Made by a program: the position numbers and the translations under genes. From Sedimentisphaerales bacterium (GTDB lineage Bacteria; Planctomycetota; Phycisphaerae; Sedimentisphaerales; Anaerobacaceae), in the NCBI GenBank assembly GCA_016933295.1, contig JAFGBG010000255.1:1185-65184 (forward strand): DNA of 64,000 nt, read 5' to 3'. The first letter of the stretch is position 1. Each line of letters opens with the position of its first letter. Shown here one piece after another: positions 1 through 64,000 of this stretch. The notes under the pieces are model-generated. The model was not told the origin of the DNA. It did not search any database and worked only from the letters and a program-made list of their open reading frames with translations.

Positions 1-1269
1 TACAATATCGAAGAAATCGCCATTGCGATGCCATCGGCGAGCCATCAGCAGCTCAGGCGAGTTATCCAGGTCTGCGAGGGAACGAAAATCAGATTCCGAA
101 CTGTACCCCATATAACCGACATCGCTTCCGGCAAGTTTCGGGTTTCCCAGATTCGAGATATCGATATTAACGACCTTTTGGGTCGAGAGGCGGTGCGGCT
201 CGAATTAGACTCTATCGAGGCCTACGCAAAAGACAAAACAATTCTCGTAACGGGCGCCGGTGGCTCGATAGGTTCGGAAATGTGCCGGCAGTTGTGTAAT
301 TTTAGGCCGAAACTCCTGCTGCTTGTCGAGCAGGCGGAGAATCCATTGTTCTATATTGAGCGGGAACTGCGAAAACGATTTCCGCATGTTCGCATAGAAG
401 CCCTTATTTGTAACATTACAGACAAAAACAGCTTAGAGCATATTTTCGCGAAATACAGACCGCAGGTGGTAATTCACGCCGCAGCTCACAAGCACGTGCC
501 CCTGATGGAGCTTAACGCCGGGCAGGCCATCAGGAATAATATAACGGGCACGCAGACGGTCGCTAACGCCGCGGATAAATTCGGCACAACCAACTTCGTG
601 ATGATAAGCACCGATAAGGCTGTCAATCCGACCAGTATCATGGGCTCATCCAAACGAATCGCGGAGATGTATATTCAGGACCTTAACAGGACAAGTGAAA
701 CGCACTTCGTGACAGTCCGTTTCGGCAACGTACTGGATTCGGAAGGTTCGGTCGTTCCAATATTCAAAAAGCAAATAGCCGAGGGCGGCCCGGTGACGGT
801 GACAGACCCTGAGATGAAGCGATATTTTATGACCATCCCGGAGGCGAGCCAGCTTGTGCTTCAGGCCGCAACGATGGGTAATGGCGGCGAAATCTTCGTG
901 CTGGATATGGGCGAGCCGGTCAAAATCGTGGATCTTGCAAGAGAGCTAATCACGCTCAGCGGCTTCAGGCCGGGAGAAGATGTCGAAATAGTTTTTACCG
1001 GCCCCAGACCCGGCGAAAAATTATTCGAGGAATTGTCGATAGAAGGCGAGGATATGCAGCGGACAAGGCATCCGAAAATTCGCATTTGGAATAATATCAC
1101 GATGGACAGGGACAGACTTTACGCCGGTATCAACGAGCTAATAGAGATCGCCGAAACTCAAAACAGAGAAGAAATAATCAGAAAAATAAAAGAGCTTGTT
1201 CCGGAATACACCGGCTCAAATCACATCCCGGAAAAAGCCGGCAAAAACAAAACCTTTCAAAAAAAATAA
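1..1269 (+). CDS. CapD/WbpM/PglF-type polysaccharide biosynthesis protein (NDP-sugar 4,6-dehydratase/epimerase), 5' end cut by the window edge
   Basis: Frame 1 is open from base 1 (YNIEEIAIA precedes the first Met at 28). It carries the Rossmann motif TGAGGSIGSE and the catalytic-region string ISTDKAVNPTSIMGSSKRIAE. The stop is at 1267-1269. Confidence 0.85.
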   Translation, partial: YNIEEIAIAMPSASHQQLRRVIQVCEGTKIRFRTVPHITDIASGKFRVSQIRDIDINDLLGREAVRLELDSIEAYAKDKTILVTGAGGSIGSEMCRQLCNFRPKLLLLVEQAENPLFYIERELRKRFPHVRIEALICNITDKNSLEHIFAKYRPQVVIHAAAHKHVPLMELNAGQAIRNNITGTQTVANAADKFGTTNFVMISTDKAVNPTSIMGSSKRIAEMYIQDLNRTSETHFVTVRFGNVLDSEGSVVPIFKKQIAEGGPVTVTDPEMKRYFMTIPEASQLVLQAATMGNGGEIFVLDMGEPVKIVDLARELITLSGFRPGEDVEIVFTGPRPGEKLFEELSIEGEDMQRTRHPKIRIWNNITMDRDRLYAGINELIEIAETQNREEIIRKIKELVPEYTGSNHIPEKAGKNKTFQKK

Positions 1270-1271
1270 GG

Positions 1272-1297
1272 TGCCGTTTTAAAGCGGCAATTTTATC
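1272..1297 (+). terminator. Weak intrinsic terminator candidate after the capD-like gene
   Basis: TGCCG (1272-1276) pairs with CGGCA (1285-1289) around an 8-nt loop and is followed by ATTTTAT. The stem is only 5 bp. Confidence 0.3.
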
Positions 1298-1541
1298 AGA
1301 CCATTCAATCCGCTTCGACTCACAAAATATAAAGTCCCAATAAAAAAACGTATTTATTATAATCCGATAAAATCAGTCCATATCAAACTTAAATACACGT
1401 ATAATTCAGGAGCCACATCCCCATTGTTCCGCCGGTCAAAATAAGGGCTACTTTTCAATATTTTTTTTCGCCGCCACGGAGCTTTTGTTCCTTAGTCCTT
1501 CATAAATCTATGCTTATCAAAATACTTGTTTACGAAAATAA

Positions 1542-1570
1542 TTGACACGCATTAATAAATATGCTATAAT
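1542..1570 (+). promoter_or_regulatory. Consensus sigma-70-type promoter for the GLUG-protein gene
   Basis: TTGACA (1542-1547), an exact 17-nt spacer and TATAAT (1565-1570) lie about 60 nt upstream of the ATG at 1632. Confidence 0.6.
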
Positions 1571-1631
1571 ACGTTATGCTATTTGAACAATATTTTCATA
1601 TCTCTATAAAATAGAGTAGGAGGTCGGAAAT

Positions 1632-3263
1632 ATGAGGGCGATGAAAAAGTCACGCATTCTATCGACAATTGCTCTGCTGTTTGCAGTTTGCGTTGTCAGC
1701 ATTCCCGCCAGAGCCGAATACGGCGGCGGCACGGGAGAGTCTGACAATCCGTACCTGATCTACAACGCCAAAGAGCTCAACTCGATCGGCGCAGAACCGA
1801 ACGACTGGGACAAACATTTCATGCTAATGGCAGACATTGACATGAGTGGTTATACGGAAAAAGATTTTAATGTCATCGGTTATTGCGCGGATCTGGATTC
1901 TCCCGACAATGTCCCGTTCACGGGCACATTCTACGGTAATTGTCACATTATCGAAAACCTGACAGTCGAGGGAAAAAACTATCTCGGCATGTTCAGCCAA
2001 TTAGGCAGCGGCGCCGAAGTCAGGGACCTGGGCCTGATTGATATTAAAATAAGCGGCTCGGGTGACTATATCGGAGGTCTGGTCGGATACAACGACGGCG
2101 GCAGTATCTCGAACTGCTACACAACAGGCGCCGTCAGCGGCAAGGATTTTGTCGGTGGATTAACAGGCTGGAATTCCGGACAAATAACAAATTGCTACAG
2201 CACCAGCCGGGTAATAGGTAATGTTGTAGTCGGCGGGCTTGTGGGATTGAATTGTGACGGCGGCGTCGATAATTCATTCTGGGATATCGAAGCAAGCGGC
2301 CAATTGACAAGTGACGGAGGTACAGGTCTTTCCGAAGCCGAGATGAAAACCGCCGCATTTTTCCTGAATGCAGGCTGGGATTTCGTTGATGAAACAAACA
2401 ACGGCACAGATGATACATGGTGGATTCTCGAAGGCCAGGATTACCCACAATTATGGTGCGAGCCGATAGAAGACAATACCTTTGTCCTAAATAATTTGAT
2501 CATAGGCGGTCAAACAGGAGACGAGGATGAAGAAGAGGACCAGGAGGAAGAGACTACGACTATTGAAGTATCATTGCCGACAAGCACTTCAAGCGAGAGT
2601 TTTACCGAGCAATTTTCATCCTCACTTGATGTTTTCGACCTTTCATATAAATCGGTAATGTTCACTCCGACGACAGACGGCAGCTATTATGCCCTCTTTG
2701 TGCAGGATATTTCAAGCCTGCCGACCAATCCGGCCGGAGGCACTCGCATAGATCTGGATGATGACGATTATACGAATGTTTATTTGAATGATCCCAATAA
2801 AGCTGTATACATTTTCGGCTACAGATATTACAGATTCTTTGTGGGAAGTAACGGATATATAACATTTACACGTGGAGACACGAGCCGAAGTAAATCATTA
2901 AGCAGCCACTTTAATACAAAGCGTATTTCTGCTTTGTTCAGCGATTTCGATCCTACCAAAGGCGGTAAGATTAGCTGGAAGGAGGCAACCGACCATGTGG
3001 CTGTAACATGGGAAAATATTTCCGAGTTTACTCCAACTAATTCCAACACATTCCAGGTCGAGTTATATTTTGATGGGAGGATACGTCTTGCCTGGCTCGA
3101 TATAGGAGCCAAAATCGGGATTGTAGGTTTGTCACGAGGTACTGGTGTGCCATCAAATTTTCAGGAAACAGATTTTTCAGAAATTACAACGACACCGGGC
3201 CCGGGAACTGATCCAGGCACTCCGGGGGGAGGGAATTCAGATAGAAGAAATCGAAAAAAATAA
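1632..3263 (+). CDS. Secreted GLUG-motif repeat protein with an acidic linker and a NIDO-like C-terminal domain
   Basis: AGGAGG lies 8 nt upstream of the ATG. The signal peptide is MRAMKKSRILSTIALLFAVCVVSIPARA. GLUG-type repeats are DYIGGLVGYNDGGSISNCYTTGAVSG, KDFVGGLTGWNSGQITNCYSTSRV and VVVGGLVGLN. An acidic linker GDEDEEEDQEEE follows. The C-terminal part shows the pattern FGYRYYRFFVGSNGYITF...NTFQVELYFDGRIRLAW. Confidence 0.8.
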   Translation: MRAMKKSRILSTIALLFAVCVVSIPARAEYGGGTGESDNPYLIYNAKELNSIGAEPNDWDKHFMLMADIDMSGYTEKDFNVIGYCADLDSPDNVPFTGTFYGNCHIIENLTVEGKNYLGMFSQLGSGAEVRDLGLIDIKISGSGDYIGGLVGYNDGGSISNCYTTGAVSGKDFVGGLTGWNSGQITNCYSTSRVIGNVVVGGLVGLNCDGGVDNSFWDIEASGQLTSDGGTGLSEAEMKTAAFFLNAGWDFVDETNNGTDDTWWILEGQDYPQLWCEPIEDNTFVLNNLIIGGQTGDEDEEEDQEEETTTIEVSLPTSTSSESFTEQFSSSLDVFDLSYKSVMFTPTTDGSYYALFVQDISSLPTNPAGGTRIDLDDDDYTNVYLNDPNKAVYIFGYRYYRFFVGSNGYITFTRGDTSRSKSLSSHFNTKRISALFSDFDPTKGGKISWKEATDHVAVTWENISEFTPTNSNTFQVELYFDGRIRLAWLDIGAKIGIVGLSRGTGVPSNFQETDFSEITTTPGPGTDPGTPGGGNSDRRNRKK

Positions 3264-3362
3264 TGGTTTTAATCATTATCTCTTTTTATTCAGCCCGGCA
3301 GCTTCGGGCTATAAATAGATCGATTTTGATATTATTTTTATCAAAAATAAGGTGGGGCAATT

Positions 3363-4208
3363 ATGCGTAAAAGAACATGTATAACAAAATGCGGAATAAC
3401 AACCTATATCCTGCGGGCGGGTTTTGCGTTTTTATTAATGTGCCTGGCGGGTTCGGAAGCTTTTGCTTTAGACCCTATGGGCCCTCCTACCGCAAGCTTG
3501 AGACTGGACGAGCTTATGATAGGATTCAATTACACAAGCAGCTCAATGGATGTCGAATTGAATAACGGCGAATGGAACGAGTATTACGAAGGCAGCCTAT
3601 ATGACGCGGGAGAAGCGGAATCTTTCAAACTCAAAGATTTCGATATGAATAAGATATACGCCAATATCGGATACGGCTTATGGGACAATTGTGAAATATA
3701 TTTGCGACTTGGTGGAGTAAGCACCGAGTTCGGCGATTCGATCTGGGAAGCCGGAGAAAAATTCGAAAGCAATACGAACTTTTCATTTTGCATCGGTTCC
3801 AAAGCGACTTTCTACGAGATAGGCGACCTCAAAATAGGCAGACTTATCCAACTGAGCTGGGCCAATATGGATGGAGACCTAAAAGCACCACAATGGACGG
3901 AAGCCGATTCCGTAGAAATGGACCTCATGGAAATCCAGGTCGCTATAGGACCGGCCTTCACATCACCGAACGGCTCATCGATATACGGTGGACCTTTTTT
4001 CCATTTTGTTGACGGCGAGATAAAAGATAAATACACCCTCGCATCAGGAATAAATACGGAATACACATGGGACATCGACGAATCTTCGACTTTCGGCGGT
4101 TATATAGGCACTCAATTGTATTTCTCCGAAAATTCTTACCTGAATATTGAATACCAACATACATCGGGGGCCAGTGCGGTCGGATTAAGTTTCACCTGGG
4201 AATTCTAA
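3363..4208 (+). CDS. Outer-membrane beta-barrel protein (porin/OmpA-barrel-like)
   Basis: It has a signal peptide ending CLAGSEAFA, an alternating hydrophobic strand pattern and the C-terminal aromatic signature GLSFTWEF. Confidence 0.7.
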   Translation: MRKRTCITKCGITTYILRAGFAFLLMCLAGSEAFALDPMGPPTASLRLDELMIGFNYTSSSMDVELNNGEWNEYYEGSLYDAGEAESFKLKDFDMNKIYANIGYGLWDNCEIYLRLGGVSTEFGDSIWEAGEKFESNTNFSFCIGSKATFYEIGDLKIGRLIQLSWANMDGDLKAPQWTEADSVEMDLMEIQVAIGPAFTSPNGSSIYGGPFFHFVDGEIKDKYTLASGINTEYTWDIDESSTFGGYIGTQLYFSENSYLNIEYQHTSGASAVGLSFTWEF

Positions 4209-4415
4209 ATCGCGGCAATTTTATAGCGTAAACAAAACTTAATTTCGATTATTTATAAACACAGCCAAAAACCGCCTTATAAGGCAACTGCTCATACAGC
4301 CTGCGCTCTCAGTTTTTATAAGAAGAAAATACCTGATGCGAACGGCAAAATATTGCCTTTGATGATATGCAAAAAAATCAATCCGCCTGAATCCTCCGCC
4401 TCACTTTTTATGTAA

Positions 4416-4437
4416 ACAAAAATGTTACCCGGGTAAC
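4416..4437 (-). terminator. Palindrome plus T-run downstream of the HEAT-like gene
   Basis: The perfect 14-nt palindrome GTTACCCGGGTAAC (4424-4437) starts 7 nt after the stop at 4445. On the minus strand it is followed by ATTTTTGT. Confidence 0.35.
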
Positions 4438-4444
4438 CGAAATA

Positions 4445-4903
4445 TCAGTTATCGATAGCTTTCGCATTGGACTCGCTGCTATTTTTATTCCTGTTTTTAA
4501 TTTCCCCGATTCGCTGCTTCGATTGTCCTTTTCCTTTCCCGGAGCCGCGTTTTGCCGGAGTTTCGCCTTTCATAAGAGCTAATGCCTTAACGCACGCCGC
4601 TCTTGTCGTGCGATCACGGTTTTTTTTGCCCTGTTCAAGAACTTCAACGGCCATTTTCTTCATTCTACCCTTCATGCTCCTAAGCCCATAAGCCGCCGCC
4701 TTTTTTGTTGTCCTCGAAAAATCACCAAGTAATATCTTTGTCAGAATTGCCAAACCGTCTTCCTGCATCCACGACAGGTTGAAAGCCGCCAGTCTGGCGG
4801 TTGTGATATCATTCGAGCATAACTTCCGAGTTAGCTGCTTTAAATGTTCAATTGCAGCTTCATCTTTTGCCTTGGCGGAAGGCTTTTGTTCATCAGGATT
4901 CAT
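4445..4903 (-). CDS. Small HEAT/armadillo-like repeat protein with a Lys-rich tail
   Basis: AAGGAG lies 6 nt upstream of the internal ATG at 4903, whereas the longer ORF to 4972 has no RBS. Helical repeats include AAYGLRSMKG and ACVKALALMKG. Confidence 0.6.
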   Translation of the reverse strand: MNPDEQKPSAKAKDEAAIEHLKQLTRKLCSNDITTARLAAFNLSWMQEDGLAILTKILLGDFSRTTKKAAAYGLRSMKGRMKKMAVEVLEQGKKNRDRTTRAACVKALALMKGETPAKRGSGKGKGQSKQRIGEIKNRNKNSSESNAKAIDN

Positions 4904-5106
4904 AAGGTCTCCTTCAAAAAGAGTAATTATAATTAAATCATCCTGATTATGCCAGTCGAAAAGTCGATTCAAAAAAACATTTTGCCGTCATTTTTTCAGA
5001 AATATTCGCGGTAATATAATTGCCGGTTAAGACTATTTAAACAATTCACTTTGAATAAAACTCACTCTTTTGAAGAAAACAATTCAGGATTTTTCAACAA
5101 GCGCAT

Positions 5107-5137
5107 AAAAAAACCCGCATAAATACGGGTTTTTTTT
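5107..5137 (-). terminator. Bidirectional intrinsic terminator after the xer gene
   Basis: The sequence AAAAAAACCCG-cataaata-CGGGTTTTTTT has a GC core (5114-5117 with 5126-5129) flanked by an A-run and a T-run. It lies 19 nt below the xer stop. Confidence 0.5.
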
Positions 5138-5155
5138 ATCGAATTTTAATGGTCG

Positions 5156-6178
5156 TTAGTTTTGCAATGGATTCGGGCCGTTTTCATCATTTCTCGGATG
5201 CGCGTTTTCATAAACCTCTTTCAGCCTTGTTGTCGTCAGATGAGTGTAAACCTGCGTTGTTGACAATGACTGATGTCCGAGCAGTTCCTGAACACTCCTT
5301 AAATCGGCTCCGTTGTTTAGCATATGTGTTGCAAAACTATGCCGCAAGGTGTGCGGACTAATTGCCGGATCGAGACCGGCCATTTTCAGATATTTATCCA
5401 TTTTGCGTCGGACGCTGCGGGTACTCAGCCGACGGCCGTGCTTATTCACGAACAAAACCTTCGAGTCGAAATTGTTATTATTCTGTGCACGTTTATTTCT
5501 GAATTCCATATAATGCTGGATTGTCTGCAGAGCAGATGCCCCAATCGGCGCAATTCTTTCCTTTTTGCCCTTACCTCTTATATGCACGACTTCACCGAGA
5601 AAATCGATATCTTCCATATTGAGCGCCACAAGCTCACTGACTCTTATTCCGGTGCTATATAACGTTTCCATAATCGCCCGATCCCTTGCTCCGAGCCAGG
5701 TATTCATCGGTGGTGTTTCGAGCAATCTCTTGACTTCTTCATATTCGAGGAAACGCGGCAGTTTCTTTTCCTGTTTCGGAGTTCTGACAGCCGTTACCGG
5801 ATTCGTGCTGAGATTGTTTCTTTTTACCAGGAATTTATAGAAACTTCGCAATGTGGCAAGCTTACGTGCCACTGTCGCTCGTGAATACTGCTTCTCACTT
5901 AGAAAAGCAAGATATGACCTGATAGAATCGGTACTCGCTTCAAGAAGTAACTGATCGATATTTATATTCACTTTCGTCGCCACAGCGGTAGCGGGACCGT
6001 CATGATGATGGCTGAACGAATCAGTCTCATCATAATCCGTCGGGCCTTCAGAACCCCCTGAAAGAAATTCACTGAATTGTGTAAGATCGGCACCGTAACA
6101 CTTTGCAGTGTGTTCGGAAAAACGCCTTTCATATTTCAAGTAATCTAAGAACTTTCGGATAATCGCGCTTTCTTCCAT
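5156..6178 (-). CDS. xerC: Tyrosine site-specific recombinase XerC/XerD family
   Basis: The C-terminal catalytic block is HTLRHSFATHMLNNGADLRSVQELLGHQSLSTTQVYTHL. The N-terminal core-binding domain starts FLDYLKYERRFSEHT. An acidic/His-rich insertion (SEGPTDYDETDSFSHHHDGP) lies between the N-terminal helices. Confidence 0.9.
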   Translation of the reverse strand: MEESAIIRKFLDYLKYERRFSEHTAKCYGADLTQFSEFLSGGSEGPTDYDETDSFSHHHDGPATAVATKVNINIDQLLLEASTDSIRSYLAFLSEKQYSRATVARKLATLRSFYKFLVKRNNLSTNPVTAVRTPKQEKKLPRFLEYEEVKRLLETPPMNTWLGARDRAIMETLYSTGIRVSELVALNMEDIDFLGEVVHIRGKGKKERIAPIGASALQTIQHYMEFRNKRAQNNNNFDSKVLFVNKHGRRLSTRSVRRKMDKYLKMAGLDPAISPHTLRHSFATHMLNNGADLRSVQELLGHQSLSTTQVYTHLTTTRLKEVYENAHPRNDENGPNPLQN

Positions 6179-6268
6179 AATAATTTACCTATCTATTATT
6201 TTAATTCACTTATTTTTTCAGACTCACTACGCCACTTGTTTTCTCACATATGATGCATCTCTACAGAG

Positions 6269-6499
6269 TTAATTTTTGCTGAACTGAGCGTTTCTGTTTT
6301 CTCCCAGAAGTTCGTTCGCCTGGCCAACAAGTAACTGTGTCAATTTGAAACTCAGCACTGCCGCATCGAACCAATCAAAATTCGTTCGTGCGTCCCTGGC
6401 CTGATCAATCAGGGCGTCCAATAATTCATCTTCGCTGCCGTTTTCATAACGAAATATGAACTTCTCGGCTCCCTTATTCAAAACCAATTGTCGTTTCAT
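6269..6499 (-). CDS. Hypothetical small protein (76 aa)
   Basis: The ORF is non-repetitive and looks like a globular sequence. It is co-directional between the radical SAM and xer genes. The RBS is weak and I recognise no family. Confidence 0.45.
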   Translation of the reverse strand: MKRQLVLNKGAEKFIFRYENGSEDELLDALIDQARDARTNFDWFDAAVLSFKLTQLLVGQANELLGENRNAQFSKN

Positions 6500-6729
6500 T
6501 CTTTTCTGCCGTTAAAACACAAACTTCAAATCCTTTTTTGCAACCTGCGATAAAACCGACACTACCGGAAACGCTACAAGGCTTTTATCGGCCAATCTGA
6601 GTTATGGCTTTACAAATTGAATGAGAATAGAAGGAAAATAAGGTGAAAATTTAGATAATTTTTTAAGGGGCAGGTCACTCAATAAACCTGAGTTATCAAT
6701 TAATTATCTCTCAGCCGGTATCATTATAC

Positions 6730-7707
6730 TCAGGAAACGACCTTAAAAAAGACCTTTCCATCTTTTTCTTCCGAGCAAATGACCCTCTTATTTAAGAGGT
6801 TGGTGACATATTTCAATGCCTCATTGCGACCGATGCTCATACCCGAACAAATATCATCCAGTGAACAAGGCCTGCGTTTCAGCATTGAAAACAAGGTTTT
6901 TGTCGCGTTAATTGCCGCAAAATTTACATTCGATCCAATATCCACTTTGCCTTCATAAGGACCTGAATCCGGCGCCGGCGGAAAATCAGCTATAATCTCG
7001 CAGTTGCCCCCCAGGCTTTGCGCTATAGCAACCAGCTTTCGTTCATCCAACTTATTAATGCCTGCTTTTGCGGTAGGCCGTACGGCGGTATTGAGCTGAA
7101 CCTTATCCGGAGAAATGCGCTCAATAACAGCCCTGATTGCGGCAATTTCCTCGATACCGGTATTGATTGAATCTACAACAAAAACTTCAAGCCATATTTG
7201 GCCGGTAAATTCCTTCCTGAACGAGCACAGCCCGGAAACAAGCTTTTCAATACTAATATCTCGATGTGGTCGATTTATTTTCTTAAATGTCCGTTCATCT
7301 CCGGCATCCAGAGAAGGCAGAACGACATCGGCCTTGGCGCAATCCGACCGTACATCAGAGCGATACAGCAATGTTCCGTTGGTTACGATAGCTATCGGGA
7401 TGTTAGTAATTATTTTTATTCCTTCGACAATTTCTCCAAGCGATGAATTCAAAGTCGGCTCACCCGAGCCGGCAATAGTGATATAATCGGTTTTCAGGCC
7501 GTTATCCAAAGCATCCTTCAGCTCGGCAATAATCGGCTGTGCCGGCACGTAAGCTTTTCGCTCAATACTCTTTTCTGTGGTTCTTCCGAGCTGGCAATAA
7601 ACACAATCAAGCGTACAGACTTTGAACGGTACAATATCGACACCAAAGCTTCTGCCTAATCTTCGAGAAGGTACGGGGCCATAAAAATATTTTTTTTCTC
7701 CGGCCAT
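6730..7707 (-). CDS. Radical SAM protein (COG0731-like) with a winged-helix-like C-terminal tail
   Basis: YGPVPSRRLGRSFGV is followed by CTLDCVYC (CX3CX2C). The protein also has the GSGEPTL glycine motif. Confidence 0.85.
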   Translation of the reverse strand: MAGEKKYFYGPVPSRRLGRSFGVDIVPFKVCTLDCVYCQLGRTTEKSIERKAYVPAQPIIAELKDALDNGLKTDYITIAGSGEPTLNSSLGEIVEGIKIITNIPIAIVTNGTLLYRSDVRSDCAKADVVLPSLDAGDERTFKKINRPHRDISIEKLVSGLCSFRKEFTGQIWLEVFVVDSINTGIEEIAAIRAVIERISPDKVQLNTAVRPTAKAGINKLDERKLVAIAQSLGGNCEIIADFPPAPDSGPYEGKVDIGSNVNFAAINATKTLFSMLKRRPCSLDDICSGMSIGRNEALKYVTNLLNKRVICSEEKDGKVFFKVVS

Positions 7708-7737
7708 AATATCTATCCTTACGGAAATTATTTCCGG

Positions 7738-8553
7738 CTAATTCCGTATTAAATCAAATATATCCCTGCAGGTTTTTAACAAATCTTCGAGCCATTCTAT
7801 CGGCATAACACATGCGGCATCGGATTTTGCCTTCTCAGGCTGAGGATGGACCTCAACAAAAAGACCGTTGGCGCCAACCGCAATCGCCGCTCTGGCGAGC
7901 AAAGGAGCCAATTCCCTTCTGCCGGCGCTGGCATTGCCAAGTCCTCCGGGCTGCTGAGTGCTATGGGTCGCGTCGAAAATTACCGGGCAGCCCAGCTTTT
8001 TCATAGCTTCAATCGCGGTCATATCGTTGACCAGCCGGTTATAACCGAAAAAAGTGCCGCGTTCGGTCAGCATTATTTTTTCATTACCGCAGGCACGAAC
8101 TTTTTCGACAACATTTTTCATTTCATCCGGCGATAGAAATTGACCCTTTTTAACATTCACAGGTTTTCCGGTTCGCGCACATGCACAAAGCAAATCCGTC
8201 TGCCTGCATAGAAAAGCGGGAACCTGTAAACAATCAACAACATCTCCGACCGTCTCGGCCTGTGCCGGCTCATGTACGTCGGTCATAATCGGAAGATTTG
8301 TTTTTCGCCGAACTGCATCAAGAATCTTCAGGCCCTTTTCCATGCCCGGTCCACGGAAACTATCTATGCTGGAGCGATTTGCCTTATCGAAACTTGCCTT
8401 GAAAATCAATCCGATGCCCGTATTGAAACTTATCTGCAGCAATCTTTCGGCAATTTCCAGGCAATTATCTTTACTTTCAATCACACAGGGACCTGCCATT
8501 ACAAATAACGGGGAATCAAAGCCTATATTTATATTACCAATATTAAAATTCAT
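7738..8553 (-). CDS. kdsA: 3-deoxy-8-phosphooctulonate synthase (KDO8P synthase)
   Basis: Full-length match to the KdsA pattern: FKASFDKANRSS, MTDVHEPAQ and FDATHSTQQPGG. Confidence 0.93.
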   Translation of the reverse strand: MNFNIGNINIGFDSPLFVMAGPCVIESKDNCLEIAERLLQISFNTGIGLIFKASFDKANRSSIDSFRGPGMEKGLKILDAVRRKTNLPIMTDVHEPAQAETVGDVVDCLQVPAFLCRQTDLLCACARTGKPVNVKKGQFLSPDEMKNVVEKVRACGNEKIMLTERGTFFGYNRLVNDMTAIEAMKKLGCPVIFDATHSTQQPGGLGNASAGRRELAPLLARAAIAVGANGLFVEVHPQPEKAKSDAACVMPIEWLEDLLKTCRDIFDLIRN

Positions 8554-8573
8554 TTTATTTTATGCCTCACATC

Positions 8574-8657
8574 AAAGTGCCTAAAGTTTAGAGTGACTAA
8601 AGTGCCAAAAATCAAGAATTATAATTTTAGTTCACTTTAGCTCATTTTTGTCACTCG
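8574..8657. repeat. Intergenic repeat element, copy A (CTAAAGTG/CACTTTAG word family)
   Basis: It shares AGTGCCTAAAGTT, TTTAGTTCACTTTAG and TCACTCG, in the same order, with 59688-59778. It begins 3 nt after the stop of the upstream minus-strand gene and ends about 20 nt before the kdsA ATG. Confidence 0.65.
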
Positions 8658-8659
8658 TC

Positions 8660-9604
8660 TTATCCTATCGCTCTGACAATTCTCGTTCTAATACCCGCCG
8701 GTTTGGCTTTTTCAGGTACGATGCAATTAACAGCGTGCGGTAATACGTTGATTTCAACCGGAAGCGCCGGTCCGGGATCACCGTCAATTTCAGTTCTTAT
8801 GGAACTTACATCAGAACTTACATTAATGTTTTTACCCTGACGGTAGATAACATCACGAGAATTAGCATGGTGTTTCAAAACCGTCATCATCGAATGCTTT
8901 ATAAGATGAATCCGGGATGCACATTTATAAATACATACATCCAGCAGGCCATCGCCGAAATCAGCATAATGTAAAATCTGCAGGCCTATAGCATATCTTG
9001 AAATGTTTCCCACAAATACAAGTCCCGGGCCGTCATAGATTTGTTCCCCGTCAACCTGAATCCTCATCGGAGCAAACTCATAACCCCAAAAAGTCCGCCA
9101 GATAGGCCAGAAGTAATCAAAGTGATTGATATGACCGTCTCGCTGCTCGCTAACCTTTTTAACCACTTCCCCGTCAAAACCGAAACCGGCAATAGAAGTA
9201 AAACATCTGCCGTTGACATTTCCCAAATCCAGAGGTCGAATATATCCGGCTTCAAACGTCCTTACCAAAGTCTTTAACTTTTCATCGAAGCCCAATTCGT
9301 TTGCCAGCAGATTCTCCGTGCCGCTGGGCATTATAAGCAACGGCTTATCACTTCCTTCGAGTCCGTGCGCCACTTCCCTGACCGTGCCGTCACCGCCGGC
9401 AACGATAACCATAGCGCAATCATAATCGACCGCCGCATCGGTAGCGAGCTCACAGGCATGATGCAGAGAAGTTGTTAGATTGCTTCTGACCTCATATCCG
9501 CTTTTAACAAGATATCGTTCAAAGCGGCGCCCCATAATTTTCGTGCAGGTTGCGCCGGATTTCGGATTAACAATATAAGCGATGTAACCATCCTGGGGTT
9601 TCAT
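8660..9604 (-). CDS. Diacylglycerol-kinase-family lipid kinase (YegS/BmrU-like)
   Basis: It carries the GGDGTVREV and PSGTENLLANELG motifs at a typical length. Confidence 0.85.
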   Translation of the reverse strand: MKPQDGYIAYIVNPKSGATCTKIMGRRFERYLVKSGYEVRSNLTTSLHHACELATDAAVDYDCAMVIVAGGDGTVREVAHGLEGSDKPLLIMPSGTENLLANELGFDEKLKTLVRTFEAGYIRPLDLGNVNGRCFTSIAGFGFDGEVVKKVSEQRDGHINHFDYFWPIWRTFWGYEFAPMRIQVDGEQIYDGPGLVFVGNISRYAIGLQILHYADFGDGLLDVCIYKCASRIHLIKHSMMTVLKHHANSRDVIYRQGKNINVSSDVSSIRTEIDGDPGPALPVEINVLPHAVNCIVPEKAKPAGIRTRIVRAIG

Positions 9605-9629
9605 AAAATTTACAGCGTTACGGCGTAAT

Positions 9630-10166
9630 TTAATCTTTGCCGGATTTACTTTTTTCCATAATCAAAGCCGCATAGCTTTTTTTAATATGCGGCAAATTAC
9701 CGAGGCCCAGACTTTTTTGCACTTCTGAGATTTTTTCGTCGTCCGGCCCCTCGATTTCCACAAATTCGCCTAATTCCTTCAACTTATCCAAGGCAACTTC
9801 ACAACCTCCGAATTTCCAGAGGCGGCGTTTTTTATCAACGGACAATCTCCGTTCGTATCCGAGGGCGGCAAGAAGTTTCTCCGCCGATTCCGCATCACCA
9901 ACTTCAAATTCAATCTCCTGCCGCTTCTTGTAGTTACTTTTTTCTTTCGCGCCTTTATACGTCAAAAAAAGTCTTATAGTTTCACCAACCACCTGCCGGC
10001 GCAATCTAAGACATTTGTCAGATCCAGATAAGTTCGCACTCAAATCGTCGAAATGAATATCACTCTGGTCCTGCTCGGCCACAAATTCGGCATCAAGCTG
10101 CCGGAGTTTATTCTCTACCTCGGCCAGCGAATCAACTTTTAGTTTTGCTTCAATTTCAATAAACAT
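9630..10166 (-). CDS. CYTH-domain protein (class IV adenylate cyclase / triphosphate tunnel metalloenzyme, CyaB-like)
   Basis: It starts MFIEIEAKLKV (EXEXK), is about 180 aa long and has the alternating charged beta-strands of the tunnel fold. Confidence 0.8.
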   Translation of the reverse strand: MFIEIEAKLKVDSLAEVENKLRQLDAEFVAEQDQSDIHFDDLSANLSGSDKCLRLRRQVVGETIRLFLTYKGAKEKSNYKKRQEIEFEVGDAESAEKLLAALGYERRLSVDKKRRLWKFGGCEVALDKLKELGEFVEIEGPDDEKISEVQKSLGLGNLPHIKKSYAALIMEKSKSGKD

Positions 10167-10197
10167 CGTTTAATTACGTAATTCAAGTCAGCCTGTT

Positions 10198-10695
10198 TTA
10201 TAGAGCAGCCTTTATGGCATCCAGCCGGCCTTTGGCGCCTGCCTGCTCACCTTCAGAATCAAAAAACTTGATTAGCTGCTCGCAAGGATATTCGCTGCAA
10301 TATGCACAATTCTCAAGTTTTTTTTCGCTCGCGCATTTCCTTATTTTGCACTTCTGACAGCCGGAATACAATCTTCCTCCTTGAGCCCTGCATCCATCGC
10401 AATCAGTAATCTCTTCCAGACGTTTTTCCTCGCCGAGATATTCCTTAATGGCGATGACAATCTGCTCCCTCATTTGTCTTTGTTTGACGGCATTTTTCTC
10501 TCTCGTCGCCATGTAAATTTGGCAAGTTACACAATTTAATCCGCAATAAGCAATCATTTCCGATGCCATCTTTTCATCTTCTCTTTTTCCAGACTGGTTA
10601 TTACAACCGGTAAGCACAACGCCTCCCAGTAACATTCCTGCCGCCGTGCCTGCTCCACGAACAAGAAAGCACCTTCTGCTACATTCTATACACAT
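10198..10695 (-). CDS. DUF3795-type Cys-rich protein with a Tat-like/lipoprotein leader
   Basis: Cysteine clusters are CGLNCVTC, CDGCRAQGG, CQKCKIRKC and CAYCSEYPC. The N-terminus has SRRCFL followed by an LTGC lipobox. Confidence 0.7.
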   Translation of the reverse strand: MCIECSRRCFLVRGAGTAAGMLLGGVVLTGCNNQSGKREDEKMASEMIAYCGLNCVTCQIYMATREKNAVKQRQMREQIVIAIKEYLGEEKRLEEITDCDGCRAQGGRLYSGCQKCKIRKCASEKKLENCAYCSEYPCEQLIKFFDSEGEQAGAKGRLDAIKAAL

Positions 10696-10859
10696 TATAT
10701 TCGCTTCTCTATAAGTTCAATAATCCTTTATTTTACACGTATTTTCCGCACCGCATCAATAAAACCCGGCGATTTTATCTGCAATATCCGCTCAGCTTCG
10801 GAAAAAATATATCGGCGCATATAAGATACCTTATTTCAGATTGGAATATTCTGAATTTC

Positions 10860-13415
10860 TTAAATAACTATATTCACTAAGCGTGACTTAATAACGATAA
10901 TTTTCTTAGGCTCTTTGCCCGCCATAGCGGCAACCACCTTATCGCAGCTCAAGGCTTTTTGTTTTATCAACTCTTCGCTCGAATCCGCGGCGACTACTAT
11001 TTTATCCTTTATTTTGCCGTTGACCTGGATAGCCAGTTCGATTTCCTTTTCTTTTATTAGTTCCCTATCGTACTGAGGCCAGTTTTCATACGCCAGGCTT
11101 TCGACATGACCGAGTTTTGCCCATAGCTCTTCGGAAACATGAGGTGCAAAAGGAGATAGAATCAGGACAAGCTTCTCAACTACTTCTTTAGGTATTACCG
11201 GCAGTTTTGCAAGGTGATTGCCCAAAATCATCATCGCACTTATTGCCGTATTGAAGCCGAAACTTTCGATATCATCACCGACTTTTTTTATCGTCTGATT
11301 CAATAACCTAAGTGTAGTTTCATCCGCCGCAGCCTGTTTTATCGATTCATGAATTTCGCCGCTATCCTTATCCACAATCAGCCGCCAGAGTTTCTGCAAG
11401 AACCTATGCACTCCCTCGACTCCCTGCATACTCCACGGCTTGATGGCTTCCAACGGCCCCATGAACATTTCATAAAGCCGCATCGAATCGGCACCGTAAT
11501 CAGTAATGACCTTATCGGGATTGACAACGTTGCCGCGGGATTTGCTCATCTTCTGACCATCCTCGCCCAGAATCATTCCCTGATTAACGAGCTTTTTGAA
11601 CGGCTCTTTTGTCGTGACATATCCGAGGTCGTAGAGAAATTTATGCCAGAATCGCGAGTACAACAGGTGCAGCACGGCGTGTTCGGCACCGCCGATATAC
11701 AAATCCACCGGCATCCAGTATTTTTCCTTATCGGGGGCCCATCCCTGTTCATTATTGTCTGGGTCGAGATAGCGCAAATAGTACCAGCAACTGCCGGCCC
11801 ATTGCGGCATAGTATTCGTCTCACGTCTGGCTTTCGAGCCGTCCGGCAAAGTAATATTTACCCAATCAGTAACATTAGCCAGCGGCGGCTCACCCGTGCC
11901 CGTCGGTTTATAATCATCGACAGCAGGTAATTTTAAGGGCAAGTCTTCCTCCGAAATTCCGACGACACTGCCATCCCCGGTATGCAGGATGGGAAACGGC
12001 TCTCCCCAGTATCGCTGCCTGCTGAAAAGCCAGTCGCGCAGCTTGTAGTTGATGGCCTTTGTTCCCTGGCCTCTTTCCTGAAGCCAGTTTGTAATCTTGT
12101 CCTTGAATTCTGCCGTGCTCAGACCGTCAAACTGCCCGCTATTAATCGCCCTGCCGTCTCCGACAAAGCACAGCTTGCCCTGCCGAGCCAATTCGGATTG
12201 CTCCTTGTCCAGAGGATCGACGACCGGGATAATCGGCAGATCGAATTTTGTCGCGAACTCGAAGTCACGCTCATCGTGGGCCGGCACGGCCATAATCGCG
12301 CCGGTCCCGTAGCTGATCAGGACGTAGTCACTTATCCAGATTGGAATTTTTTCGCCGTTGACGGGATTGATGGCATAAGCACCGATAAATTCGCCGGTCT
12401 TGTCCTTAGCCAGATCGGTACGGTCCAAATCGCTTTTACGCGCCGCTTCTTCGCGATATTTCTTAACGGCATCTTTTTTATCGTTGGTCGTAAGAATATC
12501 CACAAGCCGATGCTCGGGGGCCATTACCATATATGTGGCACCGAACAATGTATCGGGACGTGTCGTGAAAACTCTTATTGTCTCATCGAAACCATCGACC
12601 TTAAAATCAACATCGGCTCCGATACTTTTTCCAATCCAGTCCTGCTGTAGTTTTTTGATAGATTCAGGCCAGTCAACCTCGTCCAAATCATCCAGCAGCC
12701 TTTCGGCGTATTTTGTAATCCTCAGCATCCACTGCCGCATCGGCTTTCTGATAACCGGATGTCCTCCCCGCTCGCTTACTCCTCCTACCACTTCCTCATT
12801 CGCCAGGACAGTCCCCAGCGCCGGACACCAGTTGACGGCAACTTCGGCTTCATAGGCGAGACGATTGTCGTCGATAAATTTTTGCCGCTGTTGTTCGTTT
12901 AGACCTTGCGGAATCGGCAATTGATCGATGGGCTTTGCTTTCTGCTCGGCGTCATCGAAGAAGCAGTTGAACATTTTCAAAAATATCCACTGTGTCCATT
13001 TATAATAATTCGGATCGGTCGTATTGACTTCCCGGTCCCAGTCGTAACTAAAACCGAGCGACTTGATTTGCTTACGTATATTATCCACGTTTTTTTTCGT
13101 AGTTTCTTCCGGAGCGGTACCGGTCTGTACGGCGTATTGTTCCGCCGGCAGACCAAAAGCGTCCCAGCCCATCGGGTGCAGAACGTTGAAGCCTTTCATC
13201 CGTTTATACCGGGCGACAATATCGCTTGCCGTATAACCTTCCGGATGACCGACGTGCAAACCCTGCCCCGAAGGATAGGGAAACATATCCAATACATAAT
13301 ATTTGGGCTTCGATTCATCACAGTCTTTGGCCTTGAACGTCCTTGATCGCTCCCAGGACTGTTGCCACTTTTTCTCAATTTCATTAAATTTGTAAAGTCC
13401 GTTCATCGAATACAT
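10860..13415 (-). CDS. leuS: Leucine--tRNA ligase
   Basis: It has the HIGH motif (HVGHPEGY), the KMSKS motif (QKMSKSRGN) and a CP1 editing-domain insert. It is 851 aa long. Confidence 0.97.
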
Positions 13416-13789
13416 TTATCCTTTCAGCTTCTGATTAAAAACAAAGTTGGTTTTTCGCCGCTACACAATAAACCAAATATCCGGAAAAATCCACTAAAAA
13501 TCGACTATTCTCCAATATAAGGTCATAGAAACAGAGCTTTTGAGCCGTTAATAAATGGACTCGCCGCCAAAAAAGAATGGTTAGTCAAAGGCAGATGCGA
13601 TTACTTTGCTAATTTGTCAAATTCTCTTTTCTTACATACCATCCGGACATACATGGGGCAGACCGATGTGCAAAAAAGATGAAAAACGCAACAACATATC
13701 GTATCTGTGTTTTTACAGGTTCGATTCAGAATATCAAAGTATAATGAAAACTTTCGTCACTACAACAGAAGTTCCAACCTGATATTCAC

Positions 13790-14908
13790 TTATTTCCAAT
13801 AACGAATATCATAGGGATTACTACACCGAAGCCAGCTCAGTGCCACCGTGGCAAAATCGACAATACCTATAAAGCCGTCACCGGCCAGATCCGCTTCCAA
13901 TGAAGAATCGTATATGGAAAACACTTCGTCACTGACATCATAGACACCCATATTGGCGCTATTATTAATTCGAACGATACACTGATTAGAATCGACGAGA
14001 GGCACAAGCCATTTGTAGCTGCCGGTGTTTCCGACATTAGGCGGAAAAACATTCACCCATGAATTGCCGTTGTCTATTGAAAATTCGATAAGGACACTAT
14101 CGACTATTCCCGTATAACTCCATGTAATATCATAAGTGATTCCACCCGTTAAAACCTCCGAACCGTTGGGAGACAATAAGGTCAATTCGGAAGATTCGGC
14201 GACGACTGTACGCAATCGATTCAAATCCTGCAAACCCCACTGATTGGGTGAGCCGAAAGTGCTTAAATTTATGCCGTCGTCATAGTCCGGCGAATCAGCT
14301 ACAATCGAGGCGCTCGGCTTGGCTTCAAGTCTGAATATGTCCGTATTCCCGATTCCGCTCACCGGGCTGACGCCTTCACCGGCGGGACCGAATATGACGG
14401 TATTATCTTTATTTCTTATTATAAGCTGCCAATTGTTGGAACTCACAGGAAAAGAGGAATCTTCAATATAAAGCCCGTCACCACTATCGCTCGCCTGAAC
14501 ATTTATCCACCAGTCACCCGCTGCCGGATTATAGCTGATATCGCTGGGCAGGTCTTCGGAAACGGTGATGATAGTACCGCTTCGCAAATCGGACCAAATG
14601 CTGTGGTCCGTCAAATCCAAAGTTTCATCGAGCGAACCATTATCGTAGATATCAAACTTCCATTCCCGCATATCCAGATGATCGGTAATTACCACCAATT
14701 CGAACCAGTCACCGCCATTGCCCTGAACGCGCCCAAAATAACTATCGGATGCACGGCCTCCATCAGCGTCGGCCGCGGCATTTCCGCCATTAAGAAATTC
14801 CGAACTGCTGACAGCATTATATTCGTTTAGAATAACATCAGATGCATATGTAAATCCTGAAATGAGCAGGATTGCACAAACCATTAAAAACGCATTAATC
14901 TTCCACAT
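13790..14908 (-). CDS. Secreted lamin-tail-domain (LTD) protein with an Ig-like domain and a dockerin-like C-terminal motif
   Basis: The signal peptide MWKINAFLMVCAILLISGFTYA begins at the ATG at 14908, although the ORF is open to 14989. The LTD pattern is VILNEYNA...GGDWFELVV. The C-terminal motif is DLAGDGFIGIVDFATVALSWL. Confidence 0.7.
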   Translation of the reverse strand: MWKINAFLMVCAILLISGFTYASDVILNEYNAVSSSEFLNGGNAAADADGGRASDSYFGRVQGNGGDWFELVVITDHLDMREWKFDIYDNGSLDETLDLTDHSIWSDLRSGTIITVSEDLPSDISYNPAAGDWWINVQASDSGDGLYIEDSSFPVSSNNWQLIIRNKDNTVIFGPAGEGVSPVSGIGNTDIFRLEAKPSASIVADSPDYDDGINLSTFGSPNQWGLQDLNRLRTVVAESSELTLLSPNGSEVLTGGITYDITWSYTGIVDSVLIEFSIDNGNSWVNVFPPNVGNTGSYKWLVPLVDSNQCIVRINNSANMGVYDVSDEVFSIYDSSLEADLAGDGFIGIVDFATVALSWLRCSNPYDIRYWK

Positions 14909-15061
14909 TTCCCGTATTCCTTTCTTATTAAGTATTTCATAAATCTTTCTTGTCATTTTCCGGAACGTCCTGCATTTCTTCCACACCACAAAATCGATGA
15001 ATTCCGCCGACCCGGATTGTGACTGGTCGATGTCGGATTTGGAGGACGCTGCTGAAAATGG

Positions 15062-16693
15062 TTATTCACTGACAAGTATTTCTTTCTCCATGCCTTTTTC
15101 CCACATACCGTCCGGCCGGACCTGCAATACTCCGGTATCGCGGTAAAAATTTAGCATTGCAATGGTATAATTCACTAACGCATCAGTGGCTTCATTTTGA
15201 GCATCAATCATGTCGCTTTGAGCACTGAGAACCCGGCGGCTGCTCGCTCTGGAATATTGCATCAATGTATAAGTTTTTCTATACCTTTCCTGAGCGAGTT
15301 GAAAACCCTCTTTCTGAAGTTTGTACCTTTCGGCCGCTTTTTTCAAATCACGCAAAGCCTGCCGTACTTCCATTGCAACAGTATCCGATGCCAATTCATA
15401 TTCTCGCCGGCTCTGATTCAGTGTAATCAAAGCCTTGCGATAGACGTTCTGTTCGGCCACACGATCCAGCGGCAGGTCCAGATTAATATCCAGAAGATAG
15501 TCTTCGGTAAATTGCACATTTCGACGATTACCCCGATCTCCTGCGACAACATCGGCCGAGCCTGTCAGGTTTAATTCAGCCCGCAGAGCATCGGCAGCTA
15601 CGACAACTTTTCGCCGGGCATCAATAACGCGATCTGCATAATTAATCAAATCGAGCCTACGAGATAAAGCCGTGTGTATTGATTCACCTTCATCAAAATC
15701 AGTATCAAGGGTGTCGATAGCCCTCAATGTATCAAGCTCATTCTCATCCAAACGAAACTCAGATGTGGTGGGCAAACCCAACGTTATTTTGAACTGATCA
15801 AGAGAGAGCTCGTATTCTTTCTGAGCCTGAACAAGAACATCCTGAACCTGAAGCATCTCTTGTTTAATCCTGTCAAGCTCATAAGCCGGCAAACGACCGG
15901 CATCTTTCAATTTTTCAATACGCCGGGCTAACTGAGTCAATGTATCGTAATTTGCTTCCGTCGTTTTTACAATGTCATGGAGTTTTATAACCTGATAGTA
16001 CTGAGTGATAACCGAGACCACAAATAACTGACGAAATCTGCTGAAGTTACGAATCTGATAGAGCGTATCTCTATCAGCTTGTACAAGAGGTTCCAACACA
16101 ATATTGGGGTCGCTGCCCCGCAGGAACGGTTGAGTAACAGCCGCAGACAGGATAGATGTCAGACCACTGCGCATATTGCCGGTGAGCACATCGACATAAG
16201 CCGCCGAGATTTTCGCGCTGATTATTGTGCCATAAGATAAAAGTCTATTAAAACCAAGATTCGCTTCGACTCCAGTTAATTCATCATTTCTATCGGCTCC
16301 ATAGCCCCCGCTTAATCCTCCCATATATTGGGTTTCAAACAAGTGACGCACCAATCTTAGATCCAAAGCCGAAGTATATAAAAGCTCCTTTTGAGTCTGG
16401 TAGTCTCTGTTATGAGCCGTTGCAATCGCAACCGCACGTGATAAATCGAGCCCTTCTCCGGCAGAGATTTCCTTATTAATTTGAATATCGTTGGGTAACG
16501 GAGCTACATCACTGATTTTATAATTCGCCCTGCTGCCGAATTCATCCTGCCACTTTTGGTCGATAATACGATATACTTGAGCATCCGCTTCGGCTTTATA
16601 ATCTTTTGATGTACACCCGGCAATAAAGCACAAGCTTACAAGTATGTACACTATTATATATCGGAATCCTGAATTTTTATTATTACTCGGCAT
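15062..16693 (-). CDS. TolC/NodT-family outer-membrane efflux lipoprotein
   Basis: It has the lipobox LCFIAGC and two OEP-type repeats with long coiled-coil segments. It is 543 aa long. Confidence 0.85.
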   Translation of the reverse strand: MPSNNKNSGFRYIIVYILVSLCFIAGCTSKDYKAEADAQVYRIIDQKWQDEFGSRANYKISDVAPLPNDIQINKEISAGEGLDLSRAVAIATAHNRDYQTQKELLYTSALDLRLVRHLFETQYMGGLSGGYGADRNDELTGVEANLGFNRLLSYGTIISAKISAAYVDVLTGNMRSGLTSILSAAVTQPFLRGSDPNIVLEPLVQADRDTLYQIRNFSRFRQLFVVSVITQYYQVIKLHDIVKTTEANYDTLTQLARRIEKLKDAGRLPAYELDRIKQEMLQVQDVLVQAQKEYELSLDQFKITLGLPTTSEFRLDENELDTLRAIDTLDTDFDEGESIHTALSRRLDLINYADRVIDARRKVVVAADALRAELNLTGSADVVAGDRGNRRNVQFTEDYLLDINLDLPLDRVAEQNVYRKALITLNQSRREYELASDTVAMEVRQALRDLKKAAERYKLQKEGFQLAQERYRKTYTLMQYSRASSRRVLSAQSDMIDAQNEATDALVNYTIAMLNFYRDTGVLQVRPDGMWEKGMEKEILVSE

Positions 16694-16763
16694 CTATATA
16701 TCTGTCACCTGTGATTTATAAATTATCTCATACGAGCATTTTCAGAAACATCTTTCAGAAGTA

Positions 16764-17984
16764 TTACAAAGCCCTTATCCCCACTAATTCACCAGCAATC
16801 AGCTCCAGCCCCTCAGGAATTTTTATGACTATCGGCTGACCCCACTGAGGAAAATTAGGATTTCGCCACAACTGCTCCGGCATAAGTTCAAGCGTCGGAC
16901 CAATGTATTTAACCTCACATCTTGCCTTCTGCTCCGGCGGCCTGCTCTTAAAAACTTCAACCTGCGTACGCTCATCGACCAATCCCAATTGACTTTCGCT
17001 TACATAGGCTATGATTTCGCTCGGTCTGTTTTCAGCGACAGACAAAATTGATTCGCCGGCCTGAATTACTTCGCCGGTCCGGCGAATAACGTCCTCGCCC
17101 GGCCTTCGCAATATAGCTTGATTCGCCCGACCCTGAAGCGAGATCACAACACCAGCAAATGGAGCCTTCAATTCCACTACCCGTCGTGCATTTAGTGCCT
17201 CAAGCTGTTGTACAATACCATTAACCACCTCCTCTTGAACCTTTATTTCTTTTCTTATGACTTCAAGGGCATTGTCTATAGAGGGATGTGTCAGTTGAAG
17301 TTGAGAAAAATCATCCAGTCTTTGCTTCGCTGTTACATAATCTTTCTCGACCTGAGCAAGCATCATTTCATTTTCTGAGATTTTTTTGGCCAAACTGTCA
17401 TGCTGCGCTTTTACTTTTTGTAGTTCATAAGGTACAACAGCATCTTCCTTAAGCAAAGCTTCGGTAATTTTCACATCGGATGCCAGGTCTGCCAGTAACA
17501 CACGGTCAGACGCTATTTGTGCTTTTAATGACAATATCTCAAGTCTTGACTGGTCGGCATCGATAAGAAATCTCCTCAACTCCGTAGCAAAGTTAATTTC
17601 TCGATCAGCCTTATCAGCCAGCAGAGCATCCTGTGTGGGCACCAATTGAGCCGTCAGGTGCTCTATCTCCGCCACGGCCGCATTCAACTGTGATCTCAAA
17701 TCGGCTTCTACCATGTTGTCATCATCAAGAACAGTATCGATTACAGCCAATGTTTGTCCGGCTTCAACCTGCTCGAATAAATCGACACAGACTTCTGTTA
17801 ACCTTCCTGTACTTGTAGCTGAAATCTGCCGAACTTGCCCCCTTGCCATACCCAAGACTTCAAATCGCTGTGAACGACGTGTAAAAAGGCCGATAACACA
17901 TAATACCGCTCCCAGCCAGACTATCACCGGAAATACGTGACGACGTATACGAAACGGATAACCCTTTAGATATACCCTTTTCAT
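16764..17984 (-). CDS. HlyD-family membrane fusion (periplasmic adaptor) protein
   Basis: It has an N-terminal TM helix (FPVIVWLGAVLCVIGL), a lipoyl-like segment (QVEAGQTLAVID), a long coiled coil and a C-terminal beta-barrel. Confidence 0.8.
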   Translation of the reverse strand: MKRVYLKGYPFRIRRHVFPVIVWLGAVLCVIGLFTRRSQRFEVLGMARGQVRQISATSTGRLTEVCVDLFEQVEAGQTLAVIDTVLDDDNMVEADLRSQLNAAVAEIEHLTAQLVPTQDALLADKADREINFATELRRFLIDADQSRLEILSLKAQIASDRVLLADLASDVKITEALLKEDAVVPYELQKVKAQHDSLAKKISENEMMLAQVEKDYVTAKQRLDDFSQLQLTHPSIDNALEVIRKEIKVQEEVVNGIVQQLEALNARRVVELKAPFAGVVISLQGRANQAILRRPGEDVIRRTGEVIQAGESILSVAENRPSEIIAYVSESQLGLVDERTQVEVFKSRPPEQKARCEVKYIGPTLELMPEQLWRNPNFPQWGQPIVIKIPEGLELIAGELVGIRAL

Positions 17985-17991
17985 ACGTTAC

Positions 17992-18690
17992 TCATACCTC
18001 CAGTAGCTGTTCTTGCATTGTCAGGTTGATATTTTCAAGCCCTTCAACCTTTTGCAGTTCTGACAACAACTGCTGATTCATTGCAGCATTTCGAATCATT
18101 AACTGGTAGGCATATTCTACCTCGTTCACTCCGAAACCGGTGCTTTGAGCAGAGATTAGCGTGAAACTTCCGCAAAAACGCCTGAGAATAGAGGGAACCG
18201 GACTTTCAGGTCCCATTTGGCCTTTGGAAACGAATCGCAAGAAACCGTTATGCGGCTGATGTGTGCCAAATGCGACCACATACAAATATATGATTATTAA
18301 ACAAAGAATAATAGTTCCTACAACAGCCACAGCATATCGCTGAGAACCTGAAGCCATCCCAACCACAAGCGCGCAGAAAATGAAGGCGATATCCCTTGTA
18401 TCTTTAACGATGTTACGAAAACGTATAATCGCAAGGGCGCCCATTAAACCGACCGCAGTAATGATACTCGTACCAATTACGGCCATCACCATTGCCACGA
18501 CAACAGTAATAACAATCAACGACTGGACAAAAGACCTCGAATAGGACAAACCACTATGTGTAAAATAATATACCCAGGCCAATAGCTGTCCCAAAACAAA
18601 AGCCAGCAACAGCGATAAAAGAACCGCCTCCGGCGTAAACGGCCCTGCCGTTAACGGAGTTCCTTCTAATATTTCCCATATTCTATCCAT
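17992..18690 (-). CDS. DUF4956-family integral membrane protein
   Basis: It has four predicted TM helices, the signature GLMGALAIIRFRNIVKDTRDIAFIF and a soluble C-terminal domain. Confidence 0.75.
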   Translation of the reverse strand: MDRIWEILEGTPLTAGPFTPEAVLLSLLLAFVLGQLLAWVYYFTHSGLSYSRSFVQSLIVITVVVAMVMAVIGTSIITAVGLMGALAIIRFRNIVKDTRDIAFIFCALVVGMASGSQRYAVAVVGTIILCLIIIYLYVVAFGTHQPHNGFLRFVSKGQMGPESPVPSILRRFCGSFTLISAQSTGFGVNEVEYAYQLMIRNAAMNQQLLSELQKVEGLENINLTMQEQLLEV

Positions 18691-19508
18691 TATTCATTAC
18701 CCTGCACAACAGGCGCGCAAAATCTTAATAAAAGCGAATCTTCAACCGACGAAGCATATTTTGATATTGATCTTTGCCGCAGGTTAAAATACTTGACCAT
18801 CTGGCTTAACCACGTCGGGTAATGATCGGTAAACTTTATCTCTAAAATAACTCCGCCATTTGTAAAAGGATTCCTCTGCCAACCCCCGCCGGAAAGCCTG
18901 ACATGAGGCAAATCTGTGACACAATATGACAGATCCCGGTCAAAGGTCACCCTTACCCTGTTGTGCATATTACATTCATAGGCACGCCGCATATAGCGAA
19001 TAAGAACCACCGGTTTCGCACGAATACTGTTAAGGTATAACTGAAACTGATTTATCGTATCAGTATCGGCGGTATAATTTTGCGGCGGCAGCGGAATCCC
19101 GGCAAGTATATTAGTAATATCACTGCTCATAACACGCGCACGGCTTTTGATAATAATCGTATTCATGCGGCGTTTTATCTCGAGGAAGCGGGGATAATCA
19201 GGCTCATCCGTATAGCTTCGTATTCTTAACTTAAAGCGGTTTTTGTGACCACGAAGACTTTCCTTGCAAAGCCTCAATTCATCTGAATCCAAATAAAGGC
19301 TCACAATGGGATAATCGCCGTTACGATGTAATTTTGAATACCGATCCATCTGTATATAAGGTTTGATAAACTGGGTGATACCCTCAGCCGTAGATTCACT
19401 AATATGATATTTCATTTCGTGACGGCACTTCAAGGTACGATCGGGCACATTATCCGGCATACCCGAAGAATCAGGCGTGTCATCAAACTGTTTTTTTTTA
19501 TTAAGCAT
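18690..19508 (-). CDS. VTC-domain (polyphosphate polymerase-like, CYTH-like triphosphate tunnel) protein
   Basis: Tunnel-strand motifs are HEMKY, RFKLRIRSY, FLEIKRR and ILEIKF. Its stop overlaps the DUF4956 start by 1 nt. Confidence 0.75.
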   Translation of the reverse strand: MLNKKKQFDDTPDSSGMPDNVPDRTLKCRHEMKYHISESTAEGITQFIKPYIQMDRYSKLHRNGDYPIVSLYLDSDELRLCKESLRGHKNRFKLRIRSYTDEPDYPRFLEIKRRMNTIIIKSRARVMSSDITNILAGIPLPPQNYTADTDTINQFQLYLNSIRAKPVVLIRYMRRAYECNMHNRVRVTFDRDLSYCVTDLPHVRLSGGGWQRNPFTNGGVILEIKFTDHYPTWLSQMVKYFNLRQRSISKYASSVEDSLLLRFCAPVVQGNE

Positions 19509-19815
19509 GAATGTCTAATCAGTAAAGCTACGATAAAAGTCTCAAAAAAACCAAACAAACAACAAATATAGCAAAAACAATACCCCTTCCTGTTTTATGC
19601 ACTGTTGCCCTTTGCTCCGAGCTATGGGAGTCCTACTCCATATCACAAAGGCTCAAAACGATACAACCACCCGCCCAAATGGCTTTTACGCATCCAATAG
19701 CTTATCAAAAAGCCTTAAAATATTACCTATTCTAACATATATTTAGTAAATAAGTCAATACTAAACTAATCGAGGGCCGGGATATATTTTCATGTCTCTA
19801 TTTTGCTGATTTTTC

Positions 19816-19845
19816 TTGACCAAATAAAATAATTTAGATTAAAAT
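19816..19845 (+). promoter_or_regulatory. Candidate promoter for hom
   Basis: TTGACC (19816-19821), an 18-nt spacer and TAAAAT (19840-19845) lie about 55 nt upstream of the ATG. Confidence 0.35.
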
Positions 19846-19899
19846 GCTGGATTCTATAAATTTCCTTATAAATAGTAATTCAATACTGGCGAATGTCTT

Positions 19900-21222
19900 A
19901 TGAACGAAAAAATCGTTAAAATCGGACTTGTCGGTTTTGGAACAATCGGCAGCGGTGTTGCAAAGCTGATAATGGAAGACGCGGATTCTATAGCTTCCAG
20001 AACCGGCCTCAGGCTCGAATTATCTCGTGTCATCGATGTCGATACCACCTCAGAACGTCCTATAAAATTGCCGGGTAATATGCTCTCGGACGATCTAAGT
20101 CAATTACTTAATGATGAAACTATTACAATAGGTATTGAAACCATCGGAGGAACCGATGCGGCAAAACAGGTTCAGTTAAAAATGCTTGAGTCAGGAAAGG
20201 ACGTTGTAACCGCCAACAAAGCCCTTTTAGCCGAACACGGCAACGAATTGTACAGGGCCGCCCGGAAAAACGGCAGATGTATAGCTTTTGAGGCAAGTTG
20301 TGCCGGAGGAATACCTATCATCTCGGCGATTCGATCCGGACTGGCGGCAAACAAGATTACTGCAATGTACGGTATAGTCAACGGAACGTGCAATTATATT
20401 CTCTCAAATATGGCCTCGAAAAACGAGAAATTCGACCAGGTTTTGGCCAGAGCGCAGGAAAAAGGCTATGCCGAACCCGATCCTTCCTTAGATATCAACG
20501 GACAGGATAGCGCCCACAAGCTCGCAATCCTTGCCTCTATTGCATTCGGATACGAGATTATGTTCGATGACATTTTCGTCGAGGGAATTAATAACATATC
20601 GCAGGACGATGTCCATTACGGCAGAGAAATGGGCTATTGTTTGAAGTTGCTGGCAATCGGGCAAAAAGACGAACAAAACAGGATATCCCTCCGGGTCCAT
20701 CCTTCATTTATCGCCAATGATAATCCCCTTTCTCAAGTGGAAGGTCCGTTCAACGCCGTTAGCATATTCGGCAGTGCTGTCGGACAGGTAATGTTCTATG
20801 GACGCGGCGCGGGGATGATGCCGACGGCAAGTGCCGTTGTCGCGGATATAATTGATGTCGCCCTCGGCAATTCAGGCAGGACTTTTAACCATTTGAATAT
20901 ACGTCCAAGAACCGAATCGGAACTATTGATAGATAAAATAGACAACCTTGTAAGCAAATTCTATATTAGAATAATGTGCAAGGACCAGCCCGGCGTAATA
21001 GCACAATGGAGTAAAGTGCTGGCGGAAAACAATATAAGCATATCCGGCGCATTACAACACGAAGGCAAAGGCCCGGATGACACTGTTCCGGTAGTAATAA
21101 TAACACATCTCACCCGGCAGGAAAACATAACCGCCGCTTTAAATGATATGGAAAAGCTTGACGTTATCGGTGGAAATCCGGTCTGTATCAGAATCGTCGA
21201 CATTCCGGAGGACAAGGATTAG
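19900..21222 (+). CDS. hom: Homoserine dehydrogenase
   Basis: It has the N-terminal NAD(P) motif GLVGFGTIGSGV, a central catalytic domain and a C-terminal ACT domain. Confidence 0.93.
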   Translation: MNEKIVKIGLVGFGTIGSGVAKLIMEDADSIASRTGLRLELSRVIDVDTTSERPIKLPGNMLSDDLSQLLNDETITIGIETIGGTDAAKQVQLKMLESGKDVVTANKALLAEHGNELYRAARKNGRCIAFEASCAGGIPIISAIRSGLAANKITAMYGIVNGTCNYILSNMASKNEKFDQVLARAQEKGYAEPDPSLDINGQDSAHKLAILASIAFGYEIMFDDIFVEGINNISQDDVHYGREMGYCLKLLAIGQKDEQNRISLRVHPSFIANDNPLSQVEGPFNAVSIFGSAVGQVMFYGRGAGMMPTASAVVADIIDVALGNSGRTFNHLNIRPRTESELLIDKIDNLVSKFYIRIMCKDQPGVIAQWSKVLAENNISISGALQHEGKGPDDTVPVVIITHLTRQENITAALNDMEKLDVIGGNPVCIRIVDIPEDKD

Positions 21223-22409
21223 TGACAAAATACGCCATAATCATCCCGGATGGTGCGGCAGATGAGCCACTCGAGCAATTTGACGGACAAACCGCGCTCG
21301 AGGCCGCAAAAACACCTAACATCGATAAAATAAGCAAAATCGGCAGACAAGGCCTTGTACGTACCATACCTGAAGGAATGGAAGCCGGTAGCGATGTGGC
21401 ACAAATGTCTCTGTTAGGCTACGATCCTCGTAGATATTACACCGGCAGGGCTCCTATCGAAGCCGCCGCAAGAAACATTAAGCTCTCACTGGGAGACTGG
21501 GTATTCAGGTGCAACCTTGTAACTATTGCCGACGGCAAAATGATGGATCACAGTGCCGGACATATTTCCTCTGCAGAAGGCTCTAAACTGATTACCGAAC
21601 TCGACGAACAGCTCGGCAACGAGAAAATGAGGTTTCATACGGGGGTAAGCTACAGGCACTTATTGGTTACGAAACAGATTGAATTTGATGTAAAAACTTA
21701 TCCGCCTCATGATCATATAGGTCAGCCAATAGACAAAATATTGCCCCGCGGCAAGGGATCGGATTTGCTGATTGATCTAATGGCCCGTTCACAACAGTTT
21801 TTCTCCAACCATGATATTAATCAGGTCAGAAAAGACCTCGGAGAAAACGAGGTCAGCTCCATCTGGCTTTGGGGACACGGCCAGCAGGCCCAACTGGAGC
21901 GTTTCCATAAACGCTTCGGAATAAAAGGTGCCGCTATTACGGCTGTCGACCTTGTGAGAGGTCTGGCGAAATTAATCGGATTCGATTTGATAACCGTACC
22001 GGGCGCCACAGGCTTCATTGACACCGATTACAAAGGCAAAGGTTCGGCGGCAGTTGAAGCGATTAACAATTACGACATTGTATTCGTTCATATTGAAGCG
22101 CCCGACGAAGCTTCTCATTCAGGGAACGCCGAGCTAAAAGTAAAGGCTATTGAGCAAATCGACGAAAATATTGTCGGTCCTGTTTTTGAAGCGCTGCAAA
22201 AATACCCAAAATGGCGAATACTTGTTATGCCGGATCACCCAACCCCCGTCAGGAGCTGTGCTCACTCGGCGGAACCGGTTCCCTTTGCCATGGCGGGCGA
22301 CGACATAAGCGGCATCTTACAGACCACCTTTAGTGAAGTAAATGCCGCAAAATCGGGTTTTCGGATAGATAAAGGCTACGAATTAATGGAGTATTTTCTA
22401 AAAAGTTAA
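21222..22409 (+). CDS. Cofactor-independent phosphoglycerate mutase-like protein (archaeal ApgM type, alkaline phosphatase superfamily); possible non-orthologous homoserine kinase
   Basis: The GTG start overlaps the hom stop (TAGTG). The N-terminus is YAIIIPDGAADEP...TPNIDKISKIG...GSDVAQMSLLGYDP. Confidence 0.8.
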   Translation: MTKYAIIIPDGAADEPLEQFDGQTALEAAKTPNIDKISKIGRQGLVRTIPEGMEAGSDVAQMSLLGYDPRRYYTGRAPIEAAARNIKLSLGDWVFRCNLVTIADGKMMDHSAGHISSAEGSKLITELDEQLGNEKMRFHTGVSYRHLLVTKQIEFDVKTYPPHDHIGQPIDKILPRGKGSDLLIDLMARSQQFFSNHDINQVRKDLGENEVSSIWLWGHGQQAQLERFHKRFGIKGAAITAVDLVRGLAKLIGFDLITVPGATGFIDTDYKGKGSAAVEAINNYDIVFVHIEAPDEASHSGNAELKVKAIEQIDENIVGPVFEALQKYPKWRILVMPDHPTPVRSCAHSAEPVPFAMAGDDISGILQTTFSEVNAAKSGFRIDKGYELMEYFLKS

Positions 22410-22461
22410 AAACTTAACGTCAAATTTTTAAATATAATACAGGAATTTAATTGGACTAAAT

Positions 22462-23697
22462 ATGGCAATCCTCGTACAAAAATTCGGCGGCACTTCGGTT
22501 GCCGATGCCGAAAAGATTCGCCGAGCCGCCAGGCGTGTCATTAAGGCGGCAGAAAACGGCTATTCGGTTGTAGTTGTCGCTTCGGCTCGCGGCAAACAAA
22601 CCGATCAGCTTGTTGCCGATGCTTTGGAACTGAATCCGAATCCACCGAAACGGGAAATGGACCAGTTGCTTAGCACAGGCGAACAACAAACGGTTTCACT
22701 TTTTGCGATGGCACTCGATGCTATGGGGCGTCAGGCTATAAGCTTTACAGGCGGTCAAATCCGAATGATGACCGACAGCGTTCACACAAAGGCACGTATA
22801 AGAAGCATCGACGCCGAGAGAATTCATAATCAACTGGACCAGGGCAAAATCGTTATCGTTGCCGGTTTCCAGGGTATCGACGAATTCGAGAACATAACAA
22901 CGCTCGGCCGGGGCGGCTCAGATACCACCGCCGTTGCTATTGCGGCGGCGCTGGGGGCCAAAGAATGTGAAATTTATACCGATGTTGACGGAATTTATAC
23001 TTCCGACCCGAGGATATATAAAAAAGCCGTAAAGATGGACCAAATCAGTTATGATGAAATGCTCGAAATGGCAAGCCTTGGAGCCGGTGTGATGCATCCT
23101 CGGGCCGTCGAATTCGGCAAAAAATATGATGTTAAAATTCACGTAAGAAGCAGTAGTGATGAAACCATTGGGACAATAATCACTCATGAGGTACCACAAA
23201 TGGAAGGTGTAGTAGTTTCAGGCGCAACCATACAAAAAGATATGGCAAAAATAGGTCTGGTCGGCGTTGATAATGTGCCGGGTAATGCTGCCAAAATATT
23301 CGCGCATCTGGCAAAAGCTAAAGTTGTTGTCAACGATATTATCCAAACAGAAATAAGCTCGGAAAAAGCGAATTTATCGTTCATGATTGAGATTTCGGAC
23401 CTGGACGCTGCAAGGAAAGCCGTGGCGGAAATCAGGAACGAAGTCAATTTCACAGACGTTTTCATCCGGGAGGATATCGCTGAAGTTTCAGTCATCGGCG
23501 TAGGTATGCGAACGCATTACGGCGTAGCGGAAAAAATGTTCGGCGCACTGGCGGAAGCCAAGGTCAATATTGATTCGATTACGACCAGTGAGATTCGAAT
23601 CAGTTGCGCTGTGGATGAAGACCAGGCGGAGAAAGCTCTTGAAGCCGTCTGCAATGTCTTTGAGCTGGACAGACCAGCCAAACAGCGAGGCTCATAA
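22462..23697 (+). CDS. lysC: Aspartate kinase
   Basis: It starts ILVQKFGGTSV, has the GRGGSDTTA motif and carries two C-terminal ACT domains. Confidence 0.95.
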   Translation: MAILVQKFGGTSVADAEKIRRAARRVIKAAENGYSVVVVASARGKQTDQLVADALELNPNPPKREMDQLLSTGEQQTVSLFAMALDAMGRQAISFTGGQIRMMTDSVHTKARIRSIDAERIHNQLDQGKIVIVAGFQGIDEFENITTLGRGGSDTTAVAIAAALGAKECEIYTDVDGIYTSDPRIYKKAVKMDQISYDEMLEMASLGAGVMHPRAVEFGKKYDVKIHVRSSSDETIGTIITHEVPQMEGVVVSGATIQKDMAKIGLVGVDNVPGNAAKIFAHLAKAKVVVNDIIQTEISSEKANLSFMIEISDLDAARKAVAEIRNEVNFTDVFIREDIAEVSVIGVGMRTHYGVAEKMFGALAEAKVNIDSITTSEIRISCAVDEDQAEKALEAVCNVFELDRPAKQRGS

Positions 23698-23722
23698 AAA
23701 ATTGTCGTTTTATTGATGGGAA

Positions 23723-24361
23723 ATGCCACTTAAAAGGACAAGTAATGCTTGTGTAATGAGCAGACGCAGGAGGGCTATCATATTCTTACTGTGCCTGCCC
23801 CTGTTAGCGGTATTGATTGTCTTAGATAATACTGTTATCAAAAATCATCGGCGGCCTCGACCCTCGCCCGGAAAGCAAACAAAAGCCGATGATATAAACA
23901 GATATCACGCCCAAACTTTTACGGTTATCAACATAGTCGATGGTGACACACTGGACATTGACCTGTCCGAAGGGCAGAGCAAATATACACGAATAAGATT
24001 GCTGGGAATCGACGCTCCTGAAATGAAAACCGAAGGCGGCACGATGTTTTTCGCACCGGAATCCACAGAATTCACAAGAAAAACTGCCCTTGGAAAAAAA
24101 GTCGAAGTGTTCCTGGATGAAACAAGCGATACGCGAGGTAAATACGGCAGACTCCTGGCATATGTAAAACTGCCGGACGGTATTTTTTTAAACGAATTAC
24201 TTTTAAGCGAAGGTTTTGCATACGCTGATTTGAGATTTCGCCACAGTTTTTATAACAAATACAGACAATTAGAATCCCGAGCCCACAGCGGCAAAAAAGG
24301 GCTCTGGCAAAAGGTTACCACCGACCAAATGCCCGATTGGCTTAAGGAAAGTGCACAATAG
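23723..24361 (+). CDS. Membrane-anchored thermonuclease (SNase) family protein
   Basis: It has an N-terminal TM helix (IIFLLCLPLLAVLIVL) and SNase motifs DGDTLDI, RLLGIDAPE and GRLLAYV. An alternative start lies at 23756. Confidence 0.85.
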   Translation: MPLKRTSNACVMSRRRRAIIFLLCLPLLAVLIVLDNTVIKNHRRPRPSPGKQTKADDINRYHAQTFTVINIVDGDTLDIDLSEGQSKYTRIRLLGIDAPEMKTEGGTMFFAPESTEFTRKTALGKKVEVFLDETSDTRGKYGRLLAYVKLPDGIFLNELLLSEGFAYADLRFRHSFYNKYRQLESRAHSGKKGLWQKVTTDQMPDWLKESAQ

Positions 24362-24371
24362 TAAGAAATTT

Positions 24372-24405
24372 ATAAAAAAGAGAGGGGCTGATTTTCAGCC
24401 CCTCT
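24372..24405 (-). terminator. Intrinsic terminator of the 24474-25364 gene
   Basis: An 11-bp perfect stem, AGAGGGGCTGA (24381-24391) with TCAGCCCCTCT (24395-24405), is followed on the minus strand by CTTTTTTATA. A second 6-bp hairpin, GCTCCC-taa-GGGAGC, lies at 24434-24448. Confidence 0.8.
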
Positions 24406-24473
24406 TCACGATGTACTATAATTAATGTATTTGGCTCCCTAAGGGAGCTTGCTCTGAACGTTACAGCAAACGA

Positions 24474-25364
24474 TTAATCCTGTGGTGGCCACGGAGGTGT
24501 GACCGGCCCTGTGGGCAGCTCCGGCAGATCACCGTCGCCTTCTGATACATCAGTTGAGTTATCGTAGATCCAAACCTGAAGAAGCTTCAAACCGTTGTTG
24601 TCATACTCCCAGTATTCGTTCTCGAGCATATCATCAAAGATGGGGATTCTAACGTAAATGGTTTCATAGTATTCAAGACCACCCAAACCATCATCAACCC
24701 AAATTTCAACCGCCAGAACGATGGTCAAGAGTTCTGCTGTCACGTTCGTGAAGATGCTCTTGCCCTGTGGGCGCTCTGTGATAGCCTGGCCAACTTGCTC
24801 AATGGAGGCGACACCACCAAATTTGCCTGCTCTGTTAAGAATCTTAATGTCGGCTGCACTCAAAAAAGTTTCGAGTGAGCTTTCAAGGATATCTGCACAG
24901 GTGGTAATTATTGTATAGCCGCCCGGCTGACCAAGTGGACGTATATATATCGAGTAGGCCGACCATACATCAGCATCACCTTTTTCACCGATAATGTAAG
25001 GATCAAGATTCGGATCAGGAAGCGCTAAAATAGCACCTGGACTCGGGTCTTCTGCTGTCGGTTTGCCGCTGTCAGTAGCGTCTTTGTCGAGAATATCGAA
25101 CGAACCTTCTACAAGTTCCGGGTAATCAGCTAAAACATCCTCGTCATCGCTACAAACCAGATTGATCTGGCTTGGTTCGTTAAGGTTGACAAAGATAACT
25201 TTGCCGGAGCCCTGGTCCATGTTCACATTCTTAGGATTCTGCATGCCAATGATGTTAAATTTATATAACCTATCGGCATCAGGTGTACCTTCCGGTTTTG
25301 CATAGACTGTTCCCAAACCCACAACCATTGCAATAACCAGACTCGCAATTACTAATTTTTTCAT
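24474..25364 (-). CDS. Secreted acidic hypothetical protein
   Basis: GGAGG lies 9 nt upstream of the ATG at 25364. The signal peptide is MKKLVIASLVIAMVVGLGTVYA and the tail is Pro-rich (PELPTGPVTPPWPPQD). I recognise no family. Confidence 0.7.
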   Translation of the reverse strand: MKKLVIASLVIAMVVGLGTVYAKPEGTPDADRLYKFNIIGMQNPKNVNMDQGSGKVIFVNLNEPSQINLVCSDDEDVLADYPELVEGSFDILDKDATDSGKPTAEDPSPGAILALPDPNLDPYIIGEKGDADVWSAYSIYIRPLGQPGGYTIITTCADILESSLETFLSAADIKILNRAGKFGGVASIEQVGQAITERPQGKSIFTNVTAELLTIVLAVEIWVDDGLGGLEYYETIYVRIPIFDDMLENEYWEYDNNGLKLLQVWIYDNSTDVSEGDGDLPELPTGPVTPPWPPQD

Positions 25365-26153
25365 TTTCTTTAACCTCCACAAAAAATTTCCACTTGACAT
25401 TCTTTTAGGCTTTTTGCCTCTACACTCTTACGACAATGATCCAACCAGTACCATCTCAATTCAGATACAACTTAAAGAAAAAATTAACAATTGATTGTCC
25501 TGACACCTCCTTTCTGTATGGCACCCAAAAATCTTAAACAAATCCGCAATATTAGTCGAATCGCCGTAGAACAAACGCACTGTCAAGCAGTTTCCTTCCG
25601 CGTCTGCACACGCAATTATCTAAAATGATTCTGATGAAAAAAGCTCACAGAAAACGACGATGGGCCAATAATCATCCTATTTCAAAAAGTGGTTCCCTCT
25701 ATTATTTCTCATATAAATCAAAAATTAAAAGCTTCAGAAGTTCCAATTCAGGCATTAACTTTTATTATCCAGAAAAAATAAGATATCCAAACATTATGAA
25801 TATCAATGTTAATACCAAAAGTTGCCGCAACAACCTAACCAGAGCAGCAAAACTGGAACTCATCCCCATATTCTATGAAATCATGATGCTTCGCACTGTC
25901 CTTGATTATGAAGCTGAACTTCCCCACTACTTTTCCATTTTCATAAAAAGCAGATTAAAGTTGTTTGCATAATTTTGTCAATAAAAAACTCTCTATAAAT
26001 CAAAATATTCTTGCGATAAAGACAAATTCACTCTTAAATCAGCTTCGATACAGGTTTCCAAAAATCCGACAACACATTATTTTTCACCTAACTCCTCTAA
26101 TGATGATATGTTACAACGTTTCGCGAATATCAAATCGTCTTAAAGAGTATTTC

Positions 26154-26182
26154 TTGACATTTTTGCCGGTCCAGGATAATGT
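26154..26182 (+). promoter_or_regulatory. Candidate gyrA promoter
   Basis: TTGACA (26154-26159) is followed by GATAAT after a 15-nt spacer or TAATGT after a 17-nt spacer, about 45 nt upstream of the ATG. Confidence 0.35.
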
Positions 26183-26226
26183 ATTAGCTCAGGAAATTAC
26201 TGTATTTAAGGATAATATAAGAGCTT

Positions 26227-28872
26227 ATGAAAGAACCCAAAAAATTCCAGGAACAGTTCGAGGATATGCGCATCCTCGACGAGTTAAAAAACTCTTACTT
26301 GAACTACGCGATGAGCGTTATTGTCTCCCGTGCCCTGCCGGACGTTCGAGACGGATTGAAACCTTCACAAAGACGTATTCTCGTTGCGATGAACGATTTA
26401 AACCTCGGCCCGAGAAGCAAGCATCGCAAGTGCGCTAAAATCGTCGGTGACACCGGCGGTAACTACCATCCACACGGTGACCAGGCCACTTACGGCACGC
26501 TTGTCAGACTGGGCCAGGAATGGAATATGCGTTATACACTGGTCGATCCGCAGGGCAACTTCGGCAGTATCGATTCCGACCCTCCGGCGGCTATGAGATA
26601 TACCGAAGCAAGGATGGCGGCGCCTGCAACGGAGATGCTCGATGATTTAAAACACGACACGGTCGATTTTGTCCCGAACTACGATGAGACCCGGATGGAG
26701 CCGACTGTGCTCCCTTCAAAATTTCCAAATCTTTTAGTAAACGGCTCTACCGGCATCGCCGTGGGTATGGCCACAAATATTCCTCCCCATAATATCAGCG
26801 AGGTCTGTGACGCACTGCTACTTGTTATTAATGATCCCAACTGCGGATTCAAGGATATTATCAAGCTACTTCCCGGTCCGGATTTCCCTACCGGAGGAAT
26901 TATCTGCGGCAGAAAAGGTATCATGGATGCCTACACCACAGGGAGAGGTCACCTGACAGTCCGGGGAAAGGTCGATATTGAGACTTCAAAAAGAGGCAGA
27001 GACAGAATCGTCGTCACAGAAATACCTTACATGGTGGTTAAAACCACGATAGTCTCGAAAATCGCCGAATGTGTCCAAAACAATACGCTCCCGGAAGTCG
27101 CCGACGTCAGAGACGAATCCGACCGCCGGGGTTTGCGGATTGTTGTGGAGTTGAAAAAAGACGCCGATGCCGAAATAGCCCTGAACAAGCTTTATCGATA
27201 TACTCCCCTGCAAAGCACTTTCGCTATTGCCAATATCGCACTTGTTGACAACAGACCCGAAACCCTGAATATCAGGGAGATGCTCGATTGCTTTATCGGC
27301 CACCGCAAAGACGTCATCCGCAGGAGAAGCCGATTCCTGCTGAGAAGATGCAGGAATCGCGCTCACATCCTCGAAGGTCTCATACTGGCTGTTAGTGACA
27401 TTGACGAAATCATCGATTTGATCAAAAAATCTCCCGACTCACCCACGGCCAAGCTGAACCTGATGAAAAAACCCCTTCATTTGGCCGAGACAGCGACTTT
27501 GAAGAAAATTCTGCCGAAGGCTTTCATTAATGAAAAAAGCAAAGGCAAACATTTTCTTACCGGCCCGCAGGCCGATGCCATTCTGACCATGCAGTTGCAG
27601 AGACTTACCGGCCTGGAAATGGAAAAGCTCGCCAAGGAATACGCCGACCTGACTGAGCAGATCGAAGGCTACCTGGCGGTATTGGCCGACGAAAAAATCC
27701 TGCTGGACATCATCCGTGAGGACATCTACGAAATAAAGGAGAAATACGGCGATAAAAGACGAACAAAAATAGCCGCACAGGCGGAAGAATTTGCCATAGA
27801 AGATTTGATTGCCGAAGAGGAAGTTATCGTAACCGTCAGCCACGGCGGATACGTCAAACGCATGCCTATCGACACTTACCGCCGGCAGGCGCGTGGCGGC
27901 AGAGGAATCATCGGCTCGGATACGAAAGAAGGTGACTTCATCGAGCATCTTTTCATCGCCTCGACGCACGATTATCTGCTTATATTCACGAATCGCGGCA
28001 AGTGCTACTGGCTGAAAGTCTATGACGTTCCGAGCATGTCCAGGCAAAGCAAGGGCAGAAATATAGTCAATCTGCTCAACCTCGGCAGCCAGCAGGTCGC
28101 ATCCATTATCAACGTCAGCAGCTTCGAAGATGAAAGTGAAGACTCGGAAAAGCAACGCCAGTTGTTGATGGCCACAAAGAACGGAATAGTAAAAAAGACA
28201 AAACTCTCGGCCTACGGCAATCCAAGAGCCACCGGCGTTATTGCCATTAATCTCGACCCGAACGATGATTTAATTGGTGTGGCTCTGACCACGGGTTCCG
28301 ATCATATTATCCTCGGAACACGTGACGGCATGACAATTCGCTTCGATGAAAAACAGGTCCGCTCCATGGGCCGGGCGTCGCGAGGCGTCAGAGGCGTCAA
28401 TCTGCGACAGGGTGACACCGTAGTCGGAATGGTTATTGTAGAGGAAAAAGCCGCCCTGTTTACGGTTTGTGAAAACGGGTACGGCAAAAGAACCGGTCTG
28501 GAAAACTACAGGTCTCAGAGCAGAGGCGGAGTCGGCTTGAAAAACATAAAAACATCCTCACGAAACGGCAAAGTAGTCGCTCTCAAGGCCGTCCAGAACA
28601 CGGACGACTTAATGATGATAACTGCTCACGGGATGATAATTCGTACCGGTCTCGACCAGATTCGCTCGATCGGCAGAAATACCCAGGGCGTTCGTTTGAT
28701 TAATCTTAAACCGGGTGACAAGCTCGTGGCTGCGGCAAAAATAGTATCAGAGGAAGCTGAAAATTCAACAACCAATAACGTTCCGAAACAATCTTCACCC
28801 GAAAAGAACGGCGGGGAACAAAACTCGAATAATAAAACAAAATCAAAAGTAAAGAAAAAACGCTCCAGCTAA
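26227..28872 (+). CDS. gyrA: DNA gyrase subunit A
   Basis: It has SRALPDVRDGLKPSQRRIL, the active-site Tyr context AAMRYTEARM, C-terminal beta-pinwheel repeats and a Lys-rich tail. Confidence 0.97.
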   Translation: MKEPKKFQEQFEDMRILDELKNSYLNYAMSVIVSRALPDVRDGLKPSQRRILVAMNDLNLGPRSKHRKCAKIVGDTGGNYHPHGDQATYGTLVRLGQEWNMRYTLVDPQGNFGSIDSDPPAAMRYTEARMAAPATEMLDDLKHDTVDFVPNYDETRMEPTVLPSKFPNLLVNGSTGIAVGMATNIPPHNISEVCDALLLVINDPNCGFKDIIKLLPGPDFPTGGIICGRKGIMDAYTTGRGHLTVRGKVDIETSKRGRDRIVVTEIPYMVVKTTIVSKIAECVQNNTLPEVADVRDESDRRGLRIVVELKKDADAEIALNKLYRYTPLQSTFAIANIALVDNRPETLNIREMLDCFIGHRKDVIRRRSRFLLRRCRNRAHILEGLILAVSDIDEIIDLIKKSPDSPTAKLNLMKKPLHLAETATLKKILPKAFINEKSKGKHFLTGPQADAILTMQLQRLTGLEMEKLAKEYADLTEQIEGYLAVLADEKILLDIIREDIYEIKEKYGDKRRTKIAAQAEEFAIEDLIAEEEVIVTVSHGGYVKRMPIDTYRRQARGGRGIIGSDTKEGDFIEHLFIASTHDYLLIFTNRGKCYWLKVYDVPSMSRQSKGRNIVNLLNLGSQQVASIINVSSFEDESEDSEKQRQLLMATKNGIVKKTKLSAYGNPRATGVIAINLDPNDDLIGVALTTGSDHIILGTRDGMTIRFDEKQVRSMGRASRGVRGVNLRQGDTVVGMVIVEEKAALFTVCENGYGKRTGLENYRSQSRGGVGLKNIKTSSRNGKVVALKAVQNTDDLMMITAHGMIIRTGLDQIRSIGRNTQGVRLINLKPGDKLVAAAKIVSEEAENSTTNNVPKQSSPEKNGGEQNSNNKTKSKVKKKRSS

Positions 28873-28961
28873 TATATCTGTTTTCCTGCCTTAAAAAAGG
28901 GAGACTGTGTTCCGGTTTTTTGCCACTTAGAACCTGCGGCACAAAGTATGTAAAGTAGATT

Positions 28962-29915
28962 ATGGAAAGTTTGATTTATGTCATCGCCGGAAAAGAAGAT
29001 TCTCTCGTCAGTGCCCAATATCAGGAACTTTTAGACGAGCTTATCGAGCCTTCACAAAGAACAACAGGCCTCTTTTCGCCGGACCCGGCAACAATTTCAG
29101 CGGCCGAATGTCTCGATGAGCTGAGAACGGCTCCCTTTCTGACCGACAAACGTGTCGTCGCAATCAGGCAGGCGGACGATTTTATCTCGGCAAATCGCAA
29201 CTCGTTAGAGAAATATTTCGATGCGCCATGCCCGACAGGAAGGCTGATATTAACCGTCAAGAGCTGGGATTCCCGGACCAGACTGGCCAAGAAATTATCG
29301 AAAGCCGGCAAACTTATTAACGTCACACAACCCAAACGATGGCAACTGCCGCAACACATAATCGAATATGCAAATAAAACACACGGCAAAAAATTATCCA
29401 AGGACGCGGCGGAAGTTTTAATCGAGCTTGTCGGCGATGAGCTTACAAGATTGTACAATGAAATCGATAAACTGGCGCTGTACACGGAAAAAGACAAGAT
29501 CATCACCCAAAAACACATCGAATCACTCATCGGCCATAATCGCTTATTCAACGCTTTTGCCGTGATAGATGCAATCACCGACGGCCAAACCACAGCGGCG
29601 GTGGAACGATTGAGGAACATGTTCGCCGAGGACAGGTCCTCGGAATATACCGTCATCGGGGCGTTTGCTTTCCACTTTCGCAGGATATTTAATGCAAAGG
29701 CCCTGGAGGAAAAAGGGCTCTCCCAGGAAAAAATCGCCAAACAGCTCAATATCTGGGGAAACAGGGAGCAGTTTTTCGCCCGGCTTCGCAAAATTACATT
29801 AAAACAAATCGGCAAATATATTCAGTTTCTTGCCGAAACAGACTATGCTATAAAAACCGGCCGTGCCAAGGCACAAATTGAAATGGAACAATTCGTTCTC
29901 AGGCTGGCAAAATAA
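28962..29915 (+). CDS. holA: DNA polymerase III subunit delta
   Basis: It is 317 aa long and its N-terminal domain pattern, LRTAPFLTDKRVVAIRQAD, is typical of HolA. The rest is a helical C-terminal domain. Confidence 0.8.
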   Translation: MESLIYVIAGKEDSLVSAQYQELLDELIEPSQRTTGLFSPDPATISAAECLDELRTAPFLTDKRVVAIRQADDFISANRNSLEKYFDAPCPTGRLILTVKSWDSRTRLAKKLSKAGKLINVTQPKRWQLPQHIIEYANKTHGKKLSKDAAEVLIELVGDELTRLYNEIDKLALYTEKDKIITQKHIESLIGHNRLFNAFAVIDAITDGQTTAAVERLRNMFAEDRSSEYTVIGAFAFHFRRIFNAKALEEKGLSQEKIAKQLNIWGNREQFFARLRKITLKQIGKYIQFLAETDYAIKTGRAKAQIEMEQFVLRLAK

Positions 29916-30042
29916 ATCGCATTTCACTTTACACGTTATGATTTTTATAACGTTTCCCCAAAACTGCCGCAAGATGTTTCTCGATATCTCGAATGCAAAC
30001 AGATTCAATAACTTCCGGAATTGTAATCCATGAGCAGCCGGT

Positions 30043-30768
30043 TCACATTCTGAGCTTATCCATTATAATGTCCCAGGTCTCGTAGTCGTCGTCGGTCAAA
30101 CCGCTGCTGTTTTCCATATCTTCGAGAATACTCGGATCGATAACGAATTCGACGCTAAGATCGCCCTGGGCTACATTCCAGCCGTTAATATGAGCGACAC
30201 CTCCCGGCCTGAGCACGTCCACCAGCAGCAGGCTTTTGCCGGTTTTGAAATCGGACATATTCTTCACTATTCGCTCGCGATTCTCCAGGCTTTTACAAAT
30301 CGGATTATAAGAGTAAGGGACACGCACTCCGGTAGTTCCCCCAAGCACCTCTGTTGGAAAAACAGGATCGGAATACTGCTCGTAACGAAAGACGGCCTCT
30401 TTCGAGGGACAATAGAAAATCTCTCCGTCTTTCAAGTACTCATATTTCCAAAGAAGCCCCAGATTCCAATAAATATCTCCTGTAAGAAACCATCTGGCCC
30501 AATGGTTCTGCGACTGCAAATGCGTCCAGGTACCGTTTGACAATTCACTCACCGGTGGAATTTTGCCCTCTCTTTCGTTGGCAAACATAACAACACTCGT
30601 ACACAATTGCTTCATATTCGACGAGCACACCACCCGCCGGGCCTGCTGACGAACTTTATTTAATGCCGGCATGAGTATGCCCATCAACAATGCAATAATG
30701 GCAATAACAACTAAAAGCTCGATTAGAGTAAAACCTTCACGTCTGTTCATGAAATTATTTCCGACCAT
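30043..30768 (-). CDS. Prepilin-type N-terminal cleavage/methylation-domain protein (DUF1559-like pseudopilin paralog)
   Basis: It carries [25 protein letters not shown]. An alternative start lies at 30750 ([13 protein letters not shown]). Confidence 0.85.
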
Positions 30769-30955
30769 ATTTACTGTACAATCCCCATATAAATGTCTAA
30801 AATAAACATAGATCCACCTTTCTTACAATATTATACAAAAATACCCGCAAAATTGTTTATTTTTTTTGAGAATCGAAGGAATATCCATAAGCCCGGCAAA
30901 TTATGCTTTTATATTCATTTAAGCCCTTTTTCATCGGCCTATATGCCGCCGCCGT

Positions 30956-31903
30956 TCAGATTTGCATCTCGCCGAGCCATTTATCCGACTGCGACTTGCT
31001 ATATCCCAAAAATGCCGAATCCGATGCAATATTTTCCCCAATGGAGCTTTTGTAAGATTCAAAGAATTTACCAGCATGGCGCTTATTTGTATTTGCATAA
31101 CAATATACACATCCATGCGGACATGTGTCATAGGTTCCTATGTCCGAGCTTTCCGCGCAGCCGCATTCCGATCTTGTGGGCTTCTGTTTATATTCGAAAC
31201 TTTCCGGGAAGAAAAGGGTTTTAATAACTTCGCCGTCGATACAGTGACCTTTTCCGATTCTTTCGTTAATCAAATAATCGCCGCAGCAGGAATACATCCG
31301 GATTCCATAACCCTCTGCTATCCGGGCCAGTTCGTTTGCCAACTCGATCTTATACTTCTCACTCACATTCAAAATTTTCACACCGCTTACTCTCTCAAGC
31401 TCTTTGAAATTACGAATGACTTTGCCGTATTCGGTAACGAAGCTAAAATAACATCTCTCAACCAGACCGGCGAAATCCCCGGCAAGTTTTGCAAAAGCTT
31501 TTATGAAAAAATCCCCGTCGCAAATATCCGAAATAATAATCGGGTCGAATCTCCAGTTAATATAACCGGGTGAATACATTCGGCTTAGCAGCTTTAATGT
31601 ATCAGTCGCAGATTCTCGATCGACATTACTCTCGAAAATATCCGGCAAGGCGGTAATAGTATAATTAAAATAAAATTTATATCCGAGACCTTCTATGACT
31701 TTAAGATTCTCCAGGAAAGGCGTAAAGTTCTTGGACCAGAATACAAAACACCAAACATCTTCGGGTTTTAGCGATACGATATATTTCTGTCCGCCGAAAG
31801 GATTGACCACGCCGGCAAAACCTTCTCTGAGCCTGTTCATAAACCAGCCGCCGTAAAAGGCGGGAATATCCGTCCTGCGCGATACTGAAATTATCCTTTT
31901 CAT
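30956..31903 (-). CDS. DUF1848-family protein with a C-terminal CX3CX2C cluster
   Basis: The N-terminus is MKRIISVSRRTDIPAFYGGWFMNRLREG. The C-terminal cluster is CGCAESSDIGTYDTCPHGCVYC. An ATGA overlap links it to the upstream POT gene. Confidence 0.75.
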   Translation of the reverse strand: MKRIISVSRRTDIPAFYGGWFMNRLREGFAGVVNPFGGQKYIVSLKPEDVWCFVFWSKNFTPFLENLKVIEGLGYKFYFNYTITALPDIFESNVDRESATDTLKLLSRMYSPGYINWRFDPIIISDICDGDFFIKAFAKLAGDFAGLVERCYFSFVTEYGKVIRNFKELERVSGVKILNVSEKYKIELANELARIAEGYGIRMYSCCGDYLINERIGKGHCIDGEVIKTLFFPESFEYKQKPTRSECGCAESSDIGTYDTCPHGCVYCYANTNKRHAGKFFESYKSSIGENIASDSAFLGYSKSQSDKWLGEMQI

Positions 31904-33345
31904 TCGGCGTCCGCCGGCGCTTCGTCCTGGATATAAGTTTTACCTTTATAAAACTGCACCACAAAACAGAATATTATACCGGTGACCAGTAACAGGATGG
32001 TGAAAAACCAATAATAGCTCGGGCCTTCCAATTTTACCGTACCATCGGGATTCTGTATGAATTTGTTGACAAGCGAAATGAACAGGTTGCCCAATGAAAT
32101 CGACACAAGATACAACGAGGAGATAAACGATTTCATCGATTTAGGCGCCTGTGTATAAGCAAATTCCAAAGCAGGGATAGATATCAGAACTTCACCGGCA
32201 GTGATGAACCAGTAAGCAAGTACCTGCCACCAGATAGTCGGATCCGTCCCTGCCTGAATCCATTTTTCGAGAAGTGCCGGGATCGCAAAAGAAGGAATGG
32301 CAACGAAAAAGCCGATACCGATTTTTCGGAGCGGAGTAAGACGGAAGAATTTATTAATCAATGGATAAACAATGTAAGTAAAGAATGGAATGGTAATCAG
32401 AACAAGGATACAATTTACCGCCTGCATCTGTGCGGGAAGTATTTTCCATTCGATGTGATTAAGTCCCCATAATTTGCTCAGAAGCGAGCCAAAAAATGTC
32501 TGGTCTGATATGTTCCATTTCAGAAATGTAAGGTTCATTTCCTCGGCCTGGTATACCCACTTCGATGTAGTTTGATCGAACAGCGACCAGAAAACCGCTA
32601 CGAAGATAAACAAAAAAAAGGCCAAACGAATGAGGATTAATAATCCTTCCTTACTGAACAAATCCTCGAAGAAATCAGAACCTTTAGGGGGAATATGAAC
32701 CATGGATTTTCGACCCAACCAGTAAGTTATGATAGTCAGCATCATAAAAATGCCGGGTATGCCCAGGGCTATTCTGACGTTATTATATCTGTCATATATC
32801 CATGGCGATATGGCCATAGAGAAAAAAGCGCCTATATTAACCGCCCAATAGAACATATTGAATGCTCTGGTAATAAGGTGCTGGTTGGATTGTCCGAACT
32901 GATCTCCTAAATTTGCGGATAAACACGGCTTAATTATGCCGGAGCCTAACGCAATAAGGCCAAGGCCGATCATTGTTCCAATGTAACTCTGATCCACTGT
33001 TATTGTCAGAAAGCCAAGGAAGTACACTATCGAGAAAGCTATAATAGTTCGATATTTTCCAAGGAACACATCACTTATAATAGATCCTATGAACGGTGTG
33101 AAATAAGCGGCAGCTTTGAAATAATGTTTCCATTCCATCGCCTGTTCTTCAGTCAGTTTCGCGGGATTTCCATGCCAATCGATCAGGTTATTGACAAGAA
33201 ATAACGCCAAAATAGCATCGAATGCATAGAATGCGTATCTTTCTGTTGCCTCACTTATCATAATGTAGGGTGTTGAGGGAGGCATTTTTTTCGATGGTAT
33301 CGGTGCGGTAAGATATTTTGTTTTTGCCATATCAAATCCCGTCAA
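31900..33345 (-). CDS. POT/PTR2-family proton-dependent di/tripeptide transporter (MFS)
   Basis: The protein is polytopic with about 14 TM helices and has the PTR2-like motif SEATERYAFYAF near TM1. Confidence 0.85.
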   Translation of the reverse strand: MTGFDMAKTKYLTAPIPSKKMPPSTPYIMISEATERYAFYAFDAILALFLVNNLIDWHGNPAKLTEEQAMEWKHYFKAAAYFTPFIGSIISDVFLGKYRTIIAFSIVYFLGFLTITVDQSYIGTMIGLGLIALGSGIIKPCLSANLGDQFGQSNQHLITRAFNMFYWAVNIGAFFSMAISPWIYDRYNNVRIALGIPGIFMMLTIITYWLGRKSMVHIPPKGSDFFEDLFSKEGLLILIRLAFFLFIFVAVFWSLFDQTTSKWVYQAEEMNLTFLKWNISDQTFFGSLLSKLWGLNHIEWKILPAQMQAVNCILVLITIPFFTYIVYPLINKFFRLTPLRKIGIGFFVAIPSFAIPALLEKWIQAGTDPTIWWQVLAYWFITAGEVLISIPALEFAYTQAPKSMKSFISSLYLVSISLGNLFISLVNKFIQNPDGTVKLEGPSYYWFFTILLLVTGIIFCFVVQFYKGKTYIQDEAPADAE

Positions 33346-33562
33346 TTGAACAGCAATTTGTTTGTCATTCTTAATAAGTGCATATAGTACTAATAATGTA
33401 ATATGGTTACAAACAGGAAATCGCCGAATATAAAAAATACAAGCGTAATTTCAAATACCTAAAAACTGCTTGATTTCTCCTTTTATAGCCGATAATATTC
33501 CAAAAACAGTAAAGGAGAGCGATGACAAAACAACGACATAAATTTGAACAGGAGTACGAACG

Positions 33563-35242
33563 ATGAAGACCTTATCGGCAATTCTTATGATGTTGAGCCT
33601 GAGTATTGTTTTATTTGGATGTGCCCCCAGCGCGAAAGAGATACAAATGCAAGAATTCATACAAACACACGTCGAAAAAATCAAACCAATGGTAAAAGAG
33701 GCCGGCCTCGCTTCATGGGATGCGGCAAACAGCGGCAAAGAAGCCGACTACGACAAAGTCAGCGTCCTTACACTGGAACTTCGCCGGGTATATAGTGACC
33801 CAGACGATTTCGCCGTGATCAAAGAGGCGAAAGAATCCGGACAGGTCAAAAACCCCCTGCTGGCCCGGCAGGTGGATGTGCTGTACAATGCTTATCTCGG
33901 AAATCAGATAGAGCCGGAGCTTCTCAAGCAGATTGTCGAGCTCGGTACTGAAATAGAAAAGAACTTCAGCACATTCCGCGGCACAATCGACGGCGAAAAG
34001 GTCACCGACAATCAGATCAAGGAAATCCTGAAAACAGAAACCGATTCGGCAAAAAGAGAAAAAGCATGGCTCGCCAGCAAGCAGGTGGGCCCGGTGGTTG
34101 CCGACGACATAATTAAATTGATTAAGCTGCGAAATCAGGCCGCTCAAAAACTCGGTTTCGATAATTACCATACGCTTTCTCTGACCATCGCCGAGCAGGA
34201 TGTCGAAGAGCTTGATAAAATTTTCGCCGAGCTTTATGAGCTGACCAACGAACCTTTCGCCGAGCTAAAAGCGGAGCTGGACGAGAAACTCGCCGAACAC
34301 TGCGGCGTGGCCGTTTCCGAGCTTATGCCCTGGCACTACCACGATCCTTTCTTTCAGGAAACACCTCTGGTTTACGACGTTGACCTGGATGAGTACTACG
34401 AAGACAAAGATGTCAAAGAGCTGGCAACAAAATTTTATGCCGGCATAAATCTACCCGTCGAATCGATACTGGCAAAAAGTGACTTGTACGAGCGTCAAGG
34501 CAAAAACCCACACGCTTTCTGCACCGACATCGACAGAGAAGGTGACGTCAGGATTCTCTGCAATCTCAAAAACAACGAGACATGGATGGAAACCATCCTG
34601 CACGAGCTTGGTCACGGCGTTTATGACAAATACCAAGATCCCCAAACGCCGTACCTGCTGCGAGAACCGGCACACATCTTCACAACCGAGGCAATCGCGA
34701 TGTTCTTCGGGCGACTCAGCAGGAATCCCGCATGGATGCAGCAGATGCTGGAACTGACCGACGAGCAGCGAAGCGAAATAGAAAAAGTCAGCTTCAAATA
34801 CGCCCAGCTCAAGCAGCTTATCTTCGCCCGCTGGGCCATGGTCATGTATGACTTCGAGAAGCGGCTCTACGCCGATCCCGACCAGGACCTGAACCGCCTT
34901 TGGTGGCAGATTGTAGAAAAATACCAGCTTGTAAAAAGTCCGGCGGGCCGCAACGAACCGGACTGGGCGGCAAAAATCCATTTCACTATAGCACCGTGTT
35001 ACTATCATAACTATATGTTAGGCGAGCTGCTCGCCTCCCAACTGCAGAACTATATCGCCTACAAAGTCCTGAAGCTCGATTCGGACAAAGATGTAAGCTA
35101 TGTCGGCCAAAAAAAGGCCGGTGACTTTCTCGATGAAAAAGTATTCAAAGCCGGCGCCGTTTACGAATGGAACCGGATGATAGAGCGTGCGACGGGCGAG
35201 CCGCTGACTCCCAAATATTTTGTCGCCGAGTTCATCAAATGA
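33563..35242 (+). CDS. Lipoprotein zinc metallopeptidase, M2 (ACE-like peptidyl-dipeptidase)-like gluzincin
   Basis: It has the lipobox LFGC and HELGH, with a third-ligand Glu 25 residues after the second His (TTEAIAMF, compare HEAIGD in ACE). The N-terminal string ASWDAANSG resembles the ACE N-terminus. Assignment to M2 rather than M3 is from memory of motifs only. Confidence 0.6.
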   Translation: MKTLSAILMMLSLSIVLFGCAPSAKEIQMQEFIQTHVEKIKPMVKEAGLASWDAANSGKEADYDKVSVLTLELRRVYSDPDDFAVIKEAKESGQVKNPLLARQVDVLYNAYLGNQIEPELLKQIVELGTEIEKNFSTFRGTIDGEKVTDNQIKEILKTETDSAKREKAWLASKQVGPVVADDIIKLIKLRNQAAQKLGFDNYHTLSLTIAEQDVEELDKIFAELYELTNEPFAELKAELDEKLAEHCGVAVSELMPWHYHDPFFQETPLVYDVDLDEYYEDKDVKELATKFYAGINLPVESILAKSDLYERQGKNPHAFCTDIDREGDVRILCNLKNNETWMETILHELGHGVYDKYQDPQTPYLLREPAHIFTTEAIAMFFGRLSRNPAWMQQMLELTDEQRSEIEKVSFKYAQLKQLIFARWAMVMYDFEKRLYADPDQDLNRLWWQIVEKYQLVKSPAGRNEPDWAAKIHFTIAPCYYHNYMLGELLASQLQNYIAYKVLKLDSDKDVSYVGQKKAGDFLDEKVFKAGAVYEWNRMIERATGEPLTPKYFVAEFIK

Positions 35243-35281
35243 TATTCTTTTGACAACGCTTAATTTTTTCACAGGTGAGCC

Positions 35282-37441
35282 ATGAGTTTAGAAAACCGTT
35301 CATTACCCGAAATAACAATCAAAGCTTTCATTTTAGGCGTTCTTCTTTCCATGATTCTGGCCGCTGCGAACGCATACCTGGGTCTGTTCGCCGGGATGAC
35401 TGTCTCCGCGTCGATACCGGCGGCTGTCGTATCCATGGGCGTTTTGCGCCTGTTTCGCAAAAGCAATATCCTTGAAAATAATATCGTCCAGACCGCGGCT
35501 TCCGCCGGTGAGTCACTTGCCGCGGGAGTTATCTTCACCCTGCCGGCGCTGGTCATCATGGAATTCTGGACGGAATTCAATTTCTTCTGGATTACCATCA
35601 TTGCCGGATTCGGCGGTATTCTCGGCGTACTGTTCACGATCCCGCTTCGGCGCGCCCTTATCGTCGAAGGAAAGCTCAAGTTCCCCGAAGGCATAGCCAC
35701 TGCCGAGGTATTGGAAACCGGCCAACAGGGCGGCTCAGGCATTCGTTTGATAGCAATCGCTTCTGCGATCGGCGCTTTATTCAAAATCGGAGCCAAGGGC
35801 ATCGGATTCTGGCCCGAAGTTGTCGAAGTTGCCGGTCGTGTAAAAAGCTCCATCGCTTATTTCGGCTCCAATCTCAGCCCGGCACTGCTTTCGGTCGGCT
35901 ACATTGTCGGGCTTAACATTTCAATACTGATTTTTCTCGGCGGCGCGATGAACTGGTATGCCGCAATACCTATAGTAGCAACAGGGGAAAAATGGCCGAC
36001 TTACCAGCTTCTAAATAAAAATGTACCAGATGACTGGGATATAACGAGCGCGCAATATGGAATTATAAATCCGAACGATCCGAACGTCTGGAACAAAGAC
36101 GCAGACGAGGCCGTCGCATGGAACGTATTCGCACTAAAATTTAAGGTTGCCGACCCGAACGCATCAATATCCAAAATCAAAAAGGTACAGAAGCATAATA
36201 CCGAAATCAAAGAAAAATTAGGGAAATCCGTGGATACTGTTGAATATGCAAACCAAATATGGTCGAAGCGGACACGATACCTCGGTGTCGGCGGAATGCT
36301 ACTCGGCGGACTCTGGACAATATTTGCCATGAGAAAATCTCTATTCAGCGGCATAGCCAGCGGCCTGCGGGCATACAAAAAGATGAGCGTCGGAAGCGAA
36401 GAAATCCAAAGAACCGATAAAGATATGCCCATGAAATGGATACTCGTTCTTATCGTCGCTTCCATAGTCCCTCTCTATATCGTCTATCAATACTTCGTCA
36501 AAGATGTCACGGTCTCTCTGCCTATGGCCGTTGTTATGCTTGCGGCGGGATTCGTGTTCTCCGCCGTAGCCGGATATATGGCCGGCCTTGTCGGCTCGTC
36601 CAACAATCCAATCTCCGGCGTCACCATCGCGACGGTGACGGTCTCCGCCCTGCTGCTTGTCGTTCTTATGGGCCGCGACAATATATACGGCCCGCCCGCC
36701 GCTATCATTATCGGCAGCGTCGTCTGCTGCGCCGCCGCGATTGCCGGCGACAATATGCAGGACCTTAAAGCCGGCCAAATCGTCGGCGCGACCCCCTGGC
36801 GACAGCAGGTAATGCAAATCGTCGGCACGGTCTCAGGCGCTCTGGTTATCGCACCGGTCCTGATGTTACTGCACAAGGCCTACGGTTTTCGCGGCCAGCC
36901 CGGAGCCGGCTCGGACGCTCTCTCGGCGGTCCAGGCCAACCTGATGGCCTCGGTCGCCAAGGGAGTATTCAAGGGCGATTTGCCCTGGACCTATGTTTTC
37001 ATAGGTATGGGCATTGCCGCCGTGGTGATAGCTCTGGATCAATATCTCAAGAAAATCGGCAGCAGCTTCCGCACGCCGGTCCTGGCAGTCACTATCGGCA
37101 TCTATCTGCCGCTGGAACTGGCCGTCCCGATTTTTGCCGGAGGGCTAATCCATTATGCGACAAAACGTTACCACAACCGCGTGCGAACGCCGGCGGAAAA
37201 AGTCGAGGCCTCCGGCCGGAACGGCCTGCTGTTCGCATCCGGACTGATTACCGGCGAAGCACTCATGGGCATCATTTTGGCCATTCCAATCATTCTGCTC
37301 AAGCAATTCGACATAAATCTGCCGATTATCGAGCATTTTGGCAAGGCCATGCCCTTTGGCAATTGGATTGGTGCGGTGCTGCTTATCGGCGTGGCATACT
37401 GGCTCTATAAGACAGTTCGCGGCACAAAAACGACAGGATAA
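35282..37441 (+). CDS. OPT-family oligopeptide transporter (paralog 1, with a large soluble insertion)
   Basis: The N-terminus EITIKAFILGVLLSMILAAANAYLGLFAGMTVSASIPAAV is typical of bacterial OPT proteins. It is 719 aa long, versus 630 aa for paralog 2. The extra roughly 100 aa hydrophilic loop spans EKWPTYQLL...SKRTRY. Confidence 0.85.
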   Translation: MSLENRSLPEITIKAFILGVLLSMILAAANAYLGLFAGMTVSASIPAAVVSMGVLRLFRKSNILENNIVQTAASAGESLAAGVIFTLPALVIMEFWTEFNFFWITIIAGFGGILGVLFTIPLRRALIVEGKLKFPEGIATAEVLETGQQGGSGIRLIAIASAIGALFKIGAKGIGFWPEVVEVAGRVKSSIAYFGSNLSPALLSVGYIVGLNISILIFLGGAMNWYAAIPIVATGEKWPTYQLLNKNVPDDWDITSAQYGIINPNDPNVWNKDADEAVAWNVFALKFKVADPNASISKIKKVQKHNTEIKEKLGKSVDTVEYANQIWSKRTRYLGVGGMLLGGLWTIFAMRKSLFSGIASGLRAYKKMSVGSEEIQRTDKDMPMKWILVLIVASIVPLYIVYQYFVKDVTVSLPMAVVMLAAGFVFSAVAGYMAGLVGSSNNPISGVTIATVTVSALLLVVLMGRDNIYGPPAAIIIGSVVCCAAAIAGDNMQDLKAGQIVGATPWRQQVMQIVGTVSGALVIAPVLMLLHKAYGFRGQPGAGSDALSAVQANLMASVAKGVFKGDLPWTYVFIGMGIAAVVIALDQYLKKIGSSFRTPVLAVTIGIYLPLELAVPIFAGGLIHYATKRYHNRVRTPAEKVEASGRNGLLFASGLITGEALMGIILAIPIILLKQFDINLPIIEHFGKAMPFGNWIGAVLLIGVAYWLYKTVRGTKTTG

Positions 37442-37590
37442 CAGCCAAAAACGAGGCAAAATACAGCCGCAATGAGCCGATTCCAAACCGGTAGAATTTT
37501 GCATATGTCCTTGTCAAAAAAGAGCTTGCGCCAAAAACTCGTCCCGGCATAGCCGTAGGCGACGCCGGATTGGGTTCGTTTTCGATTTTT

Positions 37591-37794
37591 TTCATTCTGA
37601 ATTCTGTATTCTGTCTCCTGACTTCTGACGCTAGAATTGGCTTCGTTTTTTCAAATAACTTCGTAGGTCGTATTTGGTATGTCGTATGTCGGACAAAAAC
37701 GAGTTTTTCCTGGTTTTCACAACATTTAAAGAATTTAGGAATTTGAGCATTGGAATTTGTTTCGGATTTCGAGCTTAGTGCTTCGGATTTGTTC
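37591..37794. repeat. Block of short degenerate tandem repeats in a 540-bp intergenic region
   Basis: ATTCTG-type heptamers lie at 37591-37630, GTCGTAT x3 at 37659-37694, and GGAATTTG x2 plus TTCGGATTT x2 at 37738-37794. Confidence 0.55.
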
Positions 37795-37984
37795 TAAATC
37801 CCAACCTGCCCCCTACGAACTATCCATAGTTCAGTAACTATCTTACACGACGGCGGCAAAAATACAAGGAAAATCGCCGTTTTTATTAAAACAATCCTTG
37901 TTTTTATTGCTTTTCAAGACAAAAATATTAACAGTGATTATAGAAAAAATAGATTATTATTGTTCTTTTGAAAGTTATTAGCTT

Positions 37985-39373
37985 ATGAATAATCAGCCTT
38001 CTACCAGTCAAACAACATCCATGCGGGCGGCAATTTTCTTCGCGTCTATCCTGCTGGGTATTGCTGGCTTGCCGGCAAGCTCGGCGGCGGCAACTTTCGC
38101 CGGTAATTTGAATAACTCCGATACAACGACAGCCTCTGATAAAGGCGCCCTCGCCGGGCATCGCTATCGTGTGATTGTATCGACGGATATCGGCGGAACG
38201 GACGCGGACGACTTTCAGTCGATGGTGCATTTGCTCCTTTACGCAGACGTTCTCGACATCGAGGGACTAATCTCGTCGCCCTACGGCCCCGGTCGAAAAG
38301 AGCATATCCTTCAGGTCATCGACTGCTACGAGAAAGATTACGCCAACCTGAAGACGTATTCCGACAAATATCCCACACCCGACGCGCTGCGGGCAATAAC
38401 CAAACAGGGCGAGACCGAGATGGCTCCCTACGCCGGCGTGCGACGGCCGACCGAAGGCTCACAGTGGATTATCCACTGCGCGAAGCGAGACGACCCGCGG
38501 CCGCTACATGTCCTTATCTGGGGCGGCATTGACGACCTTGCACAGGCGCTGCATGATGCACCGGATATTCTGCCTAAGCTGCGTGTGTACTGGATCGGCG
38601 GGCCGAACAAAAAATGGAGCCCAGATGCTTACCAATATATCGTCACACACCATCCCAAACTATGGATAATAGAGTCCAACGTCACGTACTGCGGCTGGTT
38701 TGTCGGAGGCAATCAGTCGGGCGAATGGGGCAATAAGGAATTCGTAACCCAGCATATCGCGGGCAAAGGCGCGCTGGGTGATTTCTTTGTCTCCAAGAAG
38801 GCCGATGTCAAGATGGGTGATACGCCGTCAGTCGGCCGGCTGCTCAAGGGCACGCCCGACGACCCTACCAAGCCCGGCTGGGGAGGAAGCTTCGTGCGGG
38901 CATGGGAGCGTCCCTATAGCCGTTTCAAGCGGATGACCACAAAAGATGACCGCATGGAGCAATGCGGCATCCTCGAGCTTGTGCTCCCACTCGGTAACGA
39001 TGCACCGGAAAAGCCGGAGGCCCGGCTCGTCGTTGAAAACCAGTCGCTAATCGGTCATGCGCCCGGCGACGGCACGATTCGTTTCCGTTTCTGCCCGAAA
39101 GCTGCGAAGACCTATACCTTCACAATCCGAGGCAATGTGCCCTTTTTGGATGGCAAAACAGGCGGTATCACGGCTTACACGCCGCCACCCGATAGGGCGC
39201 AACAACCGGCGGCAAATTTGCGCAACTGGTGGACGGACAATCCGTCCCCGAAAGTATCAGAAGGACCGCTTATTGGGATCAAGACCATAAACCGCTGGCG
39301 AGAGGATTTTTTGCAAGATTTCGCCACCCGCATGAACCGCTGCCAGTCACCCGCCAAAACTAATACGAACTAA
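37985..39373 (+). CDS. DUF1593-domain (nucleoside-hydrolase-like) secreted protein
   Basis: It has a signal peptide and the string RVIVSTDIGGTDADDFQSMVHLLLYADVLDIEGLISS. Confidence 0.8.
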   Translation: MNNQPSTSQTTSMRAAIFFASILLGIAGLPASSAAATFAGNLNNSDTTTASDKGALAGHRYRVIVSTDIGGTDADDFQSMVHLLLYADVLDIEGLISSPYGPGRKEHILQVIDCYEKDYANLKTYSDKYPTPDALRAITKQGETEMAPYAGVRRPTEGSQWIIHCAKRDDPRPLHVLIWGGIDDLAQALHDAPDILPKLRVYWIGGPNKKWSPDAYQYIVTHHPKLWIIESNVTYCGWFVGGNQSGEWGNKEFVTQHIAGKGALGDFFVSKKADVKMGDTPSVGRLLKGTPDDPTKPGWGGSFVRAWERPYSRFKRMTTKDDRMEQCGILELVLPLGNDAPEKPEARLVVENQSLIGHAPGDGTIRFRFCPKAAKTYTFTIRGNVPFLDGKTGGITAYTPPPDRAQQPAANLRNWWTDNPSPKVSEGPLIGIKTINRWREDFLQDFATRMNRCQSPAKTNTN

Positions 39374-39390
39374 AAAAAATAACAAGTTCT

Positions 39391-41076
39391 TCAGTCAGAA
39401 TCCTCCGGATGACTCTTTTTATATTCGGCTGCCCAATTTTCCCATAAATCATAAGCTTCTTCAAAAGTTACAATGTGAACTATGTTATCATCGATAAAGT
39501 AAGTAGCTTCGGATTCACCGCTATTATTAAATATAGAAATGGCAAGATTTAAGGCTGATAGCCCTGTATAGCTGCTCCATACCGAATTTGTTAATTTATA
39601 TTCATCGATTTTTTGTATTTTATCGCTTATAGAAAATTCTATAACACATTTCTCTGATATTTGCATAAAAAATTCCCTGCCATATACTGATTCAATGAGA
39701 GGAATTTTGGTACTGCTTAATTTTAAGTAGGTGTTTGGATCTGATATATTAGCCAACTCTTCTAAGATGTCCTGAACCTTAATTTTATGTTTTCTCATTT
39801 TGGTAATTAGATTTTCTACAGAAGACGGTTCACCTATCCTGGCAAGAGCCATTGCAGCTGTAGTTCTGGTTATACTTTTATTTGAATCCAACCTTAGCTG
39901 TATGTCAGAAACAACTTCTCTGGCTTTGACAATTCCAAGTGCTTCAATGGCTCCACATTCAAAAAAAACATTGAGACTCGAATCATTGCTTTGTGGTTCG
40001 AGGTAACGTTTTAATACTGGAATAGCTTCAGTAGCCTTAAGTTTTGCCAAGCTAATCATTATCCGATGTACAACGTTAGGACCTCTGTTAGTATGACCAC
40101 CAACTGCCTGTTCTTCTTCCAGAACTTTGATAAGCGCAGGGATTACAGGTCGGGCGTTCTTTTTGACTAATTGTTCAAGATATGTTTCAGAAGGAGGCTT
40201 CCCGTTATAAAATTCTTCATCGGTCATTTTGGCGATAATATCTGATATAGCCTGCTCATCACCAAAATATACCAGTGATATAATTACTCGAGGATTGTTT
40301 TCCTGTCCTTGTTTATAAAGCTCCTTAATATATGGCGTCGCTTCTTTGGCATCCAGGCTAACTAAGGTATCGAGAGTCCAAGGGCAAAGATCCGTTTTGA
40401 GTAACGGAATTAAATGAGGAATTGCAGAACAGTCACCGATTCTACCAAGGGATTCGATTGCTCTCATCTTTAATCCGAAATTCTCTTCTTTCTTAAGACA
40501 TGAAATCAGTATAGGAACCGCCTCTTTGACATCAAATTCCATGAGCATTTGCAGAGCAGGCAGACTTACATCTCTGTCAGGATTTGAAGCGGCCTTGACA
40601 ATTTCTTTAGCGTATTGTTTAGCTTCAAGACGTTTTAATATCATAAGGGTTTGAATTTTAACTTTATTGTCGTTATATTCGAGGAATGCGACCGTTCTCG
40701 GCAATAAATCAGTAAGTTTGAATTGAATCGCAGCCTGTACAATTTTTCCGAACACATCTTGAACCTTCTGTGAGTCGTTTAAATTAAATAATCCACCATC
40801 GAGAACGGACATCGATGCCATTGAATAATCTTCTGGTGGCAAATCATAAGCATATCGATAAAGCCATGTATCACTGGTATGATCTCTGACTATTAGCCTA
40901 TCAAGAATACTTATTCTATCATTCAGATTGGCAGAATTTGCCATTTGTACAATATCAGGGACATTTTCGACGGCTTTAGGTGAGAAATTGTATTCGATAT
41001 TATTATCTAAAACATATCCAAAAGTACAAATCGTAAGAAGGAGTAAAACAATTAAAGAACGTAAAGCAACAATCAT
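39391..41076 (-). CDS. HEAT-repeat protein with an N-terminal signal/anchor
   Basis: The N-terminal hydrophobic segment is LIVLLLLTICTFG. Roughly 30-aa helical repeats recur (PALIKVLEEE..., AIPVLKRYLE..., AIPHLIPLLK...). GC content is markedly low. Confidence 0.7.
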   Translation of the reverse strand: MIVALRSLIVLLLLTICTFGYVLDNNIEYNFSPKAVENVPDIVQMANSANLNDRISILDRLIVRDHTSDTWLYRYAYDLPPEDYSMASMSVLDGGLFNLNDSQKVQDVFGKIVQAAIQFKLTDLLPRTVAFLEYNDNKVKIQTLMILKRLEAKQYAKEIVKAASNPDRDVSLPALQMLMEFDVKEAVPILISCLKKEENFGLKMRAIESLGRIGDCSAIPHLIPLLKTDLCPWTLDTLVSLDAKEATPYIKELYKQGQENNPRVIISLVYFGDEQAISDIIAKMTDEEFYNGKPPSETYLEQLVKKNARPVIPALIKVLEEEQAVGGHTNRGPNVVHRIMISLAKLKATEAIPVLKRYLEPQSNDSSLNVFFECGAIEALGIVKAREVVSDIQLRLDSNKSITRTTAAMALARIGEPSSVENLITKMRKHKIKVQDILEELANISDPNTYLKLSSTKIPLIESVYGREFFMQISEKCVIEFSISDKIQKIDEYKLTNSVWSSYTGLSALNLAISIFNNSGESEATYFIDDNIVHIVTFEEAYDLWENWAAEYKKSHPEDSD

Positions 41077-41213
41077 AATCTCACCTCCATTATATTCCCG
41101 ATATATGATTTTTCCCGTCTGAGTATATTCTATATAAACATGAAATATTTATCAATATGCAATTGTGACTAAATCCTGATGAACAAAATAATCCATGATT
41201 TATTAGGTGAATT

Positions 41214-41518
41214 GGTGGGGCGCTCGTCTCGGCGAAGGCGGCCGAGCCGCAGCCGGGAGCCCCACCCTACGAGTTACTCATATCGAAATTGAACTTGTGT
41301 GAAATTATCGAATCCTACGGCAACCTTTATGAATTAATCGAAGATTGCCACGTCGGCCTAACGGCCTCCTCGCAATGACAATTTTTTATAGTTTCCTTGA
41401 CTGCCCCCTGCACCAGAGCGGTACAGGACTTCGCTCGGAATGACGTGACATGAAATTTGTATGAAAGCAACGCACCATACAGGCTACTATACACAGCATG
41501 GGCAAGGGTGTTGCCCAT
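41214..41518. repeat. Cluster of GC-rich REP-like hairpins
   Basis: A nested hairpin, GGTGGGGC...GCCCCACC (41214-41267), encloses CTCGGC-gaaggcg-GCCGAG. ATGGGCAA-gggtg-TTGCCCAT (41498-41518) lies directly after the stop of the 41520 gene. Confidence 0.55.
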
Positions 41519-41519
41519 C

Positions 41520-42266
41520 CTACGGATGATGATTGTTTTTGAAGGTCTGGAGTTTAGTGAGGCAGTCGGCGAATTGCTCGCTGGCTTTTTCGATGTAGGT
41601 ATTGACCTCGTCGATATAGCCGTCGGCGGACGCCGACCAGACGCGATTTAAGTAGCGCTCGCCCGCGGCGAAACTGCTCATAACCTCGCCATAAGCGGCA
41701 AGACCGTAACGATGGCCTATACTCTCGCGGGCGTCCACAAACTTCTCAAGGTCGTCGGTAAACAATTCGTCGATTCTATGACGCATATCGTAAGTATCGA
41801 TGGAGTCTTTCTCGGAATTGAGCTTATTTATATTGGCCACGATTTTTTGGAGACTGGAATCCACCACCTCAATGCCGGCGGTGACATGATGCTCGGTCTT
41901 GCTTCGGCGGGCCTCGTCGGTCCTGATAAGGGCCACTCCAGCCGCTCCGAGCAATAGAGCAGGAATATACCAGAGCCATTTAACGGCACTTTTCTCATCC
42001 GCTGAAACGCTTCCCCCGACAGCGTTGATATCGGCAACCGGCGCCGAATTAGCATCTTCGATAGAATCCTCAACAACTGTCGGGGTAGAATTTGCATCTT
42101 CGATATTATTTACATCGACCACCGGAACCGAGTTAGCGTCCTCGACGGCGTTAGCATCTGCCGGCGGAGCGGATTTTGCCTTTTCGATGGCGGTTTGATC
42201 GACCACCGTCGCCAGAGCGGCAATAATAAAACCAGCGGTAACCATTAAAAAACCGAGCAATTTCAT
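41520..42266 (-). CDS. Two-TM hypothetical protein with a tandem 14-aa (V/I)EDANSxPxV repeat
   Basis: Its start lies 9 nt after the stop of OPT paralog 2. The repeat region reads ANAVEDANSVPVVDVNNIEDANSTPTVVEDSIEDANSAPVADINAV. Confidence 0.65.
   Translation of the reverse strand: MKLLGFLMVTAGFIIAALATVVDQTAIEKAKSAPPADANAVEDANSVPVVDVNNIEDANSTPTVVEDSIEDANSAPVADINAVGGSVSADEKSAVKWLWYIPALLLGAAGVALIRTDEARRSKTEHHVTAGIEVVDSSLQKIVANINKLNSEKDSIDTYDMRHRIDELFTDDLEKFVDARESIGHRYGLAAYGEVMSSFAAGERYLNRVWSASADGYIDEVNTYIEKASEQFADCLTKLQTFKNNHHP
42046..42171. repeat. Coding tandem repeat, three units of 42 nt
   Basis: GAATTAGCATCTTCGATA (42046), GAATTTGCATCTTCGATA (42088) and GAGTTAGCGTCCTCGAC (42130) recur with an exact 42-nt period. 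Confidence 0.75.
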
Positions 42267-42275
42267 AATTTTTCC

Positions 42276-44168
42276 TTAGCCGCCCTGCATCCCGGCAATA
42301 ATTGAATAAATGGCGAAACCGACGCCCACGAGGCCTTCGCCTATTATCAGGCCCGCCGCGATGGGTATGCCGACCTGCTCGCTGAAGTGACGCCCCATCT
42401 TCCAGTCGCAGACGATTCTTAAGATTGTGCCGATTGTATATGTCAGTACGATACTAAACGGCAGATAGAATCCGAGGCCGACCTGAATGCCGAGTCCGCC
42501 GATACCCGTTGCGCTCAGCAAAGCCCCCAGACCCGCACCGGCGAAATATTTATCCACCGGCACATCGCCGCCGAGTATGCCGTCAATCATACTGGCCAGG
42601 GCCTTACCCTGTGGCGCCGGAAGCTTATCGGTGCCGAGGCCGTATGCCTTATGCAGGATAAACAACAGTCCCACCATCAGGACCGGACCGAGCCAGGTCG
42701 CGAGGAACTGCCCTATCTGCTGCCTTCTGGGAATGGCGCCGACCAAATAGCCGGTTTTCAAATCGAGCATCAGGTCCGTCGCCTGTGACATCGCCATGCA
42801 GGTTGCGGCACCGACCATGACCGAAGATACAATAGCGGCATCATTTCCGAGGCCGCTGGTAATAAAAATCAGAATCGTCACGGCAATGAGCGTCATGCCG
42901 CTCATGGGCGACCAGTTCGTTCTGCCGATACACTCCGAGAGAATCACGCCTGCCATCCATATCCAGACCGTGCCCAAAAGGGCCATGATAATGCCCCTGA
43001 CGATTCCCATCTGCTCAACGGATAGAACGGCGACAATTCCCAGCACGATAACGGCGCCGACAATGCCGGCGTAAAGCAGCTTTATCGGCATCTCATCCTT
43101 CGATAGCGCGGCGCCGGTTTTTGCCGCAGATTGCATACTGCGAACCGCGCTGACAATCAATGGCAGTGCCAAGGCAATGCCGGCCAACGCCCCGCCTACC
43201 AGCATACCGATTCCTATCGGCCTGAACAGCATAAGCTGCATATACTGCGGCATCGAGAGACTTTTTTCGTCCATTTGCCCGGCAATAATCTGAAGCTGTT
43301 CCGGCGAAGGAAGCAGGCCCATTTTCGCCAGTGTCGGAGCGAGAATCCAATAGCATGTATATCCTCCGACAACAAAGCAAAAGCCGCCCTTGCCGGCGAT
43401 AAAGGCGATTCCGACGGTCAGCAGCGAAATAAACCAGACACCGTTCATATAATCCGGCAGACCAAGAGCCGAACCGAGATAAAGGTTTTCATGCCGCACG
43501 TATCTCAGCATAGCAACAGGTCTGCTCATCACGCCAAATTGCGGCCTCAGATAAGCCATAAGACCGTCAAGGTCATACGATGCCCAGCTCCAGAGTGCAT
43601 CCGAAAGTCCCCATTGCTCGAGTACCTTCTGGACAAGATATAAAGTCGCGCTGAGTATAATTCCTATCATCAGGAGTCTTGCTTTTTTAATTCCGGCGCC
43701 GGGTGACTTCAAAATCGTCGCGACCGCCACTCCGCCGGGATATGTCAGGCGCTCGAAGTCTATCATCTGCTTGCGAAGCGGAATGATAAATGCAATGCCA
43801 AGAACACCGCCGGCGATGCAGCCGAAAATCATAAGGTAAGGATTGAAATCAGTATTGCCCAGGATAAACAATGCCGGCACGGAAAACATAACGCCCGCCG
43901 AAGCACCGTTGACACTGCTGGCGACCGTCTGGCTGATATTGTTTTCTATGATACTGTTTCGCCGGAGGATGCCACGCAGGACACCGAAACCGAGAATTGC
44001 GGCAAGCTCCGAACCTTCGTGTGAGAAACCGAGTATCAGGCAGGCGTAGCCCATACTTATCGTGATGAGGATACCGAGAACATACCCGACAACAATGGCC
44101 ACCCAGGTCAATTCGGGATAAGGCCCCCTGCGGATGATTTTATCTCTGGTTTCGCCGCCCGTGGCCAA
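42276..44168 (-). CDS. OPT-family oligopeptide transporter (paralog 2)
   Basis: It is a 630-aa polytopic protein whose N-terminal pattern, ELTWVAIVVGYVLGILITISMGYACLILGF, is typical of OPT proteins. Confidence 0.85.
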   Translation of the reverse strand: MATGGETRDKIIRRGPYPELTWVAIVVGYVLGILITISMGYACLILGFSHEGSELAAILGFGVLRGILRRNSIIENNISQTVASSVNGASAGVMFSVPALFILGNTDFNPYLMIFGCIAGGVLGIAFIIPLRKQMIDFERLTYPGGVAVATILKSPGAGIKKARLLMIGIILSATLYLVQKVLEQWGLSDALWSWASYDLDGLMAYLRPQFGVMSRPVAMLRYVRHENLYLGSALGLPDYMNGVWFISLLTVGIAFIAGKGGFCFVVGGYTCYWILAPTLAKMGLLPSPEQLQIIAGQMDEKSLSMPQYMQLMLFRPIGIGMLVGGALAGIALALPLIVSAVRSMQSAAKTGAALSKDEMPIKLLYAGIVGAVIVLGIVAVLSVEQMGIVRGIIMALLGTVWIWMAGVILSECIGRTNWSPMSGMTLIAVTILIFITSGLGNDAAIVSSVMVGAATCMAMSQATDLMLDLKTGYLVGAIPRRQQIGQFLATWLGPVLMVGLLFILHKAYGLGTDKLPAPQGKALASMIDGILGGDVPVDKYFAGAGLGALLSATGIGGLGIQVGLGFYLPFSIVLTYTIGTILRIVCDWKMGRHFSEQVGIPIAAGLIIGEGLVGVGFAIYSIIAGMQGG

Positions 44169-44195
44169 AGTAACTCTCCTTATATTTCAATATGC

Positions 44196-44726
44196 TCAAT
44201 CGTACGAGATAATCGAGCTGACCATATAATCGGCGAGCTTTTCTCTGCCGCCCAATTCGGCAAGCTCTATAACAAACGAAATACCCACGACGCTGCCGCC
44301 TATTTTTTCGACAAGCCGACATGCCGCGGCCATTGTTCCGCCGGTGGCTAATAAATCGTCAATCATCAGCACCCTGCTGCCTGAGGCAAAAGCATCCTGA
44401 TGAACCTCGAGAGTGTCCACGCCGTATTCCAAATCATAAGTTATGCTTTCGGTTTTACCCGGCAGTTTTCCTTTTTTGCGAATCGGCACGAAACCGACAC
44501 CGAGCTTTTCCGCAACCGCGGCACCGAAAATAAATCCCCTCGCCTCAACTGCGGCAACATAATCCACAGATAATTTCTTAAAATCCGTACAAAGAGCATC
44601 CAGCGCCATGGAAAACGCCGAAGGATTGTTCAACAAGGGCGTGATATCGCGAAATAAAATCCCCTTTTTCGGCCAGTCTGGTATCTCGCGAATGTACTGT
44701 TTCAGGTCGATAACATGCTTATCCAT
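44196..44726 (-). CDS. apt: Adenine phosphoribosyltransferase
   Basis: It has the PRPP-binding motif VLMIDDLLATGGT and the strings FRDITPLL and EARGFIFG. Confidence 0.95.
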   Translation of the reverse strand: MDKHVIDLKQYIREIPDWPKKGILFRDITPLLNNPSAFSMALDALCTDFKKLSVDYVAAVEARGFIFGAAVAEKLGVGFVPIRKKGKLPGKTESITYDLEYGVDTLEVHQDAFASGSRVLMIDDLLATGGTMAAACRLVEKIGGSVVGISFVIELAELGGREKLADYMVSSIISYD

Positions 44727-44839
44727 TTGCTGTCCCTTCCATGTACATTATATCGTTACATCAGACAAACAATCTGCGTGCCGTATATTTTTAATATATT
44801 TCAGCCGAAATGCAAGCATTATTGGAATGATATTCGGTG

Positions 44840-45661
44840 TTATTCTTCGGTCATGTATTCGTAGAGTTTCGTCAGGGCGTCGCGACGAATCTGCCGGATT
44901 CTTTCCCGCGTCAAGTCCAGCTTTTCGCCGATTTCCTTGAGAGTCAGCGGTTTTCTTCCACCGAGACCGTAATGCAGTTTGAGAACCTCGGCCTCTCTGG
45001 GATCGATTTCATTCAGCAGCTTGAGGGCCTTGATTTTTTCTTCGAGCGCCTCGAGGGCATCTTCCGGCCTGCCCGCGCTCGGGTCTTCGAGCAACGCTTC
45101 GAGCATCTGGTCGTCTTCCGGACCGTCGTTGCCGTTAGTCTCTCCGACGGAACCGAGAACATCGACTATCCGATTAATTACCTTTGCCTTTCGCAGCGGC
45201 AGTTTCATAATTTCGGCCATCTCTTCAACGCTCACAGATCTGCCGAGCGTGCTCTCCATTTCCACCGAGGTATGCCGCCACTGATTTATCAGGGCGACCA
45301 TGTATGTGGGAATGTGAACGGGCTGGACGCTTTCCAGCAAAGCCCGCTTGATGCTTTGTTTTATCCACCACGCGGCGTATGTGCTGAAGCGAACGCCGCG
45401 ATCCGGATCGAAATAATCCACGGCACGTATTAGTCCCAGGTTACCTTCTTCTATCAAATCGCCGAGACTCATTCCCCGTCCGGCGTATTTTTTAGCAATA
45501 TTAACGACCAATCGAAGATTGCTTCTTACCAACTGCTCCCTGGCAAGCGGATCGTTATCCTCGACAATTTGCTTGCCCAGATTGCGTTCCTGCTCGACAG
45601 TCAGAAGAGATGCCTCATCGATTTCTTTGAGGTAGTCCTTTAGGGTAATATCAAAAGCGAT
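44840..45661 (-). CDS. Sigma-70-family RNA polymerase sigma factor (regions 1.2-4); start codon unresolved
   Basis: Region 1.2 is DYLKEIDEASLLTVEQERNLGKQI. Region 2 includes LVRSNLRLVVNIAKKY, DLIEEGNLGLIRAVDYFD and FSTYAAWWIKQSI. Region 4 is LTLKEIGEKLDLTRERIRQIRRDAL. The track start, TTG at 45532, lies inside region 2. The nearest plausibly RBS-served start is ATC at 45661, with GGGAG 6 nt upstream. Confidence 0.85.
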   Translation of the reverse strand: MAFDITLKDYLKEIDEASLLTVEQERNLGKQIVEDNDPLAREQLVRSNLRLVVNIAKKYAGRGMSLGDLIEEGNLGLIRAVDYFDPDRGVRFSTYAAWWIKQSIKRALLESVQPVHIPTYMVALINQWRHTSVEMESTLGRSVSVEEMAEIMKLPLRKAKVINRIVDVLGSVGETNGNDGPEDDQMLEALLEDPSAGRPEDALEALEEKIKALKLLNEIDPREAEVLKLHYGLGGRKPLTLKEIGEKLDLTRERIRQIRRDALTKLYEYMTEE

Positions 45662-45916
45662 AGCTCACTCCCGCCCGACTAAAAGCCTCTCGGCTCCAGC
45701 CATAAGGGCAAATTGCATAATACGTAACAGCCGCACCTCCTTACAATACGAATGCTTCCCTGCTCCTAATAAATCTATATGAGGTATCGGTTATATTTGC
45801 CCCCGGGTTTAGCGGGCTGGAACAAAACCGCCGTTTTTAATTGCGAATGCGGCGGGATTAACGCTAATAATCAATGCAATCCTTCTATCTGTAAAATCTA
45901 TTATTTTCGTCCCGAT

Positions 45917-45952
45917 AAAAAAAGGCCTATACCGATTAATTCGGTATAGGCC
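45917..45952 (-). terminator. Intrinsic terminator of LamG protein 1
   Basis: A 12-bp perfect stem, GGCCTATACCGA (45924-45935) with TCGGTATAGGCC (45941-45952), is followed on the minus strand by a T7 run (45917-45923). Confidence 0.85.
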
Positions 45953-46022
45953 CAAAAACCACATAATACTTCCACCTCAAGCCAATTTAACAATCGCTAC
46001 AACAAATAATCTCACACGGCTT

Positions 46023-48887
46023 CTACCAATACAAACGAATATCATCAAGGAATATCGTCCCGGAACCTCCGGCTACGCCTGTCCTTTCCAGACCCACTCC
46101 AATCTGCGTGACATTAGACAGACTTATGCCGAAATCGGAAAGATTGATATTCCACTGCGTCCATTGCGGCGTAGCCAGCTTGGCCGGACTGCCTTGATAC
46201 GTTATCTTCGAGTCATTTAGTTTAACATACAACTGCTCGGTAACGGCATTATCCGGATTTCCATAGAACCAGAGTGAAATAACCTGAACATCATACTGAG
46301 CCCAGTTACGTCCAATCACCAGATCACTCGTGTTAACGGTAACTTCGGAATAACCTGCAACGCTGTTATTATACAACAGCGGAGCCGACTGACTACCTCC
46401 GTGAACAACATCGACTTCAACGAAATGTTCGCCGTCGGCAAATATCGGATCAGGATACCCCATTGTCGAACCGTTAACCGTCGGATTCTCATACCCATCA
46501 ACCCAGGTCAAAAATATTCTATTACTACCTTCCTGGTCCGGATTAAGATCATTATACGACTCAAAATCATCCAGAAGGAGATAATCGACTACTGTAAAGG
46601 ACCAGACATGACCTTTACCGACAGCGGCATCGGCACCGACTCCATCGATACGCCAATAGTACGTTTGATTGTAATTGATATCTTCCGGTGGAGTGTAGCT
46701 GTTGGTACTCTGCCTGCCTCGATAAATATCGGCAGTTGAAGTATCGGCATCCGCTACGGCTTTCTCATCTGTGCCGAAATAAACATCGCTTTGAACAGCC
46801 TGAGTTCCCGGCGTCCAGCTCAACGGCGTAGCATTTAATATATCAGGCGTGGAACCGGATACCGGACTCGGTTCCCTGGCCCGCAGTGGATCGATTTGCA
46901 TAACCGAGACAATCTCATCGGATGTTAGTGCATAATCATAAATCCTGAAGTCATCCAGAGAGCCGGTAAAATACGGATCAGGCGGGTCCCAGAATTTCGA
47001 CCTGCCGAGCCAGTTGCCGTCGGTATCACCCAGATCCGAGGGCAGAGCCTCCGTCGTATCAGAACCGACTACGGTGCCGTCAAGATATAACACTATGTTG
47101 TTCGTAGCCGCATCAATCGTTACAGCAACATGATGCCACCCGATCGGCAGCGTTTCGGTTGCGTTCACTGTACCTCCGGTTCCATCGTTTGTAATTACGA
47201 AGCTCAACATACCCTCGGCATTTAGAGGTGTCAGGTACATATACACTGCCGGAGGTTCGATGCCCGGATCGTTACCAAAATCAAAGATTCGCTGCCATGG
47301 GACGGCACTCGAAAAGTTCACCCATGTTGTGATAGTCGTACTTTCGAGCGACGCGATAGTCGAACCTATAGGCAAATCCACATAATCATCCACAGCATCA
47401 AAGAACATAGCGCCGCCGTCATAACCGGCCACCGAAACGGGATCACCGATAACATTGCCGTGCTGATTCAGGCCCGACCAGTCAATGGCTTTTCCCGGCC
47501 CCTCGTCGAATTTCCACCAGCCGACAAGATTAGGATCGGCAACAGGTATGACGGGTATCGTGGTAAAATACCAGAGGTCACCTTCAATAACAGAGGCATC
47601 CGCCTGTACCTGGTCAACCCGCCAATAATAATCCTGGTTATTAACAAGCCCTGTTACATCAAAACTGTATCGTTCGAGACCTTCGGCGTGTGTTATAGTT
47701 GTCCTGGAGACAAGAGAATCGGGATTGGTACCGAAATACACCTCGCTTGCGGTCGAATTATATCCGCTGTTCCAGCTCAGGTTCGGATCTGGATCGATAA
47801 AAACACTAACCTCACTATTGTACGGAGCGGGATTCCATGCCTTGCTCGGCTCTGTAGTAAAGCTCCAGAGGCGACCTGTATCGATCGTCGTACCGTCCGC
47901 CCTGACCTCATCGATCCGCCAATAATATGTTGTATCAGGGCTCAGAGCATCGAGACTGAAACTATTTGCATCCTGCCGGCCCTTATAGATATCAGATGTG
48001 GAGGTTGTAGCATTATCGACGTTTTCATAACTTTCGCCGAAATATACATCATGTTGAACGGCATTAAATCCCGGGACCCAGCTAAGAGCCACATCCTGTG
48101 GTACTGCTATCGCCTTATCCGCCGGATTCGGGATGGATGCAGTTGCCGGGGGCGCATCAGTTAGCTCAACAACGAAAACCCGGTCACCCGGAGCTGTTCT
48201 CAGTGTGCCGCCCGCCGCTCCATTTAAGCCGCTGGTATAAGCAGTTCCATCCGGGTAAGGATTCCCGTCGGGAGCACTGTCTTTAATGCCCCATAACTCG
48301 AAGAAATTCGTCGAGCCCGCCAGACACGTTATGTCAAATCCATATTCCGTGTTGGCTGCAAGAGCCACCGGATTATCGAGGACAATATGAAACCATGTGC
48401 CTGTGCCTAATGGATCATTCTGAGCCGGACCACCCAGTAAGTCAACCACCTCACTGGTTATAGTGTAGGTTTCACTACTCAATACAAAACCCGCCGCCCC
48501 GGAAGCCGAAGGATTCGTCACACGGATACCGATTTGACCTCCGGAGGTAAATCCCCACCATGTGGAGACAGTGTTCTCTTCAGTATATCCACAGTGCCTT
48601 ATCCAAATACCGGTAATCAGATATACGGGCCGACCGCTACGCGTTACGAAGGTCTGTCCCTGGGCACCACGGTCCATTGCCGCATAAGTCGTGGAATCGT
48701 TAAAAGCACCGTCGGAAGTAGCGGTGCCGACATTGTTACGATCCTGGGTGACACCGACAAGGTTGAATACATCGAGCGGTCCGGGCGTCGGCTCAGTTGT
48801 TTGGAAGGTAATAACTGCAGCCTGTAAGCAGATTGGCAGAAACATTATCACCGCCAATAAAAAGAGAATCTTACTTTTTTCTTTCAT
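46023..48887 (-). CDS. Giant secreted LamG (concanavalin-A-like) protein with three DVYFG...YYWR(I/V)D modules and a C-terminal CBM-like module
   Basis: It has a signal peptide. Three roughly 95-aa modules each carry (D/E)VYFG...YYWR(I/V)D...(L/V)W(S/Y)FT. The LamG core runs VGWWKFDEG...LDDFRIYDYALTSDEI. The C-terminal module runs DDFESYNDLNPDQEGSNRIFLTWVDGY...GTIFLDDIRLYW. Confidence 0.85.
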   Translation of the reverse strand: MKEKSKILFLLAVIMFLPICLQAAVITFQTTEPTPGPLDVFNLVGVTQDRNNVGTATSDGAFNDSTTYAAMDRGAQGQTFVTRSGRPVYLITGIWIRHCGYTEENTVSTWWGFTSGGQIGIRVTNPSASGAAGFVLSSETYTITSEVVDLLGGPAQNDPLGTGTWFHIVLDNPVALAANTEYGFDITCLAGSTNFFELWGIKDSAPDGNPYPDGTAYTSGLNGAAGGTLRTAPGDRVFVVELTDAPPATASIPNPADKAIAVPQDVALSWVPGFNAVQHDVYFGESYENVDNATTSTSDIYKGRQDANSFSLDALSPDTTYYWRIDEVRADGTTIDTGRLWSFTTEPSKAWNPAPYNSEVSVFIDPDPNLSWNSGYNSTASEVYFGTNPDSLVSRTTITHAEGLERYSFDVTGLVNNQDYYWRVDQVQADASVIEGDLWYFTTIPVIPVADPNLVGWWKFDEGPGKAIDWSGLNQHGNVIGDPVSVAGYDGGAMFFDAVDDYVDLPIGSTIASLESTTITTWVNFSSAVPWQRIFDFGNDPGIEPPAVYMYLTPLNAEGMLSFVITNDGTGGTVNATETLPIGWHHVAVTIDAATNNIVLYLDGTVVGSDTTEALPSDLGDTDGNWLGRSKFWDPPDPYFTGSLDDFRIYDYALTSDEIVSVMQIDPLRAREPSPVSGSTPDILNATPLSWTPGTQAVQSDVYFGTDEKAVADADTSTADIYRGRQSTNSYTPPEDINYNQTYYWRIDGVGADAAVGKGHVWSFTVVDYLLLDDFESYNDLNPDQEGSNRIFLTWVDGYENPTVNGSTMGYPDPIFADGEHFVEVDVVHGGSQSAPLLYNNSVAGYSEVTVNTSDLVIGRNWAQYDVQVISLWFYGNPDNAVTEQLYVKLNDSKITYQGSPAKLATPQWTQWNINLSDFGISLSNVTQIGVGLERTGVAGGSGTIFLDDIRLYW

Positions 48888-49033
48888 GACAAAACTCCTC
48901 TCGTAAAAAAATGATTGTTATACTTTTTATTCTTAAAATTGACTGAAAAATGCATTATCACACATAAAACATTCCTCCTAACAAATGACATTAAAAACAC
49001 CCTCAACTTCATAAAGTCAGTAATATCTTTTCA

Positions 49034-50854
49034 TTACCTTGCCTGCGTACCCACTAAATCATCCGTCGTTTCAAGAACCAATGCAGGCTCAACAAATACA
49101 CACCAATCACAGGTATAAGAACGCTGGTACGCCCCCATACGGTCAACATCTCCGCCATCGGTCGTCACGAGCGTCAGAAAACGGTCGGAAGAGCCAAGCT
49201 CAACGGAAACGTCACTCAAAATATTTTTCTGAGTAATATTGCGGCGGCTAAAGCGAACATCTCCGTCAACCAGCACCCAAAAATCGGCGTTGCAGCCTGC
49301 GTTTTCCTCAAAGTCGGCTATCCCGATTTTAGATACGAAACGGATCATTTTAATATCCGGGCACATAGACCGGATGGCATATAAATCGAAGGTAATACCG
49401 AGGTTGGCATGCATTACGATACACGGATGGCTTTGAACTCCGTAATCCTGCCCGTTGAATTTCACAATTCCCGTTCTCATGTCTGTTGCCCAAACACGCT
49501 GCTTCGGATTCACCCCAAGGTTGGTATAGCATTCACCATTGGTCTGCGGACAATCGGCAAATTCATGCCCCTGAGAACTGATAACCTGCCGCCTGTTTCC
49601 ATCCGGGATGAAAAGCCCGTCAATAAAAAGATTTGATACGAGCCTGTGGTATTCATTTCCTCCTTTATTACAATAATATGATTCTCTATATCCTTCTACC
49701 GGGTCCAAATAAACATTTTCCCGGCCCGTCCCAAGTCCATTTCCCATTCCGGCAATATCCACAAGACAAAGCTTCTGGCCTCTCCAGACAAATCCCGTCT
49801 CTGAATAAAAATGCCGCACGAAGCCCTCTTCCTTAATAGGAATATCACTGATCTGCCCACTAATATCGATATGCCTGGCCTGACCGGCCGTTAACATCAT
49901 TCGTTCGGACTCATCCCCCGAGTCCGATGACAAGGCGGCATGACCTTTAAACATATGCAGATTGCTTGTTCCGTCCTGCTCTACCCTAATCCCAAATTCG
50001 GTACCCATATCGATTATACGTGAATTAGGAGTAGCAACCGTGAATCCTTTTGCAAATCCGGGCACCGTAGCGAATAATTGCCCGGAATGCAGTATCATAC
50101 TGTCGCCAGATTTCAAATAAAATGCGGCAGGAGCTTCCAGCAGCACCTTTGCCCCGTCGTCAAATACTATCTCTATTAATCCTGTTTGCAGATATAAAGG
50201 GTCCTGTCGGCTGGCTAATCTCGTTCCAGGTACAAAGCTTTTATCTCCGGCAAATTTTGCCTGAAGCGAAGTATTCAACGTGGCAATTTTCTTCGGAGTA
50301 AAAGTATTTTTTAAATGTGAAAAAATCAGGATGCACAGCAAGACAACAAGCAAGCATACGGCCGTCGCCTTTACCACCTTCGAACCGGTTCGTAAAAATG
50401 CTCCAACCGTCTGTGCAATTCCATTCGTAGCTCCCCATAAATCCAGACCGGATTTACGGGATTCCTGAAGTAAAATATTTTTATACTGTTCTCGAAGATA
50501 TGCATCGAGCTGTTCGCTGGCATACATTTCGATACGACGCTTTTTTTCCTCGTCGGTTTCATCGGGATCAAAATAGTAAGGATCGAAATAATCCGCCGAA
50601 CCGGATGATATGCTTTCGGTATTTGAACCAGAAAGCTCGTCCAATCGGGAAATATCAAACGTTTTCGGTAAAACCCCCTGAAGGTCCATGAGACCGACAT
50701 AGGTTGTAATGAATTCCTGATAATAAATACAAGCCTCCTCGTTGGTAGCAATCAGATTATCGAGGGCGGCAAACTGCTCCGCGGTGATTGTACCATCGAG
50801 GGTGCGATCTATCCATTCGGTAAAATCCAGTGATATCTGGTCATCCCGGTTCAA
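49034..50854 (-). CDS. FecR-family anti-sigma factor with a C-terminal NPCBM-like (galactose-binding-like) sensor domain
   Basis: It has one TM helix (AVCLLVVLLCILIF) and a FecR domain (AKVLLEAPAAFYLKSGDSMILHSGQLFATV...TPNSRIIDMGTEFGIRV). The C-terminus, MHANLGITFDL...IRFVSKIGIAD...ADFWVLVDGDVRF...LTLVTTDGGD...DWCVFVEPAL, follows the NPCBM pattern. The likely start is TTG at 50854, with GGAGGA 6 nt upstream and a TTGA overlap with the sigma stop. The longest ORF starts at 50890. Confidence 0.8.
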   Translation of the reverse strand: MNRDDQISLDFTEWIDRTLDGTITAEQFAALDNLIATNEEACIYYQEFITTYVGLMDLQGVLPKTFDISRLDELSGSNTESISSGSADYFDPYYFDPDETDEEKKRRIEMYASEQLDAYLREQYKNILLQESRKSGLDLWGATNGIAQTVGAFLRTGSKVVKATAVCLLVVLLCILIFSHLKNTFTPKKIATLNTSLQAKFAGDKSFVPGTRLASRQDPLYLQTGLIEIVFDDGAKVLLEAPAAFYLKSGDSMILHSGQLFATVPGFAKGFTVATPNSRIIDMGTEFGIRVEQDGTSNLHMFKGHAALSSDSGDESERMMLTAGQARHIDISGQISDIPIKEEGFVRHFYSETGFVWRGQKLCLVDIAGMGNGLGTGRENVYLDPVEGYRESYYCNKGGNEYHRLVSNLFIDGLFIPDGNRRQVISSQGHEFADCPQTNGECYTNLGVNPKQRVWATDMRTGIVKFNGQDYGVQSHPCIVMHANLGITFDLYAIRSMCPDIKMIRFVSKIGIADFEENAGCNADFWVLVDGDVRFSRRNITQKNILSDVSVELGSSDRFLTLVTTDGGDVDRMGAYQRSYTCDWCVFVEPALVLETTDDLVGTQAR

Positions 50855-51378
50855 GTCAGTTCCTCCGTTGCTAACGTCCTGCGGATACATCTTATCAGTG
50901 AATCGTTAATCCGGGCCATTCGCTTATAAATACTCTGTACGGTCCGCCCCAGCCGGTCAGCAATGGATTTTATAGTAAATTCATTCTCGTATCGCATCTG
51001 AATCAAATCGTAATCTGTCTTACTCAATTTTCTAATACACGTGCGCAAGGCCTGCATTCGCCTTTCAATATTTTTAGCAAGATTATCCGATTTATCCTGC
51101 AGAGATTGAAAAGCGGCCTGACTGAATCGAAAATTATTTCTGGCATTTCGCCTATGTGCCTGAAAAATCTTATATTTCGCGATTTTAACACCCCAAGCGG
51201 CAAAATTCGTTCCCTGCTCAAAACTATCGAATTTCGACCACATCACAAGGACTGTTTCCTGAAATATATCTTCCGCATCTTCACGATTCGGTATCAACCC
51301 GAGAATTAATGCATAAATCGGCTTTTGGTTGGCCATAATAAGGCGCAAAAACTCATTCACTCTGGAAGATTCTGTCAC
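50851..51378 (-). CDS. ECF-type RNA polymerase sigma factor
   Basis: It has a GTG start with GAAGGAG upstream. Region 2 is DAEDIFQETVLVMW. The region 4 HTH is FTIKSIADRLGRTVQSIYKRMARI. Confidence 0.85.
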   Translation of the reverse strand: MTESSRVNEFLRLIMANQKPIYALILGLIPNREDAEDIFQETVLVMWSKFDSFEQGTNFAAWGVKIAKYKIFQAHRRNARNNFRFSQAAFQSLQDKSDNLAKNIERRMQALRTCIRKLSKTDYDLIQMRYENEFTIKSIADRLGRTVQSIYKRMARINDSLIRCIRRTLATEELT

Positions 51379-51650
51379 AGTAACACTCCTTCAATTAGCA
51401 TATCCCCATGAAGGCTGATTTTTAAACCGGAAATTTAGTTTCCGGGATTAATTTCGGCGAATTTTGTGTGTTATTATAAAAAAACGGCAAATTCAGGCTT
51501 TCTTTTCGGTCCGATATAAAAGTCATCATAGAATATAAATATCGTCGATTTTTGCCGAAACGGGCCGGATACTAAATCCATATATTGTATTGGATCCCGG
51601 AAAATAGTGAAAAAAGAGGATTTTTACACCCATCTGTGTGAAAGAAAAGT

Positions 51651-51691
51651 ATTTAAAAGGACCTGTACCTAATTCCCCCCGGTACAGGTCC
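51651..51691 (-). terminator. Intrinsic terminator of LamG protein 2
   Basis: An 11-bp stem, GGACCTGTACC (51659-51669) with GGTACAGGTCC (51681-51691), is followed on the minus strand by TTTTAAATACTTTTC. Confidence 0.7.
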
Positions 51692-51744
51692 AAAAAAGAC
51701 TATGAATAAATAATTAGCTCGCCCTCGATAAAAATGGATCGATT

Positions 51745-54240
51745 TTACGGCCAAAACATCTCATCAAGCCACTTATCCGCCAAAACGGCAAAGTCTGCGA
51801 AATTGACCACGAGGGTACCTTGTGTTACCGCCTCAAACAACTCAGCCGGTGACGGCACTGAATGCAACTGACCATCTGCCGGAGTCGTATCCGCCAGATA
51901 TGCAATCTGGGCCGCTGACAAGGCGCGGTTATAGATTCGGACTTCATCCATGTCGCCGTTAAATGCTCCGGGACTATCGGGCCATATATCATTGTTGTTA
52001 TTACCGATTGTCATATCGACATCGGTGCCATCGGCGAATGAAAACGGGCCTGAGGCAATTTCACTGCCGTTGAGATACAGCCTTGCGGTTGTCCCATCGA
52101 ACGTAGCGGCAACATGCACCCACCGCCCAATGAACTGATCCATGACATTAGCCTCGGAATAAACATCAGTATTCTCACCAGAATACTGCCTCAAAGCAAT
52201 AGAACCCCGAGTATCCGCCGAATCGGGAGTATCCATCTCGAACATGAACATCAATCCGTCGGTTGACCAGGCTTCCCTTTTACAAACCAGACCCTGTGGC
52301 TGGCCTCCGTGGGGGTCACGCGGACCGGCCCATCTCACCCAGAGAGCCAGAGTCATTGCACCCGTTCCCGCCGCCGGATTCCATGTTCCAATGCTGATTC
52401 TGCTACCGGCGGTACCGTCGAAGTGAACGGCATAATTGCTATTCAAGATACCGGGCGAGCTCCACGTCAGATCCGTCGTCAGAGTCCCGTTGTGGTGATT
52501 GCCGGAGGAATCAACCGCATCCGTGCCGGTTCCCGACTCGAACTGATAATATCCAACAAGACCCGTCGAGCCGGGCGGAGTCGTCGCAATCACCTCATCC
52601 GTAACAAGCCAATCGCGAGCCAGTATCGACAATTCCTGATAGTTTATCATACAATCACCGGCGGGATTACCGACGGGCATAAAATCGAGCCGGGCAAATT
52701 CGGCCGAACGCGCTGAAAGAACACATCTGAGCGGATACAAGCGGATATCATCGATAAATACCGTACCGGAACCGCCGGCTGCTATATTATTTTTATCACC
52801 AAAACCGATTGCAATACTATTAACATCCGTAAGGTCAATTCCGCCATTCTCGAAAAGGACCAGATTGATCGGCCACTCCTGCCATTCGGTTACCTGTAAC
52901 AACGCAGGTTCGTCATGTTTTACTACAACAGGAGAATTCGTGCTATCGGCAATAGCCACGTACATCTGCTCGGGAGAATTCGCCGGGTTACCATAGAACC
53001 ACAAGGATAAAGCTTTAATTCCATCTTCCGACCAGTTTCGATGGTTGCTGAGGGTTAATTTTGCCTCGGAATATTTCATGTTATTATCATAGCGCAACGG
53101 CATTGCCTGTTTGCCTCCGTGAACATTAGTCTGCTCGGTAAATGGAAAATCGTTATAACCTACAAGAGCGCCGTTTTCTGTTATATTATTATAACCGTCT
53201 ATCCATGCCAGAAATATACGATTACTGCCTTCTATGTCCGGATTGAGGTCGTTATACGACTCAAAATCGTCAATAACAATATAGTTGCCTGTCGTAAAGT
53301 TCCAGACGATCCCCTTCCAGAGATCGGTATTATTGACCTCATCCACCCGCCAATAGTAAGTCGTATCGAATTCCAAATTCCCGGGTGTGAAATTATTTAC
53401 ATCCAATTGAGCAAAAGTCACATTCGGGTGCACATCCGCTGTGGCATCGTTTACATCATTGAAATTAGTACCTAAATATATATTGTGCGTGTTGATATTC
53501 GTTCCACGTTTCCATATAAGGGTTGGATATCTCTCTACATCCGTCTCTTCGTCCGCCGGAGAAGGATTCTCCGCTCTTAAATTGCCGGAACCGATTAACC
53601 TCGCATTGTCAAAGTAAAACGCCCCTGGTGCATTAGAATTCGTTGCAATAACAATCTGGATGTACGACGGATTCTCAAACTGGTCTATAACGCCGGAGTA
53701 ATCCCATATCCACGTTCCCGTAATGGTGGTGCCCTCAGTTCCCGGATCAATAAGAGGCATTGTTCCCGGCGCATCCGGATTGAGCGTATCGGTAAACACC
53801 ACGCCGGCCGTGCCGTCCGGCGCTGCCGACCCTCCGACATCATGCCATCCAAAGCCATCATTATTAAAACTAACATGATAAACCTGAGCATAAGTAGTCG
53901 CCGAATCCCAGTCTGCGCTATTATAGGTGACGTCGATTGCAAACGCCTTGTTGGCTAAAAAAGCGTCCATCGCACCGATGTCTCCCAAAGAAATAGATAA
54001 ATTCTGCTGCCACCCGCTGCCCGGGCTGACTTTTAGTGCACTGCTGCCGAGCGTTGCGCCTATTGGACTGAATGTGTACTTGGGTTCTCCAATCGACTCT
54101 ATCGTGGCCTGTCCCGCGCCCCAGTCGATCCAACCATCATAAGAGCCGTTTTCCCAGTCACCTATAACTGTGTCGGCATGGCCGGTACACGTGACTGAGA
54201 GCATTAAAACAGAAATCAGGTAAATTAATTTGTTACACAT
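51745..54240 (-). CDS. Giant secreted LamG/CBM protein 2 with dockerin-like motifs
   Basis: It has a signal peptide and an N-terminal CBM-like domain (DTVIGDWENGSYDGW...FYFDNARLIG). One module reads NIYLG...YYWRVDEV. The shared module reads DDFESYNDLNPDIEGSNRIFLAWIDGY...GTVFIDDIRLYP. The LamG core runs VGYYQFESG...MDEVRIYNRALSAAQI. The C-terminus is VNFADFAVLADKWL. Confidence 0.85.
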   Translation of the reverse strand: MCNKLIYLISVLMLSVTCTGHADTVIGDWENGSYDGWIDWGAGQATIESIGEPKYTFSPIGATLGSSALKVSPGSGWQQNLSISLGDIGAMDAFLANKAFAIDVTYNSADWDSATTYAQVYHVSFNNDGFGWHDVGGSAAPDGTAGVVFTDTLNPDAPGTMPLIDPGTEGTTITGTWIWDYSGVIDQFENPSYIQIVIATNSNAPGAFYFDNARLIGSGNLRAENPSPADEETDVERYPTLIWKRGTNINTHNIYLGTNFNDVNDATADVHPNVTFAQLDVNNFTPGNLEFDTTYYWRVDEVNNTDLWKGIVWNFTTGNYIVIDDFESYNDLNPDIEGSNRIFLAWIDGYNNITENGALVGYNDFPFTEQTNVHGGKQAMPLRYDNNMKYSEAKLTLSNHRNWSEDGIKALSLWFYGNPANSPEQMYVAIADSTNSPVVVKHDEPALLQVTEWQEWPINLVLFENGGIDLTDVNSIAIGFGDKNNIAAGGSGTVFIDDIRLYPLRCVLSARSAEFARLDFMPVGNPAGDCMINYQELSILARDWLVTDEVIATTPPGSTGLVGYYQFESGTGTDAVDSSGNHHNGTLTTDLTWSSPGILNSNYAVHFDGTAGSRISIGTWNPAAGTGAMTLALWVRWAGPRDPHGGQPQGLVCKREAWSTDGLMFMFEMDTPDSADTRGSIALRQYSGENTDVYSEANVMDQFIGRWVHVAATFDGTTARLYLNGSEIASGPFSFADGTDVDMTIGNNNNDIWPDSPGAFNGDMDEVRIYNRALSAAQIAYLADTTPADGQLHSVPSPAELFEAVTQGTLVVNFADFAVLADKWLDEMFWP

Positions 54241-54804
54241 AATAATCCTCCTTTAATATCAGGATAGTGAAAACAAATGAAAAGAATTCTCCCTCATCTC
54301 ATCAGATAAATTCAATCATTACAAAATTGCTACACCAACCTTCCCTCACTAAAAACATCTATTCATTTTACGGATAAAACTACTGATTTCAAACCAAGAC
54401 ATCGTGTCGATTCTTTTTAGCTGCTAAATACAATTTATGCAAATACCCGCAAATGTAATATCGAACCTGGCCCGCCTCAAAAACTGCATAAATTATTACA
54501 TAAATACCGTCCTATAATAGAAATAGTATCAAATCACACCATTCAAAGTCAAGAAATACTTGCCGCATTTTCACGTTTTATTTCACCTGTATCCTCTGTT
54601 TGTCCCAAATTCCCTTAAAATCCATTATTTTAATATGTTTAACCAAAACCTTAGCGGCAAAAATTTATTCAGTAGATTCCCCTGGGCAAGCCCGGGGCAC
54701 TTACTGTAACGATTTCAGCGAAATCGACCTTACCTCTGCTAATCCGCAGAGACAAGGAATTTTGCATTCAGCCACGGGTAAAACCGTGGTTTCCTGTAAG
54801 GGAG

Positions 54805-54833
54805 AAAAAAAAAGCCCCGCATAAAGCGGGGCT
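54805..54833 (-). terminator. Intrinsic terminator of degP/htrA
   Basis: AGCCCCGC (54813-54820) pairs with GCGGGGCT (54826-54833) around a 5-nt loop. On the minus strand a run of 9 T (54805-54813, the first pairing in the stem) follows. It lies 37 nt after the stop. Confidence 0.9.
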
Positions 54834-54869
54834 AAGCCGTTTTGATCAAAACTTATTTATATACTAAAA

Positions 54870-56345
54870 CTAATTCAGATTAAGAAAAACGAAATAAGGA
54901 GTGCCTTCGATAGTTACCCTCAACATCACGCGACCAAGCCCCTGTTTTTTCGCCGCTTCTATCGCCTGATTGAATTCACGAACATTTCTTACCGGGCGCT
55001 TATTGACTTCTTTAATTAACGTTCCCTGCCTCATTCCATTCAGGGCGGCCTGAGAGCTGGGATCTATTTCCTTGACCACAACGCCGGTCTGGTCTTCATA
55101 GCCGAAACTTTCTTTTATTTCATCGGTAAGATTTTCGACAGTAAAACCTAAAACCTTGGCCGTTTCCGTAGGTAAATTACTGGCAATCTGATCCATAGAA
55201 GATCGTTTGCCGAGTACAACATCGACTTTCTTGCGCTTTCCATCCCGCCATATCGTCAATTCCACTTTGGTACCCGGTTTGAGCATTGATATTTTGGTCT
55301 GCAAATCAACCGCCGATTCTGTCGGCTGCCCATTCACCTCGAGAATAACATCGTTATAAGTTAGGCCGGCTTTGTCCGCCGCCGAACCTTCATAAATATA
55401 TGGAATGAGAACACCTTTGGTATCCTTTAAACCGAATATCTCGGCATTATCCGGATTGAGATCCTGGGGTTTAACTCCCAGAAGGCCCCGCTCGACGGTG
55501 CCAGACTCAAGAATCTGCTCATAAGCATATCTGGCCATATTAATCGGTATAGCAAAACCGATTCCGATATTCCCGGTCGAACCGGCGATTGCCGTATTCA
55601 TTCCGACAACTTTCCCATCAAGATTAATGAGAGGGCCGCCGGAATTTCCGAAATTAATTGCGGCATCGGTTTGAATAAAATTCTCGAGATCCGCAAGACC
55701 GAATCCGGCCCTTCCCTTGGCACTAACTATACCGGCGGTTACCGTGTGACTCAAACCGAGAGGATTACCGATAGCAAGAACCCACTCACCGACTTCGAGG
55801 GCATCGGAATTTGCAAGTTCGAGGAAAGGCAGGTTGTTGGCATCTATTTTAATGACGGCCACATCCGATTCCAATTCCGTGCCTTTAATCTCGGCAGAAA
55901 AAGTCCGCCCGTCCGTAAGTTCAACTTCAATTTTCTCTGCTCCTTCAACGACATGATTGTTGGTCAGGATATATCCGTCGGCGGAAATAATAAAACCGGA
56001 GCCCTGCGCAGTCGATGGTTCCTGGTATCTGCGCTGTTGCTGGCGACGGCGCGGACCAAAGAAAAATTCATAAAAATCATCTCCGAAAGGATCTACATTT
56101 TGATCACCAAACGGCGACTGGCGGTATTGCCGGGTAATGGTTTTCTGTGACTTGACTCCCACCACCGCCGGCGAAGCCTTGTCGGCAATGGATGCAAAAG
56201 CCTTGCCCATTTGACGAAGGGTGGCGATACTTTCTTCGCTATCCGCAAGGACCCGGATCGGGCTGAATACAAACTGGAATAAAACAACAAGGATTATAAT
56301 ATAAGATATGATGGTTTTTTTTCGTGAGAAACATTCAATCTGCAT
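54870..56345 (-). CDS. degP: DegP/HtrA (Do-family) periplasmic serine endoprotease with two PDZ domains
   Basis: The catalytic context is TNNHVV...D...GNSGGPL, followed by two PDZ segments. GGAGG lies 5 nt upstream of the ATG at 56345. The longest ORF starts with TTG at 56378. Confidence 0.93.
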   Translation of the reverse strand: MQIECFSRKKTIISYIIILVVLFQFVFSPIRVLADSEESIATLRQMGKAFASIADKASPAVVGVKSQKTITRQYRQSPFGDQNVDPFGDDFYEFFFGPRRRQQQRRYQEPSTAQGSGFIISADGYILTNNHVVEGAEKIEVELTDGRTFSAEIKGTELESDVAVIKIDANNLPFLELANSDALEVGEWVLAIGNPLGLSHTVTAGIVSAKGRAGFGLADLENFIQTDAAINFGNSGGPLINLDGKVVGMNTAIAGSTGNIGIGFAIPINMARYAYEQILESGTVERGLLGVKPQDLNPDNAEIFGLKDTKGVLIPYIYEGSAADKAGLTYNDVILEVNGQPTESAVDLQTKISMLKPGTKVELTIWRDGKRKKVDVVLGKRSSMDQIASNLPTETAKVLGFTVENLTDEIKESFGYEDQTGVVVKEIDPSSQAALNGMRQGTLIKEVNKRPVRNVREFNQAIEAAKKQGLGRVMLRVTIEGTPYFVFLNLN

Positions 56346-56426
56346 TTCGGCCTCCAATTCTCTTGCTCCATAAGTCAATAATATCTGAAAGGTTAAAAAC
56401 TAATTTCACATGTGGCTTTAATACGA

Positions 56427-56456
56427 ATTTTATTGCCGATATGTTCGCATTGTCAA
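56427..56456 (-). promoter_or_regulatory. Candidate sigma-70-type promoter for degP
   Basis: On the minus strand, TTGACA (56456-56451), an 18-nt spacer and TAAAAT (56432-56427). Confidence 0.45.
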
Positions 56457-56618
56457 GGTTTTTTTACACACAGGAAAACCCTGATAAATGACGGATATCA
56501 CCTTAGTTAATTTGCAATCATCCGAAAAGACGGACTAAAATCACATGATTTCGCCGCTCTGTTATAAACCGCCTGTTTGCTAAAAAATGCCGGTATGATA
56601 TGAATTAAAATATGGTTC

Positions 56619-56647
56619 TTGATAACAGAATTAATCTCGAGTACAAT
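56619..56647 (+). promoter_or_regulatory. Candidate sigma-70-type promoter for the PIN-TRAM gene
   Basis: TTGATA (56619-56624), a 17-nt spacer and TACAAT (56642-56647). GGGAGG lies 9 nt upstream of the ATG at 56706. Confidence 0.5.
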
Positions 56648-56705
56648 AGTTATCGATGTCGGTATTATTATATTATCATACGCTGTTATAGGGAGGTTTA
56701 TAACC

Positions 56706-57839
56706 ATGAAATTATTATGGATATTCAGAGCTATTTTCTTAATTGTAGTTATGGCGGTTATATTCGTCAATATAAGCTCGGAGGTCATGACCCAGAATGA
56801 AGAAGGTGAAATGAATGATATGGAGGTGTACGATACGAATTTGAATGCCCTCTGCTGGAGCGGCTTCGGAATGGTGGTATTTGTACTCCTTGTAGATGTT
56901 CTTACACCCAAGAAAAAACTCTCCGCTCTTGCAGGAGTATTTTTCGGACTTTTTGTCGGGATGCTCATCACCTGGGTCTTGTCACCTGTGGTCGAGATGG
57001 TAACTGTTACATTCGGTATCACTTTAACTCCCCCCGCCATTGCAGCGATTAAATGGACGCTGGGAATCTGCATCTGTTATCTTGTCATCAGCATTGTCAT
57101 GAGGACCAAGGATGACGTGCGGTTCTTGATTCCTTACGTGGAATTCTCCAAGCAGACAAAGGGCGCGCGTCCGCTGGTTCTGGATACTTCGGCGATTATT
57201 GACGGACGAATAGTTGATTTGTGCCGAAGCAGCCTCTTCGACGCTCCTTTGATTGTGCCGCGATTCGTCCTCAGTGAGCTGCAGCTTATAGCCGATTCCG
57301 CCCATAAACTCAAACGCAACCGCGGCAGACGAGGACTTGATGTGCTAAACAGTATGCAGTCCGACCCGAGCATCGACGTCGAAATCGATGATTCCATGAT
57401 CCCCGAAGTCGAGGAAGTAAAAGGAGTTGACCACAAGCTGCTTATGTTCGCCAAGGCCCGCAACGGGCGGGTGGCGACAACGGATTATAATCTCAGCAAA
57501 GTGGCCCAGGTGCGCGACGTCGATGTTGTTAATATTAACGATTTGGCCAACTCTCTTAAAGTGGTCGCCCTGCCCGGCGAGACAATGGAAGTCAAGATTA
57601 TCAAGCCCGGCGAAGAAGCCGAGCAGGGTATCGGTTACCTGGACGACGGAACAATGGTTGTTGTCGAAGGCGGACGAAATAAAATCGGAAAAGACCTGGT
57701 TATCAGCATAACAAGCTCTCTTCAGACTTCCGCGGGCAAGATGATATTCGGCAAATTCGAGGAATTTGTTCAGAACAGAAATGACAACGAGCAAAGATAC
57801 AATAGAAGAACCGTCCGAGCATCTGATAACAATAGATAA
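56706..57839 (+). CDS. Membrane-anchored PIN + TRAM domain protein (YacL-like)
   Basis: It has N-terminal TM helices, a PIN domain (RPLVLDTSAIIDGRIVDL...TTDYNLSKVAQVRDVDVVNINDLA) and a TRAM domain (GETMEVKIIKPGEEAEQGIGYLDDGTMVVVEGG). The start was chosen by RBS and promoter position. The track ORF begins at 56619. Confidence 0.85.
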   Translation: MKLLWIFRAIFLIVVMAVIFVNISSEVMTQNEEGEMNDMEVYDTNLNALCWSGFGMVVFVLLVDVLTPKKKLSALAGVFFGLFVGMLITWVLSPVVEMVTVTFGITLTPPAIAAIKWTLGICICYLVISIVMRTKDDVRFLIPYVEFSKQTKGARPLVLDTSAIIDGRIVDLCRSSLFDAPLIVPRFVLSELQLIADSAHKLKRNRGRRGLDVLNSMQSDPSIDVEIDDSMIPEVEEVKGVDHKLLMFAKARNGRVATTDYNLSKVAQVRDVDVVNINDLANSLKVVALPGETMEVKIIKPGEEAEQGIGYLDDGTMVVVEGGRNKIGKDLVISITSSLQTSAGKMIFGKFEEFVQNRNDNEQRYNRRTVRASDNNR

Positions 57840-57887
57840 CAAACATACGAAAGCGGCGAAAATTCGACTGCAGATTCCGGGATATCA

Positions 57888-58553
57888 CTACGACCTCAAA
57901 AGGCAACCGGCAAATGCTACAACGGCAAACAACAAGCCTGCGGCGAACAATGTCCAATAGAAATACGAGCTATAATTCTGCTCTGCGGTATGCGGCCCCG
58001 GGATGCAAAAAGAGACAACGATAATTAAAGACGCGACAAAGAAAGCAATCCAGTCATAAAAACGCGTTTTTATAGGTCTGTCGAGAGAATCACGATAAAG
58101 TATCACCGCGGCAAAAAGAAGCATTACGAGAGAAACCAAAACAGGCGCCAGCACAGGCCCGGCCCAGACGACAGGTATCAGGAATAATATATCCCAGTCC
58201 ATAATCGAAGCCGGCCAGTTTAGGAGCACTTTCAGCCAGACATAATAAAAAATATCCCAAACGGCAAAAATAGTAAGAGCATAAGCAACTCTCTGCCGAA
58301 GATTTCGTCCAAACAGCCACGCACCGGTTACTATTAAAACCAGGGTTGAAGCCTCCCTGCCGACCTCGGTCAGCAAAAGTCTCCTGCTGACTGAATCGAT
58401 GATTGATATAGACAGGGGAAAATTAAATCCATTCGGATAAAAAATCTCACGCAGGTAAACAACAACGGCGGCTTCGATATATCCAAAAGCGATACCAAAG
58501 ATAACTGAAATAAAAAACCTCACGAATGTTTTTCTCAAAGTATCCATAAACAT
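57888..58553 (-). CDS. Polytopic hypothetical membrane protein (about 6 TM helices)
   Basis: It has six hydrophobic helices and is convergent with the PIN-TRAM gene. I recognise no family. Confidence 0.6.
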   Translation of the reverse strand: MFMDTLRKTFVRFFISVIFGIAFGYIEAAVVVYLREIFYPNGFNFPLSISIIDSVSRRLLLTEVGREASTLVLIVTGAWLFGRNLRQRVAYALTIFAVWDIFYYVWLKVLLNWPASIMDWDILFLIPVVWAGPVLAPVLVSLVMLLFAAVILYRDSLDRPIKTRFYDWIAFFVASLIIVVSFCIPGPHTAEQNYSSYFYWTLFAAGLLFAVVAFAGCLLRS

Positions 58554-58581
58554 ATCTGTGGTTCGGTTTTTGGAAATCCTT

Positions 58582-59640
58582 TCAGAATTTTTGTAACTGG
58601 TTTAAAAGAGCTGTTACAGCTTCGGATTCGGGTACTATCGAAACTCTTCGTCCTTTTCGATAGATATAGGCTTTATTCTTTCCGCCGCAAAGTGCTAAAT
58701 CGGCATCGGCTGCCTCGCCCGGACCGTTAACAATACAGCCCATCACGGCGATTCTCAACGGTTTATCCACTCGGCGTATAGCTTTTTGGACACGACGGGC
58801 TAATTTTATAACGTCAATTTCGGTCCGTCCGCACGTCGGGCAAACTACAAGCTCAGGACCTGATTTCTCCCGAAGCCCGAGCGCCGTCAATATCTGCCTT
58901 GCAATTATGGTCTCATCCACCGGATTGCCTGCGGCACTGACTCTTATTGTATCGCCGATGCCTTCGGCCAGCAAAGTCCCCAGACTTACAGCCGAAGGTA
59001 TCCGGGCGTCTTCCGGCAGGCCGGCATGTGTAAGACCGAGATGGATTGGATAATCGAATGTTGCCGCTATCATCCTGTTGATTTCGATGGTTCTCAGGGC
59101 GTCGCTGCTTTTGGCGCTCAGAACCAGTCGGTCAAAATTGCGGTCCTCAAAAATACGAACGTATTTTTTCATTTCTTTCAACATCAAAGCAATACGCCTT
59201 TGTGTCGGTACCTGCCGCTTCTGATAATCGGCGATACTTGCCTCGTTAACGCCTATGCGAATGGCAATCCTATGCATTTTTGCCGCATCGATGATTCTCC
59301 GAATATCCTCTCGCTTTTTTATATTGCCCGGATTCAACCTTATTTTTGCGGCCCCGGCCTCGATGGCTTCTATGGCTCTGTCGGGACTGAAATGTACATC
59401 GGCGATAATTGGAACTTTAACTTTCCGGATAATCTCCGCCAAAGCGAGAGTATCGGCCCGCCGGGGAACGGCAATTCTTACCAATTGACAACCGGCCTGA
59501 ATGAGCTGATTTACCTGCCTTATACACCAGGGGGTATCAACCGTTGGCACTTTCGTCATCGACTGGATTACGACCGGATTCTTATACCCGAGCTTTATCG
59601 AGCCGACATTGACGGTTTTGGTTTTTCTTCTGTTAATCAC
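58582..59640 (-). CDS. ispG: (E)-4-hydroxy-3-methylbut-2-enyl-diphosphate synthase
   Basis: It matches IspG/GcpE over its full length, with the Fe-S Cys context VVCPTCGRTEID and GCIVNGPGEA. The start codon is GTG. Confidence 0.93.
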   Translation of the reverse strand: MINRRKTKTVNVGSIKLGYKNPVVIQSMTKVPTVDTPWCIRQVNQLIQAGCQLVRIAVPRRADTLALAEIIRKVKVPIIADVHFSPDRAIEAIEAGAAKIRLNPGNIKKREDIRRIIDAAKMHRIAIRIGVNEASIADYQKRQVPTQRRIALMLKEMKKYVRIFEDRNFDRLVLSAKSSDALRTIEINRMIAATFDYPIHLGLTHAGLPEDARIPSAVSLGTLLAEGIGDTIRVSAAGNPVDETIIARQILTALGLREKSGPELVVCPTCGRTEIDVIKLARRVQKAIRRVDKPLRIAVMGCIVNGPGEAADADLALCGGKNKAYIYRKGRRVSIVPESEAVTALLNQLQKF

Positions 59641-59687
59641 GGCACAATTTTAGCCTGATTCGTTTTCGCAGGCAAACTAAAACACAG

Positions 59688-59778
59688 TTTTAGTGCCTAA
59701 AGTTAAAAGTGCCTAAAGTTACAAACGACTTACTTTAGGCACTTTAGTTCACTTTAGACACTTTAAATCTATCACTCG
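59688..59778. repeat. Intergenic repeat element, copy B (CTAAAGTG/CACTTTAG word family)
   Basis: AGTGCCTAAAGT occurs twice (59692, 59708). Its inverse, ACTTTAGGCACT, lies at 59732. TTTAGTTCACTTTAG and TCACTCG follow in the same order as in copy A. Confidence 0.65.
59700..59743 (-). terminator. Hairpin inside repeat copy B, a possible terminator of the DUF4097 gene
   Basis: A 12-bp perfect stem (59708-59719 with 59732-59743) with a 12-nt loop is followed on the minus strand by TTTAAC. A duplicated arm at 59692-59703 offers an alternative pairing. Confidence 0.45.
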
Positions 59779-59789
59779 ACAGAATTTGA

Positions 59790-60641
59790 TTATCGCAATC
59801 TGATAGAACCGTTGTGGGTTTCGAGATAAAGCTTGCCGTCGCCGTTACCGATTGTCCCGGTAAGTTTAGTCCGACTGACTTTTCCCGAGACCATTATGGG
59901 CAAATCGGTATTTATCGAACCGTTATGTGTCGATGCATCTACCCTGGCCGAGTATCCGGCTGGGGCCGTCAATTCGATACTGCCGTTGTGAGTTACTATG
60001 GATATCTCACAATCCGGCTCGGCCGTTCCGGAATATTCCACTTTAACACTGCCGTTGTGCGTTCTAAGCTGCGCGTCGCCGGAGATTCCATCGCAACTGA
60101 GTCCGCCGTTATGCGTCACAAGCTTGACATCACCGGTTATATTCACTGCGGTAACTTTGCCGTTGTGCGTTGTGGCGTCAATCCCGCCGGTTATATCGTT
60201 GATTTTTATTGCCCCGTTGTGGCTTCCAAGCTCCAGATCGACACGATGCGGGACGATACAATCCAGGCTTACACTCACGGATTTATTTATCAGACGCTCC
60301 GGCCTTTTTATCCTGAGGATTAAATCATCTCCGGCACGTTCGAACCGCACCTCGGTTTCCTCGGCCAGCTCGAACGCTTCCTCGTCGGTTCTCGCCCTGG
60401 CAACGATAGTGGCCGTAACATTACAGTCGGCAACCTCGGCGCCATCGATTGTTATCGAGCCGTTGTGGGTCTGGGTCTTAAAGCCCGAACTCGGCGCTAA
60501 AGGCATTGTCAAATGAACGATTTTCTCGTATTTTGCCTGCATATCGCAACTTCCAATATAAATACAACACCCGGCTGAAACCACTAACAGGCATAAAACG
60601 CAACCCAATGACATTCTTTTTACTCTGTTGTTTTTTCCCAT
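59790..60641 (-). CDS. DUF4097-family beta-strand-repeat lipoprotein (putative adhesin-like)
   Basis: It has the lipobox VVSAGC and about seven THNG(S/G/A/K)(I/V/L) repeat units. Confidence 0.8.
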   Translation of the reverse strand: MGKNNRVKRMSLGCVLCLLVVSAGCCIYIGSCDMQAKYEKIVHLTMPLAPSSGFKTQTHNGSITIDGAEVADCNVTATIVARARTDEEAFELAEETEVRFERAGDDLILRIKRPERLINKSVSVSLDCIVPHRVDLELGSHNGAIKINDITGGIDATTHNGKVTAVNITGDVKLVTHNGGLSCDGISGDAQLRTHNGSVKVEYSGTAEPDCEISIVTHNGSIELTAPAGYSARVDASTHNGSINTDLPIMVSGKVSRTKLTGTIGNGDGKLYLETHNGSIRLR

Positions 60642-60895
60642 TTCCTTGTTTCCTTAATTTTTTTCTTTTTCTATTTATAAAATCTCCTCTGATTTAGTCG
60701 CCATTGCTTACAAAGAATTTCAAAAAAACCGCATTCTTTTGCTTTTTCGCCGTTTCAGCATCGCCATATATAATCTGAAGGCTGCCTTTATGCAAGAAGT
60801 TTCAAACAAACCCAATTTTTTATATGCCGCTCGCATATAAAAGATATAAGACAACCTTGACAGAACATCATTCATCAGGCCATTATATTAATCAA

Positions 60896-61669
60896 ATGAA
60901 AGGAAACATTTTCGATCTTTGCGGCAAAACCGCATTAATAACCGGCGGCAACAGGGGCATCGGCCTCGCTATCGCAAAAGCTTTGGCCTCACACGGGGCC
61001 GATGTGGCGATTATTGCCCGAACAAAACAACAGCTTGAAACAGCCGCCGAACAAATCAAAGCCGAGACCGACAGAAAGGTCTGGACGTTCCCGTTAGATA
61101 TTGAAAACATTGATAAAATAGAGAACTTTTTCGAAGATATTATTACCGAGACAAAAGGTGTTGATATACTAATAAATTGCGCCGGAACTACTGTTCGAGG
61201 CCCGACAGAAGAGCTTGACCTGAAATCGTGGAACAAGGTAATCGAGTTGAATCTGACCGCCGTACTGGCATTGTCGCAAGCCTTCTGCCGTCATCGGAAG
61301 AAATCAGGCAAATCCGGCAAAATTATCAATATCGGCTCACTTATGTGCCACGGAGCAAGGGCAACTACCGCCGCATACGCAAGCAGCAAAGGCGGCCTGT
61401 TGATGCTGACTAAGACCTTAGCCGTCGAGTGGGCAAAATATAATATCAACGTCAATGCAATAGGGCCGGGCTACATTGCAACAGACCTTACTGCACCGCT
61501 GCGGGCCGACGAAGATTTTAATAACTGGGTCCTCTCAAAAACACCGATCTCACGATGGGGACGGCCCGAAGACCTCGCCGGTACGGCGGTTTTACTTGCC
61601 TCCGGAGCAGGAGATTTCATCACGGGGCAGATAATTTACGTGGACGGCGGCTGGCTCGCAATGCTATAA
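60896..61669 (+). CDS. SDR-family oxidoreductase (gluconate 5-dehydrogenase / KduD-like)
   Basis: It carries TGGNRGIGLAIA, NCAG and YASSKGG (YxxxK). The start was chosen at the MKGNIFDL Met. The track ORF begins at 60824. Confidence 0.85.
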   Translation: MKGNIFDLCGKTALITGGNRGIGLAIAKALASHGADVAIIARTKQQLETAAEQIKAETDRKVWTFPLDIENIDKIENFFEDIITETKGVDILINCAGTTVRGPTEELDLKSWNKVIELNLTAVLALSQAFCRHRKKSGKSGKIINIGSLMCHGARATTAAYASSKGGLLMLTKTLAVEWAKYNINVNAIGPGYIATDLTAPLRADEDFNNWVLSKTPISRWGRPEDLAGTAVLLASGAGDFITGQIIYVDGGWLAML

Positions 61670-61816
61670 AAGTCCCAAAATATATAAAAAATTCCGTCTC
61701 GACCATAGATTTCACACCCAAACAGCCGATAATACAGTATTAAACAACTGAAATTTTACAAAAAAATTTCTTTCTTCCGTCAACCGACAAGTTTCGATAT
61801 TCGTCTATAGCGGTAG

Positions 61817-62410
61817 ATGGAGTTAATAGCCTCAATGGAAAACACAGACAAGAGCTTAATCGAAGCCCATTGTAAGGGTGACCCGACCGCATTCGGAGAG
61901 ATTGTCCGCCGATATGGGGACGGTGTCCTGGGGTATTTGGTGCGTATGACGGGAAACCGCGAACAGGCAGAAGACCTTTTTCAGGAGACTTTTAAACGTG
62001 TTCATGAAAAATCGCATACGCTTCGCGGCAACGAATTCAAAAGCTGGCTTTTCAAGATTGCAACAAACGCGGCACTTGACGGATTAAGGAAGAAAATAAG
62101 AGTGAATTCACGGGAAAAGAAATTAAACTTCGCCGATTGTGACGACGCGAAAAATGCCGAGGTGGTGGCGGTCGATAATTCTCGAAATCCTTCCGCCGAG
62201 GCCGAAAAAGCCGAACATATCGAGCAGGTCAGGCGGGCCGTCGAATCACTGCCGGACCGCCAGCGGGCAACGCTCGTTTTAGCCTATTATCAGCAGCTAA
62301 GCTACCGCCAGGTGGCTTCGGTTTTAGGCTGCTCCATCGGGACGGTGAAGACACAAATGTATAGGGCGCTGAGGGCTCTGGCGCAAAATCTGCCGGAGAT
62401 TGAACTATGA
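61817..62410 (+). CDS. ECF-type RNA polymerase sigma factor
   Basis: Region 2 is AEDLFQETFKRV...WLFKIATNAALD. Region 4 is LSYRQVASVLGCSIGTVKTQMYRAL. Confidence 0.88.
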   Translation: MELIASMENTDKSLIEAHCKGDPTAFGEIVRRYGDGVLGYLVRMTGNREQAEDLFQETFKRVHEKSHTLRGNEFKSWLFKIATNAALDGLRKKIRVNSREKKLNFADCDDAKNAEVVAVDNSRNPSAEAEKAEHIEQVRRAVESLPDRQRATLVLAYYQQLSYRQVASVLGCSIGTVKTQMYRALRALAQNLPEIEL

Positions 62411-64000
62411 GTAATACGAATAATCACCTAACGGAACGCCAGCTTATCGAATATCAGTTCAAGCTGGCCGAAGAAAGCCGTGCCAAAGAAATCGCCGGGC
62501 ACTTGGAAAGCTGCGGCCAATGCCGCCGGCAGCTTGAAAAGTTGCAACGCAAATTCGCATCGCTGGATTTGCTGCGTGGCGAAACAAAAGTTTCCGAAGA
62601 ATTGATTTCACAGGTCGTCGAACAGGCGAAAAAACAGGCTCCGGCAAAAACTTTCTTTCTCCGCAAGCCGGTATGGCTCAGCGCTGCCGCCGTACTGTTA
62701 TTGGGATTGCTATTGATTACAAACACCGTCAGAAAAGAAAAACTTTCTCAGGATGCTGACAGAGAATCGACTCCATCAGCAATTTCATTAGTACTTGATG
62801 AGGAATTACAACGTACCACGGCAAAAGATTCGAACAAAAGTGATATTGCCGAGGCCTTAGTCGCCCAAACCGAACCACGCCAGGACATAAGAGACGCTTT
62901 TTTATACAACGCAGAAACAAAAGCCGCATCAAAAGAGCAAATATCCGAAAAGCCGCCTTTCGCCCCGGCAAGCGCGATAGAATTAGTGACTCTGCCGAAG
63001 CGCGACAACGTCCAACTGACAATCTATAACTCCGCCGATTTGACGCTGGTTCGCGAAAAAAGGAGCCTCATATTGAAAAGGGGCTGGAACTGGCTGCAGT
63101 TTATGTGGGCAAATACACTGATTGATCCTACCTCACTTAGCCTGGAGCCTTCGGAACAGAAAGACAAAATTGAAATTCAGCAATTGGTGTTTCCAGCGAG
63201 GCTGCGGGAGCTTGGCCGCTGGCTCATCCACTCGGAGGTCAGCGGCCGGGTACCGTTCGAGCTGACGTACCTGACCAGCGGACTGTCGTGGCGGGCCTTT
63301 TACATGGGAACACTTTCGGAAGACGAAAAGTCAATGCAACTGAAAGGCTACGTTCGAGTTACGAACAACTCCGGCGAAGATTACGAAAACGCCCAGACGC
63401 GGCTGATTGTCGGCCAGGTCCACATGCTCGATGAAATCGCCGAACTGGCAAAGCGGCAATTTCCCTACGGCAGCCCAGTGCCGAGGCTCGGCGAATATTC
63501 TATGGATAAAGAAGGAGTAGTTTTATCGTGGCAAGCTGGAGTAGAACGGCAAAAACATGATGTTTATCTTGGGGATACTCTGGATGGTGACGAGCTTAGA
63601 AAAAAAGAAGTCATTAAAGAAGGTCTGAGCGAGTATTTCCTTTATACAATCGAAGGGACCGAAACCATTACCAACGGCTGGTCGAAAAGACTTCTGAGCA
63701 TCGATATCGATGAAGTACCGGTAGTAAACCTCTATAAATATGAAGAAGAGCGTTACGGCACAAATGTGATCCGTTTCCTTAGCTTCAAAAACGATACCGA
63801 GCACAAACTCGGCGAAACTCCAATCCCCGGCGGATTACTGAAAGTCTATCGAAACGCCTCAGACGCCGGAGACCTCTCCTATACGGGACAATCCTCTTTC
63901 AAATATATCCCCGTCAACGAAGAGGTTGAGCTTAATCTCGGTGTAGCAGCCAACATCGTTGTCGAGCCGAAAGTGATGGATTACAAGACGGAAAATTACA
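62407..64000 (+). CDS. Anti-sigma factor (zf-HC2) fused to a DUF4139-like extracytoplasmic domain, 3' end cut by the window edge
   Basis: This ORF is not in the supplied track. I translated it by hand and it is open from the ATG at 62407 (ATGA overlap with the sigma stop) to base 64000. It has HLESCGQCRRQL, one TM helix (VWLSAAAVLLLGLLLI) and then VQLTIYNSADLTLVREKR...IDPTSLSL...LTYLTSGLSWRAFY...VTNNSGEDYENAQTRLIVG. Confidence 0.8.
   Translation, partial: MSNTNNHLTERQLIEYQFKLAEESRAKEIAGHLESCGQCRRQLEKLQRKFASLDLLRGETKVSEELISQVVEQAKKQAPAKTFFLRKPVWLSAAAVLLLGLLLITNTVRKEKLSQDADRESTPSAISLVLDEELQRTTAKDSNKSDIAEALVAQTEPRQDIRDAFLYNAETKAASKEQISEKPPFAPASAIELVTLPKRDNVQLTIYNSADLTLVREKRSLILKRGWNWLQFMWANTLIDPTSLSLEPSEQKDKIEIQQLVFPARLRELGRWLIHSEVSGRVPFELTYLTSGLSWRAFYMGTLSEDEKSMQLKGYVRVTNNSGEDYENAQTRLIVGQVHMLDEIAELAKRQFPYGSPVPRLGEYSMDKEGVVLSWQAGVERQKHDVYLGDTLDGDELRKKEVIKEGLSEYFLYTIEGTETITNGWSKRLLSIDIDEVPVVNLYKYEEERYGTNVIRFLSFKNDTEHKLGETPIPGGLLKVYRNASDAGDLSYTGQSSFKYIPVNEEVELNLGVAANIVVEPKVMDYKTENY

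Follow-up and report, generated by a model that had tools for sequence, protein, structure and literature searches.

A conserved pump-less operon in Phycisphaerae suggests a machine for making and exporting polyphosphate

What does a periplasmic adaptor do in an operon that begins with a VTC-domain tunnel enzyme and contains no pump gene? The question is raised by a 64,000-nucleotide stretch of DNA from a Sedimentisphaerales bacterium (contig JAFGBG010000255.1; hereafter the window), in which a cluster of five ORFs, all on the minus strand, occupies positions 13790-19508 in the order VTC, DUF4956, EmrA/HlyD-type adaptor (membrane fusion protein, MFP), TolC-family lipoprotein (outer-membrane factor, OMF) and the secreted ORF5. 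A preliminary description had proposed that the cluster encodes a trans-envelope machine for the synthesis and export of polyphosphate (polyP).

Organisation of the locus and its products

The features of the locus, all on the minus strand, are as follows.

19729..19758, minus strand: sigma-70-type promoter with an extended -10 (TTGACT, 18 nt, TG-n-TAGAAT), from a consensus scan
19509..19728, minus strand: long 5' leader from the promoter to the VTC start codon, no recognised RNA element
18690..19508, minus strand: VTC-domain triphosphate-tunnel enzyme, 272 aa, soluble (PF09359)
17992..18690, minus strand: DUF4956 membrane protein, 232 aa, 4-5 helices and a C-terminal ACT-like domain (PF16316)
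16764..17984, minus strand: EmrA/HlyD-type periplasmic adaptor, 406 aa (Pfam HlyD_3, HlyD_D23)
15062..16693, minus strand: TolC-family outer-membrane factor, 543 aa, lipoprotein signal (…FIAGC) (PF02321 OEP)
13790..14989 (probable start 14908), minus strand: ORF5, secreted protein, from an alignment with 18 homologues

The coordinates and spacing of the five same-strand genes in the preliminary description were reproduced from the sequence. VTC and DUF4956 overlap by 1 base at 18690 (TAATG), gaps of 7 nt and 70 nt follow DUF4956 and the MFP, respectively, and the OMF-ORF5 gap is 72 nt if ORF5 starts at GTG 14989 or 153 nt with the likelier ATG 14908. The 1-nt overlap and the 7-nt gap are kept in the independent gene calls of relatives and, as described earlier, no terminator-like hairpin was found in any intergenic gap of the cluster. 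No ABC, RND or MFS gene adjoins it; the closest transporter genes encode peptide importers (POT and OPT) and lie over 12 kb from it. About 220 nt separate the promoter from the VTC start, and the pattern TTGAC[TA]-N15-20-T[GA]TTA[GCA]AAT, conspicuous in an alignment of the upstream regions, precedes VTC in 38 of the 61 species-level loci that offer 300 nt or more ahead of the gene, among the matches listed. RNAalifold predicted no conserved pairs (0) in 21 leaders, and no Rfam family reached its gathering score anywhere in the window.

The first product matches PF09359 (E=4.7e-38; 131.5 bits against a cutoff of 23), has no hydrophobic segment, and a profile of 61 relatives matches the yeast Vtc4 catalytic domain 3g3q (E=6e-17). 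The motifs quoted earlier (RHEMKY, RFKLRIRSY, FLEIKRR, ILEIKF, IRFRNIVKDTRD) were all found. Residues K33, R95, R97, K112 and Y172 align with Vtc4 K200, R264, R266, K281 and Y359, and R174, R186, E223 and S249-K250 with R361, R373, E426 and S457-K458; all ten mapped catalytic or substrate residues are kept and are invariant across 61 diverse relatives. Profile search and residue mapping thus bear out the VTC family placement and the presence of the basic tunnel residues. Yeast VTC is inactivated by mutating R264, R266 and E426 (PMC9911596). The protein may be regarded as a Vtc4-like candidate polyphosphate polymerase. The tunnel differs from that of Vtc4 in an invariant Glu31 (Thr198 in Vtc4) and in Arg91/Lys93 (Ala in Vtc4), so the chemistry may differ, which counts against export of polyP. 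No measured activity for any bacterial VTC-domain or DUF4956 protein was found in the literature searched.

Triphosphate-tunnel enzymes include hydrolases and cyclases, and the invariant Glu brings the tunnel nearer the generic ExExK motif. These points favour a quite unlikely alternative, a new kind of tripartite pump energised at the inner membrane by VTC and DUF4956 together, with a cargo other than polyP. In this view the tunnel enzyme would act as an ATP or triphosphate hydrolase, or would phosphorylate the cargo, for instance a phosphorylated surface polymer or a metal complex, which DUF4956-MFP-OMF would then export. Gram-positive VTC-DUF4956 pairs do lie within exopolysaccharide loci, and deletions of DUF4956 and of CotH reduce Pel-dependent aggregation in Streptococcus intermedius (PMC12345266). 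However, every mapped polymerase-site residue of Vtc4 is kept, S457-K458 and Y359 included, and the 80 Phycisphaerae loci among the matches listed share no recurrent genes for cargo synthesis.

The assignment of the second ORF to DUF4956 is supported by PF16316 (49.5 bits against a cutoff of 30.6); of its description as a 4-TM protein with an IRFRN-VKD-RD signature, the signature is present and the helices number four or five. The low-confidence AF2 model (pLDDT 61) has helices across residues 20-138 and, across 147-225, a beta-alpha-beta-beta-alpha-beta fold; Foldseek matches the model best to ACT domains and to the C-terminal domain of MgtC (E about 0.01-0.03). With a sub-threshold match to the MgtC family of Pfam (19.5 against 31.4 bits) and relatives annotated 'YhiD' by JGI, the protein appears to be distantly MgtC/YhiD-like. 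Sequences from Planctomycetota through Firmicutes all keep R90-F91-R92, and the median cross-species identity is 73.7%, against 77.3% for LeuRS. DUF4956 is proposed here as the inner-membrane partner and conduit; the description of MgtC as a regulator and not a channel (PMC12345266) counts against this role.

The third product, rightly called a HlyD-type adaptor, matches HlyD_3 and HlyD_D23. Its AF2 model comprises an N-terminal membrane helix (13-37), a very long alpha-hairpin (87-179/185-268, pLDDT >90) and a beta-barrel domain, with no membrane-proximal domain, and its best Foldseek matches are EmrA (4tko, E=6e-10), EmrAB-TolC, MacA, HlyD and LipC. Adaptors of the EmrA, HlyD and MacA types work with inner-membrane partners that lack large periplasmic domains. 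The fourth product matches PF02321 in two stretches (67 bits). Its earlier name, NodT-type lipoprotein TolC, holds as to the OEP family and the lipobox; the NodT label is weak, the lipobox being its sole basis, and the NCBIfam TolC and NodT matches fall far under their cutoffs (NodT 16 bits against 210).

ORF5 is 53-79% identical to its 18 homologues, the alignment of which favours ATG 14908, ahead of a signal peptide. The latter is followed by a conserved N-domain of about 230 aa (ADVILNEYNAV…DWFELVV…) and an Ig-like domain, and the C-terminal tail varies. No Pfam family exceeded its threshold, the only matches being weak and Ig-like. The suggestion that ORF5 is an LTD/dockerin-like protein is not supported: neither domain was matched by ORF5 alone at E<=10 or by any of 19 homologues, and hhalign against the lamin tail gave no LTD signal.

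Conservation of the gene linkage and exchange of the outer-membrane neighbour

The in-clade loci are the closest 80 matches from each of two collection scans, and their counts represent related genomes, not independent events. VTC and DUF4956 are adjacent in 79/80 and 61/61 in-clade loci among these matches, in all eight distant loci and in five of five Gram-positive loci. The MFP follows directly in 77/77 species-representative Phycisphaerae loci and in 51/51 metagenome contigs with room, again among the matches listed. The eight distant loci, from diderm-type records labelled Planctomycetota and Candidatus Sumerlaeota with VTC 32-45% identical, all carry an orthologous adaptor behind DUF4956. 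The linkage is therefore not peculiar to one genome: the gene order is conserved far beyond chance (128/128 related loci with room among the matches listed, and 8/8 distant), and the conserved core is VTC-DUF4956-MFP. None of the five Gram-positive loci has an adaptor or outer-membrane gene, the pattern expected of a part needed solely for crossing the periplasm.

The cluster was correctly described as pump-less. No inner-membrane transporter of the ABC, MFS, RND or AaeB type was found here or in about 170 related loci, and all-against-all ORF clustering of 80 species-level loci revealed no recurrent pump family, both among the matches listed. It might be supposed that the adaptor and OMF belong to a conventional ABC, MFS or RND pump encoded elsewhere and lie beside VTC-DUF4956 merely by inherited gene order, the pair having an inner-membrane or regulatory role such as MgtC-like control of phosphate/ATP homeostasis. 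The regulatory description of MgtC (PMC12345266) agrees with this, and synteny in the closest relatives extends over the entire hom-apgM-lysC … leuS-CYTH-DAGK region, so that some of the conservation reflects shared ancestry. Nevertheless, the triad outlives the flanking synteny (hom lies upstream in only 13/49 loci among the matches listed) and recurs at 32-45% VTC identity, always as DUF4956 and then the orthologous adaptor; the DUF4956-MFP gap is just 7 nt, and adaptor genes usually adjoin their own pump, of which there is none here. This explanation is considered very unlikely.

The outer-membrane neighbour has been exchanged in evolution. Among the matches listed, it is an OMF in 52/63, a secretin in 6/63 and absent in 5/63 species loci, and 22 of 30 metagenome loci with room have an OMF after the adaptor and three no outer-membrane gene; in the distant loci an OMF is adjacent in 1/8 and no outer-membrane gene adjoins in 7/8. 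The OMF is thus a frequent yet replaceable fourth part. Several points count against export: the OMF adjoins in just that 1/8 of the distant loci, it is missing in 8/93 in-clade loci with room and the secretin lies on the opposite strand in 10/11 cases (the last two among the matches listed), TolC-type ducts have acidic constrictions, and a secretin is not known to pair with an MFP.

The adaptor hairpin tip co-varies with the type of adjoining channel: a 2-residue insertion occurs in 0/52 OMF-adjacent and 11/11 secretin-adjacent adaptors among the matches listed. One adaptor (L125) groups with the secretin-type adaptors (57-68% identity), yet has an adjacent OMF and an OMF-type tip. In EmrA- and HlyD-type adaptors the tip is the OMF-docking element.

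Neighbours outside this core are mostly extracytoplasmic (CotH, LTD-CotH-LTD, Cthe_2159, ORF5, DUF3616). ORF5 follows the OMF in just 24/47 species loci among the matches listed and is therefore an optional member; it is missing from the closest long contigs among them (L001-L005). No CotH gene was found within the window, the clade having ORF5 or DUF3616 in its stead; the CotH/LTD association described earlier is real in distant loci (5/8) and in Gram-positives. In the Acetoanaerobium locus, the neighbour of VTC-DUF4956 is a PLD-family protein.

These patterns also bear on an unlikely alternative, in which polyP crosses the inner membrane only and is deposited by VTC-DUF4956 in the periplasm as a vacuole-like store or cation buffer, the periplasm of Planctomycetota being large; the adaptor would be a scaffold or chain-handling copolymerase, and the outer channel dispensable or used for occasional release. 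The OMF is indeed outside the invariant unit, and no outer-membrane gene adjoins in the 5/63, 3/30 and 7/8 loci given above. An absent neighbour says little, since in many tripartite systems TolC is encoded elsewhere in the genome, and the conserved tip, its co-variation with the adjacent channel and the secretion of most third-party proteins argue for passage beyond the periplasm. Yeast VTC, for its part, places polyP in a storage compartment (PMC9911596).

Related systems and the proposed mechanism

The eukaryotic VTC complex (Vtc4/Vtc3/Vtc1) shares with the operon the Pfam domain, the catalytic tunnel residues, the genetic tie of a soluble catalytic domain to a small multi-helix membrane protein and a proposed coupling of synthesis to translocation (PMC9911596). 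Unlike it, the operon has no SPX sensor domain and no fused or adjoining Vtc1-type (DUF202) TM domain; the membrane partner, unrelated to Vtc1 and encoded as a polypeptide of its own, is DUF4956 with its ACT-like tail, an MFP and outer-membrane channel are added, Glu replaces Thr198 and the polymerase is predicted. EmrAB-TolC, MacAB-TolC and HlyBD-TolC have a similar adaptor with membrane helix, long alpha-hairpin and beta-barrel (EmrA being structurally closest) and an adjoining TolC-family gene, whereas in the operon the pump position is held by DUF4956, preceded by a tunnel enzyme, and a secretin takes the place of the OMF in some lineages.

Alginate secretion by Alg8-Alg44-AlgK-AlgE likewise combines an inner-membrane polymerase, a periplasm-bridging MFP-like copolymerase and an outer-membrane pore, with energy from polymerisation and no pump (PMC3815931, PMC4436075); Alg44 bridges the synthase to the outer components (PMC3815931). 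The polymer of the operon would instead be inorganic, with no glycosyltransferase, PilZ/c-di-GMP module or TPR scaffold, and in place of an AlgE-type barrel the outer channel is a TolC-like protein or a secretin. The Gram-positive CotH-VTC-DUF4956 module of pel and other exopolysaccharide loci has the same gene pair with an extracytoplasmic partner and differs in having no adaptor or outer-membrane gene, while the window has no CotH. MgtC/YhiD/SapB proteins resemble DUF4956 in having few helices, a C-terminal ACT-like domain, a weak MgtC Pfam match and a weak fold match to the MgtC C-terminal domain 2lqj; DUF4956 differs in falling under the MgtC gathering cutoff, in its RFRN-KDTRD signature and in its obligate pairing with a VTC gene.

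Polymerisation-driven export of polyP through DUF4956, adaptor and outer channel is given an even chance of being the function of the operon. At the cytoplasmic face, the soluble VTC protein would convert ATP to polyP within its basic tunnel, an activity that we infer from yeast Vtc4 and from the conserved family and active site. The nascent chain may then enter an oligomer of DUF4956, the universal neighbour of VTC, whose Arg-Phe-Arg may act like the Lys/Arg ring of the yeast Vtc TM1 helices. The adaptor, anchored in the same membrane by its conserved helix, would form a long alpha-helical duct across the periplasm and, as its architecture and co-variation suggest, would dock to the TolC-like lipoprotein; a secretin apparently takes over this part in some lineages. 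PolyP passing along this route would therefore end outside the cell or on its surface, where, in this clade, its clients may be secreted ORF5 or DUF3616 and, in other lineages, LTD-CotH kinase-like proteins. If the model is true, no ABC, RND or MFS pump is present because the ATP spent in polymerisation would supply the energy, as it does for yeast VTC and for the secretion of polysaccharides by synthase-dependent systems.

No experiment on polyP synthesis, a DUF4956 conduit or export for any bacterial member was found in the literature searched. Of the trans-envelope proposal, the parts other than ORF5, their linkage and the absence of a pump have held, while synthesis, conduit and export are what we still infer. 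The conserved pump-less operon thus suggests, short of proof, a machine for the synthesis of polyphosphate and its expulsion from the cell.

Organisation and conservation of the cluster

Five genes were identified on the minus strand of the window between positions 19508 and 13790, at precisely the coordinates of the preliminary description. The window belongs to a metagenome-assembled genome of the Sedimentisphaerales (Phycisphaerae, Planctomycetota), which is also the NCBI label of the identical proteins. The junctions were likewise as described (a 1-nt overlap, followed by gaps of 7, 70 and 72 nt), and no terminator-like hairpin was found in any gap of the cluster.

Genes and promoter of the cluster (window coordinates, strand, product, profile match)
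18690-19508 (-), VTC-domain protein, 272 aa; PF09359, E=4.7e-38
17992-18690 (-), DUF4956 protein, 232 aa; PF16316 above threshold, MgtC sub-threshold
16764-17984 (-), adaptor (MFP), 406 aa; HlyD_3 and HlyD_D23
15062-16693 (-), outer-membrane factor (OMF), 543 aa; OEP, two matches
13790-14989 (-), ORF5, a secreted protein, 399 aa; no above-threshold profile match
19729-19758 (-), extended -10 promoter TTGACT-N18-TG-n-TAGAAT, upstream of VTC

The promoter, in the form TTGACT-N17-18-TGTTA[G/A]AAT, is kept upstream of VTC in 38 of 61 species-representative loci (among the nearest 80 of 226 relatives), an unusually high degree of conservation for non-coding DNA where the proteins share 57-78% identity. 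It alone is conserved, with no structure detected in the leader of about 200 nt behind it; a riboswitch or structured leader was considered and rejected, as there was no Rfam match and 21 leaders gave 0 conserved pairs.

The cluster is flanked by housekeeping genes, with hom-apgM-lysC upstream and divergent, and leuS downstream on the same strand, followed by genes for a DUF3795 protein, a CYTH protein and a YegS/DAGK-like kinase. The following features were observed elsewhere in the window.

8660-10166 (-), second triphosphate-tunnel protein (CYTH, 178 aa) and YegS/DAGK-like lipid kinase (314 aa), downstream of leuS
10198-10695 (-), DUF3795 cysteine-rich protein with a twin-arginine-like signal, between leuS and CYTH
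31900-44168, peptide-uptake neighbourhood with a POT transporter, an M2/M3-like peptidase, two OPT oligopeptide transporters, a HEAT-repeat protein and a Sde182 nucleoside-hydrolase-like protein, unrelated to the cluster
46023-54240 (-), probable ECF sigma factor of 175 aa, a 618-aa FecR-like anti-sigma factor that contains an NPCBM domain, and a pair of very large secreted Laminin_G_3 proteins, of which one bears a purple-acid-phosphatase N-terminal domain
56619-57839 (+), membrane protein with PIN and TRAM domains

The CYTH gene occurs in 33 of the 80 species loci (nearest of 226) and the kinase gene in about 24, mostly together downstream of leuS; in two related loci (L033 and L034) the leuS-CYTH-kinase block is inverted, still less than 4 kb from the adaptor gene. 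The DUF3795 protein is found in few relatives only (L035, L084). A similar PIN/TRAM membrane protein lies just downstream of the adaptor in another relative (L031:13519-14634, minus strand), which is probably a coincidence.

The neighbours of VTC were surveyed by phmmer in 80 species-representative loci, all from Phycisphaerae-type metagenome-assembled genomes (MAGs) with VTC proteins 57-78% identical to that of the window, and in the 80 further nearest metagenome loci of the same clade. The linkage of VTC and DUF4956 to MFP and OMF genes recurs in these relatives and is thus not unique to the window genome.

Gene linkage in the Phycisphaerae-type clade (species loci, nearest 80 of 226; metagenome loci, among the matches listed; as the genomes are related, the counts do not represent independent events)
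DUF4956 after VTC: species 79/80, metagenome 61/61
Adaptor after DUF4956, loci with room: species 77/77, metagenome 51/51
OMF after adaptor: species 52/63, metagenome 22/30
Secretin next to adaptor: species 6/63, metagenome 5/30
No adjacent outer-membrane gene: species 5/63, metagenome 3/30
ORF5 homologue after OMF: species 24/47, metagenome 6/21
Upstream hom block: species 13/49

Since the hom block is retained in just 13 of the 49 species loci, the VTC-DUF4956-MFP triad outlives its surroundings. The best-supported reading of the cluster, to which we would give about even chances, is polymerisation-driven export of inorganic polyphosphate (polyP). The chain would be made by VTC, passed through the inner membrane by DUF4956 and carried out by the adaptor and the outer channel, with the ATP spent in polymerisation replacing a pump. 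Such use of ATP has a precedent in the yeast VTC complex (PMC9911596), and alginate secretion with the MFP-like Alg44 is a pump-less precedent (PMC3815931, PMC4436075).

The VTC-domain protein and its proposed membrane partner

The assignment of the first protein to the VTC family was upheld by a PF09359 score of 131.5 bits (cutoff 23), the match running from position 2 to position 232 of the 235 in the profile. A single-sequence search of PDB chains gave no match, and only a profile built from 61 relatives succeeded, matching the Vtc4 structures 3g3q, 5iiq and 8i6v at E=6e-17 to 1.5e-15, with the yeast Vtc4 catalytic domain (3g3q) at E=6e-17. The alignment of these 61 diverse relatives contains 21 invariant positions, and the mapped tunnel residues are invariant in it, S249 excepted.

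Tunnel residues of the window VTC protein and their Vtc4 equivalents (counted along the printed profile alignment; native numbering of 8i6v)
K33: K200
R95, R97: R264, R266
K112: K281
Y172, R174: Y359, R361
R186: R373
E223: E426
S249-K250: S457-K458

From the Vtc4 structure work, we take K200, K281, Y359, R361, R373, S457 and K458 to be catalytic residues of Vtc4. R264, R266 and E426 have been mutated to inactivate the yeast VTC complex (PMC9911596). The bacterial proteins differ from Vtc4 in two respects, having an invariant Glu31 at the position of Vtc4 Thr198, and Arg91 and Lys93 where Vtc4 has Ala. The profile match and the residue equivalences show that the window protein is a family member with an intact tunnel; polyP synthesis from ATP is, on this sequence evidence, a candidate activity, and the searched literature contains no enzyme assay of any bacterial VTC member. 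A cargo other than polyP, with VTC acting as an energiser or modifier, is considered improbable beside the export of polyP.

A full-library search returned 4,553 clusters of VTC-domain proteins at 50% identity (E<=1e-3). Each of the best 150 has a single domain and a length of about 250-300 aa, and no VTC-DUF4956 fusion occurs among these 150 representatives, none being long enough. The window protein, with 272 aa, one domain and no hydrophobic segment, differs from the eukaryotic VTC complex in lacking both the SPX sensor domain and the Vtc1-type three-helix TM channel domain, and its membrane neighbour is DUF4956 rather than a Vtc1-like protein.

That neighbour was confirmed as a DUF4956 protein (PF16316, 49.5 bits against a cutoff of 30.6) and misses the threshold of the MgtC family PF02308 (19.5 bits against 31.4). 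It is the best-conserved protein of the cluster, with a median identity to the window protein of 73.7% in the species loci (nearest 80 of 226), the corresponding values being 62.1% for VTC, 49.7% for the adaptor, 53.2% for the OMF and 77.3% for LeuRS. An AF2 model comprises five helices within residues 20-138 followed by a beta-alpha-beta-beta-alpha-beta domain, at a low confidence (pLDDT 61) owing to the shallow alignment (74-91% identity). Foldseek weakly matches the C-terminal domain (E about 0.01) to ACT domains, among them the C-terminal domain of MgtC, so that the modelled tail may be termed ACT-like and nothing more specific. The model agrees with the four-helix MgtC-like domain and ACT domain of the Streptococcus intermedius homologue SIR_1592 (PMC12345266). 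Sequence searches of PDB chains with the MFP, OMF and DUF4956 proteins returned nothing useful.

In an alignment of 13 DUF4956 sequences from Planctomycetota-type (diderm) and Gram-positive loci, the only invariant residues besides the start Met are Y50, F54, R90-F91-R92, G111 and G115. R90 and R92 might form an anion-contact site, a proposal made purely by analogy to the Lys/Arg ring of the yeast Vtc TM1 helices (PMC9911596).

Adaptor, outer channels and secreted partners

The third protein proved to be a HlyD-type adaptor, as anticipated (HlyD_3, 40.6 bits, cutoff 22.2; HlyD_D23, 35.9 bits, cutoff 30). Its model has a TM helix (13-37), an alpha-hairpin with arms of about 90 residues each (87-179 and 185-268, pLDDT above 90), a C-terminal beta-barrel and no membrane-proximal domain, and its best structural match is EmrA (E=6e-10), with EmrAB-TolC, MacA, HlyD and LipC also among the best. 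Adaptors of the EmrA/HlyD/MacA type serve inner-membrane partners without large periplasmic domains, which fits the small DUF4956 protein. The membrane helix is conserved at least as well as the remainder (column identity 0.79 vs 0.75). As for the OMF, its placement in the TolC family stood (OEP PF02321, 67 bits against a cutoff of 22, two repeats), whereas the NodT-type label could not be confirmed, the NCBIfam NodT and TolC models scoring far below their cutoffs; the protein carries the lipobox FIAGC.

Tripartite efflux and type I secretion systems share a HlyD/EmrA-type adaptor and a TolC-family OMF with the cluster, but encode with the adaptor an energised inner-membrane transporter that is absent here. 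The reported absence of an ABC, RND or MFS pump from the cluster was verified and extends to AaeB-type transporters. No pump and no CotH gene was found elsewhere in the window, the POT and OPT peptide importers being the only transporters among the ORFs scanned. All-against-all clustering of the ORFs of the 80 species loci (nearest of 226) gave no recurrent ABC, RND or MFS family, and the gene tables of eight distant loci contain no ABC, RND, MFS or AaeB-type transporter. That an unlinked conventional pump uses the adaptor and OMF of the cluster is regarded as very improbable.

A secretin gene adjoins that of the adaptor in several deep-branching lineages (PF00263, E about 1e-43, with Secretin_N and STN). 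The following are examples of an orphan secretin in place of the OMF in deep-branching Phycisphaerae.

L078:13247-15094 (+), secretin
L049:3805-5565 (-), secretin
L040:4635-6530 (-), secretin

Ten of the 11 secretin genes lie in convergent orientation, and a gene for a DUF3616 protein (about 370 aa) usually follows that of the secretin; the ORF lists of the inspected loci showed no evident type II secretion or pilus genes, and we know of no precedent for an MFP-secretin pairing. The adaptor hairpin tip carries a 2-residue insertion and a different sequence in all 11 secretin-adjacent adaptors and in none of the 52 OMF-adjacent ones. The adaptor of one locus, L125, is 57-68% identical to secretin-type and 47-56% to OMF-type adaptors and nests among the former in a simple neighbour-joining distance tree, and despite these relatives it has an adjacent OMF and an OMF-type tip. 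This argues that the adaptor truly pairs with whichever outer channel its neighbouring gene encodes. Passage of a polyanion through a TolC-like duct is, like the poor DUF4956 model, among the main sources of doubt about the export reading; that polyP is deposited in the periplasm only is judged unlikely.

ORF5 had been described as an LTD/dockerin-like surface protein. Its pattern ILNEY…DWFELV…W is LTD-like by eye, but four profile or alignment tests gave this description no support. A profile search gave no LTD (PF00932) or dockerin match at E<=10, no LTD was found in 19 homologues at E<=0.1, hhalign against the human lamin tail (an approximate sequence) gave a probability of 0.3, and the ORF5 profile did not match the genuine LTD or LTD-CotH proteins of the distant loci. 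The protein has a signal peptide, a well-conserved N-domain, an Ig-like domain (weak Big_7, Kre9_KNH and Reelin-B matches) and a variable tail, and is absent from the closest long contigs (L001-L005). We regard it as a secreted but optional client, whose place is taken by DUF3616 in other lineages and, outside the clade, by LTD-CotH proteins.

Distant contexts were looked up singly for 50%-identity VTC representatives, giving a small sample of eight loci with VTC proteins 32-45% identical to that of the window; the diderm status of most of these contigs is assumed. Among the clusters of 30 representatives, two carried a name (Candidatus Sumerlaeota and Planctomycetota).

Gene order in the eight distant loci
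L172: CotH-VTC-LTD-DUF4956-MFP-OEP
L174, L175, L178: VTC-DUF4956-MFP
L176, L177: LTD-CotH-LTD-VTC-DUF4956-MFP
L179 (cluster named Candidatus Sumerlaeota): VTC-DUF4956-178 aa-MFP-LTD-CotH-LTD
L180: LTD-CotH-LTD-194 aa-VTC-DUF4956-MFP-LTD-CotH-LTD

A profile of 89 Phycisphaerae adaptors matches the downstream MFPs of all eight (E=1e-48 to 1e-91), which are thus orthologues rather than generic MFPs. In five Gram-positive records VTC and DUF4956 are adjacent throughout, no adaptor was seen, and the third gene encodes CotH in three, a Cthe_2159 domain protein in one and a PLD-family protein in one. The association of VTC-DUF4956 with CotH/LTD proteins, noted in the preliminary description, was thereby recovered (CotH/LTD in 5/8 distant loci, CotH in 3/5 Gram-positive records), and the same CotH/polyP-polymerase/DUF4956 group has been noted in work on Pel (PMC12345266). 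Very large secreted LTD-CotH-LTD proteins (884-1713 aa; for example L176:4445-7846 and L179:11364-16505) flank the triad in L172, L176, L177, L179 and L180. In L180 they lie on both sides, and a protein with a legume-type lectin domain comes next. These neighbours suggest that CotH kinase-like proteins are extracellular clients of the system. A gene pair beside VTC-DUF4956 in three Firmicutes loci (L088:4712-6822, L170:3729-5637, L171:7539-9558) putatively encodes an OmpR-type response regulator and a histidine kinase, as judged from N-terminal sequence only. Within this small sample of gene contexts, a pair that is always present, an adaptor confined to loci for which a periplasm is expected, and partners that are mostly secreted together form the signature of a putative envelope-crossing system.

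Possible implications for bacterial polyphosphate

Polyphosphate is present on bacterial surfaces and outside cells, and its synthesis in bacteria is attributed to PPK1 and PPK2; to our knowledge, no route for its export is known. In the searched literature no paper contained both 'DUF4956' and 'VTC', and neither a function for a bacterial VTC protein nor a link to MFP/OMF genes was found. The parts of the cluster are of known kinds, while their combination and phyletic pattern appear to be new. Its likeness to synthase-dependent exopolymer secretion is functional only; neither the family-2 glycosyltransferase synthase nor the c-di-GMP receptor of those systems has a counterpart domain in the five proteins.

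The recognised inner-membrane partners of MFP/outer-channel ducts are of the ABC, RND, MFS and AaeB types. More tentatively than the export reading itself, and with the chances somewhat against it, we propose that the cluster may represent the first dedicated bacterial polyP secretion system and may add a new class to these partners. In such a system a Vtc4-like polymerase, together with a DUF4956 channel, would thread the growing chain via the adaptor and then a TolC-like or secretin pore. The secreted proteins encoded nearby might make use of the polyP so exported; for the LTD-CotH kinase-like proteins of other lineages it could be an extracellular phosphoryl donor, or an anchor, where ATP is unavailable.

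The comparative pattern, comprising a universal VTC-DUF4956 pair, an orthologous adaptor in every diderm-type locus examined and in 0/5 Gram-positive records, an exchangeable outer channel matched by the adaptor tip, and co-encoded secreted proteins of the CotH/LTD type, provides a concrete and testable model for bacterial VTC-domain proteins and their constant DUF4956 partners. If the model is true, polymerisation-coupled translocation would extend from the yeast vacuole to the bacterial envelope, and a pump-less use of MFP/TolC parts would be defined. The model could then also bear on phosphorus and metal cycling by the abundant anaerobic Planctomycetota of sediments.
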